This document shows, in pieces, positions 1 to 64,000 of a DNA stretch of 64,000 nt. The notes under the pieces were generated by a model. The model was given only the letters and a program-made list of their open reading frames with translations. It was not told the DNA's origin and searched no databases. How positions within the stretch are numbered: the stretch's first letter is position 1; each line of letters opens with the position of its first letter. The stretch spans positions 1 to 64,000 of the forward strand of contig CAVRCI010000012.1 of the NCBI GenBank assembly GCA_963719495.1, written 5' to 3'. A program made the translations under genes and the position numbers. Source of the DNA: an uncultured Verrucomicrobiae bacterium (GTDB taxonomy: Bacteria; Verrucomicrobiota; Verrucomicrobiia; Chthoniobacterales; JAATET01).

Positions 1-1
1 C

Positions 2-103
2 GACCTCTACAAAATCTACGCCGGAGATCCGGATTTCAAAAAAGCCTTCGACGAAAGCATTGTTCGGATCCTGGCCCTGCAAGAACAGCAGAAGGCCGCG
101 TGA
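2..103 (+). CDS. 3' end of a CDS truncated by the window edge; possibly type I restriction enzyme R subunit C-terminus
   Basis: Frame 2 reads DLYKIYAGDPDFKKAFDESIVRILALQEQQKAA*. This resembles from memory the 'ELYKLFAxDxxFK' tail of some HsdR proteins. Only 33 aa are visible. Confidence 0.4.
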   Translation, partial: DLYKIYAGDPDFKKAFDESIVRILALQEQQKAA

Positions 104-319
104 GCGAGCGAGCGGCTCGTGGTTTACGCGGCTTTCTGTAAAGTTTCTTGGAGCTTGGTGAATCGCCTGAAGGCACCCGTGGGTCGAAGCCAATAGCGAC
201 GGCGGCTCGACACGATTTTCAGTTGAAGCTGGGCGTTCGGACGTCGCGGGAGAAGAAGTGGGTCAGCTCATCGAGCCGCCCCTCCCCAGGGTGGAAGCCG
301 TAAGCACCAGCCAAACCAA

Positions 320-478
320 GGTAGGGCAGCCGCGCCGCCGGGTGCCCACTTTGGTTACGGGTTGCGGTCGAAAACGAACAGCGACCGATAGGCTCAGACC
401 ACCGTGCCCGACGAGTCCGCTGCGAAGACCGCAAGCCCAGCGAGAAAGCGACGGCACCCGGGGCCTGGCTGCCCTACC
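320..478. repeat. REPIN-like pair of inverted GTAG-type REP elements
   Basis: GGTAGGGCAGCCGCGCCGCCGGGTGCC (320-346) pairs imperfectly with GGCACCCGGGGCCTGGCTGCCCTACC (453-478). A related single copy lies at about 32218-32243. Confidence 0.6.
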
Positions 479-536
479 ACCCGGCGCGAAACACAAATTC
501 TCGCGGCTCCCGCCGGAGCTCGAGATCTGGACGCGA

Positions 537-572
537 GAAAGGCGCGACTGGTTCTCACCAATCGCGCCTTTC
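537..572 (-). terminator. Stem-loop downstream of the fasciclin gene, probable intrinsic terminator
   Basis: Minus strand GAAAGGCGCGATTGGT-GAGA-ACCAGTCGCGCCTTTC: 16-bp stem with a GNRA loop, about 30 nt past the stop codon. Confidence 0.6.
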
Positions 573-601
573 GCTAAGACGTTTTGTCTCTCGAATACCG
601 A

Positions 602-1150
602 TTACGGCATGAGGACGGTGTCGATCGCGTGGATGACGCCGTTACTGGCGACCATGTCCGTCTCGATCACCTTGGCATCGTCGACCATGACTCCATCGTC
701 GGAAACGACGACTTCGGCTTCCGTGCCCTCAACGGTAGGGGCGGCCATCGTCTTGACGTCGGCGGCCATCACCTTGGCGGGGACGACGTGGTAGGTGAGG
801 ATCGCGGTGAGCTTGTCCTTACCTTCGGGGGTCATGAGCATCGCGAGGGTTTCCTCGGGGACCTTCGCAAACGCTTCGTTGGTCGGTGCGAAGACCGTGA
901 ACGGGCCCTCACCCGAGAGAGTCTCGACGAGTCCGGCGGCTTTCACCGCGGAAACGAGGGTCGAGAAATCGGGGTTGCCGACGAGAACGTCGACGACGGT
1001 GCCGGTCTCGGCTGCGTCTTGGGCCATTTCGGTTGCTTCCGGGGTCGCGGTGTCCGCTTCGGCGAGGGCCTGACCGGAAAACGCGAGGGCCGCGGCCACC
1101 GTGGCGGTCGAGGCGAGCTTGAGGGAGTTGGTGAGTGTTAGTTTCTTCAT
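602..1150 (-). CDS. Secreted fasciclin (FAS1) domain protein
   Basis: Signal peptide; FSTLVSAVKAAGL, GPFTVFAPTNEAF, ILTYHVV and ASNGVIHAIDTVL motifs. Confidence 0.95.
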   Translation of the reverse strand: MKKLTLTNSLKLASTATVAAALAFSGQALAEADTATPEATEMAQDAAETGTVVDVLVGNPDFSTLVSAVKAAGLVETLSGEGPFTVFAPTNEAFAKVPEETLAMLMTPEGKDKLTAILTYHVVPAKVMAADVKTMAAPTVEGTEAEVVVSDDGVMVDDAKVIETDMVASNGVIHAIDTVLMP

Positions 1151-1160
1151 ACACCCATTA

Positions 1161-2165
1161 CTACGGAGCGATCGTGGATCCGGATTGGTTTTTCGGGCTG
1201 GATCTCCGGGAAACCAAATTCTCGATGATGCTGATTCCGAGTTTCGCCTCCTCGGGCGGGCAGGGATTCGGCCCCTCGCCCCGGAAGAACCGGTTGACCC
1301 GTTCGATCAAGCCGCGCTGGACGGCCCGGGGGTGCTCGAACGAACGCGTCTCCGGCGACTTGCCGCGCTCGATCCGGAGCGTCGGTGATCCGAAGAACGG
1401 GAATTCGAGCCGCCCCTGATCTCCGACGATCTCGCATCGGTCCTGGGCGCCGCTTGCCGCGAAGTCCCATCGCCCGCGGACGCGCACGCCGGATCCCGTT
1501 TGGAATTCCCCGGCGACTCGTTCGCCGGGAGCGTCCGGCAATTCGAGCGGTCGGATGTCTCTCGGCGCTCCGAACCAGTGGATGACCAGGTCGAGCTGAT
1601 GCGGGGCGAGATCGTGAAACAGCCCCCCACCGGAGATCGCGGGGTCGACCCGCCAATTCCGGCCCGGGTCCGCGGCTTGTCCAGTCGGTGCCGGGTGCGC
1701 GAGTTGGATGTCGGCGGATGTCGGCTCCCCGATCGCACCGTCAATCAACAGCTCACCGACCGCCTCGAACAGCGGCAAGGCCCGGCGGTAATGGGCCACG
1801 ACCAATCGCCCGCCACCGGTCGCTTCATCCGCCAAGATCATCGCGTCGCATCCGGCGACGTCCGTCGACATCGGCTTCTCGACGTAAACGAACTTGCCCG
1901 CCGCCAACGCCGCGATCACGTAGTCCGCGTGCGAGGACGGCGGCGTCGCCACGTAGACGGCGTCGACCTCGGGATCGGCGATGAGCTCGGCCCCGTCGGA
2001 ATACCAACGGGCCGCGCCGTGCCGCCGGGCGAAGTCCGCCGCCTTCGTCGCATCGCGCCGCATGACCGCAACCAGCTCCGAACCCGGCAACTCGCGGAAG
2101 GCCGGCCCGCTCTTCACCTCGGCCACGTCACCCGCACCCAGAATCCCCCATCGAATCGTCTTCAT
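1161..2165 (-). CDS. Gfo/Idh/MocA family oxidoreductase
   Basis: IRWGILGAG Rossmann start, VYVATPP, VEKPM, GGGLFHDLAPH. Confidence 0.92.
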   Translation of the reverse strand: MKTIRWGILGAGDVAEVKSGPAFRELPGSELVAVMRRDATKAADFARRHGAARWYSDGAELIADPEVDAVYVATPPSSHADYVIAALAAGKFVYVEKPMSTDVAGCDAMILADEATGGGRLVVAHYRRALPLFEAVGELLIDGAIGEPTSADIQLAHPAPTGQAADPGRNWRVDPAISGGGLFHDLAPHQLDLVIHWFGAPRDIRPLELPDAPGERVAGEFQTGSGVRVRGRWDFAASGAQDRCEIVGDQGRLEFPFFGSPTLRIERGKSPETRSFEHPRAVQRGLIERVNRFFRGEGPNPCPPEEAKLGISIIENLVSRRSSPKNQSGSTIAP

Positions 2166-2170
2166 CGCGA

Positions 2171-2755
2171 TCAGTCTGCCGCAACGACGTCGTCGGGGGT
2201 GTAAAATTCGCGATCCTCGCCGGCGGAACGCACCTGGATTTCCTGGCTCGAGATCTGGTGGAAAAAATACGGCGTCCCGTAGCCGTCGAGCAACTCGCCT
2301 TCGCCATTGAGCCGAGGATTCTCACGCGGAAAAATCTCCCGTTTCCCGGGATTACCTCCACGGAGCGCGATCATGAATTGGGCGTTATCCTCGCCCGTTG
2401 GATAACTTCCGAACGCCTCGCGGTAAGCCTGAAAAATCGCCAGCACCACCTTCGGCTCATCGCCTTCAGGTAAGGTCGAATCTCCCAAGGCCTCCGCATC
2501 GGGGTGAGGTGGCAGCGACGACATCGCCGCCACCGCCGGGAGCTCAGAGGCTACCCGCTCACTCGAAAACTGCTGCGTAGATTGCGCGCCCGGAGCGGAG
2601 GGCATTGATCGGGTCATCGCAGGAGTCGGTGCCCTGGGGCCATTGACCTCGCCCGTCACGCTCTCAGATCCTTCGTTGTAACCGGACAGAAACAGCCCAA
2701 TCCACAAAAGCAAAACAGCAACCAAAAGCAGCCAGACCCATCGCCTCACATCCAC
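2171..2755 (-). CDS. Membrane-anchored hypothetical protein with a pseudopilin GspG-like C-terminus
   Basis: N-terminal TM; the C-terminal LLDGYGTPYFF...RSAGEDREFYTPDD resembles the T2SSG 'DPWGxPY...SxGxD' motif. Confidence 0.6.
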   Translation of the reverse strand: MDVRRWVWLLLVAVLLLWIGLFLSGYNEGSESVTGEVNGPRAPTPAMTRSMPSAPGAQSTQQFSSERVASELPAVAAMSSLPPHPDAEALGDSTLPEGDEPKVVLAIFQAYREAFGSYPTGEDNAQFMIALRGGNPGKREIFPRENPRLNGEGELLDGYGTPYFFHQISSQEIQVRSAGEDREFYTPDDVVAAD

Positions 2756-2869
2756 CCCTTCACAAGAAGCTATCCGCGTCCATCCGCGTCCATTTGCTTC
2801 GCTGCACTCTTCCCTTCGGGACTGTCTTCGACAGGCTGTCTCGCTTCGCTCGGCTGTGGTTCCTCACCC

Positions 2870-4291
2870 TCACACCCGCATAAAATCCAAATCCGTCCGC
2901 GAAAACCGCCCGATGTTCGGCAGCACCAACGGCAGGTCGCTTTCACTCACTCCAAACCACCGAGCCAATCCCGCCGCCATCTCGTCGGTCGACACCGCCG
3001 GGATCCAGCTGCCGCGCGACCCGGTGTCGTCCGGGCCGCTGATCTGCAACTCCGGCATCCGACCGTAGAGCCGCCCGCCGTTCACGGCGCCACCCATGAC
3101 CATGTGGTGACTGCCCCACGCGTGGTCCGAGCCCTTGCCGTTGCTGTTGAACGTGCGGTTGAAATCCGACGCCGTGAAGAGCGTGACGTCGTCGCGGATC
3201 CCCAGCGTCCCGGTCGCGTCGTGGAAGTCCGCCAGCGCGTCGCTCAATTGCCCGAGCAGCGCGTTGTGGTCCTCGATCTGCGCATCGTGCGTGTCGAATC
3301 CACCGAGCGACGCGAAGAAGATCTGCCGCTTCATCCCCAGCGTCCCCCGCGCCTCGATCATGCGCAGGATCATCTGCAACTGGTCGGCCACGCGGTTGAG
3401 CCGGCCGTTTTCGTCGGTGCTGCGGACGAATTTGTCCTTGTGATCGGGCACGCCCGCGAAGGTCGCTTTGAGCAGCGTGTCGTTGGCGATCGCGCGGTTG
3501 AAAACGTTCGCGTATTCCTGCTCGAAAATCTGGCCGTATCCCCGCGTCCGCACGTCGTCCAAAGCATCGTGGCGTTGGAGCAACGGCGGGTTGTTGCGAG
3601 TGTGGTCGCGAAGGCCGATGCTGCCATCGGGGGTCATGTGATACTGAACGACTTCGTCGCCGACCTGGAAAAAATTGTTCCCGGCCAGAGACACGTTCAT
3701 CGAGATGTTCGAGCTGCCGTTAAGCGATTGCATCAGATCCGCGAGCCGCCCGCCCCAGCCGATCTTGCGGGTCGATTCCGGCACCGACGTCTGCCACTGG
3801 ACCTGCTGATCGTTGTGGGAAAAGAGGTGCGGTGGGATGGCCGCGCCGCCGCTCTGGTATTCCGCCTTCGTGATCGGCGCGACGAGCGTGCCGACGTTCG
3901 CGATCATCGCGAGGTCGCCGGAATTGAAGATGGATTGCAGCGGCCCCATCGCCGGATGAAAGGCAAATTCCCGCCCGTCGTCGCCCGGCGCGTTGAGCGG
4001 CAGAAGGCCCTCGCGCGGCAACGCCAGAATCCCCCGATTCGCGGCGTAGGCCGCGTAGGCCGCCGGGTCGTAGGGGACGAGCATGTTGTTCGCGTCGTTA
4101 CCTCCGAAGAGAAAGAGGCAAATGAGCGCCTTCCCGTCGTCCGGCCCGCCCGTCACGCCCTGCGCGGCGACCGTCGCGTTGAAGAGGCGCAACGTGCCAA
4201 GCGTCGATAAAATGCCCGCCATTCCAAGACCCGCACACGCGCTTTGGCCGAGAAATTTCCGCCTTGAAATGAGATTACAAGGGTCGTTCAT
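2870..4291 (-). CDS. DUF1501 family protein, Tat-exported
   Basis: SRRKFLG twin-arginine signal; CLFLFGGNDANN, GGFDTH, SDFNRT and GSDHAWG motifs. Confidence 0.9.
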   Translation of the reverse strand: MNDPCNLISRRKFLGQSACAGLGMAGILSTLGTLRLFNATVAAQGVTGGPDDGKALICLFLFGGNDANNMLVPYDPAAYAAYAANRGILALPREGLLPLNAPGDDGREFAFHPAMGPLQSIFNSGDLAMIANVGTLVAPITKAEYQSGGAAIPPHLFSHNDQQVQWQTSVPESTRKIGWGGRLADLMQSLNGSSNISMNVSLAGNNFFQVGDEVVQYHMTPDGSIGLRDHTRNNPPLLQRHDALDDVRTRGYGQIFEQEYANVFNRAIANDTLLKATFAGVPDHKDKFVRSTDENGRLNRVADQLQMILRMIEARGTLGMKRQIFFASLGGFDTHDAQIEDHNALLGQLSDALADFHDATGTLGIRDDVTLFTASDFNRTFNSNGKGSDHAWGSHHMVMGGAVNGGRLYGRMPELQISGPDDTGSRGSWIPAVSTDEMAAGLARWFGVSESDLPLVLPNIGRFSRTDLDFMRV

Positions 4292-4313
4292 GATTTCAAA
4301 TGGGTGACGGAGT

Positions 4314-7300
4314 TCATCGCTGCACGAATCCCTCCGGTGAAGTCAACACCAGGAACACGGCCATCTCGGCCCGCCTCTTCTGACGATCGGGCTCGTAGCC
4401 ATACCAGCTCGGGAGCGCGGCGAACGCCGCCTGGATCGAGGCCCGCAGCTCCGGACTCATCGCGCCGAAGAGCAGGCGCGCGTCGAGGTGATCGATCAAG
4501 TCGCTTTCGGCTTCGAGCCGCGTCCGGTCGGGATCGTCGAGGATCGCCACCAGCCGCGTGTAGTCCGCCCGGAGGTAGGCATTGGAAGTCGTTCCCGGGA
4601 TCAGTTGTGGCGTCCAAAGCCCGTAATCGAGGTAAATGCTCATCAGGTTCGCCTGATTGATGATCGTCGTGTCGGTCAGGATCTGATACTCCGGCGAGAC
4701 CAGGCCCGACTCCGACACGACACCGGGCGCGCTGTAGCTCGGGAGAAAAAAGTTGAAAACCGACGGGGCTGCCAACACCGACTGCTCGGACATGCGGTAG
4801 CGGATCTCGATGAAATACCGGTCATCGCCATTGATCTCCAGGAGCGGTGGTTTGACGTCGGTCGCACGGAACATGCGGGCCATTCGCAGCAGCGGCTCGG
4901 AGCCTTTTCCAAAACTGATCGACGTCCGCGGCCCGACGTTGCGCGCTTCCGGATCGAGCAGCACGGCGCGGATCGTGGCTCCCAGATCCCCGCGCGCCGC
5001 GCCCGCCTCCCCGTTAAACGCGCGGGCGACCCGGTAGGTGTAACCCGGGCTCGGATTGCTCGTGACGAAGCGCTGGATGAGATGACGCGCGATGAATGGC
5101 CCGACGTTCGGATGATCGAAGAGCGCGTCGAGCGCCGCCGCCATCCGCGCCTCGCCGCCGACGTCGCCGGGGATCACCGTCCCGCCGAGAATCGTGCGCG
5201 GTCGCTCGTCGCCGAAGTCGGCGTAATGCGTCATCGGGCGCGTGTCGTCGTAACCGTAGAGAAACCACCCGCGTCGGTCGGCGACGTCACCGTCGTTCCA
5301 ACGCGGCGGATCCGCCTCGTCGTAATGCGGCCCCCAACCCGTGAAGACGTGCGCGAGTTCCACGATGTCGTCCTGCGAATACGTCGGGATCGGCAGACCT
5401 TCCGACGACAGCCGGATCGACCCGTCGGTGTGCAGTTTTGTCAACCCGATCGTGAAGAGCTGCATGATCTCGCGGGCGTAGTTTTCGTCCGGCTCGCTGC
5501 CCGTCTCCGGGTCGGGCTTCCGATTCCGCATCATGCTCAGGTATTGCCCCATCATCGGGCTCTTCGTCACGGTCTCGAGCAGGTCGCGGTAGTTTCCAAA
5601 GGCCCCGTCGACGAGCGCGTCGTAGTATTCGGTGACCGCGACGTGATCGCCCTCCAGACTCCCCACCTGCGAGATGACGAGCATCTCGCTCAACGCCAGC
5701 GCCATCCGCTGCCGCAGCTGATCCGGAGCCGCGAGCGCCGCCTGCCAGAAGGCCTCCTCGCGCGGCCGGTGATACCCATCGTTGCCGTTGAGCGCCTCCA
5801 ACTCCGCCCGCCGCGCCGTCACGTAATCGACGTGGTGCGTGGCCGGGAGCGCAATTTGCGAGTCGATCCACCGGGCAAAATCTCCCGCCCGCACCTCGGT
5901 CACAGAACCGTCCGTGGCCCCGAAAGTCGCCTGCGCCAGGAACCGCGCCGCCTCGGCGTCCGTCGTCGCACCCGCCAACGCGACGGGTGGCGTCTCCGTC
6001 GGCGGCATCGTCTCGAAGGCTGGCGTCGTCCGCAGCTGCCCGACGATCTCGCCCTCCGGAGCGCCCTCCGTCCGGACCCGCACCCAGAGTTGCCCCGCGT
6101 CGAGCGCCGACACGATCTGCGCCGACGAGAACCCCGCCGCCGGGGCAAAATCCCAATTCTCCCCGACGACTTGATTCCCCGGCAGAGTCAGCACCGTCGG
6201 ACCCGCCGTCCCGGTTGTGGAATGAAAAATCTCCGCCGCCGTCTCCGCGGTCGCGAGCCCGGTGAAGCTCAACGCCACCCGGCTCCCGAGCGCGTTACCC
6301 GCCCGGCGAACCGAGGCGATCCCCGACCCACCCGATCCCACCACACCCCGGAGTTGCGCCACGTAAAGCACGTCGCGCGAGTCGTCGATCGTGACGGACG
6401 TCGAGGTCGGCGAACCCAGCGCGTATCCCGGCCCCGGCAGCAGCGTCATCGTCACACCCTCCGGCACCTCGATTTCGCCGTCGGCCAGCGGCGCGATCGA
6501 CACCGCCGCCGAACCCTCCGCCACACCCACCGTCACGCTCGATCCCGGATCGACGTAATCCACGCCCTTCGCCGCCGTGCCCGACAGCGTGTATCCGACC
6601 GAGATTGGGCAGATCCCACCCGAGCGGAAGATTTTGAACCTCGCCGCTGTCCCGTCCGCCTCGTAGGCGCGGTCCACCGCCACACCCAGCGTCACGACGC
6701 TCGGACTCGCCACGCGCGCCCGCGCCGCCGGTTTGTCCGGCACGTTCGGCTTCGTCGTCGAGTCCCCCGCATCCAGCCCCAGCACGACCTCCTCCCAATC
6801 CGTCAACCCATCCCCGTCCGCGTCCGCATCCGCGACCTCGAGCCGAAAAAAGATCCGCCCGTCCGCCAGCAGGTTCGCAATCGAGTCCCCCGTCGACGAA
6901 AGCGCCGCTCCGCCGATGATTTCGCGCGAGTCCGCCGCGTCGCCCGGCTTCGTCCAGGCAACGGCCACGTGGTCGCCGCCGTCGTATTCCCGCTGGAGGA
7001 CCTCGAAATAATACGCGCTCCCTGCGACCAGCGGGATCGGCGCAGATTTTTGCGCGGCATTTTTCGTGAACTCCAGTTCGTCACTCCAATTCGGGATCCG
7101 CGCGATCCGTCCGGCATTCGCCGCCGTCCCGTCCGTCGACAGCCGGAACTCGCTCGCGTCGTCCCCCGCGATCCAGAAGGTGTAGTCGCCCGTCGTCGGA
7201 GGAACGATGAATCCCGTGATGGCCTGTCCGTATTCATCCTCGTCCGGACTGGTCTGGCGCGTCCGCAGCGAAGTCAAACGATCGTCCACGTCCGGTGCGA

Positions 7301-7796
7301 CGGTCCCCGTCCGCGCCATGATTCGCAGATCCGAGACGCCTTCATCCGTCAATCCACTCCACTTCCGGCGACGCACCCCGCCCGAAGAAAAAGCCGACCC
7401 GACGTCCAACGCGACGTCGATCATTCCCCCGGTCCCCACGACCTGGTCGCCAATCGGCACCCACGACACCAGATCAGCCGAAGCGAGCGGTTGATAACGC
7501 ACCCCGCCGATCGACGGCCAACGTTGCCCAATTGTGCTGCCATTCATTTGCTCCACCCCCGCCAGCACCGGGCAGCTTGCCAGGTCCATCGGGTCCGTCC
7601 CAGCGATCGATTCCTCGCGATTCGTGTAGCCGTCCCCATCCTCGTCCGCACCCGGGACCCGCCCCTCGCCGTAAGCTGCTTCCCAAACGTCACTCATCCC
7701 ATTCTCGTTGTCGTCCAGCATCGCCTGGGCCGGAAACGCCACGACGCCAGCAACGAGGGCGAAAATCGGGAAAATCAAAGCAGGGGGACCTTTCAT
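4314..7796 (-). CDS. Secreted multidomain DUF1800 protein (TSP3-like Ca repeats, PA14, Calx-beta, CHRD-like, DUF1800)
   Basis: Signal peptide; DEDGDGYTNREE repeats; PA14 (GDYTFWIAGDDASEF); Calx-beta (DGEIEVPEGVTMTL); AARFLAQATFG, DQLRQRMALALSE, PDENYAREIMQLFTIG, APSVFNFF. Confidence 0.9.
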   Translation of the reverse strand: MKGPPALIFPIFALVAGVVAFPAQAMLDDNENGMSDVWEAAYGEGRVPGADEDGDGYTNREESIAGTDPMDLASCPVLAGVEQMNGSTIGQRWPSIGGVRYQPLASADLVSWVPIGDQVVGTGGMIDVALDVGSAFSSGGVRRRKWSGLTDEGVSDLRIMARTGTVAPDVDDRLTSLRTRQTSPDEDEYGQAITGFIVPPTTGDYTFWIAGDDASEFRLSTDGTAANAGRIARIPNWSDELEFTKNAAQKSAPIPLVAGSAYYFEVLQREYDGGDHVAVAWTKPGDAADSREIIGGAALSSTGDSIANLLADGRIFFRLEVADADADGDGLTDWEEVVLGLDAGDSTTKPNVPDKPAARARVASPSVVTLGVAVDRAYEADGTAARFKIFRSGGICPISVGYTLSGTAAKGVDYVDPGSSVTVGVAEGSAAVSIAPLADGEIEVPEGVTMTLLPGPGYALGSPTSTSVTIDDSRDVLYVAQLRGVVGSGGSGIASVRRAGNALGSRVALSFTGLATAETAAEIFHSTTGTAGPTVLTLPGNQVVGENWDFAPAAGFSSAQIVSALDAGQLWVRVRTEGAPEGEIVGQLRTTPAFETMPPTETPPVALAGATTDAEAARFLAQATFGATDGSVTEVRAGDFARWIDSQIALPATHHVDYVTARRAELEALNGNDGYHRPREEAFWQAALAAPDQLRQRMALALSEMLVISQVGSLEGDHVAVTEYYDALVDGAFGNYRDLLETVTKSPMMGQYLSMMRNRKPDPETGSEPDENYAREIMQLFTIGLTKLHTDGSIRLSSEGLPIPTYSQDDIVELAHVFTGWGPHYDEADPPRWNDGDVADRRGWFLYGYDDTRPMTHYADFGDERPRTILGGTVIPGDVGGEARMAAALDALFDHPNVGPFIARHLIQRFVTSNPSPGYTYRVARAFNGEAGAARGDLGATIRAVLLDPEARNVGPRTSISFGKGSEPLLRMARMFRATDVKPPLLEINGDDRYFIEIRYRMSEQSVLAAPSVFNFFLPSYSAPGVVSESGLVSPEYQILTDTTIINQANLMSIYLDYGLWTPQLIPGTTSNAYLRADYTRLVAILDDPDRTRLEAESDLIDHLDARLLFGAMSPELRASIQAAFAALPSWYGYEPDRQKRRAEMAVFLVLTSPEGFVQR

Positions 7797-7914
7797 GAAA
7801 TCAACTCAGGTTGACTGGCGATAAACACTACGCCCCGCGAGAATCGCACGAACCCCCGAAAGTGCATTCTTTATTGCGCGAAAAATGCGCATCGGCTACC
7901 CGTCTCCCCGCCGC

Positions 7915-8175
7915 ATGAAATTCCACCGCCTTCCGCTCGCGCTCCTGCTCATCGCCACGGCGGCCCCCGGCTGCACGACGATGGGCCGGGTCGGAAATTC
8001 CGTCGAATCCGGAGCCCGCAACGTCGGCCGCACCACCGGTAATTTCTTCGGCAACCTCTTCGGCAAAAAGAAGGCCGAGCCCACGCCCCGACGCCGCACC
8101 CGCACTCGCGACACCGACAACACCCCCGCACCACCGACCCTGGAGAGCACCCCCCAGGAATACGTCGGCCAGTAA
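7915..8175 (+). CDS. Small predicted lipoprotein
   Basis: MKFHRLPLALLLIATAAPGC lipobox-like signal. An upstream in-frame ATG at 7885 is also possible. Confidence 0.65.
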   Translation: MKFHRLPLALLLIATAAPGCTTMGRVGNSVESGARNVGRTTGNFFGNLFGKKKAEPTPRRRTRTRDTDNTPAPPTLESTPQEYVGQ

Positions 8176-8358
8176 GCCCGCCACCGGCGGGCACGAAGGG
8201 GAAAACAGGCTTCCAGCCTGTCCTTCCGGGCATCCTGCCCGGAAGCTCGTAACCAACCCGCGCAGCGGCACTCCCCCCACCAATCACCAGTCACCAGCCA
8301 CCAATCACCAGCCAAACACCCCCACCCCGCAGTTGCCATCCCCCCGTGACCAGCTTAA

Positions 8359-11358
8359 ATGCCGGTTCGCCAGATGCCCGAGCCACTCCGATTCCAGCAC
8401 TACGAAGTCGCCCGTCGCCCCGACGGCAGCCCCGTCGAGCTCGGCCGAGGAGCCATGGGCATCACCTACCGGGCCTTCGACACCAACCTCCGCGCCGACG
8501 TCGCGCTCAAGGTCATCAGCGGCGCCTACCTCAACAGCGACGTCGCCCGCGAACGTTTCCTCCGCGAAGCCCGCGCCGCCGCCGCCATCCGCCACCCCAA
8601 CGTCGCCACCGTCTTCCACCTCGGCGACGCCGAGGAATCCTACTTCTACGCGATGGAATTCGTCGACGGCGAGACCGTCGAGCGCCTCATGCGCCGCGAC
8701 GGAGCGTTCCCCACCCTCCGCGCCCTCGACATCGCCTCCCAGGTCGCCCGCGCCCTCGGCGCCGCGCAAAAGCAGAATCTCGTCCACCGCGACATCAAGC
8801 CGTCGAACATCATGCTCACCCGCGACGAGGACGACGACGAAGACCTCGTCAAAGTCATCGACTTCGGCCTCGCGAAAACCGCCGCGACCACCACCGACGG
8901 CGGCGACGCCCCGACCCTCACCATGGGCGGCTTCCTCGGCACCCCCCACTTCGCCAGCCCCGAGCAGCTCGACGAGCGCGAACTCGACGTCCGCTCCGAC
9001 ATCTACAGCCTCGGCGTCACCCTCTTCTACATGCTCGCCGGCGAAGTCCCCTTCGGCGGTTCCCTCGCGCAGACCATCAGCCGCCACCTCCAACACCAGC
9101 CGCCCTGGGAAAAAATCGCCACCCAGCCGACCGCCGTCCGCGACCTGCTCGAGCGCATGATGGCGAAAAACCCCGCCGACCGCTTCGCCAACCCGCTCGA
9201 ACTCCGCCGCGCCATCGATCAGGTCATCACCACCGTCGACCGCGACGACCTCGAAGTCCCCGGCGGCACCCAGGCCGAGCCCCTCGCCGACGCCTCCACC
9301 GCCTCGCTACCGCCCGCCCACGCCGAGACCGCCGTCGCCATCCGCGCCGGCCAGCGCCTCGCCGACCGCTACGAACTCCTCGAAGAAATCCCCGCCAACC
9401 CCCTCGGCCGCCGTTTTCGAGCCCGCAACGTCGACACCAACGACGCCGTCGGCCTCATCCTCCTCGACCCCGGCCGCCTCCCCACGTCCGACGCCCGCAA
9501 CCGTTTCGAAGCCGAGATCTCCGCCCTCCAGGCCGTCCGCCATCCCGTCATCCTCCGCATCGACGGAGTCGAGGACGACCCACCCCACACCTGGGTCACC
9601 CACGAATGGGTCGAAGGTCCCACCCTCCTCGACGAGATCCGGGGCCGCGGACCCTTCGCGCCCGCCAGCGCCGCCGACCTCGCCACCGGGATTGCCGCCG
9701 GACTTGCCGCCCTCGCCAACGCCCGCGTCACCTGCCCCGTCCTCACCCCCGCCTCGATCCGCCTGCCCCGCACCGAGCCCGGCGTGAAAATCGACGCCCT
9801 CAACGCCGATTCCATCCCCTCCATCTCCTCGATGGCCGTCCTCGCCGACTCCGCCATCCGCCGACTCCGGGCCCGCGGCTTCTTCACCGACCACCCCGCA
9901 GCCGAGTTCACCTACGCCCTCGCCAGCATCGCCTACGAAATGCTCAGCGGCGTCCGCCCCGGAGGCCCCGACCAGCCCTACGTCCCCGTCCCCCGCCTCT
10001 CCGACTCCGCCAACGAACTCCTCCGAGCCGGCCTCGACCCCCGCACGGAACGCCGCGCGGTCGTCCCCTACGCCGAAGCCCTCGCCACCGCCCTCCGCGG
10101 TTCGAATTCACCCGCACCCTCCCGCGACGCCCGCCCGGCCTTCGAACCCTCAAATCACCGCAAGCTCCTCATCGCCGGTTGCGCCGCCGTCGTTCTCCTC
10201 GGCCTCCTGCTGCTCGTCCTGCCCGGTTCCGGTGACGAATCCCCAGCCCCAACCGCGGAACCCACACCCACTCTGGCCGACACGACCCCGCAGCCGACCC
10301 CGCAGCCAACCCCCACCCCACCACCCGCCGACCCCGTCGCCGACGCCCTCGTGGAATCCGGCGACCGCTCCGCCATCGGCGACCTCGCCGGAGCCTTCGC
10401 CGCCCTCGACACCCTCGCTCCCCCGCTCGCCACCGACCCCCGGGTCAGCCTGGCCTACGAAAATCTCGCCGCCCGCCTCCGCGAAGACCCCACCGACCTC
10501 GCACCCTTCCAAACCGCGCTCGAATCCGCCGCCGGAGCCAATTCCCTCTCCGCCACCTTCCTCCTCGCCAGTTTCTACGACCAGCAGGGCCGCGCCGACG
10601 AAGCCTTCCCGCTCTACCGCGCCGCCGCCCTCGCCGGAGACGCCGAGGCGATGACCAAAACCGGTGCCGCCTACGCCGCCGGTTGGGGCACCGAACAAAG
10701 CTGGCCTCGGTCCATCGAGTGGTTCGAGCGCGCCGCAGCCGCCGGCGACCCCGCCGCCAGTTATGCCCTCGGCGAATGCTACGCCCTCGGAAAAGGCGTC
10801 GAAAAAAACCCCGGCAAAGCCTACGGTTACCTCGAGCTCGCCGCCCGGGGCTACGACCACATCCTCGCCAAAACCCTTCTCGGCGACCTCTACCTCAACG
10901 GAGCCTTCGGCGAGCCCAACAACACCGAAGCCGCCCGCCTCTTCACCGAAGCCGCCGACCAGGGCTCCCTCGTCGCCCGCGCCAAACTCGGCGTCATGAT
11001 CTACAGCGGCAAAGTCGTCGACGGCCAGCCCATCGAAGGCAAACCCAAGCCATCGAAGGAAGGTTATCGGGAAGCGTTCCGGATCTTCGAGGCCGGCGCC
11101 GCCCAGGACCACCCATTGTCGCTCTATTACCACGCCCTCCTTTTGGAGACCGGCACCGGCACCACCGAAAAAGATCCGGCAACCGCCAAAGCCGAATTCA
11201 TCCGAGCCGCGAGAGCCGGCGAAAAAAACGCCATAGCCTGGTGCCGCCGCAACAACGTCACCTACGAAATCTCCGACCTCACCCTCCCGCCGGAACCATC
11301 CGAGCAACCCCTCCCAGAAACGCCACAAGCCGACCAGACCGAGACCCCGGCGGGGTAG
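8359..11358 (+). CDS. Ser/Thr protein kinase with a second degenerate kinase domain, TM helix and Sel1 repeats
   Basis: LGRGAMG, VALKVI, HRDIKPSN, DFG and GTPHFASPEQ in domain 1. The second kinase-like domain lacks these. TM LLIAGCAAVVLLGLLLLVL, a Pro/Thr linker, then Sel1 repeats (A..LG..Y..G.G). Confidence 0.92.
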   Translation: MPVRQMPEPLRFQHYEVARRPDGSPVELGRGAMGITYRAFDTNLRADVALKVISGAYLNSDVARERFLREARAAAAIRHPNVATVFHLGDAEESYFYAMEFVDGETVERLMRRDGAFPTLRALDIASQVARALGAAQKQNLVHRDIKPSNIMLTRDEDDDEDLVKVIDFGLAKTAATTTDGGDAPTLTMGGFLGTPHFASPEQLDERELDVRSDIYSLGVTLFYMLAGEVPFGGSLAQTISRHLQHQPPWEKIATQPTAVRDLLERMMAKNPADRFANPLELRRAIDQVITTVDRDDLEVPGGTQAEPLADASTASLPPAHAETAVAIRAGQRLADRYELLEEIPANPLGRRFRARNVDTNDAVGLILLDPGRLPTSDARNRFEAEISALQAVRHPVILRIDGVEDDPPHTWVTHEWVEGPTLLDEIRGRGPFAPASAADLATGIAAGLAALANARVTCPVLTPASIRLPRTEPGVKIDALNADSIPSISSMAVLADSAIRRLRARGFFTDHPAAEFTYALASIAYEMLSGVRPGGPDQPYVPVPRLSDSANELLRAGLDPRTERRAVVPYAEALATALRGSNSPAPSRDARPAFEPSNHRKLLIAGCAAVVLLGLLLLVLPGSGDESPAPTAEPTPTLADTTPQPTPQPTPTPPPADPVADALVESGDRSAIGDLAGAFAALDTLAPPLATDPRVSLAYENLAARLREDPTDLAPFQTALESAAGANSLSATFLLASFYDQQGRADEAFPLYRAAALAGDAEAMTKTGAAYAAGWGTEQSWPRSIEWFERAAAAGDPAASYALGECYALGKGVEKNPGKAYGYLELAARGYDHILAKTLLGDLYLNGAFGEPNNTEAARLFTEAADQGSLVARAKLGVMIYSGKVVDGQPIEGKPKPSKEGYREAFRIFEAGAAQDHPLSLYYHALLLETGTGTTEKDPATAKAEFIRAARAGEKNAIAWCRRNNVTYEISDLTLPPEPSEQPLPETPQADQTETPAG

Positions 11359-11438
11359 AAAGAGGAGGCGCCCCAGGGATGGGCAACAGACTCCCGCCCG
11401 GAACCCGGTCCCATCGGGACCCCCTCGTCCAAAAATCG

Positions 11439-11580
11439 CTGTCATCCTGAGCGAAGCGAAGGATCTCTGGCTTACACTTGCATTCACGCCCGCAATCCTG
11501 AGGAGCCAGAGATTGCCTTTTTTGAGAGGTGATTGAAGTGAAAGGCGGTCGATGGTTCTTCGCTTCACTCAGGATGACAG
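11439..11580. repeat. MITE-like element with inverted CTGTCATCCTGAG(C/T)GAAGCGAAG ends (family F)
   Basis: Inverted termini at 11439 and 11580. Related copies at 40693-40732 (half element) and 56356-56454 (full). Confidence 0.7.
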
Positions 11581-11642
11581 GTCTTGAAGCCACTCCGCGC
11601 ACCCGCCACCCGCCACCCGCCACCACCCCTCACCTCACCCGC

Positions 11643-12905
11643 CAGGGCCGACGCATCAAAAAAGATCGCGATGGAGGAAGTTTGGGCTGGTACTATATTT
11701 TCCCGTGCGTAGATGGAGGAGATGCCCGAAACGCATCCCATCCAAAAAAGCCTGATCGAAGAGTTCAAACGCATAGAAGATCCGCGAGTATCGCGCACTC
11801 GCTACCATGAGTTGAGCGACATTCTAGTGATCGCGATCTCGACGCTTTTGTGCGCGGGCACGTCTTTCTACGACATGGAAGAGTTCGGTCGGGCCAAGGA
11901 AAAATGGTTCCGAACGTTTCTGAAGTTGCCCAACGGCATCCCCAGCCACGACACGTTCAATCGCGTGTTTTCGCTGATCAATCCGGCGAGTTTTCACGAG
12001 TGCTTCATGAGGTGGACGCAGAGCGTGCGCGAACACATCGACCGGGAAATCGTCGCCGTCGACGGCAAAGCCCTCCGCGCAGCCTGCCAGGACGGCGGGA
12101 ATGTGCGCTTCATCGTCAATGCTTGGGCAACCAGCAATCGACTTGTCCTGGGGCAGCTCGAAGTGCCCGACAAAACCAACGAAATCACGGCGGTTCCCAC
12201 GCTGCTGCGAGCGTTGGAACTGCGTGGCTGCATCGTGAGCACCGACGCGATGGGGTGCCAGAAAGAGATCGCCCGAGAAATCATCGAGGCCGACGCCGAT
12301 TACGTTCTCGCTCTCAAAGGCAATCACCAAACCGTCCATGAGGAAGTCAAAAGCTTCCTCGATGCCGAATTTGATCGCGAGCTCCAGAGCCCTCCAGTGC
12401 CCAAACCATCCACGAAGAAACCACCAAGCGCTCCCACTTTCGCATTCCTGGAAACCGTCGACAAAGGCCACGGGCGCTTGGAAATCCGGCGCTATTTCCA
12501 AAGCGTCGCCATCGACTGGTTCGCAGACATCAGCCAATGGGAAGGGCTGCAGAGCGTCGGAATGGTCGAATCCAGCCGCGAAATCAAAGGTCAAATCAGC
12601 GTGGAAAGACGCTACTTCCTGAGCAGCCTGCCCCTCGACGTCGGACTTTTCGCTCAAGCCGTCCGTGGACATTGGGGCGTGGAAAACTCCTGCCACTGGG
12701 TCTTGGACGTCATCCTGCGCGAAGATGGTTCCCGCGCTCGAACCGCTCACGCCGCCGAGAATCTCGCCACCCTGCGCCGCCTCGCCCTAAACCTGCTCTC
12801 TCGCGAAAAGTCCAAAAAACGCAGCATCAAGACCAAACAACTCGTCGCAGCCTGGGATCACGACTTCCTCCTGCACCTCCTCAATTTTTAGATGCGTCGG
12901 CCCTG
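11643..12905 (+). mobile_element. Complete ISAs1-family insertion sequence (1263 bp)
   Basis: IRL CAGGGCCGACGCATCAAAAAA and IRR reverse complement CAGGGCCGACGCATCTAAAAA (20/21 match). Perfect 10-bp direct repeat CCTCACCCGC at 11633-11642 and 12906-12915. Confidence 0.95.
11713..12891 (+). CDS. ISAs1 family transposase
   Basis: DPR, GIPSHDTF, AVDGK, KTNEI, DAMGCQ, LALKGNH, HWGVEN.CHWVLDV. Confidence 0.97.
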   Translation: MEEMPETHPIQKSLIEEFKRIEDPRVSRTRYHELSDILVIAISTLLCAGTSFYDMEEFGRAKEKWFRTFLKLPNGIPSHDTFNRVFSLINPASFHECFMRWTQSVREHIDREIVAVDGKALRAACQDGGNVRFIVNAWATSNRLVLGQLEVPDKTNEITAVPTLLRALELRGCIVSTDAMGCQKEIAREIIEADADYVLALKGNHQTVHEEVKSFLDAEFDRELQSPPVPKPSTKKPPSAPTFAFLETVDKGHGRLEIRRYFQSVAIDWFADISQWEGLQSVGMVESSREIKGQISVERRYFLSSLPLDVGLFAQAVRGHWGVENSCHWVLDVILREDGSRARTAHAAENLATLRRLALNLLSREKSKKRSIKTKQLVAAWDHDFLLHLLNF

Positions 12906-12960
12906 CCTCACCCGCATCCAACCTTGCCCCCCACGTCCACCCGCGCCAACCTGAGCCAAA

Positions 12961-14352
12961 ATGGCGCGCGAAAAGACCATCCTCATCGTCGACGACGAAA
13001 AAAACACCCGTGACGGCCTCCGCGACGCCCTCGAAGACGGCTTCGAAGTCTACACCGCCCCCGACGCCGCCGGAGCCCTCGTCGCCATGGAGTCCGAGCC
13101 ACCCGACGTCCTCCTCACCGATCTCCGACTCGGCGGCGAGGACGGCATGTCCCTCATCGAAAAAGCGCTCAAACGTCCCAAGCCGCCAATCTGCATCATG
13201 ATGACCGCCTACGGATCGGTCGACACCGCCGTCGAGGCCATGAAGCGCGGCGCCTACGATTTCGTCACGAAGCCGGTCAACATCGACCGCCTCGAGATCC
13301 TCGTCCGCCGAGCCCTCCGCGACCGCGAGACCCAGCGCGAAAACGTCGAGCTCAAGGAAAAGGTCAGCCAATCCGGCTCCCTCCACACCATGCTCGGCCG
13401 CTCCCCGGCCATGGTCCACGTCTTCGACACCATCCGCCAGGTCGCCCCCTCCCGCGCCACCGTCCTCATCCAGGGCGAAAGCGGCACCGGCAAGGAACTT
13501 GCCGCCCACGCCATCCACAATCTCAGCAACCGCGCCGCCCGCCGCTTCGTCGCCATCCACTGCATGGCCCTCTCCCCTCAGCTCCTCGAAAGCGAACTCT
13601 TCGGCCACGAACGCGGGGCCTTCACCGGCGCGACCGAGCGCCGCGCCGGTCGGTTCGAGCAAGCCGCCGGCGGCACCATCTTCCTCGACGAAATCGGCGA
13701 AATCGACGCTTCAACCCAGGTAAAAATCCTCCGCATCCTCGGCGAACGCACCTTCGAGCGAGTCGGCGGCAACCAAACCATCCAGGCCGACGTCCGCCTC
13801 GTCGCCGCCACCAACAAGGACCTCGCCACCCTCGTCGCCGAAGGTAAATTTCGCGACGACCTCTTCTTCCGCCTCAACGTCGTCCAGCTCACGATGCCCC
13901 CGCTCCGCACCCGCCGCGAGGACATCCCGCTCCTCGTCCAGACCTTCCTCAAACAAGCCGCCGAGGAAAACGAAAAGCCCCCGCGCGAACTCACCCCCGA
14001 GGCCATGGCCTGCATCCTCGACTACGACTGGCCCGGCAATGTCCGCGAACTCCGCACCGCCGTCGAACACGGCGTCGTCATGGCCAGCACCGCCCGCATC
14101 GGCCTGCGCGACCTCCCGACCTTCGTCCGCGAGTCCGTCCCCGCCATCCGAATCGCCACCGCGCACCCCGCCGACCCCGACCTCCCGCCCCCCGCGTCGG
14201 ATGCTTTGAATTTGCACCATTCCGAGCGAGCGCTTATCTATCGTGCCCTCGAAGAAACCGGCGGCAACCGAACCAAAGCCGCCCAACGACTGGGCCTCAG
14301 CCGACGCACCCTCCACCGCCGCCTCAAAGAACTCGAAATCACCAAAAAATAA
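12961..14352 (+). CDS. Sigma-54-dependent response regulator (NtrC/AtoC family)
   Basis: Receiver domain (ILIVDDE, LLTD); GESGTGKE; intact GAFTGA; FLDEIGE; WPGNVREL; Fis-type HTH. Confidence 0.95.
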   Translation: MAREKTILIVDDEKNTRDGLRDALEDGFEVYTAPDAAGALVAMESEPPDVLLTDLRLGGEDGMSLIEKALKRPKPPICIMMTAYGSVDTAVEAMKRGAYDFVTKPVNIDRLEILVRRALRDRETQRENVELKEKVSQSGSLHTMLGRSPAMVHVFDTIRQVAPSRATVLIQGESGTGKELAAHAIHNLSNRAARRFVAIHCMALSPQLLESELFGHERGAFTGATERRAGRFEQAAGGTIFLDEIGEIDASTQVKILRILGERTFERVGGNQTIQADVRLVAATNKDLATLVAEGKFRDDLFFRLNVVQLTMPPLRTRREDIPLLVQTFLKQAAEENEKPPRELTPEAMACILDYDWPGNVRELRTAVEHGVVMASTARIGLRDLPTFVRESVPAIRIATAHPADPDLPPPASDALNLHHSERALIYRALEETGGNRTKAAQRLGLSRRTLHRRLKELEITKK

Positions 14353-14359
14353 AAGAACC

Positions 14360-14411
14360 GTGGCATCGGCTTCCAGCCGATCACCAATCCAAAGCGCGAA
14401 GCGCCACTCCA
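14360..14411 (+). repeat. REP-like hairpin family D (GTGGCATCGGCTTCCAGCCGATCAC...AAGCGCGAAGCGCC)
   Basis: Copies at 14360, 16333 (variant), 38539 and 62076, all in the same orientation. Confidence 0.75.
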
Positions 14412-14456
14412 AAACCGCACCGCACCGCACCACGGGAAAAGAACCCTCACCCTCAC

Positions 14457-14516
14457 GACCTTCGACCTTCGAGACCTTCGACCTTCGAGACCTTCGACCT
14501 TCCAGACCTTCCGACC
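14457..14516 (+). repeat. Tandem GACCTTC(GA) short-repeat array
   Basis: GACCTTCGACCTTCGAGACCTTCGACCTTCGAGACCTTCGACCTTCCAGACCTTCCGACC. Confidence 0.8.
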
Positions 14517-14527
14517 CACCCATCCCC

Positions 14528-16336
14528 ATGCCCGTCTCCGCCTCCGGCTTCCAGCAAGCCGTCCACTCCCTTGAACAAGGCAAACTCGCCCCGATCATCC
14601 GCGGCGTCGTCGCGGTCATCGCGCTGATTGCCGTCACCCTCCTCTACCTCTTCGTCCAGTTCGCCGGATTCAACAGCGAAACCGCGATGGACCAGGCTCA
14701 GATCGCCCGGTCGATCTCGTCCGGCGAAGGGTTCACCACCCGCTACGTCCGGCCGATGGCGCTGTGGCAGCTCCAGGAGAATGGGATCGACATCCCCGCC
14801 GACGGTCTCGCCGACACTTCGAATCCTCCCCTCCCGTCCCTGGTCAACGCGATCCCGCTCTCCCTCATCAAAGGCGCGCTCGAGATGGAGCCCACCGACC
14901 TGATCTACGCCGGTGACCGCGCCATCGCCTTCACGTCGATCCTCATCTTCATCGCGGCCGTCGTCGCGGCCTACTTCGTCGCCCGGCGCCTCTTCGACGC
15001 CCAACTCGCCTTCTACGCCTGCGCGATCCTGATCGTCACCGACATCCTCTGGCAATTTTCGCTGTCGGGGCTCTCCCAACCCCTGCTTTTGCTGCTGTTT
15101 CTGGGCACCGCGTATCTGCTCCTGCTCGGGCTCGACCGCCAGGAGGACGCCGAAAATTCCGGCGGCCTCGCCCCTTGGCTCCTGCAACTCGGCATCGGCC
15201 TCGGCTTCGGCCTCATGACGCTCACGCACTACCTCGCGTGCTGGTTCTTCCTCGGTTATCTCGTTTTCGCGTTCATCTACTTTCGGCCGCGCATTCTTCC
15301 ACTCGCCGCGATTCTCGCGTTTGCCCTCACCCTCACCCCGTGGATCATCCGGAACTACGCGGTCTCCGGCAGCCCCTTCGGCTTGGCGATCTACCCGATC
15401 AGCGACGCCTCGTTCCTCCGCACCCTGCAGCCGAATTTCGACGACCTCTTCTTCGGCTTCAAACAGAAGATGCGCCTCGGCATCGTCGACCAGATCGGCA
15501 ACCTCTTCGCCTACCTCGGCCTCAGCCTCGCCGCCGGGATGTTTTTCCCATCCCTCTTCCACCGTTTCAAGAGTCCCGCCGCCTCCGCCTTCCGCTGGTG
15601 CGTGCTCGCGATGTGGGTCGGTGCCGTGCTCGGCATGGCCGCCTACGGCCCCATCGATCAAGCAACCGGCAACGTGCAGCTCCACTCGGTCTTCATCCCG
15701 TTCATGGTCTTCTTCGGGCTCGCCTTCCTGCTGGTCCTCTGGAATCGCCTCCACTTCGATCTCTCGATCCTGCGCACCATTTTCATCGGCGTCATCATCG
15801 TCGTCTGCGCCATCCCGATGCTCCTCACGCTCTTCGCCGGGAAGACGCGCGCCATCAACTGGCCGCCCTACATCCCGCCCTACATCGCGATTCTCGGCAC
15901 CTGGTATCAGCCCGACGAGGCCCTCTGCTCCGACATGCCCTGGGCCGTCGCTTGGTATGCCAATCGCAAAACGCTCCTCCTCCCCGATTCGCCCAAGACC
16001 ATGGTCGAGCTCAGCGACTACGAGGTCATCGGCCAGCGCATCGCCGGCCTTTACCTCACCCCCATCACCGGCAATGCGGCGTTGCTGAGCGAGATCATCT
16101 CGGGCACCTATCAAAAATGGGCGCCCTTCATTATTCGGCAACCCAATCTCAGCGGCTTCCCGCTCACGACCGCCGTCCCGCTCCCGGTCGACGGCCAGAC
16201 CATCCTCTACGCCGACTACGACCGCTGGACCCGCGCCGCCGAACGCGCCGCTCAAGCCGCCAAAACCCTCGAAAAAGCCGAGGTCACCGAAGAAGCGGAG
16301 CCCGAAGCAACGCCGCAAACCGAAACTCAGGAGTGA
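14528..16336 (+). CDS. ArnT/PMT-like (GT39/GT83-type) polytopic membrane glycosyltransferase
   Basis: About 12 TM helices; MDQAQIARSI early loop; NPPLPS; PWIIRNY..SGSPF. The ORF-track start at 14243 runs through repeats, so the ATG at 14528 is preferred. Confidence 0.7.
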   Translation: MPVSASGFQQAVHSLEQGKLAPIIRGVVAVIALIAVTLLYLFVQFAGFNSETAMDQAQIARSISSGEGFTTRYVRPMALWQLQENGIDIPADGLADTSNPPLPSLVNAIPLSLIKGALEMEPTDLIYAGDRAIAFTSILIFIAAVVAAYFVARRLFDAQLAFYACAILIVTDILWQFSLSGLSQPLLLLLFLGTAYLLLLGLDRQEDAENSGGLAPWLLQLGIGLGFGLMTLTHYLACWFFLGYLVFAFIYFRPRILPLAAILAFALTLTPWIIRNYAVSGSPFGLAIYPISDASFLRTLQPNFDDLFFGFKQKMRLGIVDQIGNLFAYLGLSLAAGMFFPSLFHRFKSPAASAFRWCVLAMWVGAVLGMAAYGPIDQATGNVQLHSVFIPFMVFFGLAFLLVLWNRLHFDLSILRTIFIGVIIVVCAIPMLLTLFAGKTRAINWPPYIPPYIAILGTWYQPDEALCSDMPWAVAWYANRKTLLLPDSPKTMVELSDYEVIGQRIAGLYLTPITGNAALLSEIISGTYQKWAPFIIRQPNLSGFPLTTAVPLPVDGQTILYADYDRWTRAAERAAQAAKTLEKAEVTEEAEPEATPQTETQE

Positions 16337-16421
16337 CATCGGCATCCCTGCCGATCACCAACCCAAGCGCGAAGCGCCACTCCATTTCTCATTCCGCATT
16401 CCAAATTTCCAATTCAGTAAC

Positions 16422-16682
16422 TTGAGCAAACCGACCACCAGCCAGCCGCCCGCCGAGACCACCCTCGAAGCCGCCCTCACCCGCCTCGACGCCGTCGTGA
16501 AGGAAATGGAAACCGGCGACCTGCCGCTCGAGACCCTCATCGCGCACTTCGAGGAAGGCGTCGCGCTCACCAAAACCTGTCAGGACCGACTCGACCACGC
16601 GGAATCCCGCATTCAGACCATCATTCGGGAGGCCGACGGCGGCGTCCGGCTCGAACCCTTCGACGACGACACCGATGCCTGA
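16422..16682 (+). CDS. xseB: Exodeoxyribonuclease VII small subunit
   Basis: TLEAALTRLDAVVKEMETGDLPLE...FEEGVAL...C...L..AE. Confidence 0.9.
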   Translation: MSKPTTSQPPAETTLEAALTRLDAVVKEMETGDLPLETLIAHFEEGVALTKTCQDRLDHAESRIQTIIREADGGVRLEPFDDDTDA

Positions 16683-18579
16683 TCAACCGCACCAAAAATT
16701 CCTCGACGGCATCGACTCCCCCGCCGACGTCAAACGCCTCGCCGAGGACGACCTCCCCGTCCTCGCTCAGGAAATTCGCGACGAACTCATCTCCGTCCTC
16801 TCGCAGACCGGCGGCCACCTCGGCCCCAACCTCGGCGTCGTCGAGCTCACCCTCGCCCTCCACCGCGTCTTCGACACCCCCGCCGACCGCTTCGTCTTCG
16901 ACGTCAGCCACCAGGGCTACGTCCACAAGCTCCTGACCGGTCGCCGCGACCGCTTCGCCACCATCCGCCAACACGGCGGCCTCAATGGCTTCCTCCTGCG
17001 CACGGAATCCGAGCACGACTGCTACGGAGCCGGTCACGCCGGCACCTCCCTCTCCGCCGCCCTCGGCATGGCCGTCGGCCGCGACCTCCGCGGCGGCAAC
17101 GAACACGTCGTCTGCGTCGCCGGCGACGCCGCCTTCACCTGCGGTGTCACCTTCGAAGCCCTCAACAACGCCAGCTCCGCCACGAAGCGCCTCATCGTCG
17201 TCCTCAACGACAACGAATGGTCCATCGCGAAAAACGTTGGCGCCGTCTCCGAATACCTCAACCGCCTCGTCACCAACCCCGCCTACGCCCAGCTCCACGA
17301 CCAGGCGGCCAAGTTCGTCGAATGGATCGGCGGCCGCACCGCCCGCAAGCTCGCCCACAAAGCCGAAGCCAGCCTGAAAAACCTCATCGCCCCCAGCGTC
17401 ATCTTCGAAGACCTCGGCTTCCGCTACTACGGCCCGATCGACGGCCACGACGTCGGCCTGCTCACCCGCACGTTCGAATTTCTCAAGACGCAGACCGAAC
17501 CCGTCATCCTCCACATCCTCACGAAGAAGGGTAAAGGCTACGCGCCCGCCCTCGCCAAGCCCGACAAGTTCCACGGCCTCGGCAAGTTCGCCCTCGATAC
17601 CGGCGAAACCGTCGCGTCCCCGACCCCGACCTATTCCCAAATCTTCGGCGAAAAGCTCGCCGACTTCGCCGATCACAACACCCGCATCGTCGCCATCACC
17701 GCCGCCATGCCCAGCGGCACCGGCCTCACCCACTTCGCCAAGCGCCACCCCGGCCGCACCTACGACGTCGGCATTGCCGAGGAGCACGCCGCCCTCTTCG
17801 CCTGCGGCCTCGCCACCCAAGGCATGAAGCCCTTCCTCGCCATTTATTCAACGTTCATGCAGCGCGCCTACGACATGGTCATCCACGACATGGCGTTGCA
17901 GGGGCTCAACGTCGCCATCTGCCTGGACCGCGCCGGCCTCGCCGGCGACGACGGCCCCACCCACCACGGCCTCTTCGACATCGGCTACCTCCGTCACATT
18001 CCGAATCTCGTCCACATGCAGCCCAGGGACGAAGACGAATTCGTCGACATGCTCTGGACGATGGCCCACTACCACGACGGCCCCATCGCCATCCGCTACC
18101 CCCGCGGAGCCGGCAACGGCACCGTCCCCAAAGACCAACCCAAACTCCTCGACATCGGCAAATCCGAAGTCCTCCGCCACGGCAAACGCGTCGCCCTCGT
18201 CGCCCTCGGCAACATGGTCGACGTCGCCCTCGAAACCGCCGACCAACTCCGTGACGACCACGGCATCGAGGCCGCCGTCATCAACGCCCGCTGGATCAAG
18301 CCGCTCGACACCGCCACCATCGAATTCTTCGCCCGCGGCTGCGACGTCCTCTGCACCTTCGAAGACCACGTCCTCCACAACGGCTTTGGCTGCGCCGTCA
18401 TCGAACACCTCAGCACCCAACGCATCACCACCCCCGTCGTGAGAATCGGCTGGCCCGACGAATTCATCGACCACGGCACCATACCGCTCCTGAGGGAACG
18501 CCACGGCCTAACGGCAAAAAACGCCATCGCCCAAATCACCGCCGAACTCCCCCCGGAGAAGAAAGCCGCGGCGGCTTAG
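16675..18579 (+). CDS. dxs: 1-deoxy-D-xylulose-5-phosphate synthase
   Basis: GGHLGPNLGVVELT, HQGYVHKLLTGR, YYGPIDGHD, DVGIAEEHA, DRAGLAGDDGPTHHG. Confidence 0.98.
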   Translation: MPDQPHQKFLDGIDSPADVKRLAEDDLPVLAQEIRDELISVLSQTGGHLGPNLGVVELTLALHRVFDTPADRFVFDVSHQGYVHKLLTGRRDRFATIRQHGGLNGFLLRTESEHDCYGAGHAGTSLSAALGMAVGRDLRGGNEHVVCVAGDAAFTCGVTFEALNNASSATKRLIVVLNDNEWSIAKNVGAVSEYLNRLVTNPAYAQLHDQAAKFVEWIGGRTARKLAHKAEASLKNLIAPSVIFEDLGFRYYGPIDGHDVGLLTRTFEFLKTQTEPVILHILTKKGKGYAPALAKPDKFHGLGKFALDTGETVASPTPTYSQIFGEKLADFADHNTRIVAITAAMPSGTGLTHFAKRHPGRTYDVGIAEEHAALFACGLATQGMKPFLAIYSTFMQRAYDMVIHDMALQGLNVAICLDRAGLAGDDGPTHHGLFDIGYLRHIPNLVHMQPRDEDEFVDMLWTMAHYHDGPIAIRYPRGAGNGTVPKDQPKLLDIGKSEVLRHGKRVALVALGNMVDVALETADQLRDDHGIEAAVINARWIKPLDTATIEFFARGCDVLCTFEDHVLHNGFGCAVIEHLSTQRITTPVVRIGWPDEFIDHGTIPLLRERHGLTAKNAIAQITAELPPEKKAAAA

Positions 18580-18595
18580 TGACCCTCGGGGTCAC

Positions 18596-18732
18596 CGTGA
18601 TTGGTGAATCGTGAATGGTGAATGGTGGGGTGAAATGCCCGCTCAAGGAGCGGCGATTTGCAATCGCCGAACCAACCCAAAGGCGAAGCCTCAAGAATCC
18701 CACCATTCACCATTCACCCCTCACCATTCACG
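18596..18732. repeat. Composite element: inverted GTGAATG/CATTCAC heptamer arrays enclosing a family-B hairpin
   Basis: GTGATTGGTGAATCGTGAATGGTGAATGGTG ... GGAGCGGCGATTTGCAATCGCCGAACC (18647) ... CACCATTCACCATTCACCCCTCACCATTCACG. Confidence 0.7.
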
Positions 18733-18743
18733 CCGTAACCGGC

Positions 18744-19211
18744 TCACACCACCTCAGTCCGCCGCGCACAGACCCGCACCAAATGCGCGTGCATCAGCAC
18801 CACCGGATCCCGCAACCGCGCCTCCGACGTGCACGCCGAGAACCGCACGGTTCCGAAGCTCCCCGGCTCGAAACAAAAAGCCACCTCGCAGTGCAGCCAC
18901 CGAAACGCCGCCACCTCCGAGTCCCGGTGCCGCCGCGACCGCATCACAAACCCGCTCGCCAACCGCACGATCGGCCCCGCCACTTCGTCGTCCCCCGCGT
19001 CCAGATCGAGCAACACATCCGCCGCATCCGTCATCGAAGCATCCCCCATCAGCGGCGTCACTTCGACCGACAATCGCCCCGCCTCCTCGCAGTCGAACTG
19101 CTCGACCATCGTCTCCTCGTCTCCCCGATCCACGTGTTCCCAGCAAGCTGGAAGGTAAAATCCAAACTCCCCCTTCACGTATTGCGCCACCTCGATCCCA
19201 GCTTCGTCCAT
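18744..19211 (-). CDS. Hypothetical protein (155 aa)
   Basis: ATG start, natural-looking composition, co-oriented downstream of ribF. No family recognised. Confidence 0.5.
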   Translation of the reverse strand: MDEAGIEVAQYVKGEFGFYLPACWEHVDRGDEETMVEQFDCEEAGRLSVEVTPLMGDASMTDAADVLLDLDAGDDEVAGPIVRLASGFVMRSRRHRDSEVAAFRWLHCEVAFCFEPGSFGTVRFSACTSEARLRDPVVLMHAHLVRVCARRTEVV

Positions 19212-19285
19212 CCGCCGAACCTACCCAAATCGCCTCCCCTGCAAAGCGCCGAAGCGAGTCACATCGCCAAGGAACCAAACCCGCC

Positions 19286-20227
19286 TCACCGCCCCGCCGC
19301 GGACGCCAGGATCTCCCGCGCCGCCCGGCTATCCGCCTCGATCTGCGTTCTCAGCGCCTCGATGCCATCAAATTTCCGCTCCCCCCGCAGAAATTCCACG
19401 AACGTCACCTCGACGTCCTGACCATAAAGATTCTCCGCAAAATCGAAGAGATGCACCTCGAGCGTCCGCTCCGCCCCACCCGCCGCCACGGTCGGCCGCA
19501 CCCCGATGTTGGCAACTCCCTCGCGGACGACGCCACCGACTACACACCGCACCACGTAAACCCCATCCGGCGGAAACTGCTCGTTGTGCACCCGCAGATT
19601 TGCCGTTGGGAATCCGATCGTCCGCCCCAGCTGCCGCCCGGCCTCGACCGTTCCCAGAATCGTGTAATCCCGTCCCAGGCACCGCCGCGCCGTCTCGAAA
19701 TCCCCCGCCTCCACCGCCCGCCGGATCCGCGTGCTGCTCACGGTCTCCCCGTCGACCTCCACTGGCTCCATGCCCGTCACCCGAAAATCCAGCTGCTCCC
19801 CCAACTCCCGCAACAACGCCACGTTCCCACTCCGCCCCCGCCCAAACGTCCACCGCTCCCCCACCGAAATCTGCCGCAGAGGTCGCGCGGCTCCCACCAA
19901 TGCCCGCACGAACTCCGTCGGCTCCTGCGCCGCAAACTCCGCGTCGAAACTCAGCACCAGCAGCGCGTCCAACCCCAACCCCGCCAGCAACCGAGCCTTG
20001 TGCGCCGTCGAAGTCAGCAGCCGAGGCGCCATCTCCGGCCGCAGCACCCGCGCCGGATGCGGATCGAAAGTCAGCACCACCGCGCTCCCCCCCAGCTCCG
20101 CCGCGTCCGACCGAGCCTGCCGGATCACCGACCGATGCCCCAGATGAACCCCATCGAACACTCCAATGCAGAGCACAACGGGCCCCGCAACCGAACCCAG
20201 CTCATCAATGGCACCAAAGGTCCGCAT
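19286..20227 (-). CDS. ribF: Bifunctional riboflavin kinase/FAD synthetase
   Basis: IGVFDGVHLGH, TFDPHP, VSSTRIR, GRTIGFPTAN, NIGVRPT, LEVHLFDF. Confidence 0.97.
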   Translation of the reverse strand: MRTFGAIDELGSVAGPVVLCIGVFDGVHLGHRSVIRQARSDAAELGGSAVVLTFDPHPARVLRPEMAPRLLTSTAHKARLLAGLGLDALLVLSFDAEFAAQEPTEFVRALVGAARPLRQISVGERWTFGRGRSGNVALLRELGEQLDFRVTGMEPVEVDGETVSSTRIRRAVEAGDFETARRCLGRDYTILGTVEAGRQLGRTIGFPTANLRVHNEQFPPDGVYVVRCVVGGVVREGVANIGVRPTVAAGGAERTLEVHLFDFAENLYGQDVEVTFVEFLRGERKFDGIEALRTQIEADSRAAREILASAAGR

Positions 20228-20275
20228 CGGACTTTACGACGTCCCGTGCCCGCGGCGTCCAGCCGCCCCCCACCC

Positions 20276-20306
20276 CCGGAGGGCGAGGCTCCCGCCGAGC
20301 CGTGGC
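20276..20306 (+). repeat. REP-like family A (CCGGAGGGCGAGGCTCCCGCCGAGCCGTGGC)
   Basis: Copies at 20276, 22105, 34047 and 61887, plus an inverted partner at about 61972-61997. Confidence 0.8.
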
Positions 20307-20373
20307 AAATCACCGACAGCGTCCGACCCCAAAAAAACCCTCCGCAAACCAAAACCCATCGTCACACCAACCT

Positions 20374-21096
20374 CTACGCCCCCCGCAACCGCGACACGTC
20401 CGGCAAAGTCAGCACCCGCCGCACGATCTCCTCGCGCGGCAAATTCTTCAGCTCGTCGATCGTGATCGCCCCGTCCGCGCTGAACCGCCCGCTCTTCGTC
20501 CGCCGAAGCGTCCGCAAATGAGCCCCGCAACCCAGCTCCTCCCCGATGTCGAACGCGTAGGTCCGCACGTAAAACCCTTTGCTGCACACCACCCGAAAAT
20601 CGATCTCCGGCAACCGCAACTTCAAAATCTCGTGCGCGTAGACGTGCACGAAGCGCGGCTCACGCTCCACCGTCTTCCCCTGCCGAGCCAGCTTGTAAAG
20701 CGGCACACCGTCTTTCTTGATCGCGCTCACCATCGGCGGCGTCTGGTAGAAATCGCCGTGAAATTTCGCGAACACCTCGTTGATTCGCTCCGCCGGCAGC
20801 TCCGGCACCTCCCGCGTGATCTCGATCTCGCCGTCCGCGTCCTGCGAGTTCGTCGTCTCCCCGAGCTTGAGCGTTCCGGCGTATTCCTTGTCCTCGCTCA
20901 TCAGCAGATCCTGGATCTTCGTGCCCCGCCCCAGCGTGATGAGCAACAGCCCGGTCGCCAGCGGATCCAACGTCCCGCAGTGGCCCACTTTCTTCATTCC
21001 CAACGCGCGCCGGGTGATCCCAACGACGTCGTGCGAGGTCATCCCGGGCGCCTTGTCGACGCACAAAACTCCATCAATCAACGTTTCCGACTTCAT
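20374..21096 (-). CDS. truB: tRNA pseudouridine(55) synthase
   Basis: DKAPGMTSHDVV, KVGHCGTLDPLATG, CSKGFYVRT. Start at MKSETLID. Confidence 0.97.
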   Translation of the reverse strand: MKSETLIDGVLCVDKAPGMTSHDVVGITRRALGMKKVGHCGTLDPLATGLLLITLGRGTKIQDLLMSEDKEYAGTLKLGETTNSQDADGEIEITREVPELPAERINEVFAKFHGDFYQTPPMVSAIKKDGVPLYKLARQGKTVEREPRFVHVYAHEILKLRLPEIDFRVVCSKGFYVRTYAFDIGEELGCGAHLRTLRRTKSGRFSADGAITIDELKNLPREEIVRRVLTLPDVSRLRGA

Positions 21097-22060
21097 TACA
21101 AATTGCTTCGAGAAAACGTCCCGCCACGTCCCGCAGATCGCCTTCGACCCGCGCCCCGGATGCCAGCGCGTGCCCGCCACCCCCAAACAACGCGCACACC
21201 GTGCAGACGTTCACCCGCACGTCCTTCGACCGCGCGCTGATCCGCACCATCCCGTCGCCCAAGTCCTCCAGAAACACCGCCGCGAGCACGCCCTCGACCG
21301 CCCGAAATTCGTCGATGATCCCCTCGCTGTCGTCCGGCTCCAACCCCAGCCGCACCGAATCCGCGTGCCGCAGCGCAAAACTCGCGACCCGGTCGCCGCA
21401 CGTAAACTCCGCCTCGTTCAACGCCAACCTCAACAACTCGAGCCGCCGCCGAGGCTGCTCGTCGTAGATCGCCTGCGACAGCTTCCCGACGTTCACGCCC
21501 GCCCGGATCAACGTCGCGCCGACCTCGAACGTCCGCGCGTTCGTGTTCATGTATTGAAACGAACCCGTGTCGGTCGAAATCGCGACGAACAAATTCGCCG
21601 CCATCTCCGCCGTGATCGCGATCCCCTGCGATTCGAAAAAATTGACCACGATCTGCCCCGTCGCCGGCGAATCGGCGTCGACGTGGTTCAGCGTCCCGAA
21701 CCCCTCGTTGCTGACGTGATGGTCCAGATTGATGAACTCCGACGGCTCATCGAGCGCCGCCAGCACGGACGGCCCCAACCGCTCCTTCACCGAGGTATCC
21801 AACGCCACAAAAACGTCGCACCGCACCTTCGACCCATCCGTCGGCGGCGTCGTCACGATCTGATGCTCCGGCAGAAACTCGTACTTCCTCGGCACCCCGT
21901 TCGCGTTCCACGCGATCACGTTCTTCCCGATCGACCGCAGCCAAAGCGCAAACGCAATCGTCGAACCCAGCGCATCCCCATCCGGCCGCAAATGACTCGC
22001 CACGATCACGGTTTCGGCGCGATCAATCGCCGCCCGAATCTCATCGAACGAAGCGCTCAA
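21074..22060 (-). CDS. nrnA: DHH/DHHA1 nanoRNase / pAp phosphatase
   Basis: SHLRPDGDALGS, LDHH, STDTGSF, GGGGHALASG. Probable TTG start at 22060. Confidence 0.92.
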   Translation of the reverse strand: MSASFDEIRAAIDRAETVIVASHLRPDGDALGSTIAFALWLRSIGKNVIAWNANGVPRKYEFLPEHQIVTTPPTDGSKVRCDVFVALDTSVKERLGPSVLAALDEPSEFINLDHHVSNEGFGTLNHVDADSPATGQIVVNFFESQGIAITAEMAANLFVAISTDTGSFQYMNTNARTFEVGATLIRAGVNVGKLSQAIYDEQPRRRLELLRLALNEAEFTCGDRVASFALRHADSVRLGLEPDDSEGIIDEFRAVEGVLAAVFLEDLGDGMVRISARSKDVRVNVCTVCALFGGGGHALASGARVEGDLRDVAGRFLEAICNEVGNVD

Positions 22061-22199
22061 AAGCCCCCCCCCTGGAGCGGCACCGAGCCGCAGGCGATCC
22101 AACCCCGGAGGGCGAGGCTCCCGCAGAGCCGTGGCCACCACGCCAATCCCACGCAACCCAAAACCCCGCGCCGTCCCGCCCCCATCGCCCCCGAACAAA

Positions 22200-22604
22200 T
22201 CACCGATCTTCCTCCTCGTCGGAATCCTCGTCGTCGAATTCCTCATCCAACCGCACGGGCCCCTGAGCCTTCAACCCCAACTCCTCCATCACCTCGAGCA
22301 CCCGCGTCCCCCGCTCGATCGAATCATCCAATTTGAAATTCAGGTGCGGCGTGTGCTTGAGCGTCACCCGCTTCGTCAGCTCATGCTGAAGCGGCGTCCG
22401 GTTCCGCTCGAGTTCCTCCATGGCCTTCCGCCGATCCGCCGGACTCCCCAACACGCTCACGAAAACGTGCGCCTGCTTGAGATCGGGCGTGATGTCCACG
22501 CCACTCACCGTCACGAGCGCGGTCCCAAACTGCAGGTCGCGCACGAGAATTGTCCCCAATTCCCGCTTGAGCAATTCGCAGACGCGTTGGAGTCGGAGGT
22601 TCAT
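22200..22604 (-). CDS. rbfA: Ribosome-binding factor A
   Basis: VTVSGVDITPDLKQAHVFVS, LKHTPHLNFKLD. Confidence 0.95.
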   Translation of the reverse strand: MNLRLQRVCELLKRELGTILVRDLQFGTALVTVSGVDITPDLKQAHVFVSVLGSPADRRKAMEELERNRTPLQHELTKRVTLKHTPHLNFKLDDSIERGTRVLEVMEELGLKAQGPVRLDEEFDDEDSDEEEDR

Positions 22605-22643
22605 GATCGGCGGATGCGCCCCGCGGGAGGCGATGCTCAGGAA

Positions 22644-24875
22644 TTAAAGGGTCTGCGCGAACTTTTCGAGCGTGTAAGCCTCGATGACGTCACCGACTTC
22701 GTAATCGGTGTAATTGCCCAGCTTGATACCGCACTCGAGACCGGCGCGCACTTCCTTGACCTCGTCCTGGAAGCGTCGCAGCGTCGCGAGTCCCCCGTCG
22801 TAGACCGACTGCTTGCCACGCAGCACGCGAGCCCGGGCATTCCGGGGAATCCGGCCATCGGTGACCATGCAACCAGCGACCTTGCCGCGGGACAATCCGA
22901 AGACCTGCTTGATGTCGGCGTGGCCGACAACGGACTCGCGCAGCTCGGGATCGAGCAATCCAGCCATCGCCTCCTTCACCTGATCGAGCAACTCGTAGAT
23001 GACGCTGTAAAGTTTCACCTGCACGTTCTCCCGGCGTCCCGACGACACCGCACCGGAGTCCATCTTCACGCCAAATCCGATCACCACCGCGTCGGAAGCG
23101 CTCGCGAGCATGATGTCCGACTCGGTCACGGGACCCGCCGCCGAGTGGATGATCCGCAGCGAAATCTTGTCGCTCTCGATTTCGTTCAACGATCCGATGA
23201 TGGCTTCGAGCGTACCCTGCACGTCGGCTTTGAGGATGACCGGGAACGTTTTCTTGGCGTCCGCGGCGATGTTGTCGAAGAGGCTCTCGAGCGTCGCCCG
23301 CTGCGGCGCGGCCAATTTTTCGGCCCGGTCCGCGTGAATCCGCTCCTCACTCAGAGCGCGCGCGATCTTCTCGGATTCCATCACGAGCAATTCGTCGCCC
23401 GACCGCGGCAATCCGGTCAGTCCCAGCACCTTCACTGGCGTCGCGGGGCCGGCCGACTTCATCGGCTTGCCCTTGTCGTCGATCAGCTGCTTCACCTTGC
23501 CCCAGTAATTTCCGCAGATGAACGCCTGCCCGCTCTTCAGCGTGCCGGAGTTCACGATCACCGTCGCCGTCGGCCCACGGCCCGGCTCGGTTTGCGCCTC
23601 GATCACGGTGCAACGCGGGTCCGCCGTCGGGCTGGCTTTGAGCTCCAGCACCTCGGCCTGCAACAGCAGGTTCTCGAGCAGATTGTCGATGCCCGTTCCC
23701 TTGATGGCGGAGACCTCGCAACACATGATGTCGCCGCCCCAATCCTCGGGGTTGAGCTCGTGCTCCTGGAGCTGCCCCTTGACTCGGTCGACGTTCGCGC
23801 CGGGCAGGTCGACTTTGTTGATCGCCACCACGAGGGTGACGCCCGCCGCTTTGGCGTGGTTGATCGCCTCGATCGTCTGCGGCATCAGGCCGTCGTCGGC
23901 CGCCACCACGATCACGACGATATCGGTGACCGTCGCCCCGCGAGCCCGCATCGCCGTGAAGGCGGCGTGGCCGGGAGTGTCCAAAAATGTGATCGTCGAA
24001 TCCTTGTGCGGCACGCTGTAGGCACCGATGTGCTGCGTGATGCCGCCAGCTTCTCCGACCGTGACCCGCGACTTGCGGATCGCGTCCAGGAGCGAAGTTT
24101 TACCGTGGTCGACGTGACCCATGAACGTGATCACGGGTGCGCGCGTCTTCAGTTCCCCCACGTCGATCTCCACGGGCTCGGTGGGCGCTTCGATGACGAC
24201 CGGCTCGGGCTTGTGAACGCCCTTGGTCGGATCGCGCTTCTCGCGCTCGAAAATCGCTCCGTGTTTGTCGCAAATCTTGAACGCGATGTCGGCTTCGACC
24301 GGCTGGTTGATCGAAGCGAAGATGTTCAGCTCCATCAGGTCCGCGATCAGCTGGAAGGGCTTGAGCCCCAGCGCTTCGGCGAGGTCCTTGACGATGATCG
24401 GCGGCTTGAGGTGGACGATCTTCTTCCCGTCTTCGCTGACTTCTTCCTCTTCGGCTTCGGCGGCGACCTCTTCGGTCGGCTCGGGCTCGGCGGCGGGCTG
24501 GACCTTGCTCGATTTCGGAGAAAGCAGGTCGAGGGCGGCAGCCGGCTTCGGTTTGGCGGTCGGTTTCTCTTCCTCCTTCGCGACGACGACGGGTTTCGGT
24601 TTCGGCGCGGCGGGAGCGGCAATTTTGCTGATCGGAGGCAGGGTCGTCGAGCCCTTGGCTTCGGCGTCGGGATCGACCTTGCGAACTTTTTTGACCTTCG
24701 GGTCGATCAGCGAAACGGTCTCGGCCTTGGGAGCCTTCTCCGCGGCGGGCTCGGCTGTGGGATCGGCGGCTGGCGCTTTGCCAGCGGCGGCTGCTGCGGT
24801 GGATTTACGGGCGGCGGCGCGCTTCGCCGTGGACGAGCGGGCTGCGGTCTTGGTGGTGCTGACTTTGGATGCCAT
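22644..24875 (-). CDS. infB: Translation initiation factor IF-2
   Basis: GHVDHGKTSLLD, GGITQHIGAY, DTPGHAAF, NKVD. Confidence 0.99.
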   Translation of the reverse strand: MASKVSTTKTAARSSTAKRAAARKSTAAAAAGKAPAADPTAEPAAEKAPKAETVSLIDPKVKKVRKVDPDAEAKGSTTLPPISKIAAPAAPKPKPVVVAKEEEKPTAKPKPAAALDLLSPKSSKVQPAAEPEPTEEVAAEAEEEEVSEDGKKIVHLKPPIIVKDLAEALGLKPFQLIADLMELNIFASINQPVEADIAFKICDKHGAIFEREKRDPTKGVHKPEPVVIEAPTEPVEIDVGELKTRAPVITFMGHVDHGKTSLLDAIRKSRVTVGEAGGITQHIGAYSVPHKDSTITFLDTPGHAAFTAMRARGATVTDIVVIVVAADDGLMPQTIEAINHAKAAGVTLVVAINKVDLPGANVDRVKGQLQEHELNPEDWGGDIMCCEVSAIKGTGIDNLLENLLLQAEVLELKASPTADPRCTVIEAQTEPGRGPTATVIVNSGTLKSGQAFICGNYWGKVKQLIDDKGKPMKSAGPATPVKVLGLTGLPRSGDELLVMESEKIARALSEERIHADRAEKLAAPQRATLESLFDNIAADAKKTFPVILKADVQGTLEAIIGSLNEIESDKISLRIIHSAAGPVTESDIMLASASDAVVIGFGVKMDSGAVSSGRRENVQVKLYSVIYELLDQVKEAMAGLLDPELRESVVGHADIKQVFGLSRGKVAGCMVTDGRIPRNARARVLRGKQSVYDGGLATLRRFQDEVKEVRAGLECGIKLGNYTDYEVGDVIEAYTLEKFAQTL

Positions 24876-24915
24876 TGAAATTTTCTTGGGTCGAACGTGT
24901 CTTCATGACGACACG

Positions 24916-26187
24916 TCAGGCGACGGCGGGATCGCCAGCCGGGGTATTGAGTTTGATTGCTTCGTCCAGGATGCGTTGCCCGGCTTCTTCGTCGCAGCCG
25001 AGCACGCCGGCGATGTCGTCGGGTCCAGCCGAGGCGATCACCTCCGCGGAGATCATTCCGGCCGCGGCGAGGGTGTCGGCCTGTTCCTGCGACACGCCAA
25101 GTTGGTCGGCCAGCGAGGAGGCCGCCTCCGCCTTCTGGTTTTCCATGGCCTGTTCGGCCGTGCGGTCTTCCTGAATGTCGATGTCCCAGCCGGTGATCTT
25201 CGCGGTCAGGCGGGCGTTTTGCCCCTTGCGACCGATGGCTTGGGAAAGCTCTTCCTTGCCCACGATCACGGTGATGCGTTTCTCTTCGTGGTTGAGCGTG
25301 ATCGACCGGAGCTGCGCGGGCTTGAGCGCCTCTTTCACGAGCTCTTCCGGATCGTCGTACCAACGAATGATGTCGACCTTCTCGTTGTTCAGCTCGCGGA
25401 CGATGTTCTTCACCCGGGCGCCGCGCATGCCGACGCAGGCGCCGACGGGATCGACTTTGCCGTCGGAACTGTGGACTGCAACTTTCGTGCGGGCGCCAGC
25501 CTCGCGGGCGATGACCTTCAGCTCGACCGTGCGGTCGGCGATCTCGCTCACCTCGACCTCGAAGAGACGGCGGACGAAATTCGGATGACTGCGCGAGAGG
25601 ATGATCTCGGGGCCGCGAAGGCCATTTTCGACGGCCACGACGTAGGCGCGGATCCGGTCGCCGATGGAATACTCTTCGGTCGGCACCCGCTCGCGGGAGT
25701 GCATGATGCCCTCGAATTTCCCGAGATCCACGATCACGTCGGATCGCTCGAAGCGCCGCACCGTGCCGCTGACGATCTCGCCCGCCCGGTCCTTGAACTC
25801 CTCGTACATCATGTCCTTCTCGACCTGACGAATGCGCTGCATGATCGCCTGGCGCGCGGTCTGCGCGGCGATGCGACCGAAATCACGGGGCGTGACCTCG
25901 ATTTCGATTTCTTCGCCGACAGCGGCATCCGCTTTGATCTGGCGCGCCTTCGAGAGCGAAATCTGCTCCTGCGGGACGGTCACCTTCTCGGCAACGATGG
26001 GCTTCGCGAAAGCCTTGATCTGGCCGGTCTTCGGATTGATGTCGATCCGCAGCTCGCGGGCGATGGAAAAGGACTTCTTCGACGCCGTGAGGAGCGCCTC
26101 GGCGATCGCTTCGATGAGCACGTCACGGCCAATGCCTTTCTCGCGCTCGAGGTAGTCGAGCATGGTGAGCAACTCAGATGCGTTCAT
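24916..26187 (-). CDS. nusA: Transcription termination factor NusA
   Basis: FGRIAAQTARQ, S1 and KH domains, DPVGACVGMRG, AIGRKGQNARL. Start at MNASELL. Confidence 0.98.
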   Translation of the reverse strand: MNASELLTMLDYLEREKGIGRDVLIEAIAEALLTASKKSFSIARELRIDINPKTGQIKAFAKPIVAEKVTVPQEQISLSKARQIKADAAVGEEIEIEVTPRDFGRIAAQTARQAIMQRIRQVEKDMMYEEFKDRAGEIVSGTVRRFERSDVIVDLGKFEGIMHSRERVPTEEYSIGDRIRAYVVAVENGLRGPEIILSRSHPNFVRRLFEVEVSEIADRTVELKVIAREAGARTKVAVHSSDGKVDPVGACVGMRGARVKNIVRELNNEKVDIIRWYDDPEELVKEALKPAQLRSITLNHEEKRITVIVGKEELSQAIGRKGQNARLTAKITGWDIDIQEDRTAEQAMENQKAEAASSLADQLGVSQEQADTLAAAGMISAEVIASAGPDDIAGVLGCDEEAGQRILDEAIKLNTPAGDPAVA

Positions 26188-26374
26188 ACAAAAATTATGG
26201 GATAGGTCGGTGGTGGGACCGCGTTGGGCGGAACGTTCAACTATGCAGAGCCCTCCCATACCGGTCAAGTCACCAGACGGACCCGCCACCGATCGCCCGG
26301 ACCGGCAAAGACCTGCCTCCCGAGTTTGGAATTGAGGAACGCGTAAAACCCTCTAATTATAGAGTTTTCCCGAC

Positions 26375-29300
26375 ATGTTCCCACGCACCCTCCCCATCTT
26401 CGCCGCCACCTTCGGCCTCGCCCTCCTCACCCTGCTCCCCGGAGTTCTCGCGCAGAGCGGCCCCGAAGCCGCCAACCAGGCAGCCTACGCGCTCTATCTC
26501 GCGGGCGACTACGAGAATGCCGCCGCCGCCTACGAGACGGTCCTCGAAAACTACCCGACCTCCTCGATCGTCCCGAATGCCCAACTCCAGCTGGCCTACT
26601 CCTACTTCGCCATCACCGAATACGCGAAGGCCGAGGCGATCCTGAAAAAACTCCTCGATGGTCCGCCCTCGCCACCCGCCCTCGACCAGGCCGCCCGGTC
26701 GCTCCTTCCCCAGGTCCTCTCCGCCCAAGCCTCGACTCTCGACCCGGGCGCTCCCGCCCGCAAATCCGGCTACGAAGCCGCCATCAAGGGCTTCACCGAT
26801 TTCCTCAAAGCCTTCCCGCAATCCGCCGAGACCGAGCCCGTCGTCTACGGACGCGCCCTCGCGAATTTCCAGCTCGGCAACTACGACGATGCCATCAAGG
26901 ACCTCGAGGCCAACATCAAGGCGTTCGGCTCCAGCTCCACTATCACCCAGAGCCGCAATCTCCTCGCCCTCGCCTACGCCACCCAGGGCAGCCGCGAGTT
27001 GAACCAAGGTGACTCCGCCGACCGCGACGCCGCCTTCGCCGCCTACAACCAGGCCATCGAAATCCTGAACGGCATCATCGAAAGCCGCGCCGACCTCACG
27101 CTCATCAACGACGCGGAATTCCAACTCGGCGAGATCCTCTTCAACCTCGCGGCCTTCAGCGACGAAGACAAACGTCCCCCCCTCTACGACCAGGCCCTCG
27201 AAGCCTACCGCAACGTCCTGCCCAAGGACGAAATCATCACCCTCCAGACCAAGCGCCTCGCGTCCTTCCCCGAACTCCGCAAGGAAGCCCTCAAAGCGGG
27301 CGACCAGCAACTCCTCGAGCGCCTGAACATCGACAACGAGCGTGAAGTCAAACGACTCGCCTCCCTCCAGGCCCGACCCGACCAGACGACGCCCGCGATG
27401 CTGAAAATGGCGCAGATTTTCTTCAACCAGGGCCGACTGAATGCCTCCCGCGTCCTCCTTACCCACCTCGATCCCTTTCTGGAGGCCGAAAACGAGAAGA
27501 AGACCGCCCTCTACTACTCGGCGATGACCTACGCCATGCAGAACGTCGCCGACCGCGCCGTTCCCGCCTACGACGAGTTTCAATCCAAATACAAGGGCGA
27601 CCCCATCGCGCAGAATCTCCCCCTCGTCGTCGGCAATCTCTTCCTCGGCGCCAACGATCCCCAGAAGGCCGCCGACTACTTCAACCAATCGCTCGAGATC
27701 TACCCCGACGGTCGTTTCGCCGGTCTCAGCGCCGTCAGCCGCGCCACCGCCCTCAGTCGCCTCGGCAAAGCCGACGAAGCCTTCAAAACCTTCCAGGATT
27801 TCCTCGCGAAGAACCCCAACCCCAACGAAGGCGTCGTCGCCCAGATGGGACTCGCCGGCATCCTCAAGGACACCCAGAAGTGGGACGACGCCATCGCCGC
27901 CTACCGCACCGCGATCGAGAAATACCCGAAGATGCCCCAGATCGTCGAAGCCGAGTTCTGGATCGCCTTTGCCACCCAGCAAAAAGGCGAGAACGCCGCC
28001 GCCATCCCCCTTTTCAAGACCTTCATCGCCGAGCACCCCGACAGCTCCCTCATGGCGACCGCCCTCTACTCGCTCGCCACCGCGCAGCTCGCCACCGGCG
28101 ACCAGGCCAGCGGCGTCGCGACCCTCACCGAGATCGCCGAAAACTTCCCGGACAGCCGCCCCGCCCCCTTCACTTACTTCCAGCGCGCCCAGATCGCCTC
28201 CGCCGAAGGGAAGAAGGACGAAATGCTCACCCTCATGCGCGACTTCATCGCCGCCTACCCCGAGGACGACAAACTCTTCTTCGCCTACGACTCCATCGCA
28301 AACACCGCCCTCACCGACGGCGAACCCGCCAAAGCCGTCGAGGCCTACCAGGAATTCGCGACGAAGAATGCCGACAACCCCCGCGCCCCCGAAGCCCTCT
28401 TGAAGATCGCCGGCCTCCAGCGAGCCGCCGCCGAGCGCCTCGGACGTTTCGCCGCCATGCCCGCCGCCGACCAGGCCACCTACCGCGCGCAGATCGAGGC
28501 CTCCATCGCCACCGGCGAGAACCTCGTCCAGAAATTCCCCGACAGTCCGCAGGTCGCCACCGCCCTCGCCAACCTCCTCGCCGCCCAGCGCCTCCTCGTC
28601 GCCGCCGAGATCAAGCAACCCGCCGACATCGAATCCTACTTCCGCCAACTCGCTGAAAATTCCCCACCCGCCGTCGGCAGCAAAGCCCTCTTCACCCTCG
28701 CATCCTACCTCGCCGAGAACGACCCCGCCCTCGCGCTCGAGACCATGGACAACGCCTACGACCCCGCCCTCACCTACTCCGCCACCGACCTCGACGTCTA
28801 CGGCCTCGCCCTCATCGAAAGCGGCGAAATCGAAGCAGCCGCCGCGATCTACGACAAAATCGCCGCCGACTACCCGCTCGTCCCCAACACCCAGCCCACC
28901 CCCGAGGTCTACTACGCCCAAGCCATCGCCCTCTTCGGCAAAGGCCGCGTCGCTCAGGCCAACGGCAAGGACGCCGAAGCCGGCCAACTCTTCGCGCAGC
29001 TGACATCGACCTACCCCGCCTCACCCAAGGTCCTGGAGGCGAAATACGGCAACGCCGAAGGCCTCGTCGCCGAGCAGAAATACGACGAAGCCCTCGCGAT
29101 CCTCACCCAGATCGTCCGCGAGCCCAACGCCACCGCCGACCTCCGAGCCGATAGCATGCTCCTCATCGGCGACGTCTACGCGGCTCAGGACCAGATCGAA
29201 TCCGCCATCGACTCCTACATCAAGATCGCCCAATTCTATCAAGGCGTCCCCAAACAAGCCGGCCAGGGCCTCTGGCGCGGCGGCCAACTCCTCGAGAAGC

Positions 29301-29443
29301 AAGCCGCCGGCCTCACCGACGCCAACGCCAAAAAGAACGCGATCACCAACGCCCGCCGAGCCTACCAGGACCTGGTGAGCCAGTTCCCCAACTCCGAACA
29401 CGCCGCCGAAGCCAAAGCCCGCCTAGCCGCCCTCCCACAATAA
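26375..29443 (+). CDS. Large exported tetratricopeptide-repeat protein (BamD/CpoB-like TPRs)
   Basis: Signal peptide followed by many TPR units of the 'Y..YP.S...A' type. Confidence 0.85.
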   Translation: MFPRTLPIFAATFGLALLTLLPGVLAQSGPEAANQAAYALYLAGDYENAAAAYETVLENYPTSSIVPNAQLQLAYSYFAITEYAKAEAILKKLLDGPPSPPALDQAARSLLPQVLSAQASTLDPGAPARKSGYEAAIKGFTDFLKAFPQSAETEPVVYGRALANFQLGNYDDAIKDLEANIKAFGSSSTITQSRNLLALAYATQGSRELNQGDSADRDAAFAAYNQAIEILNGIIESRADLTLINDAEFQLGEILFNLAAFSDEDKRPPLYDQALEAYRNVLPKDEIITLQTKRLASFPELRKEALKAGDQQLLERLNIDNEREVKRLASLQARPDQTTPAMLKMAQIFFNQGRLNASRVLLTHLDPFLEAENEKKTALYYSAMTYAMQNVADRAVPAYDEFQSKYKGDPIAQNLPLVVGNLFLGANDPQKAADYFNQSLEIYPDGRFAGLSAVSRATALSRLGKADEAFKTFQDFLAKNPNPNEGVVAQMGLAGILKDTQKWDDAIAAYRTAIEKYPKMPQIVEAEFWIAFATQQKGENAAAIPLFKTFIAEHPDSSLMATALYSLATAQLATGDQASGVATLTEIAENFPDSRPAPFTYFQRAQIASAEGKKDEMLTLMRDFIAAYPEDDKLFFAYDSIANTALTDGEPAKAVEAYQEFATKNADNPRAPEALLKIAGLQRAAAERLGRFAAMPAADQATYRAQIEASIATGENLVQKFPDSPQVATALANLLAAQRLLVAAEIKQPADIESYFRQLAENSPPAVGSKALFTLASYLAENDPALALETMDNAYDPALTYSATDLDVYGLALIESGEIEAAAAIYDKIAADYPLVPNTQPTPEVYYAQAIALFGKGRVAQANGKDAEAGQLFAQLTSTYPASPKVLEAKYGNAEGLVAEQKYDEALAILTQIVREPNATADLRADSMLLIGDVYAAQDQIESAIDSYIKIAQFYQGVPKQAGQGLWRGGQLLEKQAAGLTDANAKKNAITNARRAYQDLVSQFPNSEHAAEAKARLAALPQ

Positions 29444-29444
29444 A

Positions 29445-30275
29445 TTGGGGGAGCGCACCCGTCCCGCGCGCGAGCTGCGGCGTCCCGCCGCGGCACCCGG
29501 CAAATCGAGCAAAGCGAGAGAGCCGAAGCAACCAAGGAGCGGCGGCTTCCCGCCGCCCACCAACCCAATCCGGCGCCAGCCGGACACTTCTTTCACCATC
29601 AACCCGCCACCACCCCCCCGCGCGGCGAAAGCCACCCGCGCAAACCGCGCCGCCGCCCTCCTCCACCGCCTACCCGCCCTCTACCCCGACGCCCACTGCG
29701 AGCTCCGTTTCGAGAGTCCGCTCCAGCTCCTCGTCGCCACGATCCTCTCCGCCCAGTGCACCGACGTCCGCGTCAACCTCGTCACCCCCACCCTCTTCGC
29801 CCGCTGCCCGACGGTCGCTGATTTCGCCGCCATCCCGCCGGCCGAAATCGAAGCCCTCGTTCGCACCACCGGCTTCTTCCGCAACAAAGCGAAGAACATC
29901 CGCGCCGCCGCTCGACAAATCCTCGACCTCCACGGCGGCGAAGTCCCCCGCACCCTGGAGGAATTGTCCGCCCTCCCCGGCGTCGGCCGAAAAACCGCCA
30001 ACGTCGTCCTCGGCAACGCCTTCGCCCTCGACGCCGGCATCGTCGTCGACACCCACGTCGGCCGCCTCGCCAACCGCCTGGGCCTCACCACCCAAACCAA
30101 CCCGGTAAAAATCGAGCAAGACTTGATCAAGCTCTTCCCCAAAGACCATTGGACCATCCTAAGCCATTGGCTCATCGCCCACGGAAGAGCCCGCTGCAAA
30201 GCCAGAAACCCAGACTGCAAAAACTGCGAACTAAACAACCACTGCCCCTCCAAAAAAAGGTTCCTAAAAAGCTGA
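29445..30275 (+). CDS. nth: Endonuclease III (start codon uncertain)
   Basis: LLVATILSAQCTD, HhH LPGVGRKTANVV, VDTHV, FeS motif CKARNPDCKNCELNNHC. Confidence 0.93.
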   Translation: MGERTRPARELRRPAAAPGKSSKAREPKQPRSGGFPPPTNPIRRQPDTSFTINPPPPPRAAKATRANRAAALLHRLPALYPDAHCELRFESPLQLLVATILSAQCTDVRVNLVTPTLFARCPTVADFAAIPPAEIEALVRTTGFFRNKAKNIRAAARQILDLHGGEVPRTLEELSALPGVGRKTANVVLGNAFALDAGIVVDTHVGRLANRLGLTTQTNPVKIEQDLIKLFPKDHWTILSHWLIAHGRARCKARNPDCKNCELNNHCPSKKRFLKS

Positions 30276-30280
30276 CGCCC

Positions 30281-30383
30281 GCTCGAAGAGCGGCGATTTG
30301 CAATCGCCGAACCAACCCCACCCGGCAAAGCCGGTCACTCTCCGCATTGCGCTTCAAGGAGCGGCGGCTTCCAGCCGCCGAAG
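30281..30383 (+). repeat. Composite REP-like element, family B + family C hairpins (copy 1)
   Basis: GAGCGGCGATTTGCAATCGCCGAACCAACCC...TTCAAGGAGCGGCGGCTTCCAGCCGCCGAAG. Confidence 0.8.
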
Positions 30384-30440
30384 TCCGCCTCCACCCCGAC
30401 CCTCGCCCTCCCCCCACCAACCTGCTACCACACCCCAACC

Positions 30441-31118
30441 ATGAACGAGCTCACCGTCCCCCTCGTCATCGGAGGCATCGTCGTCCTCATCATCGGCATC
30501 GCCGTAGCCGCCTGGCGCATCGAACAAAAGCGAATCGAAGCCCTTCGCCAAGTCGCCACCAAGCTCGGCCTCGAATTCACCCGCGCCAAAGACCACGCCC
30601 TCGCCCGGCAATTCCGTTTCCTCAATCAGCTCCGATCCGGCGAAAACCGCTACGCCTTCCACGTTCTCACGGGCACCCTCGAAGGCGAGACCGTCCTGAC
30701 CTTCGACTACCACTACGAGACCACCTCCACCGACTCCAAGGGCCACCGCTCCACCAGCCACCACCACCTCCACGTCCACACCGTTCAGCTCCGCCGCGAA
30801 GTCCCCGAGACCCTCATCGCCCCCGAAGGCCTCTTCTCCAAGCTCGCCCAGGCCTTCGGCTACGACGACATCGACTTCGAATCCGCCGAATTCTCCCGCA
30901 AGTTCTGCGTCCGCTCGAAGGACAAACGCTTCGCCTACGACCTCTGCGACGCCCGCATGATCGAGTTCCTCCTCGCCCACCCCCGCCTCCAAATCGAAGC
31001 CGAAGGCACCACGCTCGCCGCCATCCACAGCGGAAAGATGAAACCCACCGACCTCGAATCCAAACTCCGCGACCTGCTCGAAATCCGCCGTCGCATCCCC
31101 ACCCACCTCGCAGTCTAA
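30441..31118 (+). CDS. Single-TM hypothetical protein, LemA partner (DUF3137-like)
   Basis: N-terminal TM; DDIDFESAEFSRKF motif; 7 nt upstream of lemA. Confidence 0.7.
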   Translation: MNELTVPLVIGGIVVLIIGIAVAAWRIEQKRIEALRQVATKLGLEFTRAKDHALARQFRFLNQLRSGENRYAFHVLTGTLEGETVLTFDYHYETTSTDSKGHRSTSHHHLHVHTVQLRREVPETLIAPEGLFSKLAQAFGYDDIDFESAEFSRKFCVRSKDKRFAYDLCDARMIEFLLAHPRLQIEAEGTTLAAIHSGKMKPTDLESKLRDLLEIRRRIPTHLAV

Positions 31119-31125
31119 GCCCCTC

Positions 31126-31686
31126 ATGGAAGCCCTCGTCTACCTCGCCATCCTCTTCCTCGCGATCATCCCGGTCCTCTACGCCCTCGTCCAATACAAC
31201 GGCCTCGTCGCGCTCAAAAACCACATCCGCGAATCCTGGAGCGACGTCGACACCGAGCTCAAACGCCGCTACGAGCTCATCCCCAACCTCGTCGCCACCG
31301 TCCAAGGCTACGCCGCTCACGAACGCGCCACCCTGGAAGAAGTCACCGCCCTCCGCACCCGCTGCGCCGCCAACGACGGATCCGTCACCTCCCAATCCGC
31401 CGACGAAACCCAACTCGACGCCAGTCTCACCCGCCTCCTCGTCGTCGCCGAAAACTACCCCGACCTCCGAGCCAACGAAAACTTCCTCCAGCTTCAGACC
31501 GAGCTGGCGAACACCGAAGACCGAATCCAGGCCGCCAGAAGGTTCTACAACGCCAACATCCGCGACTACCGCAACAAGTGCCAATCCTTCCCCAGCTCCA
31601 TCGTGGCAAGCCTCTTCAGCTTCCACCCCGAACCCTTCTTCGAACTGGACCCATCCAACCGAAAGACCCCAAAAATCGCGCTCTGA
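31126..31686 (+). CDS. lemA: LemA family protein
   Basis: YNGLV, WSDVDTELKRRYELIPNLV, ENYPDLRANENF, EDRIQAARRFYN. Confidence 0.95.
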   Translation: MEALVYLAILFLAIIPVLYALVQYNGLVALKNHIRESWSDVDTELKRRYELIPNLVATVQGYAAHERATLEEVTALRTRCAANDGSVTSQSADETQLDASLTRLLVVAENYPDLRANENFLQLQTELANTEDRIQAARRFYNANIRDYRNKCQSFPSSIVASLFSFHPEPFFELDPSNRKTPKIAL

Positions 31687-31694
31687 GCGAGCAA

Positions 31695-31796
31695 GCTCAA
31701 CGAGCGGCGATTTGCAATCGCCGAACCAACCCAAGCGGCGAAGCCGCCAATTTCTTCATCGATCCTTCAAGGAGCGGCGGCTTCCAGCCGCCGAAG
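31695..31796 (+). repeat. Composite REP-like element, family B + C (copy 2)
   Basis: Direct repeat of 30281-30383 with a diverged spacer. Confidence 0.8.
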
Positions 31797-31797
31797 C

Positions 31798-32175
31798 TCA
31801 AACCCCAAAAACCCGCAGGAACACCGGAGTATAAATCGCCCACCCCCAGACGTTGAACCAGGCCGCGTAAAAATAGATCGCCGTCACCAAAACGAGGATC
31901 ACCCGCGCAAACCGCCGAAACGTCACCGCCATCAGCAAAACCGCCAGCACCTGCCCGAGTTTCCCGATCAGCGGCCCAACGACCGGCCCGAAAACCTCCG
32001 AGACAACCCGAATCACCGGATGCAATTCGTCCGAAGCCGAACCGGCGGACATGAACCGAACCGTCGACCAGAAATCCAGCCCAGCCGCCACCCCCAAAAC
32101 CACCAAATCAGGCCAGAACTCCGCAACAAACCCCACCCAATTCACCCGAATCCGCAGACCGTAGAACTCAACCAC
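31798..32175 (-). CDS. Small membrane protein (DUF5658-like); start uncertain
   Basis: Three or four hydrophobic segments; LDFWST...G...ELHPVIR pattern. Confidence 0.5.
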   Translation of the reverse strand: MVEFYGLRIRVNWVGFVAEFWPDLVVLGVAAGLDFWSTVRFMSAGSASDELHPVIRVVSEVFGPVVGPLIGKLGQVLAVLLMAVTFRRFARVILVLVTAIYFYAAWFNVWGWAIYTPVFLRVFGV

Positions 32176-32269
32176 TCCCCGAACCAGATCCCTGAAGCGC
32201 GAATCGCCTCTAAAAAAGGTAGGGTAGCCGCGCCGCGGGTTCCGTGACCACCTCCCAGCGCTCTGATTC

Positions 32270-33388
32270 CTAGCCCGACGCCGTCCCAACCCCATCGCCT
32301 AGCCCCAGAGCAAACTTCGCGATCTCGTCCGCCGCCATCGGCTTCTGCACCGCCGCCAGATTCCGCTTCCACCGCCGCCATCCCGCCGCATCATCCGCGA
32401 CCGCCTCGGCGACGCGCTTCGCCAATTCATCCGGCCGCCCCATCGCCGGCTTCCCTACGTTCAGCCGCTCGATGAGCGCAATGTTGCCTTCCTCCTGACC
32501 CGGCACCACGTGACTCACCAAGAACGGACACCGCGCCGCGATCGCCTCCTGCACGATCGCCCCCCCCGCCTTTCCAATGAAAACGTGGTGCGACGAAAGC
32601 AGCCGCGGCATCTGATCGGTCCACCCTAGAATCCGCACCCTCCGATCCGCCTCCAACCCGGAGTGCCGCAGCGCCCGGTGCAACCGATCGTGCCGACCCG
32701 CCAGCACCGTCAACTCGACGTCCGGCAACCGAAGCAAGGCCGTAATCTGCCGCATCGTCCGCACAAGTTGCGTCGATGGCATGAAGAGAAGTTTCCAAGG
32801 TTTTCCCGCCGATTCCGGCAGCGGCTCGACCGCCGCGAACTTCCGCGACACCGGGAACCCCAGCGAATGCACGATCGCCGGGTCGACCCCGTTGCCCACC
32901 ACCACCTTCGCCGTCTCGTCATCCGCCACCACGAACGCGTCCGACCGGCACCGATACCAGGCGGAATTCACCTCCACCGAATCCGTGATGACCGTCACAA
33001 ACGGCGTTCGAAGCCCCGGCTGCCGCTTCTGAATCTTCCGAAACAGATACGCGTAAAGCGGATACGTCGAAATCACGACCGCCGGTTCGTGTTCCCGCAA
33101 TTCCTCCTCCATCGCCCGCTCCAGCGCCCCGGTCGTCCACATCATCCGCTCCATCAGACCCGGATGATCGAGCGCCTTGAAAATGAGATCCCAGATCCAG
33201 GGAAAACGATTGATCGCCAGCGAGTACCCGACCTGCACCGACCGGTCGATCAGCGGCACCGCGCGAGCATAGAGGTCGACCACCGTCCCCCGCGCGTCAT
33301 CGCGAGCCGCCACGGCCTCCGCGATCCCCTTGGCCGCCGCGTTGTGTCCGTCGCCAAAGCTGGCGGTCAGAACCAGGACATTCTTCAT
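32270..33388 (-). CDS. MGDG synthase/UgtP-like glycosyltransferase (GT28)
   Basis: LTASFGDGHNAAA, ISTYP, TVITD, GFPV, GKAGG, VPGQEEGN. Confidence 0.88.
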   Translation of the reverse strand: MKNVLVLTASFGDGHNAAAKGIAEAVAARDDARGTVVDLYARAVPLIDRSVQVGYSLAINRFPWIWDLIFKALDHPGLMERMMWTTGALERAMEEELREHEPAVVISTYPLYAYLFRKIQKRQPGLRTPFVTVITDSVEVNSAWYRCRSDAFVVADDETAKVVVGNGVDPAIVHSLGFPVSRKFAAVEPLPESAGKPWKLLFMPSTQLVRTMRQITALLRLPDVELTVLAGRHDRLHRALRHSGLEADRRVRILGWTDQMPRLLSSHHVFIGKAGGAIVQEAIAARCPFLVSHVVPGQEEGNIALIERLNVGKPAMGRPDELAKRVAEAVADDAAGWRRWKRNLAAVQKPMAADEIAKFALGLGDGVGTASG

Positions 33389-33398
33389 GCCGACGATT

Positions 33399-34121
33399 TT
33401 ACAATCCGCTCAGCGCTTTGCGAGCCCGCTCCTGCGAGTCCCGCTCCTCCTGATCCACCGGCTTCAAATCCAACGCGGCCGCCAATTCCTTCTCCGCCTT
33501 CGCATCGTCGCCCACCGCCAGATAAGCTCGACCCAATTCCGCCCGATACATCGCCCGATCCCCGTCCAGCGCCACCGCCCGCTCCAGGCATTCGACCGCC
33601 CGTTCGTTCGACGCGTCCGGCATTTTTCCGAAGAACGTCTCGGCAAAAAACTTCGTCCCGCCCCCGAGATTCGCCAACTCGTAATTCCACCGCCCCAGCA
33701 CAAACCAAGCCAGCGAGTTCCCCGCATCCAGCTCGATCGCCCGCTCCGCCTCGTCCCGGATCTCCCCGGCGTCCTTGATCCGCTCCCTCGCCGACTTCAA
33801 AAACGACAATTTCCCCACGGTGATGGCCACCGACAAATGAGCCTCCGAGTTCGAGTCATCCGCCGCCACCGACTCCCTCGCCAGCTTCAGCGCCTCCAAT
33901 CCCAACTCCCGCTTTGCCCCGCTGGAACCAACCTCCCCCATCCGCTCCACCAAAGCCTTCGACTCCATCCGCAAAGCCTCCGACTTCGCCAAATCCCCCG
34001 CCGAAACAAACGTCAAGCCAACCGCCCCGAAGAGGGCGATCCAAACCCGGAGGGCGAGGCTCCCGCCGAGCCGTGGCCCCCACCGACAGCCGCCCAAACC
34101 ACCCGACGCCCCGCCCCTCAT
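33399..34121 (-). CDS. Secreted TPR protein resembling RMDN (regulator of microtubule dynamics) family
   Basis: ATG overlaps the upstream stop (ATGA); hydrophobic signal; [15 protein letters not shown]...FFG..PDAS.E.A...LERA. Confidence 0.65.
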
Positions 34122-35158
34122 TTCACGAACAAATAATGCGAAACGATCCACTCGTTCCCGCCCCGAAACCCCCAAAGCTCCGCGCACGACATGTAAAACA
34201 CCCGCCAATAAGCCCGCCATTTTCCGACGTTCGCCTCGCCATAAACCTCCGCCAAAATTGGACGCACCTTCGCATCGTTCGCATCCATCTCCGCCAGCCA
34301 CGCCTCCGAGGTCCGCTGATAATGCGTCCCGCTCACCTGCCAATGCCGCGCGATTTTGAGATCCTCCTGGAAATAAAGCAGCAAGTCGTCCGAAGGCATC
34401 GTCCCTCCCTCGAAAAAATACCGCGTGATCCAGTCCGAAGGATCCGTCCCCTCGAAGTGGTAGGCAAACCGCACGTGCGTGAAAATGTGCACGAACAACT
34501 TCCCACCCGGCACCATCCACGAAGCCACCCGCCGCATCAGCTCCCGGTAATTCTTCATGTGCTCGAACATCTCGACGCTCACCACCCGGTCAAACTGACC
34601 CTCCTCCAGCGCGAGCTCGTTCATGTCGCAAGTGATCACCGTCACGTTCCCGAATCCCCGCTCCGCGCACACCGCCTCGATGTGCTCCCGCTGCGTGGCC
34701 GAATTCGACACCGCGGTAATGAGCAAAGTCGGATACTTCTCCGCCATCCACAAAGTCAGACTCCCCCACCCGCACCCAAGCTCCAAAATACGCTGACCCT
34801 CCACCAAGGCCCCAAGCTCCGCCCGCTCGCACGACAGCGCCAGCATCGCCTCCTCCGACTCCGCAAACGTCGTGTCCGGCTTCGGCCAATACCCCGAGCT
34901 GTATTTCATCCGAGGCCCCAGACACAATTTGAAGAACTCCGTCGGCACCTCGTAATGCTGCTCGTTGGCCGCCTCGGTCTTGATCGCAATCGGGCTCGTC
35001 TTCAGTTCATCGACAAAAGCCTGCAAAGCCCCCTGCTGAGCCTCGACCCCACCCCGGTCCTCCTCCTTCAGTTTCCTGGCAAGCAGGTTCCGAATCCCAA
35101 TCCGCACCACCGCATCCGGCACCAGCCCCTTAGCCAAAAGTTCATCAATCGAAATCAT
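34118..35158 (-). CDS. SAM-dependent methyltransferase, CFA/coclaurine N-methyltransferase-like
   Basis: [43 protein letters not shown]. Confidence 0.92.
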
Positions 35159-35211
35159 AATTCACATTCGCGTCCATTCGCGTCCATTAGCGGTTGACTG
35201 CACGAATCCCA

Positions 35212-36006
35212 TCAATCGCGCTTGGGGAACCAAGGCACGAACACGCTCGTCGTCCGCTGATACTCCCGATACTTGTCCCCGCGCGATTTGAGCGATTGCT
35301 CCTCCGCCGTCGGCACGCCCGTCACCTTCAACAGGAAATACAACATGATCGCCGGACAAAACGCCGAGATCCACCCGTCCTCCGTCCCCAAGGCAAACAC
35401 AAAATACCCGACCCACACCAGCCACTCGCAGAAATAATTCGGGTGCCGCGAATACCGCCACAACCCCGTCTGGCAAACCTCCCCCTTGTTCTCATCCTTC
35501 GAACGAAACTGATCCAACTGCCAATCCGCCACACTCTCCCCAACCATCGCGATCAACCAGATCGCCACCCCCGCCCACTCGAACGGCCCGATCACCGCAC
35601 CCTGATTTTGAGCCACGAACGCAAACGGCACCGTCAGCAAAGCCAGCAGCACCGCCTGCAGCTGAAAAAAACCAAAGAACATTAGCCACGGCCGCTCGGA
35701 GAATTGCTCCCGCAATGTCGCGTAGCGCCCATCCTCCTCCGGATGATGCTTGGCGACCCGCCGCCACAAATGCGTCCCCAGCCGCAAGCTCCACAACGAC
35801 ACCATCACCGCAATGAGGGTTTTCCGATCCTGCGCTCCGGTGCCCAACACCCAATACGCCCCGACCAACAACGTGAAACCCAACGACCACGCGACATCCA
35901 CGACGCTCGCGTTGTCGATCCGCTTCGCGAAAAGCCACGTCGCCACCATGAGAACCATCGCCAGCGCAAACCCGACGGTCATCAAAAACCAAAAATCCTC
36001 ACTCAT
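35212..36006 (-). CDS. DUF1295 steroid 5-alpha-reductase-like membrane protein
   Basis: SVVDVAWS, EDGRY, ADWQL..F, GLWRYSRHPNYFCEW. Confidence 0.92.
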   Translation of the reverse strand: MSEDFWFLMTVGFALAMVLMVATWLFAKRIDNASVVDVAWSLGFTLLVGAYWVLGTGAQDRKTLIAVMVSLWSLRLGTHLWRRVAKHHPEEDGRYATLREQFSERPWLMFFGFFQLQAVLLALLTVPFAFVAQNQGAVIGPFEWAGVAIWLIAMVGESVADWQLDQFRSKDENKGEVCQTGLWRYSRHPNYFCEWLVWVGYFVFALGTEDGWISAFCPAIMLYFLLKVTGVPTAEEQSLKSRGDKYREYQRTTSVFVPWFPKRD

Positions 36007-37268
36007 GCCCTGACATCGTTTCCGCCCCCGCCGCCAATTTCATAAACCTCCGACGTAATCCCAAGATTATTCGGCCGCGTGTAGATCGCCTGCACCACCG
36101 AGATGTGCCGCGCCCCGAAAGCCGCCTCGCAATACCGCAAATAATACCGCCACTTCCGCAGGAACCGCTCGTCGAATCCCAGCGCCAACACCTCGTCCCG
36201 CGCCGCCTCGAACGCCTCCGCCCACAGCTTGAGCGTCTTCGCGTAGCAAAGCCCCATGTCCTCCCAATCGTAGAGATTCAGCCAGCCCGTCTTGTTGAAC
36301 GCCTCCGTCATCCGAGCCTGCGACACCAGCAGCGACCCCGGGAAAATGTGCTTCTGAATGAAATCCACCCCGTCCCTCAGAATTTTGAACTGCCGGTCCG
36401 GGCAAGTGATCATCTGCAATCCCATCATCCCCCGCGGCCGCAGCAGCCGACCGCAAGCCGCGACGAAGGTATCCAAATACGCGTCGCCCACGGCCTCGAT
36501 CATCTCGATCGACACGATCTTATCGAACTGACCCGTGATGTTCCGATAGTCCTCGAGCTTCACCGTCACCCGGTCCGCCAACCCCGCCGCCTCGATCCGC
36601 GCCGTCGCCTCGGCGAATTGCTCGTCCGAGATCGTCACCGTCGTCACCCGGCACCCGTACGTCCCCGCCGCGTGCAGGCTGAACCCCCCCCACCCGGTCC
36701 CGATCTCGAGCACCTCGTCGTCCGACCCAATTTGGAGTTTGCGGCAGAGCTGATCGTATTTCTTCGTCTGCGCGTCCTCCAACGATAGGTCCGCCGGATC
36801 GAAATAAGCGCTGGAATACGTCATCGTCGGATCCAGCCACAGCTTGAAAAACGCGTTGCTCAGATCGTAGTGCTCGCGAATGTTCCGCCGACTCGTTTTA
36901 AGGCTGTTCGGCCGACGTTTGTGCAACAGCCGGTTGTAGGCGTTCAGCAAACCGATCCCGACCCCCGCCCGGCCACCCTCCGTCCGCATCCCCGCGGTCG
37001 AATCCGCGTTCAGAATGAAGAACGCGATCACCAGCGCCAGATCCGGCGTGTCCCAATCGCCATCCACGTAAGCCTCCCCCAGCCCGATCGGCCCCGACAC
37101 CACGCACCTGCGAAAAAACGTCTCCCGCCGCACCTCGATCCGCGCGTCCAGGCCCGGATACAGCCCGCCGAACCGCAGCTCCTCGCCGTCCGGCAGCTCG
37201 AAAACCAACGTCCCACGAGTCAGCGACCCAAGGCTTTTGAGGACGAATTTCCGAAACAACGAATTCAT
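36003..37268 (-). CDS. Cyclopropane-fatty-acyl-phospholipid synthase family methyltransferase (UfaM-like)
   Basis: GLGEAYVDGDW, NIREHYDLSN, MTYSSA, LEIGTGWG, SIEMIEAVG, FIQKHIFPG. An alternative start lies at 37334. Confidence 0.92.
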   Translation of the reverse strand: MNSLFRKFVLKSLGSLTRGTLVFELPDGEELRFGGLYPGLDARIEVRRETFFRRCVVSGPIGLGEAYVDGDWDTPDLALVIAFFILNADSTAGMRTEGGRAGVGIGLLNAYNRLLHKRRPNSLKTSRRNIREHYDLSNAFFKLWLDPTMTYSSAYFDPADLSLEDAQTKKYDQLCRKLQIGSDDEVLEIGTGWGGFSLHAAGTYGCRVTTVTISDEQFAEATARIEAAGLADRVTVKLEDYRNITGQFDKIVSIEMIEAVGDAYLDTFVAACGRLLRPRGMMGLQMITCPDRQFKILRDGVDFIQKHIFPGSLLVSQARMTEAFNKTGWLNLYDWEDMGLCYAKTLKLWAEAFEAARDEVLALGFDERFLRKWRYYLRYCEAAFGARHISVVQAIYTRPNNLGITSEVYEIGGGGGNDVRA

Positions 37269-37320
37269 GACGACAGCCTTACGTCCGAACCCGAATTGGC
37301 GATGAATAAATTGTGGACCC

Positions 37321-38481
37321 TCACTCGCGGACAAACTGACTCTCGTCTCGCGGCACCTTTCCCGGGCGAATCGCCATGAGAAAGCGGACGATCCGCTCGG
37401 CCCCGTGAGGCGACCCGGCCCCGCGGCCGTTCTCCGACAGCGTCACCAATCCCGCGCAATCGTCCGCGATCAACTCCTCGACCTTGGGCCGGACCCCCGT
37501 CCGCTTTCGCACGAAAAATCCCGCACCCAGCCGTTTCAACAACTTCGCGTTCCCCGGCTCCTGGCCCGGCACCGCCTTCGTCACGATCATCGGCAGATTC
37601 GCCGCCAACGCCTCCTGCGTCGTCGCCCCCCCCGCCTTCGCCACCAGCAGATGACTCCGCGCAAAAAGCTCCGCGTGCCGCTTCGTCCAGCCCAGCACAT
37701 TCACCCGACCGCCGCGCCGCCGCATCTCCCGGCGCAGCGCCTTCAACAACTTCACGTCGAACGCCACCGTGATCGTGAGCTCGATCCCAGGAATGTCCGC
37801 CAGTTCCTTCGCGATCCAATCCGAATCCAGCCGACCCGAATTGATCATGTAAAGCACCCGCACGGCCTCACCCGCCCGCGGCGGAATGGACCGCCCAGCT
37901 TTCGCACATTCCACCGCAATGTCGGGATTGACCGCGAATCCCAGCGGCAGGATTTTCTCGTCCGGAATCCCCCGCGACCGGACCACGTCCGCCGTCATCC
38001 GGTTCGGCACCACGATCGCGTCACAAGCCGCGCCCGTCCAAACGGTGTTCACGGTGATCGAATCCGTCACCACGATGACGTTCGCGCAGTCCGGATAGGG
38101 CTCGAGCAGCCGGTAATATTCCAAAAAATGCGGAAAGATCGGGTAGGTCGACACCACCACGTCCGGCCGCTCCTCCGCCAACAACTCACGCAGCCGCTTT
38201 TTGAGATCCTGCATCACCCACAGACTGATCCGCGTGTGCCACGGTTGATCGATGATCAAAAAGTAAATCCCCCACACCCACGGCACGCAGCGAATGAGCC
38301 ACAGATAAAAACGCCGCGACCACGGATAAAGCTCATCCCCCGTCCGCTTGAGCGGATCGACCACCAACAGCTCGACCTCCTCGCCCTCGGCCCGCAACCG
38401 CTCGGTCACCCGCTTCAGCGCCGCCGAAGCACTGTGGTGCCCCTGCCCAAACCCAGCCGATAAAACGAGAATCTTCCTCAC
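37321..38481 (-). CDS. Second MGDG synthase/UgtP-like glycosyltransferase (GT28)
   Basis: LSAGFGQGHHSAS, VSTYP, VVTD, KAGGATTQE, VPGQEPGN. Confidence 0.88.
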   Translation of the reverse strand: MRKILVLSAGFGQGHHSASAALKRVTERLRAEGEEVELLVVDPLKRTGDELYPWSRRFYLWLIRCVPWVWGIYFLIIDQPWHTRISLWVMQDLKKRLRELLAEERPDVVVSTYPIFPHFLEYYRLLEPYPDCANVIVVTDSITVNTVWTGAACDAIVVPNRMTADVVRSRGIPDEKILPLGFAVNPDIAVECAKAGRSIPPRAGEAVRVLYMINSGRLDSDWIAKELADIPGIELTITVAFDVKLLKALRREMRRRGGRVNVLGWTKRHAELFARSHLLVAKAGGATTQEALAANLPMIVTKAVPGQEPGNAKLLKRLGAGFFVRKRTGVRPKVEELIADDCAGLVTLSENGRGAGSPHGAERIVRFLMAIRPGKVPRDESQFVRE

Positions 38482-38599
38482 AGAAGTCCCACTAAACCCA
38501 CTCCCCCGCCACCTGACCAGCCCCCGCTCGCCATAATCGTGGCATCGGCTTCCAGCCGATCACCAAACCCACGCGAAGCGCAAACTTCATTCCTCACCC

Positions 38600-39379
38600 C
38601 TACCGTCGCAAAGACTCGTGCGGATTATAAACCTCCCGCTGCAACTCCGGCTCCGCCTCCTTCCTCCGAAACGGCAAACCCTTCCACCACAGCTTCAGCG
38701 CCTCCCAGTGAATCCCCCCGATCACCTGTAGCGTCACGAACGGATACTTCACCGTCATCCAAATCAAATTCGAGGTCGTCAATTCCAACCGCTCTCCGGT
38801 CAGCGAAGTCACCAACTCCCGCTCATCCCCCCGCCAATCGTCGATCCAAACCCCCAACCGCTCACCCGGCACCGCGAACCGGAAATCAAACTCCAAATCC
38901 AAATCGGCAAACGGCGACACGTAAAAATGCTTCGTCACCCGCCGCTCCATCCGCCCCCCGCCAGCCGCCGGCACCAGATACAATTTCAGTTCCCGAAACG
39001 TATTCCCGACCTGAATCACCGACGCAAAAGCCAACCCACCCGCGTCGTAGCAGTAAAAAATCGTGACCGGATTGAAGATGTAGCCCACCACCCGAGGCAG
39101 CGTCAGCATCCGGATCCGATCCGGCCGCCGCGCCTCACCATTCTCCCGCAAAAACTCCTCCACCGTCCCCCGCAGACCCGCCCCGCCCAGCGAGTAATAA
39201 TCCGACTCCCGCAACGAATACAGATTCGGCTCGTTGAACCCAAACAGCGGCACCCGGTCCGTCACCTCCGCCAGCTCATCCAGATCGAGCCAGAACATGA
39301 AGATCCGATAACCAAACTCATGCCGCTTCGGCGCAAGCCGCCGGTGCATCACCGAACATTCGTAGAGGCACGATTCCAT
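38600..39379 (-). CDS. DUF1365 protein (UfaO-like)
   Basis: VMHRRLAPKRHEF, GYIFNPVTIFYC, NTFRE, KHFYVSPF, IHWEALKLW. Confidence 0.92.
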   Translation of the reverse strand: MESCLYECSVMHRRLAPKRHEFGYRIFMFWLDLDELAEVTDRVPLFGFNEPNLYSLRESDYYSLGGAGLRGTVEEFLRENGEARRPDRIRMLTLPRVVGYIFNPVTIFYCYDAGGLAFASVIQVGNTFRELKLYLVPAAGGGRMERRVTKHFYVSPFADLDLEFDFRFAVPGERLGVWIDDWRGDERELVTSLTGERLELTTSNLIWMTVKYPFVTLQVIGGIHWEALKLWWKGLPFRRKEAEPELQREVYNPHESLRR

Positions 39380-39387
39380 CGCGCCGC

Positions 39388-40668
39388 TCAACCCACGTCG
39401 CCGACGCCCAGATGCTCCTTCACCGCACCGCACACCCGCACCGCCGACCAATAAGCATCCTCGTGGAACCCATACCGAAAGTAGCTCCCACAAAAATAAA
39501 CCCGCTGGTCCGGCGACCGCCGATTCAGTCCACCCAATTCCTTCTGCGCCGCCACCGCATCGAGCGTGAACGTCGGATGATCGTAGTCCGTTTCGTAAAG
39601 CACGCGCTTCTCCGGGACCAGCCCCTCCGCGTTGATCGAAACGAAGTAATTCACCTCCGGCGAAACGTTCTGCAACGCGTTCATCCAGTAATGAGTCGTC
39701 GCACGGGTCCCGCCATCCGCCGCCGCTTCGATCTTATAATTCCACGAAGCCCAGGCGATCCGCCGCTTAGGCATCACGCGCTCGTCCGTGTGCAAAATCG
39801 CGTGATTATGCTGATACCCAAACTCCCGCAAAAGCCGCAATTCGTCGGGCTCGGGATCACTCAGCAAAGCCAAAGCCTCGTCCGCGTGCGTGGCCACAAT
39901 CACCCGGTCGAACGCCTCCGCCGCCCCCCCCTCGACCCGCACCGTCACGCCATCCGCCGTCCGCTTGACCGCCACCACCTTCGAGTTCAATCGCGGCTCC
40001 GCCGTCCCGGCGATGATCCGTCGCACGTAGCTCAGCGAGCCTTTGCTAACGGTGAACCACGGATGATGCGTGTGAACCCCCAGAAAACCATGATTGTAAA
40101 AGAACCGGATCAGCATCCCGGCGGGAAATTCCAAAACATCCTCCGGCCGCGTCGACCAGACCGCCGAACTCATCGGAATGAGGTAGTGATTCAGCAAATC
40201 GCGACTGAACCCATACTCCGCCGCAAATTCCCGCACGCTCCCCCGCGGCTCGTTTTCGAGCGTGGCATTGGCGATCTCGAAGAATCGGGTGATCTCGCCC
40301 AACAACCGGTGAAACCGCGGCCGCGCGAGGTTCCGCCACTGCGCGAAAACCTTTCGCACGCTCATCCCATTGTATTCGAGATGATCCGGCCCGTGCTGGA
40401 CGCTGAACGACATCTGACTCGGCTCCGTCGGCACCCCCAACTCCTCGAAGAGTGCGCAGAGGTGTGGATAAGTCACGTGATTGAAGACAATGAACCCCGT
40501 GTCGATCGGCACATCCCGCCCGTCCTCGCGAACGACCACCGTATTCGAATGCCCCCCCGGCCGCCCCGCCTGCTCGAACAGCGTCACATCCGCAACGTCC
40601 CGCAAATTCCAAGCACACCCCAGCCCAGCCACGCCGGACCCGATCACCGCAATCCGTTCCCTAGTCAT
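39388..40668 (-). CDS. FAD-dependent oxidoreductase (UfaD-like)
   Basis: IAVIGSGVAGL, GGHSNT, DTGFIVFN, WASWNY, GFHEDA. Confidence 0.92.
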   Translation of the reverse strand: MTRERIAVIGSGVAGLGCAWNLRDVADVTLFEQAGRPGGHSNTVVVREDGRDVPIDTGFIVFNHVTYPHLCALFEELGVPTEPSQMSFSVQHGPDHLEYNGMSVRKVFAQWRNLARPRFHRLLGEITRFFEIANATLENEPRGSVREFAAEYGFSRDLLNHYLIPMSSAVWSTRPEDVLEFPAGMLIRFFYNHGFLGVHTHHPWFTVSKGSLSYVRRIIAGTAEPRLNSKVVAVKRTADGVTVRVEGGAAEAFDRVIVATHADEALALLSDPEPDELRLLREFGYQHNHAILHTDERVMPKRRIAWASWNYKIEAAADGGTRATTHYWMNALQNVSPEVNYFVSINAEGLVPEKRVLYETDYDHPTFTLDAVAAQKELGGLNRRSPDQRVYFCGSYFRYGFHEDAYWSAVRVCGAVKEHLGVGDVG

Positions 40669-40737
40669 GCGAAGCTATCCCCATTCCAAACCCTGTCATG
40701 CTGAGCGAAGCGAAGCATCTCTGGCTTACACTAAATC

Positions 40738-41769
40738 CTAAACCGAAGACCGCCGCCGAGCACTAGCTTCATCATAAGCCGAAACCGGCACTCCACGCAG
40801 ATCCCAAACCAACCCACAAGCCGCCAACCCCTTCAGCAAGTAATAAGAAATGTCGATCTCCCACCAATAAAACCCCTGCCGGGCCGAAGCTTGAAAGTGG
40901 TGGTGATTATTGTGCCAACCCTCGCCAAGCGTTATGAGCGCGAGAATCAACGAATTCCGACTCTCGTCGTCCGTCTCATACCGCTTGCTCCCCAGCGTGT
41001 GCGCAAACGAGTTCACCGCGCAAGTCCCGTGGAAGAGCACCGTCGTGCTGATGAAAAACCCCCACACCACCATCTGCCAGGCACCCGTCCCGAGACCAGG
41101 AGCCACCGCCGCCAGCAACAGACCCAGACCGGCCATGGCGGCAATCATCAACAGCGGTCCGATCAGATCGAAACGATTGAGAAAAACCAACTCCGGATAC
41201 TTCGCGAGATCGCGCACGACTTTGTAATTCGTCGGAAAATTCCGGCTACTCGTCAGCCACCCGATGTGCGACCAGGTGAATCCCTTCTTCACGGGCGAAT
41301 GCGCATCGTGCTCCTCGTCCGAATGCTTGTGGTGATGGCGATGCACCGCCGCCCACCAGAGCGGCCCGCGCTGCACGGCCGTCAGACCGATCAGAGCAAA
41401 GATAAACTGCCCAACCCGCGACGTCCGGTAAGCCCGGTGGCAAAAATACCGATGGTAAAATCCGGTAATCGCAAACATTCGCACCAAATAAAGCGCCGCG
41501 GCGACGCCGACCGCCGTCCAACTCCAACCCACCCAGATCACTCCAAGACACCCCACGTGCAGAATCACAAACGGAATGGCCCGCGACCATTCGAAGCGCT
41601 CGGGTTTTTCGGCGACCGCCTCGGCCCCCTCCGGAAAGTAATCGGAGTCGATCTGCTGAATGAAAGCGCGTCCCACGCGCCGCCACCACGCCGGGCGCAA
41701 GCCGGAATTCTCAGTCCTCGGACTCGATACCGATGGAGCTGAGGATGCGTTGGAGGTCGTCGTTGCCAT
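40738..41769 (-). CDS. Membrane acyl-CoA/acyl-lipid delta-9 desaturase
   Basis: His boxes YHRYFCH, HRHHH and WHNNHH. Start is ATG 41769 (overlapping parB) or TTG 41700. Confidence 0.93.
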   Translation of the reverse strand: MATTTSNASSAPSVSSPRTENSGLRPAWWRRVGRAFIQQIDSDYFPEGAEAVAEKPERFEWSRAIPFVILHVGCLGVIWVGWSWTAVGVAAALYLVRMFAITGFYHRYFCHRAYRTSRVGQFIFALIGLTAVQRGPLWWAAVHRHHHKHSDEEHDAHSPVKKGFTWSHIGWLTSSRNFPTNYKVVRDLAKYPELVFLNRFDLIGPLLMIAAMAGLGLLLAAVAPGLGTGAWQMVVWGFFISTTVLFHGTCAVNSFAHTLGSKRYETDDESRNSLILALITLGEGWHNNHHHFQASARQGFYWWEIDISYYLLKGLAACGLVWDLRGVPVSAYDEASARRRSSV

Positions 41770-42607
41770 AATATTCGATGGTGATGCTGCCTTGTTTTTC
41801 ACCATGATGGACTACGACGCGGGTCGCCAGCCGGTGTTGCAATAAATTCTGAACCCGCTGGACCGCCGGTGACAAACCCGGGGCCTCTTTCGCACGTTTC
41901 CGCTCGCCGCCGTTCGACCCCTGACCCGTCTTCGCCAGATGCGCGGCCGCGAGTTTCTCCGTCGCCCGCACCGATGCCGACTGCCGGATCACCATGTCCG
42001 CCAACAACTTCTGTTCGTCGTGCGTTTTCAGCGAAAGCAGCACCTTCGCGTGGCCGACCGAGACCTGCCCCTGCCGCACCATCACCTGCACGTCGGGATG
42101 CAGATCGAGCAACCTCATCGCGTTGGCCACCGACGCGCGGCTCTTCCCCACGCGCTTGGAGATCTCCTCCTGGGTCAGGCCGAACTCCCGGGACAACCGC
42201 GAATACGCCGAGGCTTCTTCGATCGGATTGAGATCCTCGCGCTGGAGATTCTCGATGAGCGCCAGCTCCAGAACTTCCTGGTCCGAGGCCTGCCGGACGA
42301 TCGCCGGAGCCTCCAGCACACCGACCTCCTGCGCCGCCCGCCACCGCCGCTCGCCCGCGATCAGTTCGTAAACGTCGCCCGCCTTCCGCACGATGAGCGG
42401 CTGAATGATCCCGCGTTCGCGGATCGACTCGACCAACTCCGTAAGCTGGTGCGGTCGGAATTCGTGCCGGGGCTGCAGCGGGCTCGGAATGATCTTCGTC
42501 AACGCGATCACCTGGATGCGCTCGCCATTGCTCGCGGACGGCTGGGGATCCGCAACCCGAGTATTGATGAGCGCGCCGAGTCCTTTTCCGAGCGCCTGCT
42601 TTGCCAT
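41711..42607 (-). CDS. parB: Chromosome partitioning protein ParB
   Basis: ALGKGLGALI, QPR, LIAGERRWRA, ALIENLQREDLNPIEEA, HTH. Confidence 0.96.
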   Translation of the reverse strand: MAKQALGKGLGALINTRVADPQPSASNGERIQVIALTKIIPSPLQPRHEFRPHQLTELVESIRERGIIQPLIVRKAGDVYELIAGERRWRAAQEVGVLEAPAIVRQASDQEVLELALIENLQREDLNPIEEASAYSRLSREFGLTQEEISKRVGKSRASVANAMRLLDLHPDVQVMVRQGQVSVGHAKVLLSLKTHDEQKLLADMVIRQSASVRATEKLAAAHLAKTGQGSNGGERKRAKEAPGLSPAVQRVQNLLQHRLATRVVVHHGEKQGSITIEYYGNDDLQRILSSIGIESED

Positions 42608-42683
42608 GAAGGCCGGATGGTAGGGACGGTAACCCGACAAATCAAACTTGATCCTCGCCCCCGTCCAAAGAAACCTCCCACTC

Positions 42684-43364
42684 GTGCTCGCCCGCCTCGC
42701 CGTCTGGAACGACCCCGCCATCCACTCCGGCCCGGTTCACATGGCCACCGACGAGCTGCTTCCGCGGGAAAATGGCCCGCCCGTCCTGCGACTCTACCGC
42801 TGGGCCCGACCGGAGATCACCTTCGGCTACCCCCAACGCTGGTCCGACGTCGAACCGCTCGCCGGCGACCGACCCGCCACCCGCCGCTGGACCGGCGGCG
42901 GCCTCGTCGAGCACGGTGCGGACCTCACGATCACCCTGGCCGTCCCCGCGAACGAATCCCTCGCCGGCCTCCCCCCCACCGAATCCTACCGCACCATCCA
43001 CACGGCCATTCGGAATGCCCTCGCTTCAGCGGAACCGACCATCCGCCTCGCCACCGCCGCCGAAGCCCACCCCGGCCTCGCCTGCTTCACCAGCCCCGCC
43101 TGCCTCGACGTCCTCTTCAATGGGCAAAAAATCGTCGGCGGAGCCCAACGCCGCACCCGCGCGGGACTCCTCTATCAAGGAAGTCTCCAGAAACTCGACC
43201 CACCGGCCGACTTTGCCGAAAAATTAGCGCTCGCGCTCGCGCTCGAATTCACCCCGCTCGATCCGACCCTGGCGCCCGACCCCGCCGACGTCGCCCACCT
43301 CGCCGCCAGCCGCTACGCCAACCCGATCTGGAACTCAACCCGCCGCGTCCCCGTCGTCCGCTGA
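42684..43364 (+). CDS. Lipoate-protein ligase/octanoyltransferase (LipM/LplA-like)
   Basis: MATDE.L, LRLYRW, RRWTGGGLVEH, CF, KIVGGAQRR. Start is GTG 42684 or TTG 42648. Confidence 0.85.
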   Translation: MLARLAVWNDPAIHSGPVHMATDELLPRENGPPVLRLYRWARPEITFGYPQRWSDVEPLAGDRPATRRWTGGGLVEHGADLTITLAVPANESLAGLPPTESYRTIHTAIRNALASAEPTIRLATAAEAHPGLACFTSPACLDVLFNGQKIVGGAQRRTRAGLLYQGSLQKLDPPADFAEKLALALALEFTPLDPTLAPDPADVAHLAASRYANPIWNSTRRVPVVR

Positions 43365-44162
43365 TCCCGTCAGCGCCGAACGCGTCCGGATATTCGTCCC
43401 GCAAAGGCCCCGCCGCGACCTTTCCCCGACGAAATCCAGAAACCGCCGCGCCGTCGGTCCCCATTCCACCGTCTTCGCCTCCTCGAGAGCCTGCGTGATG
43501 TTCAACCCGCTTCGGTAGATCAGCAGATACGCCCTTTTGACGTCCGCCCGCTCCGCCGCGCCGATCCCCTTTCGCCGCATCCCCACCGCGTTCAACCCGC
43601 GCAAAGTATTGATGATCAGCCCCGTCGTGAATGGCGGGATGTCCTTCGTCCAAGCCGTGCCGCCGCGAATCATCGTCAGGTCGCCCACGCGAATGTGCTG
43701 ATGGAATACCGAGCCACCACCCACCACGATGTCGTCGCCCATGATCACGTGACCCGCGAATAGACAATTGTTCGCGATCACGTTCCGATTCCCGATCTCG
43801 ACGTTGTGGCCGAGATGCACTCCGACCATGAGAAAATTCCCGTTCCCGATCCGCGTCGACGTCCCTTCCTCCGTCCCCCGGTGGATCGTCACGTGCTCAC
43901 GAAAACGATTATCGTCCCCGATCACCACCTCGCTCGAGATCGAGTCATCGTGCCCGTAATCCTGCGGAGCCTCCCCGATCACCGCGCCGTAGCCGACGTA
44001 ATTCCGATCGCCCATCGTCACCCGATTCGTGATCACCGCATGCGGGCGAACCACACAATCGTCCCCCAACACGACGCCATCATCGACGATGGCGTAGGCC
44101 CCAATCTCCACGTTCGCCCCCAACCGAACCCCCGACCCCACAATCGCCGTCGAATGAATCAT
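43335..44162 (-). CDS. lpxA: Acyl-ACP--UDP-GlcNAc O-acyltransferase
   Basis: IHSTAIV hexapeptide repeats, PQD, REHVTIHRGT, HLGHN, AGHV, GLNAVGMRR. Confidence 0.88.
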   Translation of the reverse strand: MIHSTAIVGSGVRLGANVEIGAYAIVDDGVVLGDDCVVRPHAVITNRVTMGDRNYVGYGAVIGEAPQDYGHDDSISSEVVIGDDNRFREHVTIHRGTEEGTSTRIGNGNFLMVGVHLGHNVEIGNRNVIANNCLFAGHVIMGDDIVVGGGSVFHQHIRVGDLTMIRGGTAWTKDIPPFTTGLIINTLRGLNAVGMRRKGIGAAERADVKRAYLLIYRSGLNITQALEEAKTVEWGPTARRFLDFVGERSRRGLCGTNIRTRSALTGSADDGDAAG

Positions 44163-44218
44163 CAAGCCCAGATGCTCCCCACGGATCGGCGCGCTGTCAA
44201 TACGGTGAGGAACCACGG

Positions 44219-44489
44219 ATGGGTGAACAAATTCTCAGAACCAATCATGGCAGAGAGATCGATCGTTCGCGGGAACAACGTCTGATCGAGAAGCTTCGGG
44301 CTCACCCCGAGTTGACCGGGCGGATTGAAACGATTTTGGAGCTGACCGAAAGCGGAGACGGGAAGTTCAAGCCTGCGGACGAAGTCGAAGGGATGCTCGT
44401 CGAGGAAGTGCGGCGCATCGGCGACGTGGCGAAGTTTTCTGGCTCCTTCCCCTAGCCGCCTGACCTCGGACTCATTTTCAATCACACCC
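44219..44489 (+). pseudogene. Probable internally deleted ISKra4-like transposase remnant
   Basis: LIEKLRAHPEL..RIETILEL.......ADEVEGMLVEEVRRIG resembles from memory ISKra4-family N-termini. It is followed by ...CTAGCCGCCTGA and TTTCAATCACACCC, a possible IS right end. Confidence 0.45.
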
Positions 44490-44557
44490 GCGATCACCAC
44501 CACACCTCCCCAAGCCTTGATTCCCCCCCGACCATCCGAAATACTCCGTCCTCACCA

Positions 44558-45715
44558 ATGAGCACATTCACCCCCGTCACAAACCGGAAGATCCGCCTCG
44601 GCATGGTCGGAGGAGGCCGCGGAGCCTTCATCGGAGCCGTCCACCGCACCGCCGCCGCCATCGACGGTCAGATCGAACTCGTCTGCGGCGCCTTCTCGTC
44701 CGACGCCGACCGATCCCGCGAATCCGGTGCCGACTTCTTCCTCCCCGCCGACCGCTGCTACCCCTCCTACGAGGCCATGATCGCCGCCGAGGCCGCCCGG
44801 CCCGCCGACGACCGCATGGACGCCGTCGCCATCGTCACGCCGAATCACGTCCACTACGAACCCGCCCGCCTCGCCCTCGAAAGCGGCTTTCACGTCATCT
44901 GCGAAAAGCCCGTCACCTTCGACCTCGAACAGGCGGAAAAACTTGCCACCCTCGTCGCGAGCACCGGCCTCCGCTTCTGCCTCACGCACAACTACACCGG
45001 CTACCCGATGGTCCGCGAAGCCCGCGAACTCGTCCGCCGCGGCGACCTCGGCCCGATCCGCAAGATCGTCGTCGAATACCCGCAAGGCTGGCTCGCCACC
45101 GACCTCGAATCCTCCGACCAGAAGCAGGCCACCTGGCGCACCGACCCGACGAAATCCGGAGCCGCCGGCTGCGTCGGCGACATCGGCACCCACGCCGAAA
45201 ACCTCGCCGAATTCATCTCCGGCTTGAAGATCGCCGAGCTCGCCGCCGACCTCACGACCTTCGTCCCCGGCCGCCGACTCGACGACGACGCCAACGTCCT
45301 CCTCCGCTTCGACAACGGAGCCAAAGGCGTCCTCCACGCCTCCCAAATTTCCGTCGGCGAGGAAAACGCCCTCAACATCCGGATCTACGGCGAGAAAGCC
45401 GGCCTCGAATGGCACCAGATGGAGCCCAACACCCTCCTCGTCAAATACCCCGACCGCCCCACCGAAATCCGCCGCACCGGCGGCCCCACCGCCACCCCGG
45501 CAGCCACCGGAGCCACCCGCATCCCGGCCGGCCACCCCGAAGGCTACCTCGAAGGCTTCGCGAACCTCTACCGAGACTTCGCCGCCTCCCTCCGCGACCC
45601 AACCGCCGAACCCACCTACCCCACCATCGCCGACGGAGTCCGCGGCATGGCCTTCATCGAAGCCGTCGTCGCCTCCTCGCGTGCCAACGCCGCCTGGACC
45701 AAACTCCATTTCTAA
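44558..45715 (+). CDS. Gfo/Idh/MocA family oxidoreductase
   Basis: [39 protein letters not shown]. Confidence 0.93.
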
Positions 45716-45743
45716 TTCCCCATTTCTAATTTCTAATTTTCCC

Positions 45744-46736
45744 ATGAGATCAATCACCCTCTTCACCGGCCAATGGGCCGACCTCCCGCTCGCCGAACTC
45801 CTCCCGAAGATCAAATCCTTCGGTTACGACGGCGTCGAACTCGCCTGCTGGGGCGACCACTTCGAAGTCGATCAGGCCGACGCCGCCTACTGCGAAGCCA
45901 AGCACGCCCTCCTCGCCGAGCACGGCCTCGTCTGCCACGCCATCTCGACCCACCTCGTCGGCCAGGCCGTCTGCGACCTCATCGACGAACGCCACCAAGC
46001 CATCCTCCCCCCAGCCGTCTGGGGCGACGGCGAGCCCGAAGGCGTCCGCCAGCGCGCCGCCGAAGAGGTCATCCGCACCGCCCAAGCCGCCGCCCGCTTC
46101 GGCGTGAAGGTCGTCAACGGCTTCACCGGCTCGTCCATCTGGCACCTCCTCTACGGATTTCCGCCCACCGCCCCCGGCCAGATCGAGGCCGGCTTCGCCG
46201 ATTTCGGCAGACGTTGGACCCCCATCCTCGACGCCTTCTCCGAAGCCGGCGTCCGCTTCGCCCTCGAAGTCCACCCCAGCGAAATCGCCTTCGACATCGC
46301 CTCCGCCAGACAAGCCCTCGCCGCCGTCGACCACCACCCCGCCTTCGGCTTCAACTACGACCCCTCGCACCTCGGCTACCAGGGCGTCGACTACGTCCGC
46401 TTCATCGAAGAATTCTCCGACCGCATCTTCCACGTCCACATGAAGGACGCCGCCTGGGGCCCCAACCTCGCCGACGCCGGCGTCTTCGGCGGCCACGTCC
46501 CGTTCCATTCCCCGGGCCGCTACTGGGATTTCCGCTCCGTCGGCCGCGGCAACGTCGACTTCGAACGCGTCATCCGAGCCATCAACCACATCGGCTACAC
46601 CGGCCCGCTCTCCGTCGAGTGGGAGGACGGCGGAATGGACCGCGAACACGGAGCCAAGGAAAGCTGCGAATACGTCCGCAAAATCGACTTCCCCCCATCG
46701 GACCTGGTCTTCGACGCCCAATTCGCCGACAAGTAG
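45744..46736 (+). CDS. Sugar phosphate isomerase/epimerase (TIM barrel, AP-endonuclease-2 family)
   Basis: [35 protein letters not shown]. Confidence 0.92.
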
Positions 46737-46794
46737 GGGAGCGCACGCGTCCCCGCGTGCGAGATGCGGCGTCCCGCCGCATCAAGCCCGGCAA
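46736..46794 (+). repeat. REP-like double hairpin family E, copy identical to 48930-48988
   Basis: GGGGAGCGCACGCGTCCCCGCGTGCGAGATGCGGCGTCCCGCCGCATCAAGCCCGGCAA. Variants at about 29447 and 54132. Confidence 0.85.
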
Positions 46795-46911
46795 ATCGAG
46801 CGAAGCGAGAGAGCCGAATCCGCTCAGAAGCGGCGATTTGCGATTCGCTTCGCCCGGCTCCGCATCGCTCCGGCTGCCGAACCGACCCAAACGGCGAAGC
46901 CGTCACTCCCC

Positions 46912-48150
46912 TCACAAAAGCACCCCCACCACGGTAGCCGAAAGGTAACAAGCCAGCACCCCACCCACCATCGCGCGAAGCCCGAGCCGCGCCAAATCCC
47001 CCCGCCGCTCCGGCACCAGCGACCCGATCCCGCCGATCTGAATCGCAATGCTCGACAAATTCGCGAACCCGCACAGCGCGTAAGCCGTTAGAATAAAGCT
47101 TCGTTCGTCCATCGTGTCCTTCAGCTGCGCGAGACTCAGATACCCAATGAACTCATTGAGAACGATCCGCTCGCCCAGCACCTGACCCGCCACCGCGCAA
47201 TCCTCCGCCCGGATCCCGATCACCCAGGCAAACGGCCAGTTCAACCACCCCAAAAACTGCTGCAACGTCACCGGCTCCGCCACCCCCAGCGCCGCCTGCG
47301 GAGCCGTCACCAACGCGTTGAGCAGCGCCACGATCGCCACGAACGCGATCAGCATCGCGATTACGTTGATCGCCAGCATCATCCCATCGCCCGCCCCCCG
47401 GCACAGCGCATCCAGCCCGTTCGAAGTCGTCCGCTCCACCTCCGCCGAAGCCTCCGCCCCCGTCTCACTCTCCTCCGTCTCCGGCAGCATGATCTTCGCG
47501 ATGATCAATCCAGCCGGCGCACTCAGCACCGACGCCGTCAGCAGATGCCCCGCGTCCACCCCCAGCTGCGCGTAAATCGCAAACACGCTGCTCGCCACCG
47601 TCGCGAACCCGCACGTCATGAGCGCCATCAGTTCACTCTGCGTCATCCCCTTCAAATAAGGCCGAATGAGCAACGGAGCCTCCGTCTGCCCGACAAAAAT
47701 GTTACTCGCCGCCGCCAACGTCTCGCTCCCACTCGTCCGCAGAAGTTTCCGCATCACCCAGGCCAACCCGTGGACCACTTTCTGCAAAATCCCGTAGTGG
47801 TAAAGCGCCGCCGAAATCGACGAAACCACCACGATCACCGCCGTCACCGTGACCGCGAAGACGTAGGCATTCGGGCCAAAAGCCGCCCCCAACTTCGCCC
47901 CATCCGCCAACGGCCCGAAGACCATTTGCGCCCCCACGTTCGCAAACTCCGCGATCTTCGCCACCCCCAACCGCGCCCCGCCGAAGACCGTTTTCCCCAA
48001 ATCCGTTTTCAGAATCAGCACCGCCAAAACGAACTGCAACCCGAGCCCCCAGACCACCGTCCGCCACGGAAACAACCGCTTGTGCCGCGACAACGCCCAA
48101 GCCAACCCCAGCATCACCACCAATCCCAGAAGACTCGTTAACTGCAACAT
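46912..48150 (-). CDS. Concentrative nucleoside transporter (NupC/CNT family)
   Basis: WRTVVWGLGLQ, NIFVGQTEAPL, LNEFIGY, LCGFANLSSIAIQIGG. Confidence 0.93.
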   Translation of the reverse strand: MLQLTSLLGLVVMLGLAWALSRHKRLFPWRTVVWGLGLQFVLAVLILKTDLGKTVFGGARLGVAKIAEFANVGAQMVFGPLADGAKLGAAFGPNAYVFAVTVTAVIVVVSSISAALYHYGILQKVVHGLAWVMRKLLRTSGSETLAAASNIFVGQTEAPLLIRPYLKGMTQSELMALMTCGFATVASSVFAIYAQLGVDAGHLLTASVLSAPAGLIIAKIMLPETEESETGAEASAEVERTTSNGLDALCRGAGDGMMLAINVIAMLIAFVAIVALLNALVTAPQAALGVAEPVTLQQFLGWLNWPFAWVIGIRAEDCAVAGQVLGERIVLNEFIGYLSLAQLKDTMDERSFILTAYALCGFANLSSIAIQIGGIGSLVPERRGDLARLGLRAMVGGVLACYLSATVVGVLL

Positions 48151-48183
48151 CCCCACCCCTTTAAGCAATTCCCATTCCCCAAA

Positions 48184-48241
48184 CCGCCACCCCTTGCAAA
48201 ACTCCGATGCGGCCGCATCGGAGTTTTGCAAGGGGTGGCGG
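48184..48241. repeat. Perfect 58-bp palindrome in a divergent promoter region
   Basis: CCGCCACCCCTTGCAAAACTCCGATGCGG|CCGCATCGGAGTTTTGCAAGGGGTGGCGG, with no loop and no mismatch. Confidence 0.95.
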
Positions 48242-48299
48242 CTGATTCGACGTCGGGCTGGCCAAATTTCGCCCACCCCGCCTAGTCTCCCGCCGCGCC

Positions 48300-48926
48300 A
48301 TGCAAGAAGCCTTCACGAATTGGATGACCGAGAGCATGACGTGGATCGAGGCCAGCGGCTGGGTGGGCTGGTTCGGGTTCATCGTCCTTTACGCCATCAC
48401 GTGCGTCTTCCTGCTCCCCGGCTCCCTCCTCACCGTCGGCGCCGGAGCCGCCTACGGCTTCTGGTCCGGCACCCTCCTCGTCACCATCGCCTCCGTCGCC
48501 GGAGCCGCCCTCAACTTCGCCACCAGCCGCTACCTCGTCCACAATTGGTTCCAGCGAAAATTCGCCCACAGCCCGAAATTCCGCGCCCTCGACCGAGCCA
48601 TCGCCCACGGCGGCTGGCGCATCGTCCTCCTCAGCCGCCTCTCCCCGGTCCTCCCCCACAGCCTCGTCAGCTACGCCTGCGGACTCACGACCATCTCCAT
48701 GACCCGATTCACCCTCGCATCGTGGATCGGTTTCATCCCCATCAGCGCCGCCTACGCCTACACCGGAGCCCTATTGGGAAAAATCGCGAGAGCCAAAGCC
48801 GGCCTCCCCCACGGAATCGAATCCTGGATCCTCTACGGCCTGGGCCTGGCAGCCACAATCGCCGTAACCGTCTATTCAGCAAAAATCGCCAACGAAGCCC
48901 TCCGAACAAAGGTCGACATCGAGTAG
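48300..48926 (+). CDS. TVP38/TMEM64 (VTT/DedA-like) membrane protein
   Basis: LPGSLLTVGAGAAYG, F..SRY, LSRLSPVLP, YACGLT. Confidence 0.92.
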   Translation: MQEAFTNWMTESMTWIEASGWVGWFGFIVLYAITCVFLLPGSLLTVGAGAAYGFWSGTLLVTIASVAGAALNFATSRYLVHNWFQRKFAHSPKFRALDRAIAHGGWRIVLLSRLSPVLPHSLVSYACGLTTISMTRFTLASWIGFIPISAAYAYTGALLGKIARAKAGLPHGIESWILYGLGLAATIAVTVYSAKIANEALRTKVDIE

Positions 48927-49070
48927 AGCGGGGAGCGCACGCGTCCCCGCGTGCGAGATGCGGCGTCCCGCCGCATCAAGCCCGGCAACCCGCGCCAGCG
49001 GGAGCCGCCCGCCCTCCACCAGTCACCAATCACCAATCACCAATCACGCCGTAACCGGCCCCTCCACCAA

Positions 49071-51020
49071 TCACGCGACAAACTGCCGGTGCAAAATCTG
49101 CAAACACAACAAGTGGTTAAGCAAAGCATCCTTCCGCACCAGCGAAGCCGAGTCGCCATCCGCCCGATACCCGTCCAAAAACGCCCCAACCCGCCCCGCG
49201 TCGAACAACCCAGCCTCCCGCACGCTCCCCTCGTCCAGATACTTGTCGGTCAAAGCCCGCACCGCTTGCTGCTTTTTCACGTCGGTATGCGCCGGCGGAG
49301 CCATGAACGAAAACTTCTCCCGCTTATACAACACCTCCGGCAACACCCCCCGCACCGCCTCCCGCAGCACGTGCTTTTCGATGTTCCCCTTGATTCGCAA
49401 ATTCGGTGGCACGTGAACCGCCGCCTCCGCCACGTGGTGATCGAGAAACGCCGGTCGCGACTCCATCGAGTTCGCCATATCCACCCGGTCGCCGCCCCAG
49501 TTGAGAATCTGACTCTCCAGCATCGTCTTGCTCCACGTGTATTGCGACTTATCCAGCGGATGCCGCCCGCGCACCATCGACGGGTCGATTTCGCCCGCGA
49601 TCGCCGCCACCGGATCGTAAGCCCCGATCTCCTCGGCCGCGTCATCACTCAGCAAAGGCCGCGCGATCCCCAGCGTCGCGATCCAACTCTGAATCCATGC
49701 CGGCGTGAACCCGCACAAATCCTCCCAGGCTGGATGCGTCTCCGCCTGCTCGGAAAGCAAAGCCCCCTTGAAGATCGCGTTGAATTTCTCGAGCGCCGCC
49801 TCGTATTCCCGCCGCACGCTTGCCGGCTCGTCCGCCAGTCCGTGTTGAAACATGTCGCGCTTGAAAAACGCGTAGCCGCCGAAAAGCTCGTCCGCCCCCT
49901 CGCCCGTGATCACCGTCTTGTAGCCCGCGTCCCGCACGTGCTGGCTCATGCAATACTTCGCCACGCCCAGCGTGTTGTAGAACGACCGTTCCGTGTGCCA
50001 CACCGTCCGCTCGTAATTCTCGCCGTAAAGCTCCGCCGCCTGCAGCTTGATCACGTCGTGATCCGCCCCGACGCTCGCCGCCATCTCGCGCGCGATCACC
50101 GATTCATCGTAGTCGTCGCTGTCGAAGCTAATGGTAAACGCCTTCACCGGACTTTGCATCGCACCCGAAGCCATCCCGAGGATGCAACAGCTGTCGATGC
50201 CGCCCGAAAGATAACACCCCACCGGCACGTCCGCCTCGAGCCGATGCCCGACGGCCTCGACCAATTCCTTGCGAATCGTCGCCACGTGGTCCGCTTCCGA
50301 GCGCCCTGGGTCCCGCGCGTCCGCCTCCGGAAATTCCAGGTCCCAATACCGCCGCTCCTCCACGTCCAGCCGGTCGCCCCGCCGCTTCACGATCACCATG
50401 TGCCCCGGCTTCACGGCCTTGATGCCCTCGAACGCACTGGTCCCGAGCACCATCGTTTGCATCATCTGATTCAGCGCCGCCCGCCGATCCATCCGGCACG
50501 GAACGTCCGGATGCGCGAGCAGCACCTTGACCTCTGACCCAAAGTAAATCCCCTTCTCGGAAACGTGGTAAAACAAAGGCCGCACCCCGAAGCGATCCCG
50601 CACCAAGGCTAAACGATCCTCCTTCCGATCATACAGTGCGAAGGCAAATTCCCCCCGAATCTGCGGCATGAGATCCAGCCCATACTTGCGATACAACGGC
50701 ATCACCAACTCGCTGTCCGACTTCGTCACGAATCGCTCGCCCTCCGTCATCAGCGTCGACCGGATCCGCTTGTAATCGTAGAGCTCCCCGTTCATCACCA
50801 TCGACAAATCGTCGTCGCCGCTGGACAGCGGCTGACAACCCGTGTGCAGATCGACGATCGTCAACCGCGCGTGCCCCAGAGCCAAGCCCAGCTTGGGATC
50901 TACCTTCGTCCCGCGCCCATCCGGCCCACGGTGACGCTGCACGTCGATCATCCGGTTGAGGGCGCGTTCGTCGTCGGGCGCGAGGCCCGTCGGTTTGAAA
51001 AATCCGGCAATTCCGCACAT
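49071..51020 (-). CDS. Asparagine synthase-like glutamine amidotransferase (AsnB family)
   Basis: MCGIAG (Ntn Cys), HRGPD, HARL.IVD, NGELY, RDRFGVRPL, LSGGIDS, TGEGADELFGGY. Confidence 0.95.
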   Translation of the reverse strand: MCGIAGFFKPTGLAPDDERALNRMIDVQRHRGPDGRGTKVDPKLGLALGHARLTIVDLHTGCQPLSSGDDDLSMVMNGELYDYKRIRSTLMTEGERFVTKSDSELVMPLYRKYGLDLMPQIRGEFAFALYDRKEDRLALVRDRFGVRPLFYHVSEKGIYFGSEVKVLLAHPDVPCRMDRRAALNQMMQTMVLGTSAFEGIKAVKPGHMVIVKRRGDRLDVEERRYWDLEFPEADARDPGRSEADHVATIRKELVEAVGHRLEADVPVGCYLSGGIDSCCILGMASGAMQSPVKAFTISFDSDDYDESVIAREMAASVGADHDVIKLQAAELYGENYERTVWHTERSFYNTLGVAKYCMSQHVRDAGYKTVITGEGADELFGGYAFFKRDMFQHGLADEPASVRREYEAALEKFNAIFKGALLSEQAETHPAWEDLCGFTPAWIQSWIATLGIARPLLSDDAAEEIGAYDPVAAIAGEIDPSMVRGRHPLDKSQYTWSKTMLESQILNWGGDRVDMANSMESRPAFLDHHVAEAAVHVPPNLRIKGNIEKHVLREAVRGVLPEVLYKREKFSFMAPPAHTDVKKQQAVRALTDKYLDEGSVREAGLFDAGRVGAFLDGYRADGDSASLVRKDALLNHLLCLQILHRQFVA

Positions 51021-51027
51021 AAGAAGA

Positions 51028-52116
51028 TTAGCTAAGTGGAAGATTCTCGGGCAGCCGATTGCACCTGCCCATCACCGCCGTCAGCAGCGCCTGACGAATG
51101 AAGACCGCCCCGTGCGCCTGCGACCAGTAGAGATTGTGCGGCGTCCGATCCAGACTCGTGTCCAGCTCCTCGAGCCTCGCAAGCGGATGCAGAATGACCG
51201 CGCCATCCTTGAGTTCGCTGTCCGCGTCGAGGCGGAACCTGGAGTCCAGATTTTTGTAACCATCGCCGACCTGCACGATGGAGTTCATGTAGATCACGTC
51301 CAATTCCGGAAGGCAGTTTTCGATGTCGTTCGTGATCTCGGACTCGAAACTCGCCGCCGCGATGTCGTTCGCCAGCTCCTCGCCGAACGGATCGGCCATC
51401 TCCGAAACGAACGTGATCTTTTCGATGTGTTCCTGAAAGAGCAACGCCATGTGAACGAAACTCTTCACCGCCCGCATGCTCCCCGGCGTCCCGAGCACCC
51501 CAATCCGGAGCCGCTCCGAGACCGGCTCGCGCTTGGCTAATTCAGGACGCCACTTCAGCAGCGCATACCAATCCGCCATGGCCTGAGTCGGGTGGTCGCC
51601 CGTGCCGTTTCCGGCGTTGATCAACGGCAGGCGCAGATTTTTCATGATCCGCTCCGGCGCGTCCGCTTCGGTGTGCCGCATGATCACGCAATCGCCGTAG
51701 GCGTTGAACATTTCGCCGATGTCCTCGAGCGATTCCCCCTTCTTCACTCCCGTCGTCTTCCCGTCCGGGATGCTAATGATTCGCCCGTCGAGCCGCAGCA
51801 CCGCGCTCTCGAACGACAACCGCGTCCGCGTGCTCGCCTCGAAGAACGCCGTGATCACGATGTATTTGTCCAACGGCCGGTGTGGCCCAATTTCAATCGC
51901 CTCCAACACCGAGGCCAGCTTGCAAAGCTCGACGATCTCCGTCCGCGAGAATTGCTTCACCGACAGCACGCTGCGAAACGCCATCCCCTGCAGCACCTCG
52001 AGGTCGATGTTCGTCCGCCGAAAGAGCGAATTTGCCTCCGGGTGCAAAGACAGCGACTCCGGCGGCGGCGCGAGCACCTCGAGCAACCGATTCGGTTTGA
52101 ACGTCGGCGCGTCCAT
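51028..52116 (-). CDS. Aspartate-carbamoyltransferase-like transcarbamylase, substrate probably not aspartate
   Basis: FFEASTRTRLSF, KGESLED, IMRH and HPTQ are retained. The second-substrate motifs are altered (DVIYMNSIV, HPLA). Confidence 0.88.
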   Translation of the reverse strand: MDAPTFKPNRLLEVLAPPPESLSLHPEANSLFRRTNIDLEVLQGMAFRSVLSVKQFSRTEIVELCKLASVLEAIEIGPHRPLDKYIVITAFFEASTRTRLSFESAVLRLDGRIISIPDGKTTGVKKGESLEDIGEMFNAYGDCVIMRHTEADAPERIMKNLRLPLINAGNGTGDHPTQAMADWYALLKWRPELAKREPVSERLRIGVLGTPGSMRAVKSFVHMALLFQEHIEKITFVSEMADPFGEELANDIAAASFESEITNDIENCLPELDVIYMNSIVQVGDGYKNLDSRFRLDADSELKDGAVILHPLARLEELDTSLDRTPHNLYWSQAHGAVFIRQALLTAVMGRCNRLPENLPLS

Positions 52117-52235
52117 CACCAAACGCGTCCTTTCCGGTGATCCCGCCAGATCATCGCGATCAGCGTCACCGCGCCAGCCGACGTCCAGATCAGCGCGGTC
52201 CAAATGAGAATTTCGACGAAGGTGAGTGCAAACAT
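52116..52235 (-). CDS. 39-aa single-TM microprotein (not in the ORF track)
   Basis: MFALTFVEILIWTALIWTSAGAVTLIAMIWRDHRKGRVW*. It starts 4 nt after the symporter stop, and its TGA overlaps the next ATG (TGATG). Confidence 0.75.
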   Translation of the reverse strand: MFALTFVEILIWTALIWTSAGAVTLIAMIWRDHRKGRVW

Positions 52236-52239
52236 GGCG

Positions 52240-53661
52240 TTAGTGTTCGTTGAGGGTCTTCCAATCGAATGGGTCGGGTCGCAAAGCCGTCGTCACGAGC
52301 ACCGTCACCATCGACACCGCCGCGCTGATCAGCGACGCCGAGAACCAACCAATCTGATAATACGCGATCAACCCGATCACCGACCCCAGCAACATCGCCG
52401 CCGTCGCACCCGCTCGCGACGTCCGCGGAAAATACAACCCGGACACGATTGGCCAGATCGTGCTCGCGACCAGCGGCCCCGAAAGAAAGAGCACCGTAAT
52501 GAGATCGCCCACGTTCGGCAGACAGATCCCCCAAGTCAGCACCCCCAACCCCACGATCACCCAGGTCGAAGCTCGGCGCACCGTCGCCTCGCTGGCCGCC
52601 GGATTGAACGCCTTCCGGTAAATGTCCTCCGTCACCAGATCCGCCGTCGCCGCCAGCAGGCTGTCGATGCTCGAAGCCAGCGAACAGAACAGCACGATGA
52701 ACACCAGGATCGAACCCACTCCCCCCAGCACCTGACTCGCCACCAGCGGCCCGACCATGTCCGGGTCCGCCGCGTTGATCCCCAACGGCCCCGCGCAAAG
52801 CCCGATGAACCCCGCCGCAATCGGAATCGGGAACCACAGCACCCCCGAAATAAGAAACGCCTTCAGCGGCACCCCCTTCCGCATGGCAAAGGCCCGACTC
52901 CACCACACGTTGTTGTGAAAGACCTCGCCGAACCCGAAGAACAGATTGTTGAACAGCGCCAGCAGCGCCACCGGCATGAATACATGCAGCAAAGTCGGCT
53001 GATCCGCCGAGATCGACGTGTAAACCGCCTCGACGTCGATCCGCATGAGCACGACCACACCGACCACCACGATCCCGACGAGAATGATGACGCTCTGAAT
53101 AAAATCCGTCCCGATCACCGCGTAAAGCCCGCCGAAGAGCGTGTAGGTAATGCAAACGAACAAAATCGCCGACATCCCGTATTCGTAAGGAATCCCCGAC
53201 AGCGCCTGCAGAAATTTCCCGCCTGCCATTGCCATGCTCACCAGCCACGCCATCGAATAAACCAGCGAAATCACCAAAAACAGCCCCCAGGCCACCCGCC
53301 CGAACCGCAGCCGCACGAAGTCACCGCTCGTGTAGCCATTCGGCATCAAGTCGCGAATCCTGTGCGCCATCGGCGCAAACAGAAACAACCCGAAACTCGC
53401 CGTCGAATAAGCCAGCATCCCCCAGATCCCCATCTTCATCGCGAAGACCGGCGCGAGCATCACCGTGCTCGACGTCACCCACGTCGCCATCGCCGTCGCC
53501 GCCGAGAGAGCCAACCCGACGTTCCGCCCCGCGAGCATGAACCCATCCAGATTGACCGCCTTCTTCCCCCAATAAACCCCCAACCCGATCCAGATCACGC
53601 CAAAGACCGCGAGCAGCAGATAGCCCATTCCAGGATCGAGCACGGAGCTTTGCAAATTCAT
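52240..53661 (-). CDS. Sodium:solute symporter (SSS; DUR3/urea-transporter-like)
   Basis: About 13 TMs; FMLAGRNVG, YTLFGGLYAVIGTDFIQ, SLASSIDSLLAA. Confidence 0.92.
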   Translation of the reverse strand: MNLQSSVLDPGMGYLLLAVFGVIWIGLGVYWGKKAVNLDGFMLAGRNVGLALSAATAMATWVTSSTVMLAPVFAMKMGIWGMLAYSTASFGLFLFAPMAHRIRDLMPNGYTSGDFVRLRFGRVAWGLFLVISLVYSMAWLVSMAMAGGKFLQALSGIPYEYGMSAILFVCITYTLFGGLYAVIGTDFIQSVIILVGIVVVGVVVLMRIDVEAVYTSISADQPTLLHVFMPVALLALFNNLFFGFGEVFHNNVWWSRAFAMRKGVPLKAFLISGVLWFPIPIAAGFIGLCAGPLGINAADPDMVGPLVASQVLGGVGSILVFIVLFCSLASSIDSLLAATADLVTEDIYRKAFNPAASEATVRRASTWVIVGLGVLTWGICLPNVGDLITVLFLSGPLVASTIWPIVSGLYFPRTSRAGATAAMLLGSVIGLIAYYQIGWFSASLISAAVSMVTVLVTTALRPDPFDWKTLNEH

Positions 53662-54140
53662 CAGACGAGTTCCTCCCCGGCCTGCTGCCGCCGAAATCCC
53701 CTCACCACGGTCGACACCGTCAGCCCAAACACCGTCAATCCGACGCCCAGGAGCGTCCAAACCTTCCAAGCCGCTGGGTATTCCACGAGCACGTCCAGCG
53801 TCTCCGACCAAGGACCCCCAACCGCCCGCACCCGGAACGAATGCGTCCCATCCGGCAGCCCCGAAGCAAAGAACGCCAAATCCGGCCCCACGTAGCGAAC
53901 CTTCTCACCTTCAACGACTTCGTAATCCACCGCCCCCGCGACCGCCAACCAATTGAGCAGAACGTGGCCCTCCCCCGCGACCACCGGCTCCGTCATTTCC
54001 CAGCGCGGAGCCTCCAGAGCCAACGCCGAACCAATCAGCAAAAACGCAACAAAAACTCGAATGGGGATCGAAAAAGCGATGCTCCCACCGTGAAAAACGA
54101 ACTCCCGAACATCAAGCAAAAGCCGGGAGACAGGGAGCAC
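53661..54140 (-). CDS. Small exported FN3-like protein with C-terminal TM anchor (start uncertain)
   Basis: Signal-like FVAFLLIGSALA; LNW..V.GA..YEV...SGLPDGTHSFRVRA FN3 pattern; C-terminal TM; its stop overlaps the SSS ATG. Confidence 0.7.
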   Translation of the reverse strand: MLPVSRLLLDVREFVFHGGSIAFSIPIRVFVAFLLIGSALALEAPRWEMTEPVVAGEGHVLLNWLAVAGAVDYEVVEGEKVRYVGPDLAFFASGLPDGTHSFRVRAVGGPWSETLDVLVEYPAAWKVWTLLGVGLTVFGLTVSTVVRGFRRQQAGEELV

Positions 54141-54295
54141 ACCCGTCCCGGGTGTGAGCTTCGGCGTCCCCGCCGAAGCCTCGTTCCAAAACGCGAAGCG
54201 TCACTTCCCCCTTCACCCGCATCCATTCGCGTCCATTCGCGTGTTTAGCGGGTCCCTCACCCGATTTGCCAACCTCCCCGCCCACCTGTTAACCA

Positions 54296-55585
54296 TTGGC
54301 GGTGCCACCCGAAAACACCCGCGCCACCCCGCTCGCCGACCTCCGCGTCGACCCGAAGCGCCTCCGCGAAGACCTCCGCACCCTCTCCGCCTTCGGTTAC
54401 AACGACACCGACCACGGCATCTACCGCATGGCGTTCACCGAGGCCGACCTCGCCGCCCGCCATTGGCTGCAGGACGAAATGCGCGCCCTCGGCATGGCCG
54501 TCCGCATCGACGGAGCCGCCAACGTCATCGGCCACTGGCCGCCCCACGACACCCGGCCCGCCGTTATCCTCGGTTCCCACACCGACACCGTCCCCTGCGG
54601 CGGCCACCTCGACGGCAACCTCGGCGTCCTCTGCGGCCTCGAAGCCGCCCGCGTCCTCATCGAAGCCGACGTCCAGCTCGACCGCCCCATCGAAGTCATC
54701 TCCTTCTCCGACGAAGAGGGTCGTTTCGGCGGCATGCTCGGATCCGAAGCCTTCACCGGTCGCCTCACCCCCGAGCGCCTCCTCGGAGCCATCGATTTAA
54801 CCGGCACCCGCCTCGCCGACGCGATGATCGCTCGCGGCCTCGAACCCACCGCCGCCCTCGACGCCCGCCGCGAACCCTCCAGTATCCACGCCTTCCTCGA
54901 ACTCCACATCGAGCAAGGCCCCGTCCTCGACGCCGCCCGCAAGCAGCTCGGCATCGTCGACCAGATCACCGGCCTCTTCCGCTGGTCCGCCCGCCTCTTC
55001 GGCAAACCCAACCACGCCGGCACCACCCCCATGAACCTCCGCCAGGACGCCTTTCTGGGCCTGGCCGAATTCGCCAACGAAATCCCTCGCGTCCTCGAGG
55101 AAAACGGCAGCGACCGCAGCCGCGCCACCATCGGCAACGTCGAACTCACCCCCGGCGCCGCGAACACCATCCCGGGCTGCGCGGAATTCTCGCTCGACGT
55201 CCGCGACACCGACCCCGACACCCTCGAAGAGCTCTCCCGCGCCTTCCGCAAGGCCCTCTCCGCCATCGCCCGCCGTCACGACCTCCGCTTCGAATTCGAC
55301 GAAGTCTCCCGCATCGCCCCCCGGCCCTGCGCCCCCGCCGTCGTCGACGCCCTCCGCCGCCAAGCCGAGCGGCTCGAGACCACCTTCGAAGTCATGCCCA
55401 GCGGCGCCGCCCACGATTCCCAGCTTCTCGCCGAGATTTGTCCCGTCGGCATGATCTTCGTCCCCAGCCGCGACGGCCAGAGCCACTCGCCCGCCGAATG
55501 GACCGCCTGGCAGGACGTCGAAGCCGGTGCCAACGTCCTCCTCCAAACCGCACTCGAACTCACCCGCACTGAAATCGAACGATGA
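54296..55585 (+). CDS. M20 Zn-dependent N-carbamoyl-L-amino-acid amidohydrolase (hydantoinase/carbamoylase family amidase)
   Basis: GSHTDTV, LDGNLG, DEEG, ELHIEQGP, NHAGTTPM, SGAAHD, SHSPAE. Confidence 0.93.
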   Translation: MAVPPENTRATPLADLRVDPKRLREDLRTLSAFGYNDTDHGIYRMAFTEADLAARHWLQDEMRALGMAVRIDGAANVIGHWPPHDTRPAVILGSHTDTVPCGGHLDGNLGVLCGLEAARVLIEADVQLDRPIEVISFSDEEGRFGGMLGSEAFTGRLTPERLLGAIDLTGTRLADAMIARGLEPTAALDARREPSSIHAFLELHIEQGPVLDAARKQLGIVDQITGLFRWSARLFGKPNHAGTTPMNLRQDAFLGLAEFANEIPRVLEENGSDRSRATIGNVELTPGAANTIPGCAEFSLDVRDTDPDTLEELSRAFRKALSAIARRHDLRFEFDEVSRIAPRPCAPAVVDALRRQAERLETTFEVMPSGAAHDSQLLAEICPVGMIFVPSRDGQSHSPAEWTAWQDVEAGANVLLQTALELTRTEIER

Positions 55586-56319
55586 AAATTACCGACGCCA
55601 CCGACCGCGATCCGCTCCTCGACCTCTACAAAAGCTCCCTCGGCGAGGAAAACCCAGCCCACCACTGGATGCTGGCCCGCCAGCAGACCGCGCTCCTTTG
55701 CATCGACATGCAATACCTCGACGCCGCCCGCGGCCACGGCATCTTCCGCGACGCCACCTCCTCCGGCGTCCCGCTCGAGGACCAGGAATACTACTTCTCC
55801 ACCCTCGAAGGCCGCGTCATCCCCCGCCTCCGCCGCCTCCAGGACACCTTCCGCCGCGCCGAACTCGAAGTCATCCACGTCCGCATCCAGGCCCTCACCG
55901 CCGACGGACGCGACCGTTCCAAGGGCCACAAACGCCTCGGCGTCCTCGCCGGCCCCGGCACCCGCGAAGCCGATTTCCTCGAAGCCGTCGCCCCCCAAGG
56001 CGACGAAATCGTCATCAACAAGACCGCCAGCGGCGTCTTCTCCGCCACGAACATCAATTTCGTCCTGAAAAATCTCGGCATTACCGCCGTCTACGTCGCC
56101 GGCGTCTACACCAACGAATGCGTGGAAACGACGATCCGCGACGCCTGCGACCTCGGCTACCTCGTCACCATGGTCGACGACTGCTGCACGACCGTGACCC
56201 CCGAACTCCAACGCGCCTCCATCGCCGTCCTCCGCGACCGCTACGCCCGCATCCTCTCCAGCGACGACGCCATCGCCGAGATCCAGTCCATCGAGGCGGA
56301 ACGGCAACCCGCCGCGTAA
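55582..56319 (+). CDS. Isochorismatase-family cysteine hydrolase (amidase)
   Basis: Intact D-K-C triad: IDMQ, INKTASGVF, YTNECVETT. ATGA overlap with the M20 gene. Confidence 0.92.
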   Translation: MKITDATDRDPLLDLYKSSLGEENPAHHWMLARQQTALLCIDMQYLDAARGHGIFRDATSSGVPLEDQEYYFSTLEGRVIPRLRRLQDTFRRAELEVIHVRIQALTADGRDRSKGHKRLGVLAGPGTREADFLEAVAPQGDEIVINKTASGVFSATNINFVLKNLGITAVYVAGVYTNECVETTIRDACDLGYLVTMVDDCCTTVTPELQRASIAVLRDRYARILSSDDAIAEIQSIEAERQPAA

Positions 56320-56644
56320 TCAGACCGAGCGAAGCAAAGCCATCCTCCAAAAAAACTGTCATGTTGAGCGAAGCGAAGCATCTCTGGCTTCTCAGGCGTG
56401 ACGGCCCGCAACCAGAAACGAGCCAGAGATATTTCGCTCCGCTCAATATAACAGGTTTTGGAAAAAGGCCGTCTTCCCAACCAGGGTCAATCCTCTCCTC
56501 CACGCCTCACTTTCCAATCGACGCCGCCCTTCCTCCACCCAGCATCACCCCACCCCCCCGGAAAAGAGATTCACGCCCACGCCGCCTCGTGCGTATCCTT
56601 CGACAGATACCAGCAACCGCAAATTTTTACTTAAAAGCCATCCC

Positions 56645-57766
56645 ATGCCCACCATCGCCAAAGGACTCGAAGGAATCATCGCAAACTCGACCTCGCTCAG
56701 CGAAGTCATGGGAGCCGAGGGCATCCTCATCTACTCCGGCTACAACATCAACGACCTCGCCGGAAACGTCACTTTCGAGGAAATCGTCCACCTCCTCTGG
56801 CGCGGACACCTCCCCAACCGCGCCGAACTCGACGCCCTCACCGCGGAACTCCGCGCCCAGCGTGAACTCCCCGCCGGTGTTATCGAATTTCTCGAAACCG
56901 CCCCCAAAGACGCGGGCCCGATGGACGTCATCCGCACCGCCGTCTCCATGCTCGGCCTCTACGACCACGTCACCGGCGACGACGCCGAGGCCAACCAACA
57001 CCGCGCTGTCAGCATCACGTCGAAGATGGGCGTGATCGCCGCCTACTACCACCGCGCCCGCCAGGGTCTGGAGCTCCCCGCCGTCCGCGACGACCTCGGC
57101 GAAGCCGCCCACTTCCTCTACCTCCTCAACGGCGAGGAACCCACCGCCGAGATGGAACGAACCCTCGACGTCGCCTACGTCCTCCACGCCGACCACGGCA
57201 TGAACGCCTCGACCTTCTCCGCCCGCGTCACCATCGCCACCCTCAGCGACATTTTCTCCGCCATCACCTCCGCCATCGGCACCCTCAAGGGTCCCCTCCA
57301 CGGCGGGGCCAACGAAGGCGTCATCCACATGCTCCAGGAGATCGGCAGCGTCGACGCCGTCGACGCCTGGGTCGACGACGCCCTCGAAAACAAAAAGAAG
57401 ATCATGGGCATCGGCCACCGCGTTTACAAAACGCTCGACCCCCGCGCCCCCCACCTCCGCACCATGGCCATCAAGCTCTGCGAACAACTCGGCGAGCAGA
57501 AGTGGATCAAGATGAGCGAGCGGATCGCCGAGATCATGCGCGAGAAGAAGGAACTCAACGCCAACGTCGATTTCTACTCCGCCACGGTCTACTACTCGCT
57601 CGGCGTCCCGACCGACATGTTCACGCCGATCTTCGCGATTTCCCGCGCCGCGGGTTGGACCGCCCACGTCCTCGAGCAGCTCTCCGACAACCGCCTCTAC
57701 CGCCCCCTCAGCGAATACGTCGGCCCCGAAGTCGGCAAGAAAGTCGTCCCCATCGACGAACGGTAG
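56645..57766 (+). CDS. gltA: Citrate synthase (type I/short form)
   Basis: KGLEGI, LHADHGMNASTF, GPLHGGAN, IMGIGHRVY, NVDFYS. Confidence 0.93.
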   Translation: MPTIAKGLEGIIANSTSLSEVMGAEGILIYSGYNINDLAGNVTFEEIVHLLWRGHLPNRAELDALTAELRAQRELPAGVIEFLETAPKDAGPMDVIRTAVSMLGLYDHVTGDDAEANQHRAVSITSKMGVIAAYYHRARQGLELPAVRDDLGEAAHFLYLLNGEEPTAEMERTLDVAYVLHADHGMNASTFSARVTIATLSDIFSAITSAIGTLKGPLHGGANEGVIHMLQEIGSVDAVDAWVDDALENKKKIMGIGHRVYKTLDPRAPHLRTMAIKLCEQLGEQKWIKMSERIAEIMREKKELNANVDFYSATVYYSLGVPTDMFTPIFAISRAAGWTAHVLEQLSDNRLYRPLSEYVGPEVGKKVVPIDER

Positions 57767-57777
57767 GTTGCGGGTGG

Positions 57778-57857
57778 GTCGAGAGACGAGGGTCGAGGGT
57801 CGAGCGCTAATGAGTTCACCCTCAGGCCCTCGACTCTCGACGCTCGACCCTCGACTC
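57778..57857. repeat. Inverted (GTCGAGG)n / (CCTCGAC)n heptamer arrays
   Basis: GTCGAGAGACGAGGGTCGAGGGTCGAG ... CCCTCGACTCTCGACGCTCGACCCTCGAC. Confidence 0.7.
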
Positions 57858-57912
57858 ATCAAAAGGCCCGATTCTCGTTCGGTCTCACGGAAAACCCTGC
57901 TAGCGTCCGCCC

Positions 57913-60165
57913 ATGAATCCATCCCTGCTCTCCGACGCGGACTATTATCCGTTGGTCGAAGCCCGGCACGACGACCCCTTCCGCATCCTCGGCATCCGCG
58001 GCACCGATAAGGCCAAAATCGCCCGCGTCTTCCGCCCCGACGCCAAGTCCGTCACCCTCGTCGAATCCGGCGGATCCGAGCGCAAGATCGAGTTGAATCG
58101 CGCCGGCGACGGCGGCGTCTTCGAAGCCGAGCTCGGCAAGGACGCCCCCATCGGCTATCACCTCGATTACACCGGATTCAACGGCGAGACTTGGTCCCAG
58201 CTCGACCCCTACGCCTTCGGCCCCGTCCTCGGCGAGATGGACATCTACCTCTTCGGCGAGGGCACCCATTACGACGTTTACAAGAAGCTCGGCGCCCACC
58301 CGATCGAGCACGACGGTGTTCGCGGCGTCCACTTCGCCGTCTGGGCCCCAAATGCCCAGCGCGTCAGCGTCGTCGGCGACCTCAACCACTGGGACGGTCG
58401 CGTCCACCCCATGCGGAAGATTCTCTCCGCTGGCATCTGGGAAATTTTCATCCCTGAGCTCGGCGAAGGTGACCACTACAAATTCGAAATCCGCGGCCCG
58501 CAGGGCGACGTCAACCTCAAGACCGATCCCTTCGCGACCTACGCCCAGCACGGCACCTCCACCGGCTGCATGGTCTTCGACCTCGACCGCTACAAGTGGG
58601 ACGACGGCGACTGGATGAAGGCCCGCGAAACCCGCGACCATCTCAATTCCCCCATGAGCGTCTACGAGGTGCACCTCGGCTCCTGGCAGCGCGTGAGCGA
58701 GGATGGCAATCGCGAGCTCAGCTACCGCGAACTCGCCGACCGCCTCATCCCCTACACCAAGGAAATGGGCTTCACCCACCTCGAGCTCATGCCCGTGATG
58801 GAGCATCCGTTCGACGGCTCCTGGGGCTACCAGGTCACGAATTACTACGCGCCCACCAGCCGCTTCGGTAATCCCGACGAATTCCGCAACTTCGTGGACC
58901 GCTGCCACCAGGAAGGCATCGGCGTCATCCTCGACTGGGTCCCCGGCCATTTCCCCAAGGACGCCCACGGCCTCGCGAAATACGACGGCACCTGCCTCTA
59001 CGAGCACGAGGACCCGCGCCTCGGCGAGCACATGGATTGGGGCACCCTCATTTTCAACTACGGGCGCAACGAGGTGAAAAACTTCCTCATCGGCAACGCC
59101 CTCTACTGGATGGACGAATACCACGTCGACGGCCTCCGCGTGGACGCGGTCGCGTCGATGCTCTACCTCGACTACTCCCGCAAAGCCGGCGAATGGGTGC
59201 CCAACCGCTTCGGCGGACGCGAGAACCTCGAAGCCGTCGATTTCCTCAAGCGCTGCAACGAAGTCTGCTACGAGCGCTTCCCCGGCATCGTGACCATCGC
59301 CGAGGAATCCACCTCCTACCCCGGCGTCTCCAAGCCGACCTACCTCGGCGGCCTCGGCTTCGGCTTCAAGTGGAACATGGGCTGGATGAACGACTCCCTG
59401 CGCTACATCGCGCTCGACCCCATCCACCGCCGCTACCACCAGAGCGAGATCACCTTCTCGATGGTCTACGCCTTCTCCGAGCACTTCATGCTCGTCCTCA
59501 GCCACGACGAAGTCGTCCACGGCAAGGGCTCGATGATCGGGAAAATGCCCGGCGACGATTGGCAGAAGTTCGCCAATCTCCGCATGTTCATCGCCTGGAT
59601 GTGGGGCCACCCCGGCAAAAAGCTCATCTTCCAGGGCATGGAATTCGGCCAATTCGCCGAGTGGAACCACGCCCGCAGCATCGACTGGCACCTCAAGGAC
59701 TCCCACCTCAACGCCGGCATGAGCCGCCTCGTGCAGCACCTCAACTGGCTCTACCGCAGCGAACCCGCCCTCTTCGACCAAGACGATTCCTACGACGGAT
59801 TCGAGTGGATCGACTTCAGCGACGCCGACAACACCGTCTGGTCCTTCATGCGCAAGTCGAAGGACGGCGATAAGCTCGTCTTTATCGTCAACGCCACCCC
59901 GGTGGTCCGGCCAAATTACCGCGTCGGCGTGCCACTCGGCGGATTCTACGCGGAAATTCTCAACACCGACGCCGGCAACTACGGCGGCAGCAACGTCGGG
60001 AACTACGGCGGCAAATACGCCGATCAGCAACGCTGGCAGGACCGCGACCACTCGATCCTCGTCGACCTCCCACCCCTCGCCGTTGTCGCCTTCAAATACC
60101 GGGACAATGCCCCCTCCACCCCGGCACTCGAAGCGACCCCAAAACCGAAGGCCCTCGAGACCTGA
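57913..60165 (+). CDS. glgB: 1,4-alpha-glucan branching enzyme
   Basis: FAVWAPNA, YEVHLGSW, SWGYQ, LDWVPGHF, LRVDAVASM, IAEES, LSHDEVVHGK. Confidence 0.98.
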   Translation: MNPSLLSDADYYPLVEARHDDPFRILGIRGTDKAKIARVFRPDAKSVTLVESGGSERKIELNRAGDGGVFEAELGKDAPIGYHLDYTGFNGETWSQLDPYAFGPVLGEMDIYLFGEGTHYDVYKKLGAHPIEHDGVRGVHFAVWAPNAQRVSVVGDLNHWDGRVHPMRKILSAGIWEIFIPELGEGDHYKFEIRGPQGDVNLKTDPFATYAQHGTSTGCMVFDLDRYKWDDGDWMKARETRDHLNSPMSVYEVHLGSWQRVSEDGNRELSYRELADRLIPYTKEMGFTHLELMPVMEHPFDGSWGYQVTNYYAPTSRFGNPDEFRNFVDRCHQEGIGVILDWVPGHFPKDAHGLAKYDGTCLYEHEDPRLGEHMDWGTLIFNYGRNEVKNFLIGNALYWMDEYHVDGLRVDAVASMLYLDYSRKAGEWVPNRFGGRENLEAVDFLKRCNEVCYERFPGIVTIAEESTSYPGVSKPTYLGGLGFGFKWNMGWMNDSLRYIALDPIHRRYHQSEITFSMVYAFSEHFMLVLSHDEVVHGKGSMIGKMPGDDWQKFANLRMFIAWMWGHPGKKLIFQGMEFGQFAEWNHARSIDWHLKDSHLNAGMSRLVQHLNWLYRSEPALFDQDDSYDGFEWIDFSDADNTVWSFMRKSKDGDKLVFIVNATPVVRPNYRVGVPLGGFYAEILNTDAGNYGGSNVGNYGGKYADQQRWQDRDHSILVDLPPLAVVAFKYRDNAPSTPALEATPKPKALET

Positions 60166-60234
60166 AATTACGGCTCAATCTTCTGCCGAAACCATTGACG
60201 AAATCGCAAATGCACGTATCTTCACACAAAACTC

Positions 60235-60846
60235 ATGAAAATTAAAAAGTCCCCCTCCGCATTCACCCTCATCGAGCTCCTCGTCGTGATCTCGATCATC
60301 GCAATTCTCGCCTCGCTGGCGATTCCCGCCGTCACCGGCGCGCTCACCCGCGGCCAGATGGTCCAAACGCTCAACAACGCCCGCCAGCTCCAGCTCGCGA
60401 CGCAAACGATGAGTCTGGATACCTTCACCTCCGGCAACGGCATGGCTTGGACCTTCGATGACACGGGCGCTCCGGCCGATCTTTCAACGTTCTTCCTTAA
60501 TCTGACCCGGGATAACTATCTCACCGAAAATGATCTCAACAAACTCCTCACGGCTCCCGGCATCGGTCCGGGTGCCAGTGGAACGCCCACTGCTTCGAAC
60601 ATTGCATTCAAGATCTTCCAGGTTGCGGAGAATAACCCCGGCGATCAGCCGTTTGTCGTCACCAATAATTGGGCTGGAGGCGAGCTGACTCCCGATGCCA
60701 GCCCTTACGGCAGCAAGGGATTCGTTCTCTTCCGCAAAGGCGGTGAAGGCAACTTCTTCACGCGTCCTTCTGAGGCCGCGAACGTGATTCCAGATACCAC
60801 CGGCAGCGCAAATCCTGTGACTTACGTCGAAACTTTCATGCAGTAG
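60235..60846 (+). CDS. Type IV pilin/pseudopilin-like protein
   Basis: SA|FTLIELLVVISIIAILASLAIP prepilin motif. Confidence 0.88.
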   Translation: MKIKKSPSAFTLIELLVVISIIAILASLAIPAVTGALTRGQMVQTLNNARQLQLATQTMSLDTFTSGNGMAWTFDDTGAPADLSTFFLNLTRDNYLTENDLNKLLTAPGIGPGASGTPTASNIAFKIFQVAENNPGDQPFVVTNNWAGGELTPDASPYGSKGFVLFRKGGEGNFFTRPSEAANVIPDTTGSANPVTYVETFMQ

Positions 60847-60871
60847 TCGACATACCCGTTACTTATCCAAG

Positions 60872-60898
60872 ACGCCGGACCCGCGGGTCCGGCGTTTT
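60872..60898 (+). terminator. Intrinsic terminator after the pilin-like gene
   Basis: ACGCCGGACCC-GC-GGGTCCGGCGT followed by TTT. Confidence 0.65.
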
Positions 60899-60901
60899 CG
60901 T

Positions 60902-61696
60902 ATGCACATGAGACTATTTTCAACACTTCTCCTCGTTGCCGCGTTCTGCGTCGCTTGGACCGCTTGCGGCCCGGTGGCATCCACCTCGACCCTCACCGTC
61001 GGCATGGATCTCTCCTACCCGCCATTCGAGACCATCGACGAGTCGGGGGAGCCTTCCGGAATCAGCGTCGAAATCGCCGAAGCGCTCGGCGACTACCTCG
61101 CCCGACCCGTCCGGATCGAAAACATTCCGTTCGTCGGCCTCATCCCCGCTCTCCAGACCAACAAGGTTGATCTCGTGATTTCATCCATGACCGAAACCAG
61201 CGAACGCGCCGAATCGATCGATTTCTCCGACCCCTACCTCTCCACCGGCCTCGCGCTCCTCGTCGGAACCGAATCACCGATCACGTCGGCCGATGACCTC
61301 GACCAGCCGGAGCGCACCATCGCGGTGCGCCAGGGAACGACCGGCGAGACCTACGCCCGCTCGGCGTTCACCCAGGCCAAAGTCCTCGCCCTCGAGAAGG
61401 AATCATCCGCCGTCCTCGAAGTCATTCAAGGCAAGGCCGACGCCTTCATCTACGACCAGATGTCCGTCTGGCAGAACGCCCGCCAGCATCCCGGCGAAAC
61501 CAAAGCTCTGCTCCAACCCATCAAGGAAGAGTCCTGGGTAATCGGGATCAAGAAGGGCAACGACAGCCTTCGCGATCAGGTGAACGCCTTCCTCCGAATC
61601 TTCCGCTCCGCCGAAGGCTTCGAGCAGCTCGGCGACAAATACCTCGGCGACCAAAAAGAAGCCTTCGAGCGCGAAAACATCCCGTTCTACTTCTAG
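60902..61696 (+). CDS. Polar amino-acid ABC transporter substrate-binding protein (family 3), lipoprotein
   Basis: WTAC lipobox-like; VGMDLSYPPFE, GLIPALQTNKVD, TSERAESIDFSDPY, GTTGE. Confidence 0.92.
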   Translation: MHMRLFSTLLLVAAFCVAWTACGPVASTSTLTVGMDLSYPPFETIDESGEPSGISVEIAEALGDYLARPVRIENIPFVGLIPALQTNKVDLVISSMTETSERAESIDFSDPYLSTGLALLVGTESPITSADDLDQPERTIAVRQGTTGETYARSAFTQAKVLALEKESSAVLEVIQGKADAFIYDQMSVWQNARQHPGETKALLQPIKEESWVIGIKKGNDSLRDQVNAFLRIFRSAEGFEQLGDKYLGDQKEAFERENIPFYF

Positions 61697-62189
61697 AGCA
61701 CTTTCAAACTGGTTGGACGACTTGATCCGGCAAGCGGGGGGAGGGCGTCCCGCCCTCCTGATCCAAAAATTAGGACGAGACGTCCCCACCCCGTTTTCGT
61801 CGGCTCTTGCCGAGGTCGCCAGTGACTTTGAAATTGCGCTAAGCCGAAATCCGACGAAAGACAATCGCCGTTGGCAAAAATCCAACCCGGAGGGCGAGGC
61901 TCCGACCGAGCCGTATTCGCATCGCATCGCCGTCGACGAGCGGGAGATCAGTCGCTTCAGGCGCTGACGCAACGGCTCGGCGGGAGCCTTGGCTTCCACT
62001 CACGAGGGTCTCCGGGTGCAAAGGATCGTCGTTTGATGCCAGTCTCCCTTGGATATCGGACGCACTCCGAAGTTCGTGCCATCGGCTTCCAGCCGATCAC
62101 CGCCCGAAAATCAGCTTGAAGCCGATTCGACTCGATACCCGAAAGGGCGCAGTCGCCCGGAACTTTGGTGTGAGGCCCGAGATTCGGCC

Positions 62190-63050
62190 TCATTCCTCCG
62201 GCGCCAGGGCCGGGATCGCATACTCCCGCACGACCGCCATGTGCTGCATCTGGAAGCGCTCGCTGTCGCCCCGCCGCACCGGTTCCCCCAACGGCGCGAA
62301 GACCCGCGAGTCAAAGACCAACCCATGTGGAAATTCCTCCCCACCAACCGTCACCGGCACCTCGAAGCCGGCCAGCTCCTTCTCCGGCAGCACCCAGTCG
62401 TAGAGCTTTTCGCGCCTCGCATTCGTGTCGCCATCACCCGCCTGATCGACCGGCAGGTCACCATCCGTGGCGAAGACCTCCCCCAGGACCTCGATCGCCG
62501 GCGAATTCCTCGACGCCGTGTTGAAATCCCCGCCCAGCACGACCAGATCCTCCGGCGGAATGTCCGCCAGAAACCGACGCACCAGCTCCTCCGATTCCTC
62601 CACCCGCACGACTGATTTCTGCGAATACAAATGCACGCTGATCGCCCACAACATCCGCCCGTTTGGGAGAGCGATCTTCGCCCAGGCGAAATCGCGGTTC
62701 GTCTGCGTCGGATCGTCCCACTCGCCGGATTCGACGATGGGATACCGGCTCACAATGCCGTTCGGAATCCCCTCACCCTCCTCGCGAGAGAATTCAAACT
62801 CCTCGCCGAACGTGTCCCGAACCCATTCCGCCGTCGGCACCTCGCTGTTGAACTCCTGCATCAACGCAATGTCCGGCTCGAGAAACCGAAGAATCCGCGC
62901 ACCCGCACCCTCCGGATCCGCCGCCAGCGCGTAGGTCTGATACCGCCCGCTCGTCAGGTTCGAAGCGACGACCCGGACCTCGACCACCTCCGCTCCGACT
63001 GGCGGGGAAATCGCTAGCAACAGACAAGTCAGACGAATGAGCATTTTCAT
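62190..63050 (-). CDS. Secreted endonuclease/exonuclease/phosphatase family protein
   Basis: Signal peptide; ASN, LMQE, SRYPI, SVHL, GGDFN, YDWVL, QHMAV. Confidence 0.88.
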   Translation of the reverse strand: MKMLIRLTCLLLAISPPVGAEVVEVRVVASNLTSGRYQTYALAADPEGAGARILRFLEPDIALMQEFNSEVPTAEWVRDTFGEEFEFSREEGEGIPNGIVSRYPIVESGEWDDPTQTNRDFAWAKIALPNGRMLWAISVHLYSQKSVVRVEESEELVRRFLADIPPEDLVVLGGDFNTASRNSPAIEVLGEVFATDGDLPVDQAGDGDTNARREKLYDWVLPEKELAGFEVPVTVGGEEFPHGLVFDSRVFAPLGEPVRRGDSERFQMQHMAVVREYAIPALAPEE

Positions 63051-63061
63051 AAATTTGAAGA

Positions 63062-63089
63062 TTTAGGATCGTTTAACACCGAACCTAAA
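63062..63089. promoter_or_regulatory. Candidate operator in the AT-rich divergent promoter
   Basis: TTTAGGATCG-N8-CGAACCTAAA (9/10 inverted match). Confidence 0.4.
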
Positions 63090-63130
63090 AAATACTGGAT
63101 CAATTCCAAAGGTTCGATATGAGTCGAACT

Positions 63131-64000
63131 ATGATGGACGGGCGGATTCGATTGGAGAGAAAAAAACTCGTCGGTCTCGCGGCCCTGCTTCTGACCGTGA
63201 TCGGCTGTGAGAAGAGACCCGAAGCGCCCGCCCGCCCCGCCCCGTCGGTGACGGTGGCCCAGCCGGTGTCGGAGCGCCTGATCGAATGGAACGAATACAC
63301 GGCCCGGCTCGCGGCCGTCGAAGCGGTCGAGATTCGGCCACGCGTCAGCGGATACATCGACTCCGTCCACTTCACCGAAGGCGAGCGTGTCGCCGAGGGT
63401 GATCTCCTTTTCAGCATCGACCCCAGACCCTTCGTCGCCGAGGTCAACCGCGCGAAAGCCGGTCTCGCTCAAGCCAACGCCGCCGCCAGCCTCGGCCGGG
63501 CGAACCTCAAGCGCGCCATCGAGCTGGCCCGGACGCAGGTGATCTCCAAGGAGGAGGCCGACATCCGGCAATCCGAATCGCTTCAGGCCGACGCCGACGT
63601 CGAGGAGGCGCGGGCCAACCTCGACGCCGCGACTCTTCAGCTGGACTACACCAAAATCTCCGCCCCGATCTCCGGCATTGCCGGCCGTTACCTCGTGACC
63701 CGGGGTAATCTGATCCAAGGTGGATCGGGCCAGGGGACGCTGCTCACGACCGTCGTTCCGCACGATCCGATCTACGCTTATTTCGAAACCGACGAGGCGG
63801 CCGTCCTCAGTAGTATTCGCCGATTTTTCGAGGGGAAAATCGCGGGCCGCGGCGAGGAGGGCAGCCGTCCCATTGAAATGGAGCTGGCCGACGAAACCGA
63901 TTTTCCGCGGAGGGGTGAGGTCGATTTCATCGATAACCAGCTCGACACCGATACGGCGACCCTGCTGATTCGCGGGAAGTTCGAGAACGACAATTTCCTG
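63131..64000 (+). CDS. RND efflux periplasmic adaptor (MexE/AcrA-like), truncated by the window end
   Basis: Translated by eye: MMDGRIRLERKKLVGLAALLLTVIGC (lipobox)...EWNEYTARLAAVEAVEIRPRVSGYI...IDPRPF...LDYTKISAPISG. An alternative ATG lies at 63119. Confidence 0.92.
   Translation, partial: MMDGRIRLERKKLVGLAALLLTVIGCEKRPEAPARPAPSVTVAQPVSERLIEWNEYTARLAAVEAVEIRPRVSGYIDSVHFTEGERVAEGDLLFSIDPRPFVAEVNRAKAGLAQANAAASLGRANLKRAIELARTQVISKEEADIRQSESLQADADVEEARANLDAATLQLDYTKISAPISGIAGRYLVTRGNLIQGGSGQGTLLTTVVPHDPIYAYFETDEAAVLSSIRRFFEGKIAGRGEEGSRPIEMELADETDFPRRGEVDFIDNQLDTDTATLLIRGKFENDNFL

Follow-up and report, generated by a model that had tools for sequence, protein, structure and literature searches.

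A conserved transcarbamylase-AsnB gene cluster as a candidate pathway for the orphan solute N-carbamoyl-glutamine amide

In the NAGGN pathway, the alpha-amine of glutamine is blocked by the Ngg acetyltransferase/ligase, after which AsnO, a member of the AsnB family, carries out an amidation that yields a neutral solute. N-carbamoyl-glutamine amide (CGA), a salt-protecting molecule known since 1991 from a single bacterium, in which it is a minor solute (PMC3857566), is accumulated by the species Ectothiorhodospira marismortui/E. mobilis (PMC1224877), E. marismortui being filed under E. mobilis by NCBI. It has also been named as a candidate solute for Thiorhodospira sibirica (PMC7824335), and was the only N-carbamoyl amino-acid amide solute that we found in print. 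Here, we analysed a window of 64,000 nucleotides (the whole stretch of DNA under study) that holds a seven-gene locus, one instance of a widespread cluster, which we propose as the best candidate so far for bacterial CGA synthesis, import and recycling. The original prediction had called this pathway undescribed. No genes assigned to CGA were found in the literature searched, but a cluster of the same layout, the picocyanobacterial eCAG (ureP/DUR3-membrane protein-pyrB2-asnB-pydC-Ntn hydrolase), has already been published and read as pyrimidine synthesis (Dore et al. 2023, PMC10119275). Likened by layout and not by sequence, both comprise a DUR3-like symporter, a small membrane protein, a second pyrB, asnB and an N-carbamoylase; by contrast, eCAG has an Ntn-hydrolase-domain gene in the place of the cysteine amidase, and no FN3 gene appears in its listing.

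The predicted arrangement, a minus-strand operon divergent from two hydrolase genes, with seven genes and five junctions, was borne out in full by direct reading and by Pfam/NCBIfam (Table 1), with the exception that Pfam misses the FN3 domain. The minus-strand junctions are a TGATG overlap, 4 nt, a TGATG overlap and 7 nt, and the two hydrolase genes are joined by an ATGA overlap. The FN3-TM gene has no ATG, its start lying somewhere in the interval given in Table 1. Promoter and terminator scans returned chance-level counts (0 vs 1.0; 8 vs 9.0).

Table 1 Genes of the candidate cluster and their positions in the window
Feature	Coordinates	Strand	Remarks
AsnB-like glutamine-dependent amidotransferase	49071..51020	-	649 aa, starts Met-Cys; PF13537+PF00733
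Transcarbamylase (TC), ATCase-like, remodelled side-chain pocket	51028..52116	-	362 aa
Single-pass membrane peptide	52116..52235	-	39 aa
Sodium:solute symporter (SSS), DUR3-like	52240..53661	-	473 aa; PF00474
FN3-TM	53661..54140	-	FN3 domain, N-terminal hydrophobic helix, C-terminal membrane anchor; start uncertain, 54140-54080
M20 hydrolase (putative N-carbamoylase)	54296..55585	+	passes TIGR01879, PRK09290.1-5
Isochorismatase-family cysteine amidase	55582..56319	+	PF00857; D42, K147, C180

TC belongs to the same fold family as PyrB (E. coli, TIGR00670), with about 30% identity. Its carbamoyl-phosphate site (S52-T53-R54-T55, K84, R105, H134, Q137) is kept in the window protein and in 359/359 homologues, and R167 in 358/359. 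By contrast, the aspartate side-chain motif R229-x-Q231-x-E233-R234, which is present in the genome's own PyrB, is absent from all 359 homologues: R229 occurs in none of them, T228-R229 is replaced by N-[S/A/T], and Q-x-E-R is gone throughout. TC also has A in place of P268. We take the roles of these residues to be those described for ATCase. Loss of T228-R229 and Q-x-E-R, with R167 kept, fits an alpha-amino acid substrate whose side chain is bulkier or carries no charge. TC scores under the cut-off for all 17 NCBIfam carbamoyltransferase models that it matches, including those for PyrB (TIGR00670, 174<237; PRK00856, 170<263), and it branches apart from PyrB in the tree (89/90 support, not starred). 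The genome's own pyrB lies on contig C2 beside pyrR-like and pyrC-like genes (neighbours called by sequence motifs, no HMM), and the genome also has its own ArgF, so that TC is not its sole PyrB. A reading of TC as PyrB was therefore rejected, given the missing aspartate motif, the separate PyrB and the low model scores. An assignment as ornithine or putrescine carbamoyltransferase was also rejected, since TC falls below all three corresponding models (TIGR00658, 67<281; PRK00779, 88<306; TIGR04384, 55<500) and carries YMNSI and HPLA in place of the DxxxSMG and HCLP signature motifs. Judged by its sequence, TC is thus not PyrB, and no pyrimidine genes lie nearby, in agreement with the prediction that the locus does not serve pyrimidine synthesis.

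The AsnB-like enzyme passes the broad TIGR01536 model and scores under the cut-offs of PRK09431 AsnB (272<499) and of the TIGR03104 NAGGN (AsnO) model (300.5<570.1). The N-terminal Cys and the SGGIDS motif are conserved among its homologues, as expected of a class II glutamine amidotransferase, and its best PDB match is the hydroxyamidotransferase 7YLZ. TC and AsnB-like genes are adjacent in 90/91 and 35/36 testable loci; joint conservation of the genes, on which the original prediction depended, is upheld. Among 400 genomes sampled from the class, an AsnB orthologue (>=52% identity) was detected in 23/24 TC carriers, versus 0/376 non-carriers, the orthologue of the 24th carrier being truncated by the contig end. 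TC and the AsnB-like enzyme are a near-invariant core, to which the module of transport genes and the two hydrolases are each dispensable additions. The proposed pathway resembles that of NAGGN in that the alpha-amine is blocked before an AsnB-family enzyme amidates the carboxylate, and differs from it in that the block is made by a transcarbamylase, without acetyltransferase or ligase. Synthesis of NAGGN itself was rejected because the AsnB-like enzyme fails TIGR03104 and no Ngg GNAT/ATP-grasp gene is found in the window region or among the recurrent neighbours of 80 long loci. A true AsnO is found separately in three carriers (G152, G458 and G412).

The best PDB match of the symporter is the urea-proton symporter DUR3 (9J7C, E 1e-31), including the segment around residues 237-255 of the window's symporter; it is nonetheless distant from DUR3, and is linked with TC-AsnB and not with urease. 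The predicted import of the product was upheld as to the presence of the gene but weakened as to its function: because the symporter is nearest DUR3 and is missing from Ectothiorhodospira-type operons, import is the weakest step of the pathway. We propose that it may import a ureido solute, or urea. The genome of the window carries a urea carboxylase gene; urease matches were obtained in 17/40 carriers and none in 23/40, which is uninformative as co-occurrence. In 175/181 locus records (some genomes counted repeatedly), SSS and TC are separated by a similar hydrophobic peptide with a final Trp. On this conservation the 39-aa peptide is a real gene, whose product is a probable accessory subunit of the symporter. 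FN3-TM is modelled by AlphaFold with a pLDDT of 92.5, its top Foldseek matches are FN3 domains, and its Atlas score is 0.94. It lies upstream of TC in 60/63 testable loci and travels with the symporter.

The M20 hydrolase resembles 3N5F, a hydrolase of N-carbamoyl-L-amino acids that is its best PDB match (E 3e-77), with metal-binding motifs conserved. The N-carbamyl-glutamate amidohydrolase ErtE, of the same family, is its second-best NCBIfam model; yet the protein falls below the ErtE cut-off (397<520), and no ergothioneine or hydantoinase genes occur among the recurrent neighbours. The triad of the cysteine amidase is invariant (61/61 aligned). Its fold is tied among RutB, maleamate amidase, BiuH and TrtA (Z 25-26) and does not discriminate carboxamide from ureide hydrolases; we propose this enzyme as the likely remover of the C1 amide during recycling. 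Both hydrolases had been predicted to belong to the pathway. They are present, but optional: in the clade of the window they lie <=5.5 kb away in just 18-19/33 loci, and no hydrolase orthologues were found in the 4/4 genomes searched among the loci of this clade without nearby hydrolases.

Among 80 long loci, the neighbours include MarR (27), sucrose synthase (9), MscS (7), glycine methyltransferase (GMT, 4) and BCCT (4), the sucrose-synthase linkage and much of the MscS linkage stemming from one family. GMT-SDMT genes, for glycine-betaine synthesis, immediately follow AsnB in loci L074, L174 and L211; in L021 they flank the cluster. GMT is found in 10/24 carriers versus 3/56 non-carriers; ectoine synthase is not enriched among carriers (1/24 vs 9/56 non-carriers). 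GMT, SDMT, BCCT and sucrose synthase are all missing from the window's genome. TC is carried by 49/55 genomes of one family, whose nearest named proteins come from soda-lake and halophilic genera; marine genera account for most other named carriers. Taken together, neighbourhood and co-occurrence favour a compatible-solute operon, the ectoine result and the genes missing from the window's genome counting against. Against CGA synthesis speaks that the cluster is present in many Thioalkalivibrio, for which betaine is reported as the main solute; the 20 salt-induced nitrogen genes tabulated, from a full list of 184, for T. versutus D301 (PMC9062515), a strain not established as a carrier, include none of the cluster genes, which are also unmentioned in passages of PMC8092127. 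Plasmids yielded no orthologous cluster, their best TC matches being PyrB (<=33%), with a best AsnB match at 41% and one distant SSS; viral contigs yielded none either.

The cluster was also found in Ectothiorhodospira, as the original prediction had suggested checking. Three TC proteins are labelled E. mobilis, with the operon intact in loci L209 and L210, and one of them is identical to the TC of genome G411. The G411 operon reads MarR-M20-amidase-TC-AsnB and adjoins sucrose synthase. This genome has three OTCace_N genes, namely ArgF, PyrB (which passes both TIGR00670 and PRK00856) and TC, and no NodU/CmcH-type carbamoyltransferase. TC is thus the sole non-housekeeping transcarbamylase of G411, pointing to a role in CGA synthesis by elimination. 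Since G411 has several further AsnB paralogues, this argument holds for TC only. E. magna and T. sibirica, both without betaine and ectoine synthesis, both have TC.

In the pathway that we propose, TC would transfer the carbamoyl group of carbamoyl phosphate to the alpha-amino group of L-glutamine or, alternatively, L-glutamate, the donor being supplied by the housekeeping CarAB (in the window's genome, CarB lies on a different contig from the cluster). The AsnB-like enzyme would then adenylate the free alpha-carboxylate and amidate it with glutamine-derived ammonia, so that the last charge is gone. During recycling, the cysteine amidase would take off the C1 amide before M20 takes off the carbamoyl group, giving glutamine, CO2 and ammonia, while the DUR3-like symporter, with the peptide and the FN3-anchored partner, would recapture the ureido solute. 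We infer all substrates, the order of the steps, the transported molecule and salt regulation. The comparative data support the predicted combination of carbamoylation and amidation, and we consider it reasonably probable that the cluster makes CGA from glutamine and recycles and recaptures it.

The cluster, or at least the subclade of the window, might instead make a different amide of an N-carbamoyl amino acid, such as one derived from Asn, Ala or Gly, or from Glu with a single amide, which would be a protective solute too. The change in the TC pocket rules out aspartate without naming the substrate, and each hydrolase is equidistant from several characterised enzymes. Moreover, the TC subclades diverge at positions 162-165 and 168, and the window TC, which shares 45% identity with an E. 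mobilis-labelled TC and falls in a different subclade, could have a different substrate for this reason. We nevertheless regard this reading as rather unlikely, since N278, M214, R215 and a small residue at 229 are common to both subclades, the AsnB orthologues of the two share 52-65% identity, and no other such solute was found in print. A role of CGA, or of a similar molecule with four N, chiefly as a store of nitrogen or a sink for ammonia that is made and then hydrolysed, and not as an osmolyte, would agree with the hydrolases sharing an operon with the synthesis genes in 34/35 long loci (class and family samples), with the tracking of warm waters depleted in N and P by the picocyanobacterial cluster (PMC10119275), and with CGA being minor even in its producer (PMC3857566). 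The recurrent betaine, sucrose and MscS neighbours, the lack of recurrent nitrogen-regulation genes and the existence of carriers without hydrolases make it an improbable main function.

Scavenging is a further reading, in which urea or a ureide from the environment enters through the symporter and is broken down by the hydrolases, TC runs in reverse to give carbamoyl phosphate and AsnB makes asparagine. The kinship of the symporter with DUR3, the urea carboxylase of the window's genome and the ureases noted above are compatible with it, as are the biuret and triuret hydrolases among the nearest structures of the amidase and the passing of TIGR01536 by the AsnB-like enzyme. We hold it to be very unlikely: the conserved core is TC with an ATP-consuming AsnB, whereas some lineages have lost the transporter and some the hydrolases; carbamate kinase-like genes occur in 5/41 carriers, with 0 above cut-off; and a plain asparagine synthetase would leave the strict TC-AsnB coupling unexplained. 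Alternative pyrimidine synthesis, proposed for the picocyanobacterial asnB-pyrB2-pydC cluster (PMC10119275) and consistent with ATCase being the nearest family of TC, seems scarcely credible to us in view of the universal loss of R229 and Q231-E233-R234, of a separate PyrB in 5/5 genomes checked and of the absence of dihydroorotase from the recurrent neighbours of the 80 long loci.

CGA synthesis, our preferred reading, would give a solute orphaned since 1991 a two-enzyme hypothesis. We put at slightly less than an even chance the broader claim that this cluster, through a new family of glutamine transcarbamylases, provides the CGA pathway that has been missing, and that CGA, far from being peculiar to one species, is a nitrogen-rich osmolyte of ~6% of sampled Gammaproteobacteria, of bacteria from no fewer than six further phyla and of most warm-water marine Synechococcus. 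If true, marine dissolved organic nitrogen would include CGA as a pool so far overlooked, and many bacterial genes now annotated as DUR3 urea transporters would encode CGA importers. Were the two-enzyme hypothesis itself right, a new transcarbamylase specificity would be added, and annotations as 'aspartate carbamoyltransferase' or 'asparagine synthase' would be corrected in their thousands. The salt tolerance of Ectothiorhodospiraceae without betaine and ectoine would be accounted for, and the niche-linked cluster that marine Synechococcus and some Prochlorococcus carry would receive a new reading. An Atlas cluster dominated by Cyanobacteriota (score 0.98) is the sole hint of sequence kinship with eCAG.

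The seven genes and five junctions of the original prediction were all present as written when re-read. On the minus strand, genes for an AsnB-like enzyme (AsnB), a transcarbamylase (TC), a 39-aa peptide, an SSS symporter and an FN3-TM protein are divergent from those for an M20 hydrolase and a cysteine amidase. Pfam and NCBIfam placed the products in the AsnB, ATCase/OTCase, SSS symporter, M20 carbamoylase and isochorismatase families, and the FN3-TM protein, despite zero Pfam matches, has a confident predicted fold matching FN3 domains. The genome carrying the cluster (4.54 Mb, 98.6% complete) contains the window as C12:1-64000; the nearest loci bear Verrucomicrobiae titles, and the GC and GC3 of the cluster are similar to those of the genes on either side. 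These flanking genes are ordinary and do not recur in distant loci. A partial M20 copy elsewhere in the genome adjoins a gene reading like a REP-associated tyrosine transposase.

Coordinates of the cluster and of associated features
Feature	Location	Description
Seven-gene cluster	window 49071-56319	
Flanks	window 46912-48926, 56645-60165	NupC-type nucleoside transporter, VTT-domain protein, citrate synthase, glycogen branching enzyme-like gene
Three intergenic repeat families	window 48930-49065, 54133-54260, 56340-56460	REP-like, many genome-wide copies; one a 39-bp inverted repeat
Partial M20 copy	own genome C9:53565-54078	frameshifted; 76-80% protein identity across residues 49-220
PyrB	own genome C2:738247	separate from TC
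Sister-clade TC relative	L205:1480-2631 (G276:C2:413232-414290)	single locus seen; beside MarC-like gene, away from cluster
Methyltransferase-like gene	L022:6045-6869	
Homologue of methyltransferase-like gene	own genome C2:788854	

The co-occurrence expected from the original prediction was found: among the loci with enough flank in a TC-based sample of 111, AsnB lies next after TC in 90/91, the symporter ahead of it in 95/95 and FN3-TM in 60/63, while M20 occurs somewhere in the locus in 19/33 and the amidase in 18/33. A second sample of 36 long loci, picked from genome handles and mostly from proteobacterial subclade B of the TC family, showed adjoining AsnB in 35/36, hydrolases in 34/35 and the symporter in 23/36, the transport module being missing from 13, and many of these loci hold every gene in a single co-directional operon. 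The conserved core is TC plus AsnB. In the class of G001 (Gammaproteobacteria, as inferred from the record title), 24 of 400 genomes carry TC, centre genome counted; 23 of these encode an AsnB orthologue (identity 52% or higher) versus 0/376 remaining genomes, four of which have paralogues at 36-39%. Four subclade-A genomes without adjacent hydrolases, whose completeness is not established, gave no hydrolase match above 33% identity genome-wide, so the hydrolases are unnecessary for making whatever TC and AsnB produce. TC is patchy (own genus 5/5, rest of family 0/11, rest of order 0/24, phylum 2/250; in the class of G002, one of 300 genomes apart from the centre; 49/55 in the family of G152), and record titles extend its range to Acidobacteriota, Bacteroidia, Planctomycetota, Leptospiraceae, Polyangiaceae, Krumholzibacteriota and Methylomirabilota. 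In G458, all four enzyme orthologues are present at four distant sites on a single contig (L169, L187), and in L051 M20 directly follows TC.

The TC is not the genome's PyrB, in line with the original view that the cluster does not serve pyrimidine synthesis. The genome also encodes ArgF (C14) and CarB (C1), and the TC scored under the cut-off of all 17 NCBIfam carbamoyltransferase models matched. PyrB and the TC family fall on separate branches of a 48-row tree (support 89/90, not starred), and the TC family divides into two subclades, A with the window's protein (100/100) and B (11-row core 99/97). We aligned 359 homologues, among the matches listed and with one self-match excluded, to E. 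coli PyrB. S52, T53, R54, T55, K84, R105, H134 and Q137 are kept in 359/359 and R167 in 358/359. By contrast, R229 is found in 0/359, replaced by S, A or T, T228 has become N throughout, and the Q-x-E-R motif has disappeared, which makes a role of the cluster in pyrimidine synthesis highly improbable. In ATCase, the alpha-carboxylate of aspartate is bound by R167 and its beta-carboxylate by R229 and Q231; the expected TC substrate is therefore an alpha-amino acid whose carboxylate is free and whose side chain differs from that of aspartate. The disappearance of the large cation and gain of Asn in the pocket would suit glutamine. Further 50%-identity clusters of this family (P0123-P0127) share N at 228, with a residue at 229 that is either small or hydrophobic.

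In AsnB both the glutaminase Cys and the adenylation motif are intact, and the protein scored over the TIGR01536 cut-off and under those of the models for E. coli AsnB and for NAGGN. M20 is closest to L-N-carbamoylases and retains the conserved R303-D304; R303 is presumably the carboxylate-binding Arg, so the C1 amide would have to be removed before the M20 step, giving a putative recycling order of amide first, carbamoyl group second. The amidase has its D-K-C triad, and its structure ties between carboxamide and ureide hydrolases, hence the bond cleaved is not fixed. The picocyanobacterial cluster of Dore et al. has the same layout as ours; its Ntn hydrolase in the cysteine amidase's place, if orthologous, supports an amidase role for this slot.

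N-carbamoyl-glutamine amide (CGA) accumulates in Ectothiorhodospira marismortui, synonym E. mobilis, according to the available part of PMC1224877, and is recorded from this species only, as a minor solute, in that of PMC3857566. As anticipated, TC homologues occur in this genus, and also beyond it: three proteins are labelled E. mobilis, and others E. magna, E. lacustris, E. shaposhnikovii, E. marina, Thiorhodospira sibirica, Thioalkalivibrio, Thiohalobacter and Nitrosococcus oceani. Genomes G411 and G410, whose TCs are 100% and 96% identical to one E. mobilis-labelled protein, carry MarR-M20-amidase-TC-AsnB, with sucrose synthase divergent from it. OTCace_N genes number three in each genome, and a NodU/CmcH-type carbamoyltransferase gene was found in neither. 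In G411 the other two exceed the ArgF and PyrB cut-offs, so that no spare transcarbamylase other than TC was found there, and TC is coupled to a class of enzymes that amidate carboxylates. The accessible text of PMC7824335 describes E. magna and T. sibirica as having neither betaine nor ectoine synthesis, and lists CGA, sucrose and NAGGN as candidate solutes for T. sibirica; NAGGN is still an alternative there, because three TC carriers encode AsnO as well. Our search, which reached few subscription papers and not the 1991 original, turned up no paper in which CGA had been given genes. In the available part of PMC9062515 (section 12), salt induces nitrogen assimilation in T. versutus, the cluster genes not being in its list, and the accessible part of PMC8092127 does not mention them.

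The neighbours that recur across 80 loci of 7 kb or more were MarR (27), sucrose synthase (9, all from one family), MscS (7), BCCT (4) and glycine/sarcosine methyltransferase (4, two being near-duplicates). Betaine-synthesis genes adjoin the cluster in one Polyangiaceae locus, one metagenome locus and two class-sample genomes. Genome-wide, the betaine-synthesis methyltransferase GMT was found in 10/24 TC carriers versus 3/56 evenly picked non-carriers (Fisher P 2e-4, overstated, given non-independence among related genomes and a tendency of carriers to be larger assemblies), and ectC in 1/24 versus 9/56 (P 0.27). GMT, SDMT, BCCT and sucrose synthase were not found in the window's own genome. 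Named carriers include Kordiimonas, Emcibacter, Kangiella, Aliikangiella, Pleionea, Pseudidiomarina, Aliidiomarina, Pseudoalteromonas, Pelagicoccus and Haloferula, which we take to be mostly marine, and, outside that list, Gimibacter soli, Thiothrix nivea and Rhodomicrobium.

Taken together, this comparative evidence supports the original interpretation, and the cluster probably directs CGA synthesis and recycling. Production of another carbamoyl amide is a less likely outcome, with which the predicted range of TC substrates and the 45% identity between the window and E. mobilis-labelled TCs would be compatible. A nitrogen store is rather unlikely. Catabolic scavenging is very doubtful. The symporter is closest to DUR3, and the genome has a urea carboxylase, with no urease found in it, but carbamate kinase-like genes in only 5/41 carriers argue against a reverse, energy-yielding TC. 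The putative CGA cluster works like the NAGGN pathway without belonging to it; it is a novel form of the osmolyte design in which the amine is blocked and the carboxylate amidated, and through it a 35-year-old orphan metabolite becomes directly testable.

A sister clade of TC relatives of about 357 aa (P0138, P0139, P0145, P0146, P0149, P0153, P0155, P0161; 100/100) has a degenerate STRT motif in those sequences read, and is probably a non-catalytic paralogue; G276 holds one alongside an intact cluster. Finally, 7/80 long loci have, between MarR and FN3-TM, an unassigned gene of 230-270 aa that resembles a methyltransferase by eye (L022, L026, L030, L102, L104, L106, L109), six of which are short or without nearby orthologous hydrolases.

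Follow-up and report, generated by a model that had tools for sequence, protein, structure and literature searches.

Transcarbamylase Paralogues and Related Pathways

Among proteins annotated as aspartate transcarbamylase (ATCase, PyrB) are mis-annotated paralogues, which Barba et al. (2013) described as "pseudo-ATCases" (PMC4016543). Genes of the marine subgroup in that study lie between a Na+ symporter gene and a gene for a "putative asparaginase," with an N-carbamoylase gene next, and subgroup 3 of the text comprises Rhodopirellula baltica RB13301 and proteins from Nitrosococcus oceani, Synechococcus WH 8102, and Kangiella koreensis. One row of the motif table pairs HPLA with AIA, AIS, or SIA. 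The sections of the paper that deal with the marine pseudo-ATCases propose no function for them, and a literature search for the term "pseudo-ATCase" found this paper alone. Table 1 of the paper lists HPLA under "pseudo-ATCase 1," and subgroup 1 of the text is ureidoglycine transcarbamylase (UGTCase). Given that Shi et al. report H(T/S)LP as the UGTCase motif (PMC4581275), the table labels have probably been rotated against the numbering used in the text and in Figure 5. The HPLA row was matched to the marine subgroup because UGTCase has this other motif and HSLP/V-x-P proteins exist separately.

UGTCase (Rxyl_2847) provides a precedent for an ATCase-derived enzyme with an altered acceptor. 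It has lost two ligands of the ATCase acceptor site, Arg229 and Gln231, retains equivalents of Lys84 and Arg167, and takes an acceptor with a neutral side chain (PMC4581275). A second precedent is the compatible solute NAGGN, which is made by capping the amino group first and amidating the carboxylate last, using AsnO; the NAGGN operon of Pseudomonas aeruginosa is repressed by a MarR protein (PMC8070244). A third comes from Ectothiorhodospira marismortui, where N-carbamoyl-L-glutamine 1-amide is a known solute; the parts of the two papers that describe this solute give no biosynthetic genes for it (PMC1224877, PMC3857566).

A Transcarbamylase with an Altered Acceptor Site

The window analyzed here is a stretch of 64,000 nt from an uncultured Verrucomicrobiae bacterium. 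An unbroken reading frame at 51028-52116 on the minus strand encodes a 362-aa transcarbamylase of the HPLA pseudo-ATCase type, identified by its motifs, both transcarbamylase domains, the columns of its homologues, and AlphaFold2 models. The translation includes STRT (residues 95-98), KGES (126-129), MRH (146-148), HPTQ (175-178), and SMRAV (213-217), with DVIYMNSIV (273-281) and HPLAR (310-314) on the acceptor side. Scored against the active-site list of Shi et al., which uses E. coli numbering (PMC4581275), the protein has the complete carbamoyl-phosphate site (S-T-R-T, R105, H134, and Q137). The equivalents of Lys84 and Arg167, which bind the alpha-carboxylate, are kept in 247/247 homologues (K126) and 246/247 (R215); the 247 are 121 close homologues, the query counted in, plus 120 from a second homologue search and 6 distant ones. 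A first-pass annotation of this DNA had listed these motifs, and each of them is present.

The same annotation had read DVIYMNSIV as the counterpart of DILYMTRVQ in E. coli PyrB, and HPLA as that of HPLP. HMMER alignment against solved ATCases bears this out, pairing DVIYMNSIVQ with DVLYMTRVQK or DILYMTRVQK, and HPLAR with HPLPR, in ungapped columns. Because there are no gaps, Ser279 and Val281 occupy the positions of Arg229 and Gln231. The R-x-Q-x-E-R motif of the 240s loop, described as present in all known ATCases (PMC4581275), occurs in 0 of the 247 homologues, and the query reads NSIVQVG in its place. The replacement is not the drift of a single sequence: arginine occupies column 279 in none of the 247. 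All members have Asn278 and Met214, and column 313 is alanine in 244 and serine in 3. The 63 reference ATCases used for comparison were chosen by their R-x-Q motif, such that its presence in 63/63 is by construction.

Relative to PyrB of the ATC II type, the HPLA enzyme shares the fold, the carbamoyl-phosphate site, Lys84, and Arg167. It differs in that Thr228, Arg229, Gln231, Glu233, and Arg234 are replaced by Asn, Ser, Val, Val, and Gly, respectively, Gly166 by Met, and Pro268 by Ala. The 240s loop is three to five residues shorter, and there is an N-terminal extension of about 40 residues. Neither signature of ornithine transcarbamylase (OTCase), DxxxSMG or HCLP, occurs in the 362-aa protein, as the first-pass annotation had stated, and the HP[LG]P motif of ATCase is likewise missing, the sequence there being HPLA. 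The protein falls below both NCBIfam ATCase cut-offs (174.7 bits against 236.95 for TIGR00670, and 169.9 against 263 for a second model). Two AlphaFold2 models (pLDDT 87.3 and 91.9) have the ATCase fold, and a fold search aligns the first with PALA-bound E. coli ATCase at a Z score of 37.0 and an rmsd of 1.9 Å over 301 residues. The 240s loop is the weak part of the models (pLDDT 50 and 63), drawn as a short beta-hairpin. Matches in the ESM Atlas are limited to clusters named ATCase.

A neutral acceptor side chain, as proposed in the first-pass annotation, appears to be the best reading of these substitutions. That proposal came with the caveat that equivalents of Arg229 and Gln231 might lie elsewhere in the structure. 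A check at the level of sequence found no family-specific conserved arginine or lysine in the 240s loop, and the residue at column 218 (His170 in E. coli) is a candidate. This column is lysine or arginine in 247/247 members, and the residue could reach an acidic side chain; arginine also occurs there in 11 of the 63 true ATCases.

Genomic Distribution and Phylogeny

The source genome, which is 98.6% complete, encodes three transcarbamylases: an OTCase (argF) with both SMG and HCLP, an ATCase (pyrB) with RIQHER and HPGP that adjoins a dihydroorotase-like ORF, and the HPLA enzyme. All 10 of the other carriers examined likewise have a separate HPGP ATCase (11 of 11 with the source genome; carrier G262 was left out of this check). 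Since a genuine pyrB lies elsewhere in the genome, the HPLA enzyme is not needed for pyrimidine synthesis; it is not the ATCase of the cell. No pyr genes occur among its recurring neighbors. The idea of a second, weak ATCase draws on the fact that ATCases are the best sequence and fold matches and that public names agree, but is scarcely credible given these two observations and the missing R-x-Q-x-E-R motif in 247/247 members.

A quick IQ-TREE analysis of 59 hand-picked sequences, with SH-aLRT support only, places the family and a degenerate offshoot in one long-branched clade (SH-aLRT 100) among ATC II enzymes. This clade is separate from the other pseudo-ATCases sampled and includes a Kangiella protein (P0356). 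On the strength of motifs, gene context, and tree, we reject reading the protein as a true ATCase, an OTCase, or a UGTCase. The first-pass annotation was correct that the protein is mis-annotated: public sources name it ATCase.

Of 301 genomes from the class of the source genome, 12 carry a member, the source genome being one of them. The gammaproteobacterial class of a Lysobacterales genome yielded 24 carriers in 400 genomes, and the class of a Hyphomicrobiales genome 2 in 301. Further carriers among named records belong to Planctomycetota, Bacteroidia, Acidobacteriota, Polyangiaceae, and other groups, and most carriers with names come from marine or saline genera. In a plasmid collection, no family member was present among the best 30 of 113 matches, all 30 of which were ordinary-pyrB-like proteins of 30-33% identity.

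Organization of the Gene Cassette

The transcarbamylase gene is the third of four genes on the minus strand. The first (53661-54140, start codon uncertain) encodes a small membrane protein, and the second (52240-53661) a 473-aa sodium:solute symporter of the SSS family (Pfam SSF), whose ATG start, read from the sequence, overlaps the stop codon of the small-protein gene. The fourth (49071-51020) starts 7 nt past the transcarbamylase stop codon and encodes a 649-aa AsnB-type glutamine-dependent amidotransferase (Pfam Asn_synthase and GATase_7). Divergent from this run are two plus-strand genes. One (54296-55585) encodes an M20 N-carbamoyl-amino-acid hydrolase that scores above the cut-offs of TIGR01879 and NF006771, has 3n5f as its best PDB match, and reaches 397 bits on the model for ErtE, an N-carbamyl-L-glutamate amidohydrolase, where the cut-off is 520. 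The other (55582-56319), which overlaps the M20 stop codon by 4 nt, encodes an isochorismatase-family cysteine hydrolase, an amidase (Pfam Isochorismatase), with conserved Asp-Lys-Cys triad columns; it falls below the cut-off for biuret hydrolase, and its PDB matches are cysteine hydrolases.

The small membrane protein is hydrophobic at its N-terminus, resembles an Ig/fibronectin-III domain in its middle part, and carries a membrane segment at its C-terminus. It belongs to no Pfam or NCBIfam family; a feature match of 0.94 to an ESM Atlas cluster automatically named "fibronectin type III" offers a lead. Its gene is a conserved cassette partner, usually operon-joined to the symporter or M20 gene, and the protein is possibly an accessory subunit of the transporter. 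No Rfam matches were found in 46000-58000, and a promoter and terminator scan gave no excess over shuffled sequences.

Elsewhere in the source genome, a broken second M20 copy (G000:C9:53413-54076, minus strand; 76-80% identical, frameshifted, and partial) adjoins a transposase-like ORF in the vicinity of the rplA-rpoB cluster. A separate run of several ORFs lies at 38600-41805 of the window, also on the minus strand; from their translations, these presumably encode a fatty-acid desaturase, an FAD-dependent oxidoreductase, and a DUF1365-like protein.

Motifs, neighbors, and the congeneric Kangiella protein place the HPLA transcarbamylase in the marine group of Barba et al. Like those proteins, it has STRT, HPTQ, and HPLA, with a genuine pyrB elsewhere, a Na+ symporter on one side, an asparagine-related enzyme on the other, and an N-carbamoylase nearby. 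The SIA-type motif of the 240s loop reads SIV here, SIA in 103 of the 121 close homologues, and AIA, AIS, or SIA in the proteobacterial branch. There is no essential difference, except that the neighbor named as an asparaginase is an AsnB-type synthetase here. The first-pass annotation had proposed a new subfamily; the subfamily, with the same motifs and neighbors, and its mis-annotation have been in print since 2013 (PMC4016543), and the oddity of the sequence is therefore not new. What is added here is the AsnB-type identity of the "asparaginase" neighbor and its near-constant partnership with the transcarbamylase. Most of the evidence on function is carried by neighboring genes, which the first-pass annotation did not use.

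The Amidotransferase and the Symporter

The neighbor named asparaginase by Barba et al. is, judged by its residues, an intact AsnB-type amidotransferase. Cys1, SGGIDS, and GEGxDE are all present, and 56-57 of the 57 cassette copies retain Cys1, the PP-loop, and GEGxDE. The protein passes TIGR01536, "asparagine synthase," with 416 bits (cut-off 267), but this model is not specific, because NAGGN amidotransferases pass it too. It misses both the AsnB model NF006949 (cut-off 499) and the NAGGN model TIGR03104 (300 bits against 570). In 56 of 57 copies, NTLG or NTLA is found at the position of TTIR in E. coli AsnB. We take the arginine of TTIR to be the aspartate-binding Arg325, and the amidotransferase would thus lack that residue.

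The nearest solved relatives of the symporter are DUR3 urea transporters (E 1e-31 in the PDB, against 2e-07 for the next family). In Aspergillus UreA, D286 is needed for urea uptake (PMC4077062). With the register taken from a DUR3 alignment, the D286 column appears to be asparagine or serine in the cassette symporter, which suggests that its solute is a related but different ureido compound.

Conservation of the Neighborhood

Evidence for a functional link between the transcarbamylase and the amidotransferase comes from the comparison of 65 genome loci, of which 3 were repeats, leaving 62 distinct loci; related genomes in this set are not independent, and one of the 24 gammaproteobacterial carriers (G578) was left out. 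The amidotransferase gene lies directly downstream of the transcarbamylase gene, in the same direction, in 59 of the 62, and the other 3 loci stop at contig ends. The pair was also found in 24 of 27 intact metagenome loci, with the remaining 3 at a contig edge. The symporter is present in 59/62 loci and the small protein in 55/62. The M20 enzyme was seen in at least 46/62 and the cysteine hydrolase in at least 42/62; these counts are floors because contig ends truncate many loci, and the hydrolase genes are optional or rearranged. Among 300 gammaproteobacterial genomes, the symporter occurs in 20, of which 19 are known carriers of the transcarbamylase and the twentieth has it at a contig end. 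Since the symporter is almost confined to carriers, it appears to travel with synthesis.

Less frequent neighbors point to osmotic control. Glycine/sarcosine methyltransferase genes occur in 4/62 loci, and at one locus (L147:834-8565, minus strand) the amidotransferase, GSMT, SDMT, MetK, and ProVWX genes form a single run, in which the amidotransferase and methyltransferase genes overlap by 4 nt. MscS-type genes occur in 3/62 loci and a MarR gene in 17/62. In 250 gammaproteobacterial genomes, the best 30 loci for the cassette MarR clade include 9 beside ectA/ectB, 6 beside the cassette, and 3 beside an AsnB-type gene; two of these three AsnB-type genes were scanned, and both encode NAGGN amidotransferases. 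It is these links to betaine genes, ProVWX, MscS, and a MarR clade of the ectAB/NAGGN type that indicate osmotic control. The source genome itself has no close MarR copy (best E 3.8e-6) and no GSMT. GlnK-like genes lie near, but not adjacent to, 3/62 loci.

Five loci (L025, L029, L033, L162, and L163) have a further gene next to a MarR gene of this clade. At three of them, an unnamed SAM-dependent methyltransferase gene separates the MarR gene from the cassette; at the other two, which have no cassette in view, an ORF of similar appearance comes after the MarR gene.

A Proposed Route to a Carbamoyl-Amino-Acid Amide

We lean toward a model in which the cassette makes an uncharged carbamoyl-amino-acid amide that serves osmotic adjustment. 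In the first of two biosynthetic steps, the transcarbamylase would use carbamoyl phosphate to carbamoylate the alpha-amino group of an L-amino acid whose alpha-carboxylate is free and whose side chain is neutral; L-glutamine is the most likely acceptor. The AsnB-type enzyme would then convert the alpha-carboxylate to an amide, using ATP and glutamine. Leaked solute would be recovered by the symporter. The two hydrolases, the cysteine-type and the M20 enzyme, would recycle the compound by stripping its amide and carbamoyl caps. The exact product may, more tentatively, be N-carbamoyl-L-glutamine 1-amide.

The direction of the pathway is suggested by the fixed partner, an ATP-consuming amidotransferase, which argues for synthesis. 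Synthesis is further favored because carbamate kinase above the TIGR00746 cut-off was found in none of six carriers searched and the source genome encodes carbamoyl-phosphate synthetase. The step order follows from the retained Lys84 and Arg167 equivalents, from which we infer that the acceptor keeps its alpha-carboxylate, such that carbamoylation would come first and amidation second. The logic parallels that of NAGGN (Ngg and AsnO), where the amino group is capped and the carboxylate is then amidated by an AsnB-type enzyme, and MarR control in relatives is a further likeness. The differences are that the cap would be a carbamoyl group from a transcarbamylase rather than an acetyl group from a GNAT enzyme, and that the cassette has no peptide ligase.

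A literature search, with subscription journals and theses outside its scope, found nothing linking this cassette to a carbamoyl-glutamine-amide solute, and the biosynthetic genes of that solute may be new to the literature searched. The name Ectothiorhodospira does not occur among the 360 matches listed, a weak negative given that few of these carry organism names. If the model is correct, it would supply the genes for an orphan compatible solute, extend the transcarbamylase family to a new acceptor, and correct pyrB and asnB annotations across many marine genomes.

Alternative Acceptors and Roles

What favors glutamine as the acceptor is pathway logic, and glutamate and asparagine are also candidates. 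The acceptor could be L-glutamate, with one or both carboxylates then amidated, or the amidotransferase could act first to produce asparagine for N-carbamoyl-asparagine. The basic residue at column 218 would suit an acidic acceptor, the M20 enzyme scores appreciably on the ErtE model, and the amidotransferase passes the "asparagine synthase" model. Each of these observations has a counterpart: arginine at column 218 is shared with some true ATCases, the ErtE and AsnB cut-offs (520 and 499) are both missed, and the TTIR arginine of AsnB is replaced. Taken together, these data make either version unlikely.

The same chemistry could instead provide a nitrogen store, with the uncharged carbamoyl amide made when nitrogen is ample and hydrolyzed when it is short. 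Storage is an alternative role because the product is rich in nitrogen: the glutamine compound has four nitrogens on six carbons, both hydrolases would release ammonia, and the nearest solved transporter is DUR3. Additional support comes from R. baltica SH1, which carries RB13301 (PMC4016543). In the results reported from 800-MHz NMR of R. baltica solutes, only glutamate, sucrose, trehalose, and glucosylglycerates appear, and a minor solute could have been missed because compounds were identified against literature shifts (PMC3694870). RB13301 is missing from the regulated-gene lists of a salt-shock microarray study, which contain only its small neighbors RB13300 and RB13294 (PMC2754498). These solute and salt-shock data count against the osmolyte model and are consistent with storage. 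The lack of a close MarR copy and of GSMT in the source genome also counts against the osmolyte model. The betaine-synthesis, ProVWX, MscS, and MarR links point instead to osmotic control, and the sparse, non-adjacent GlnK-like genes offer little sign of nitrogen control. A nitrogen store is therefore rather improbable as the primary role, and osmotic adjustment is preferred.

Catabolism of the UGTCase kind, in which the transcarbamylase phosphorolyzes a ureido compound taken up by the symporter and so yields carbamoyl phosphate, has a pseudo-ATCase precedent in UGTCase itself (PMC4016543) and would account for a DUR3-like transporter alongside two ureido/amide hydrolases. UGTCase differs, however, in having H(T/S)LP rather than HPLA and in its carbamate kinase and allantoinase neighbors, and the HPLA clade lies apart from the other pseudo-ATCases sampled. 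Carbamate kinase was not found in any of the six carriers, phosphorolysis would be superfluous next to a hydrolytic carbamoylase, the constant partner is a biosynthetic enzyme, and the transporter is almost confined to enzyme carriers (19 of 20, the twentieth being at a contig end). A catabolic role is thus highly improbable.

Degenerate and Divergent Paralogues

The degenerate clade nested within the HPLA family (SH-aLRT 100) lacks STRT, KGE, HPTQ, and HPLA. Its proteins (P0141, P0142, P0154, P0158, P0159, P0164-P0166, P0196, P0210, P0235, and P0251; loci L194-L196, L210, and L302-L305) are full length, keep the other conserved columns of the fold, and are named ATCase by public sources. They probably represent a catalytically dead transcarbamylase maintained under selection. 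Such paralogues occur in 4 of 400 gammaproteobacterial genomes. They were considered as partner subunits of the intact enzyme, an idea that found no support: an intact cassette is present in only one of the four genomes, and the eight loci have no neighbors in common.

A separate type of pseudo-ATCase, with HSLP and with EPVVQ at the R-x-Q position, was observed at L047, L049, L050, and L053, in four verrucomicrobial genomes, and fits the HSLP/VXP row in the table of Barba et al. (PMC4016543).
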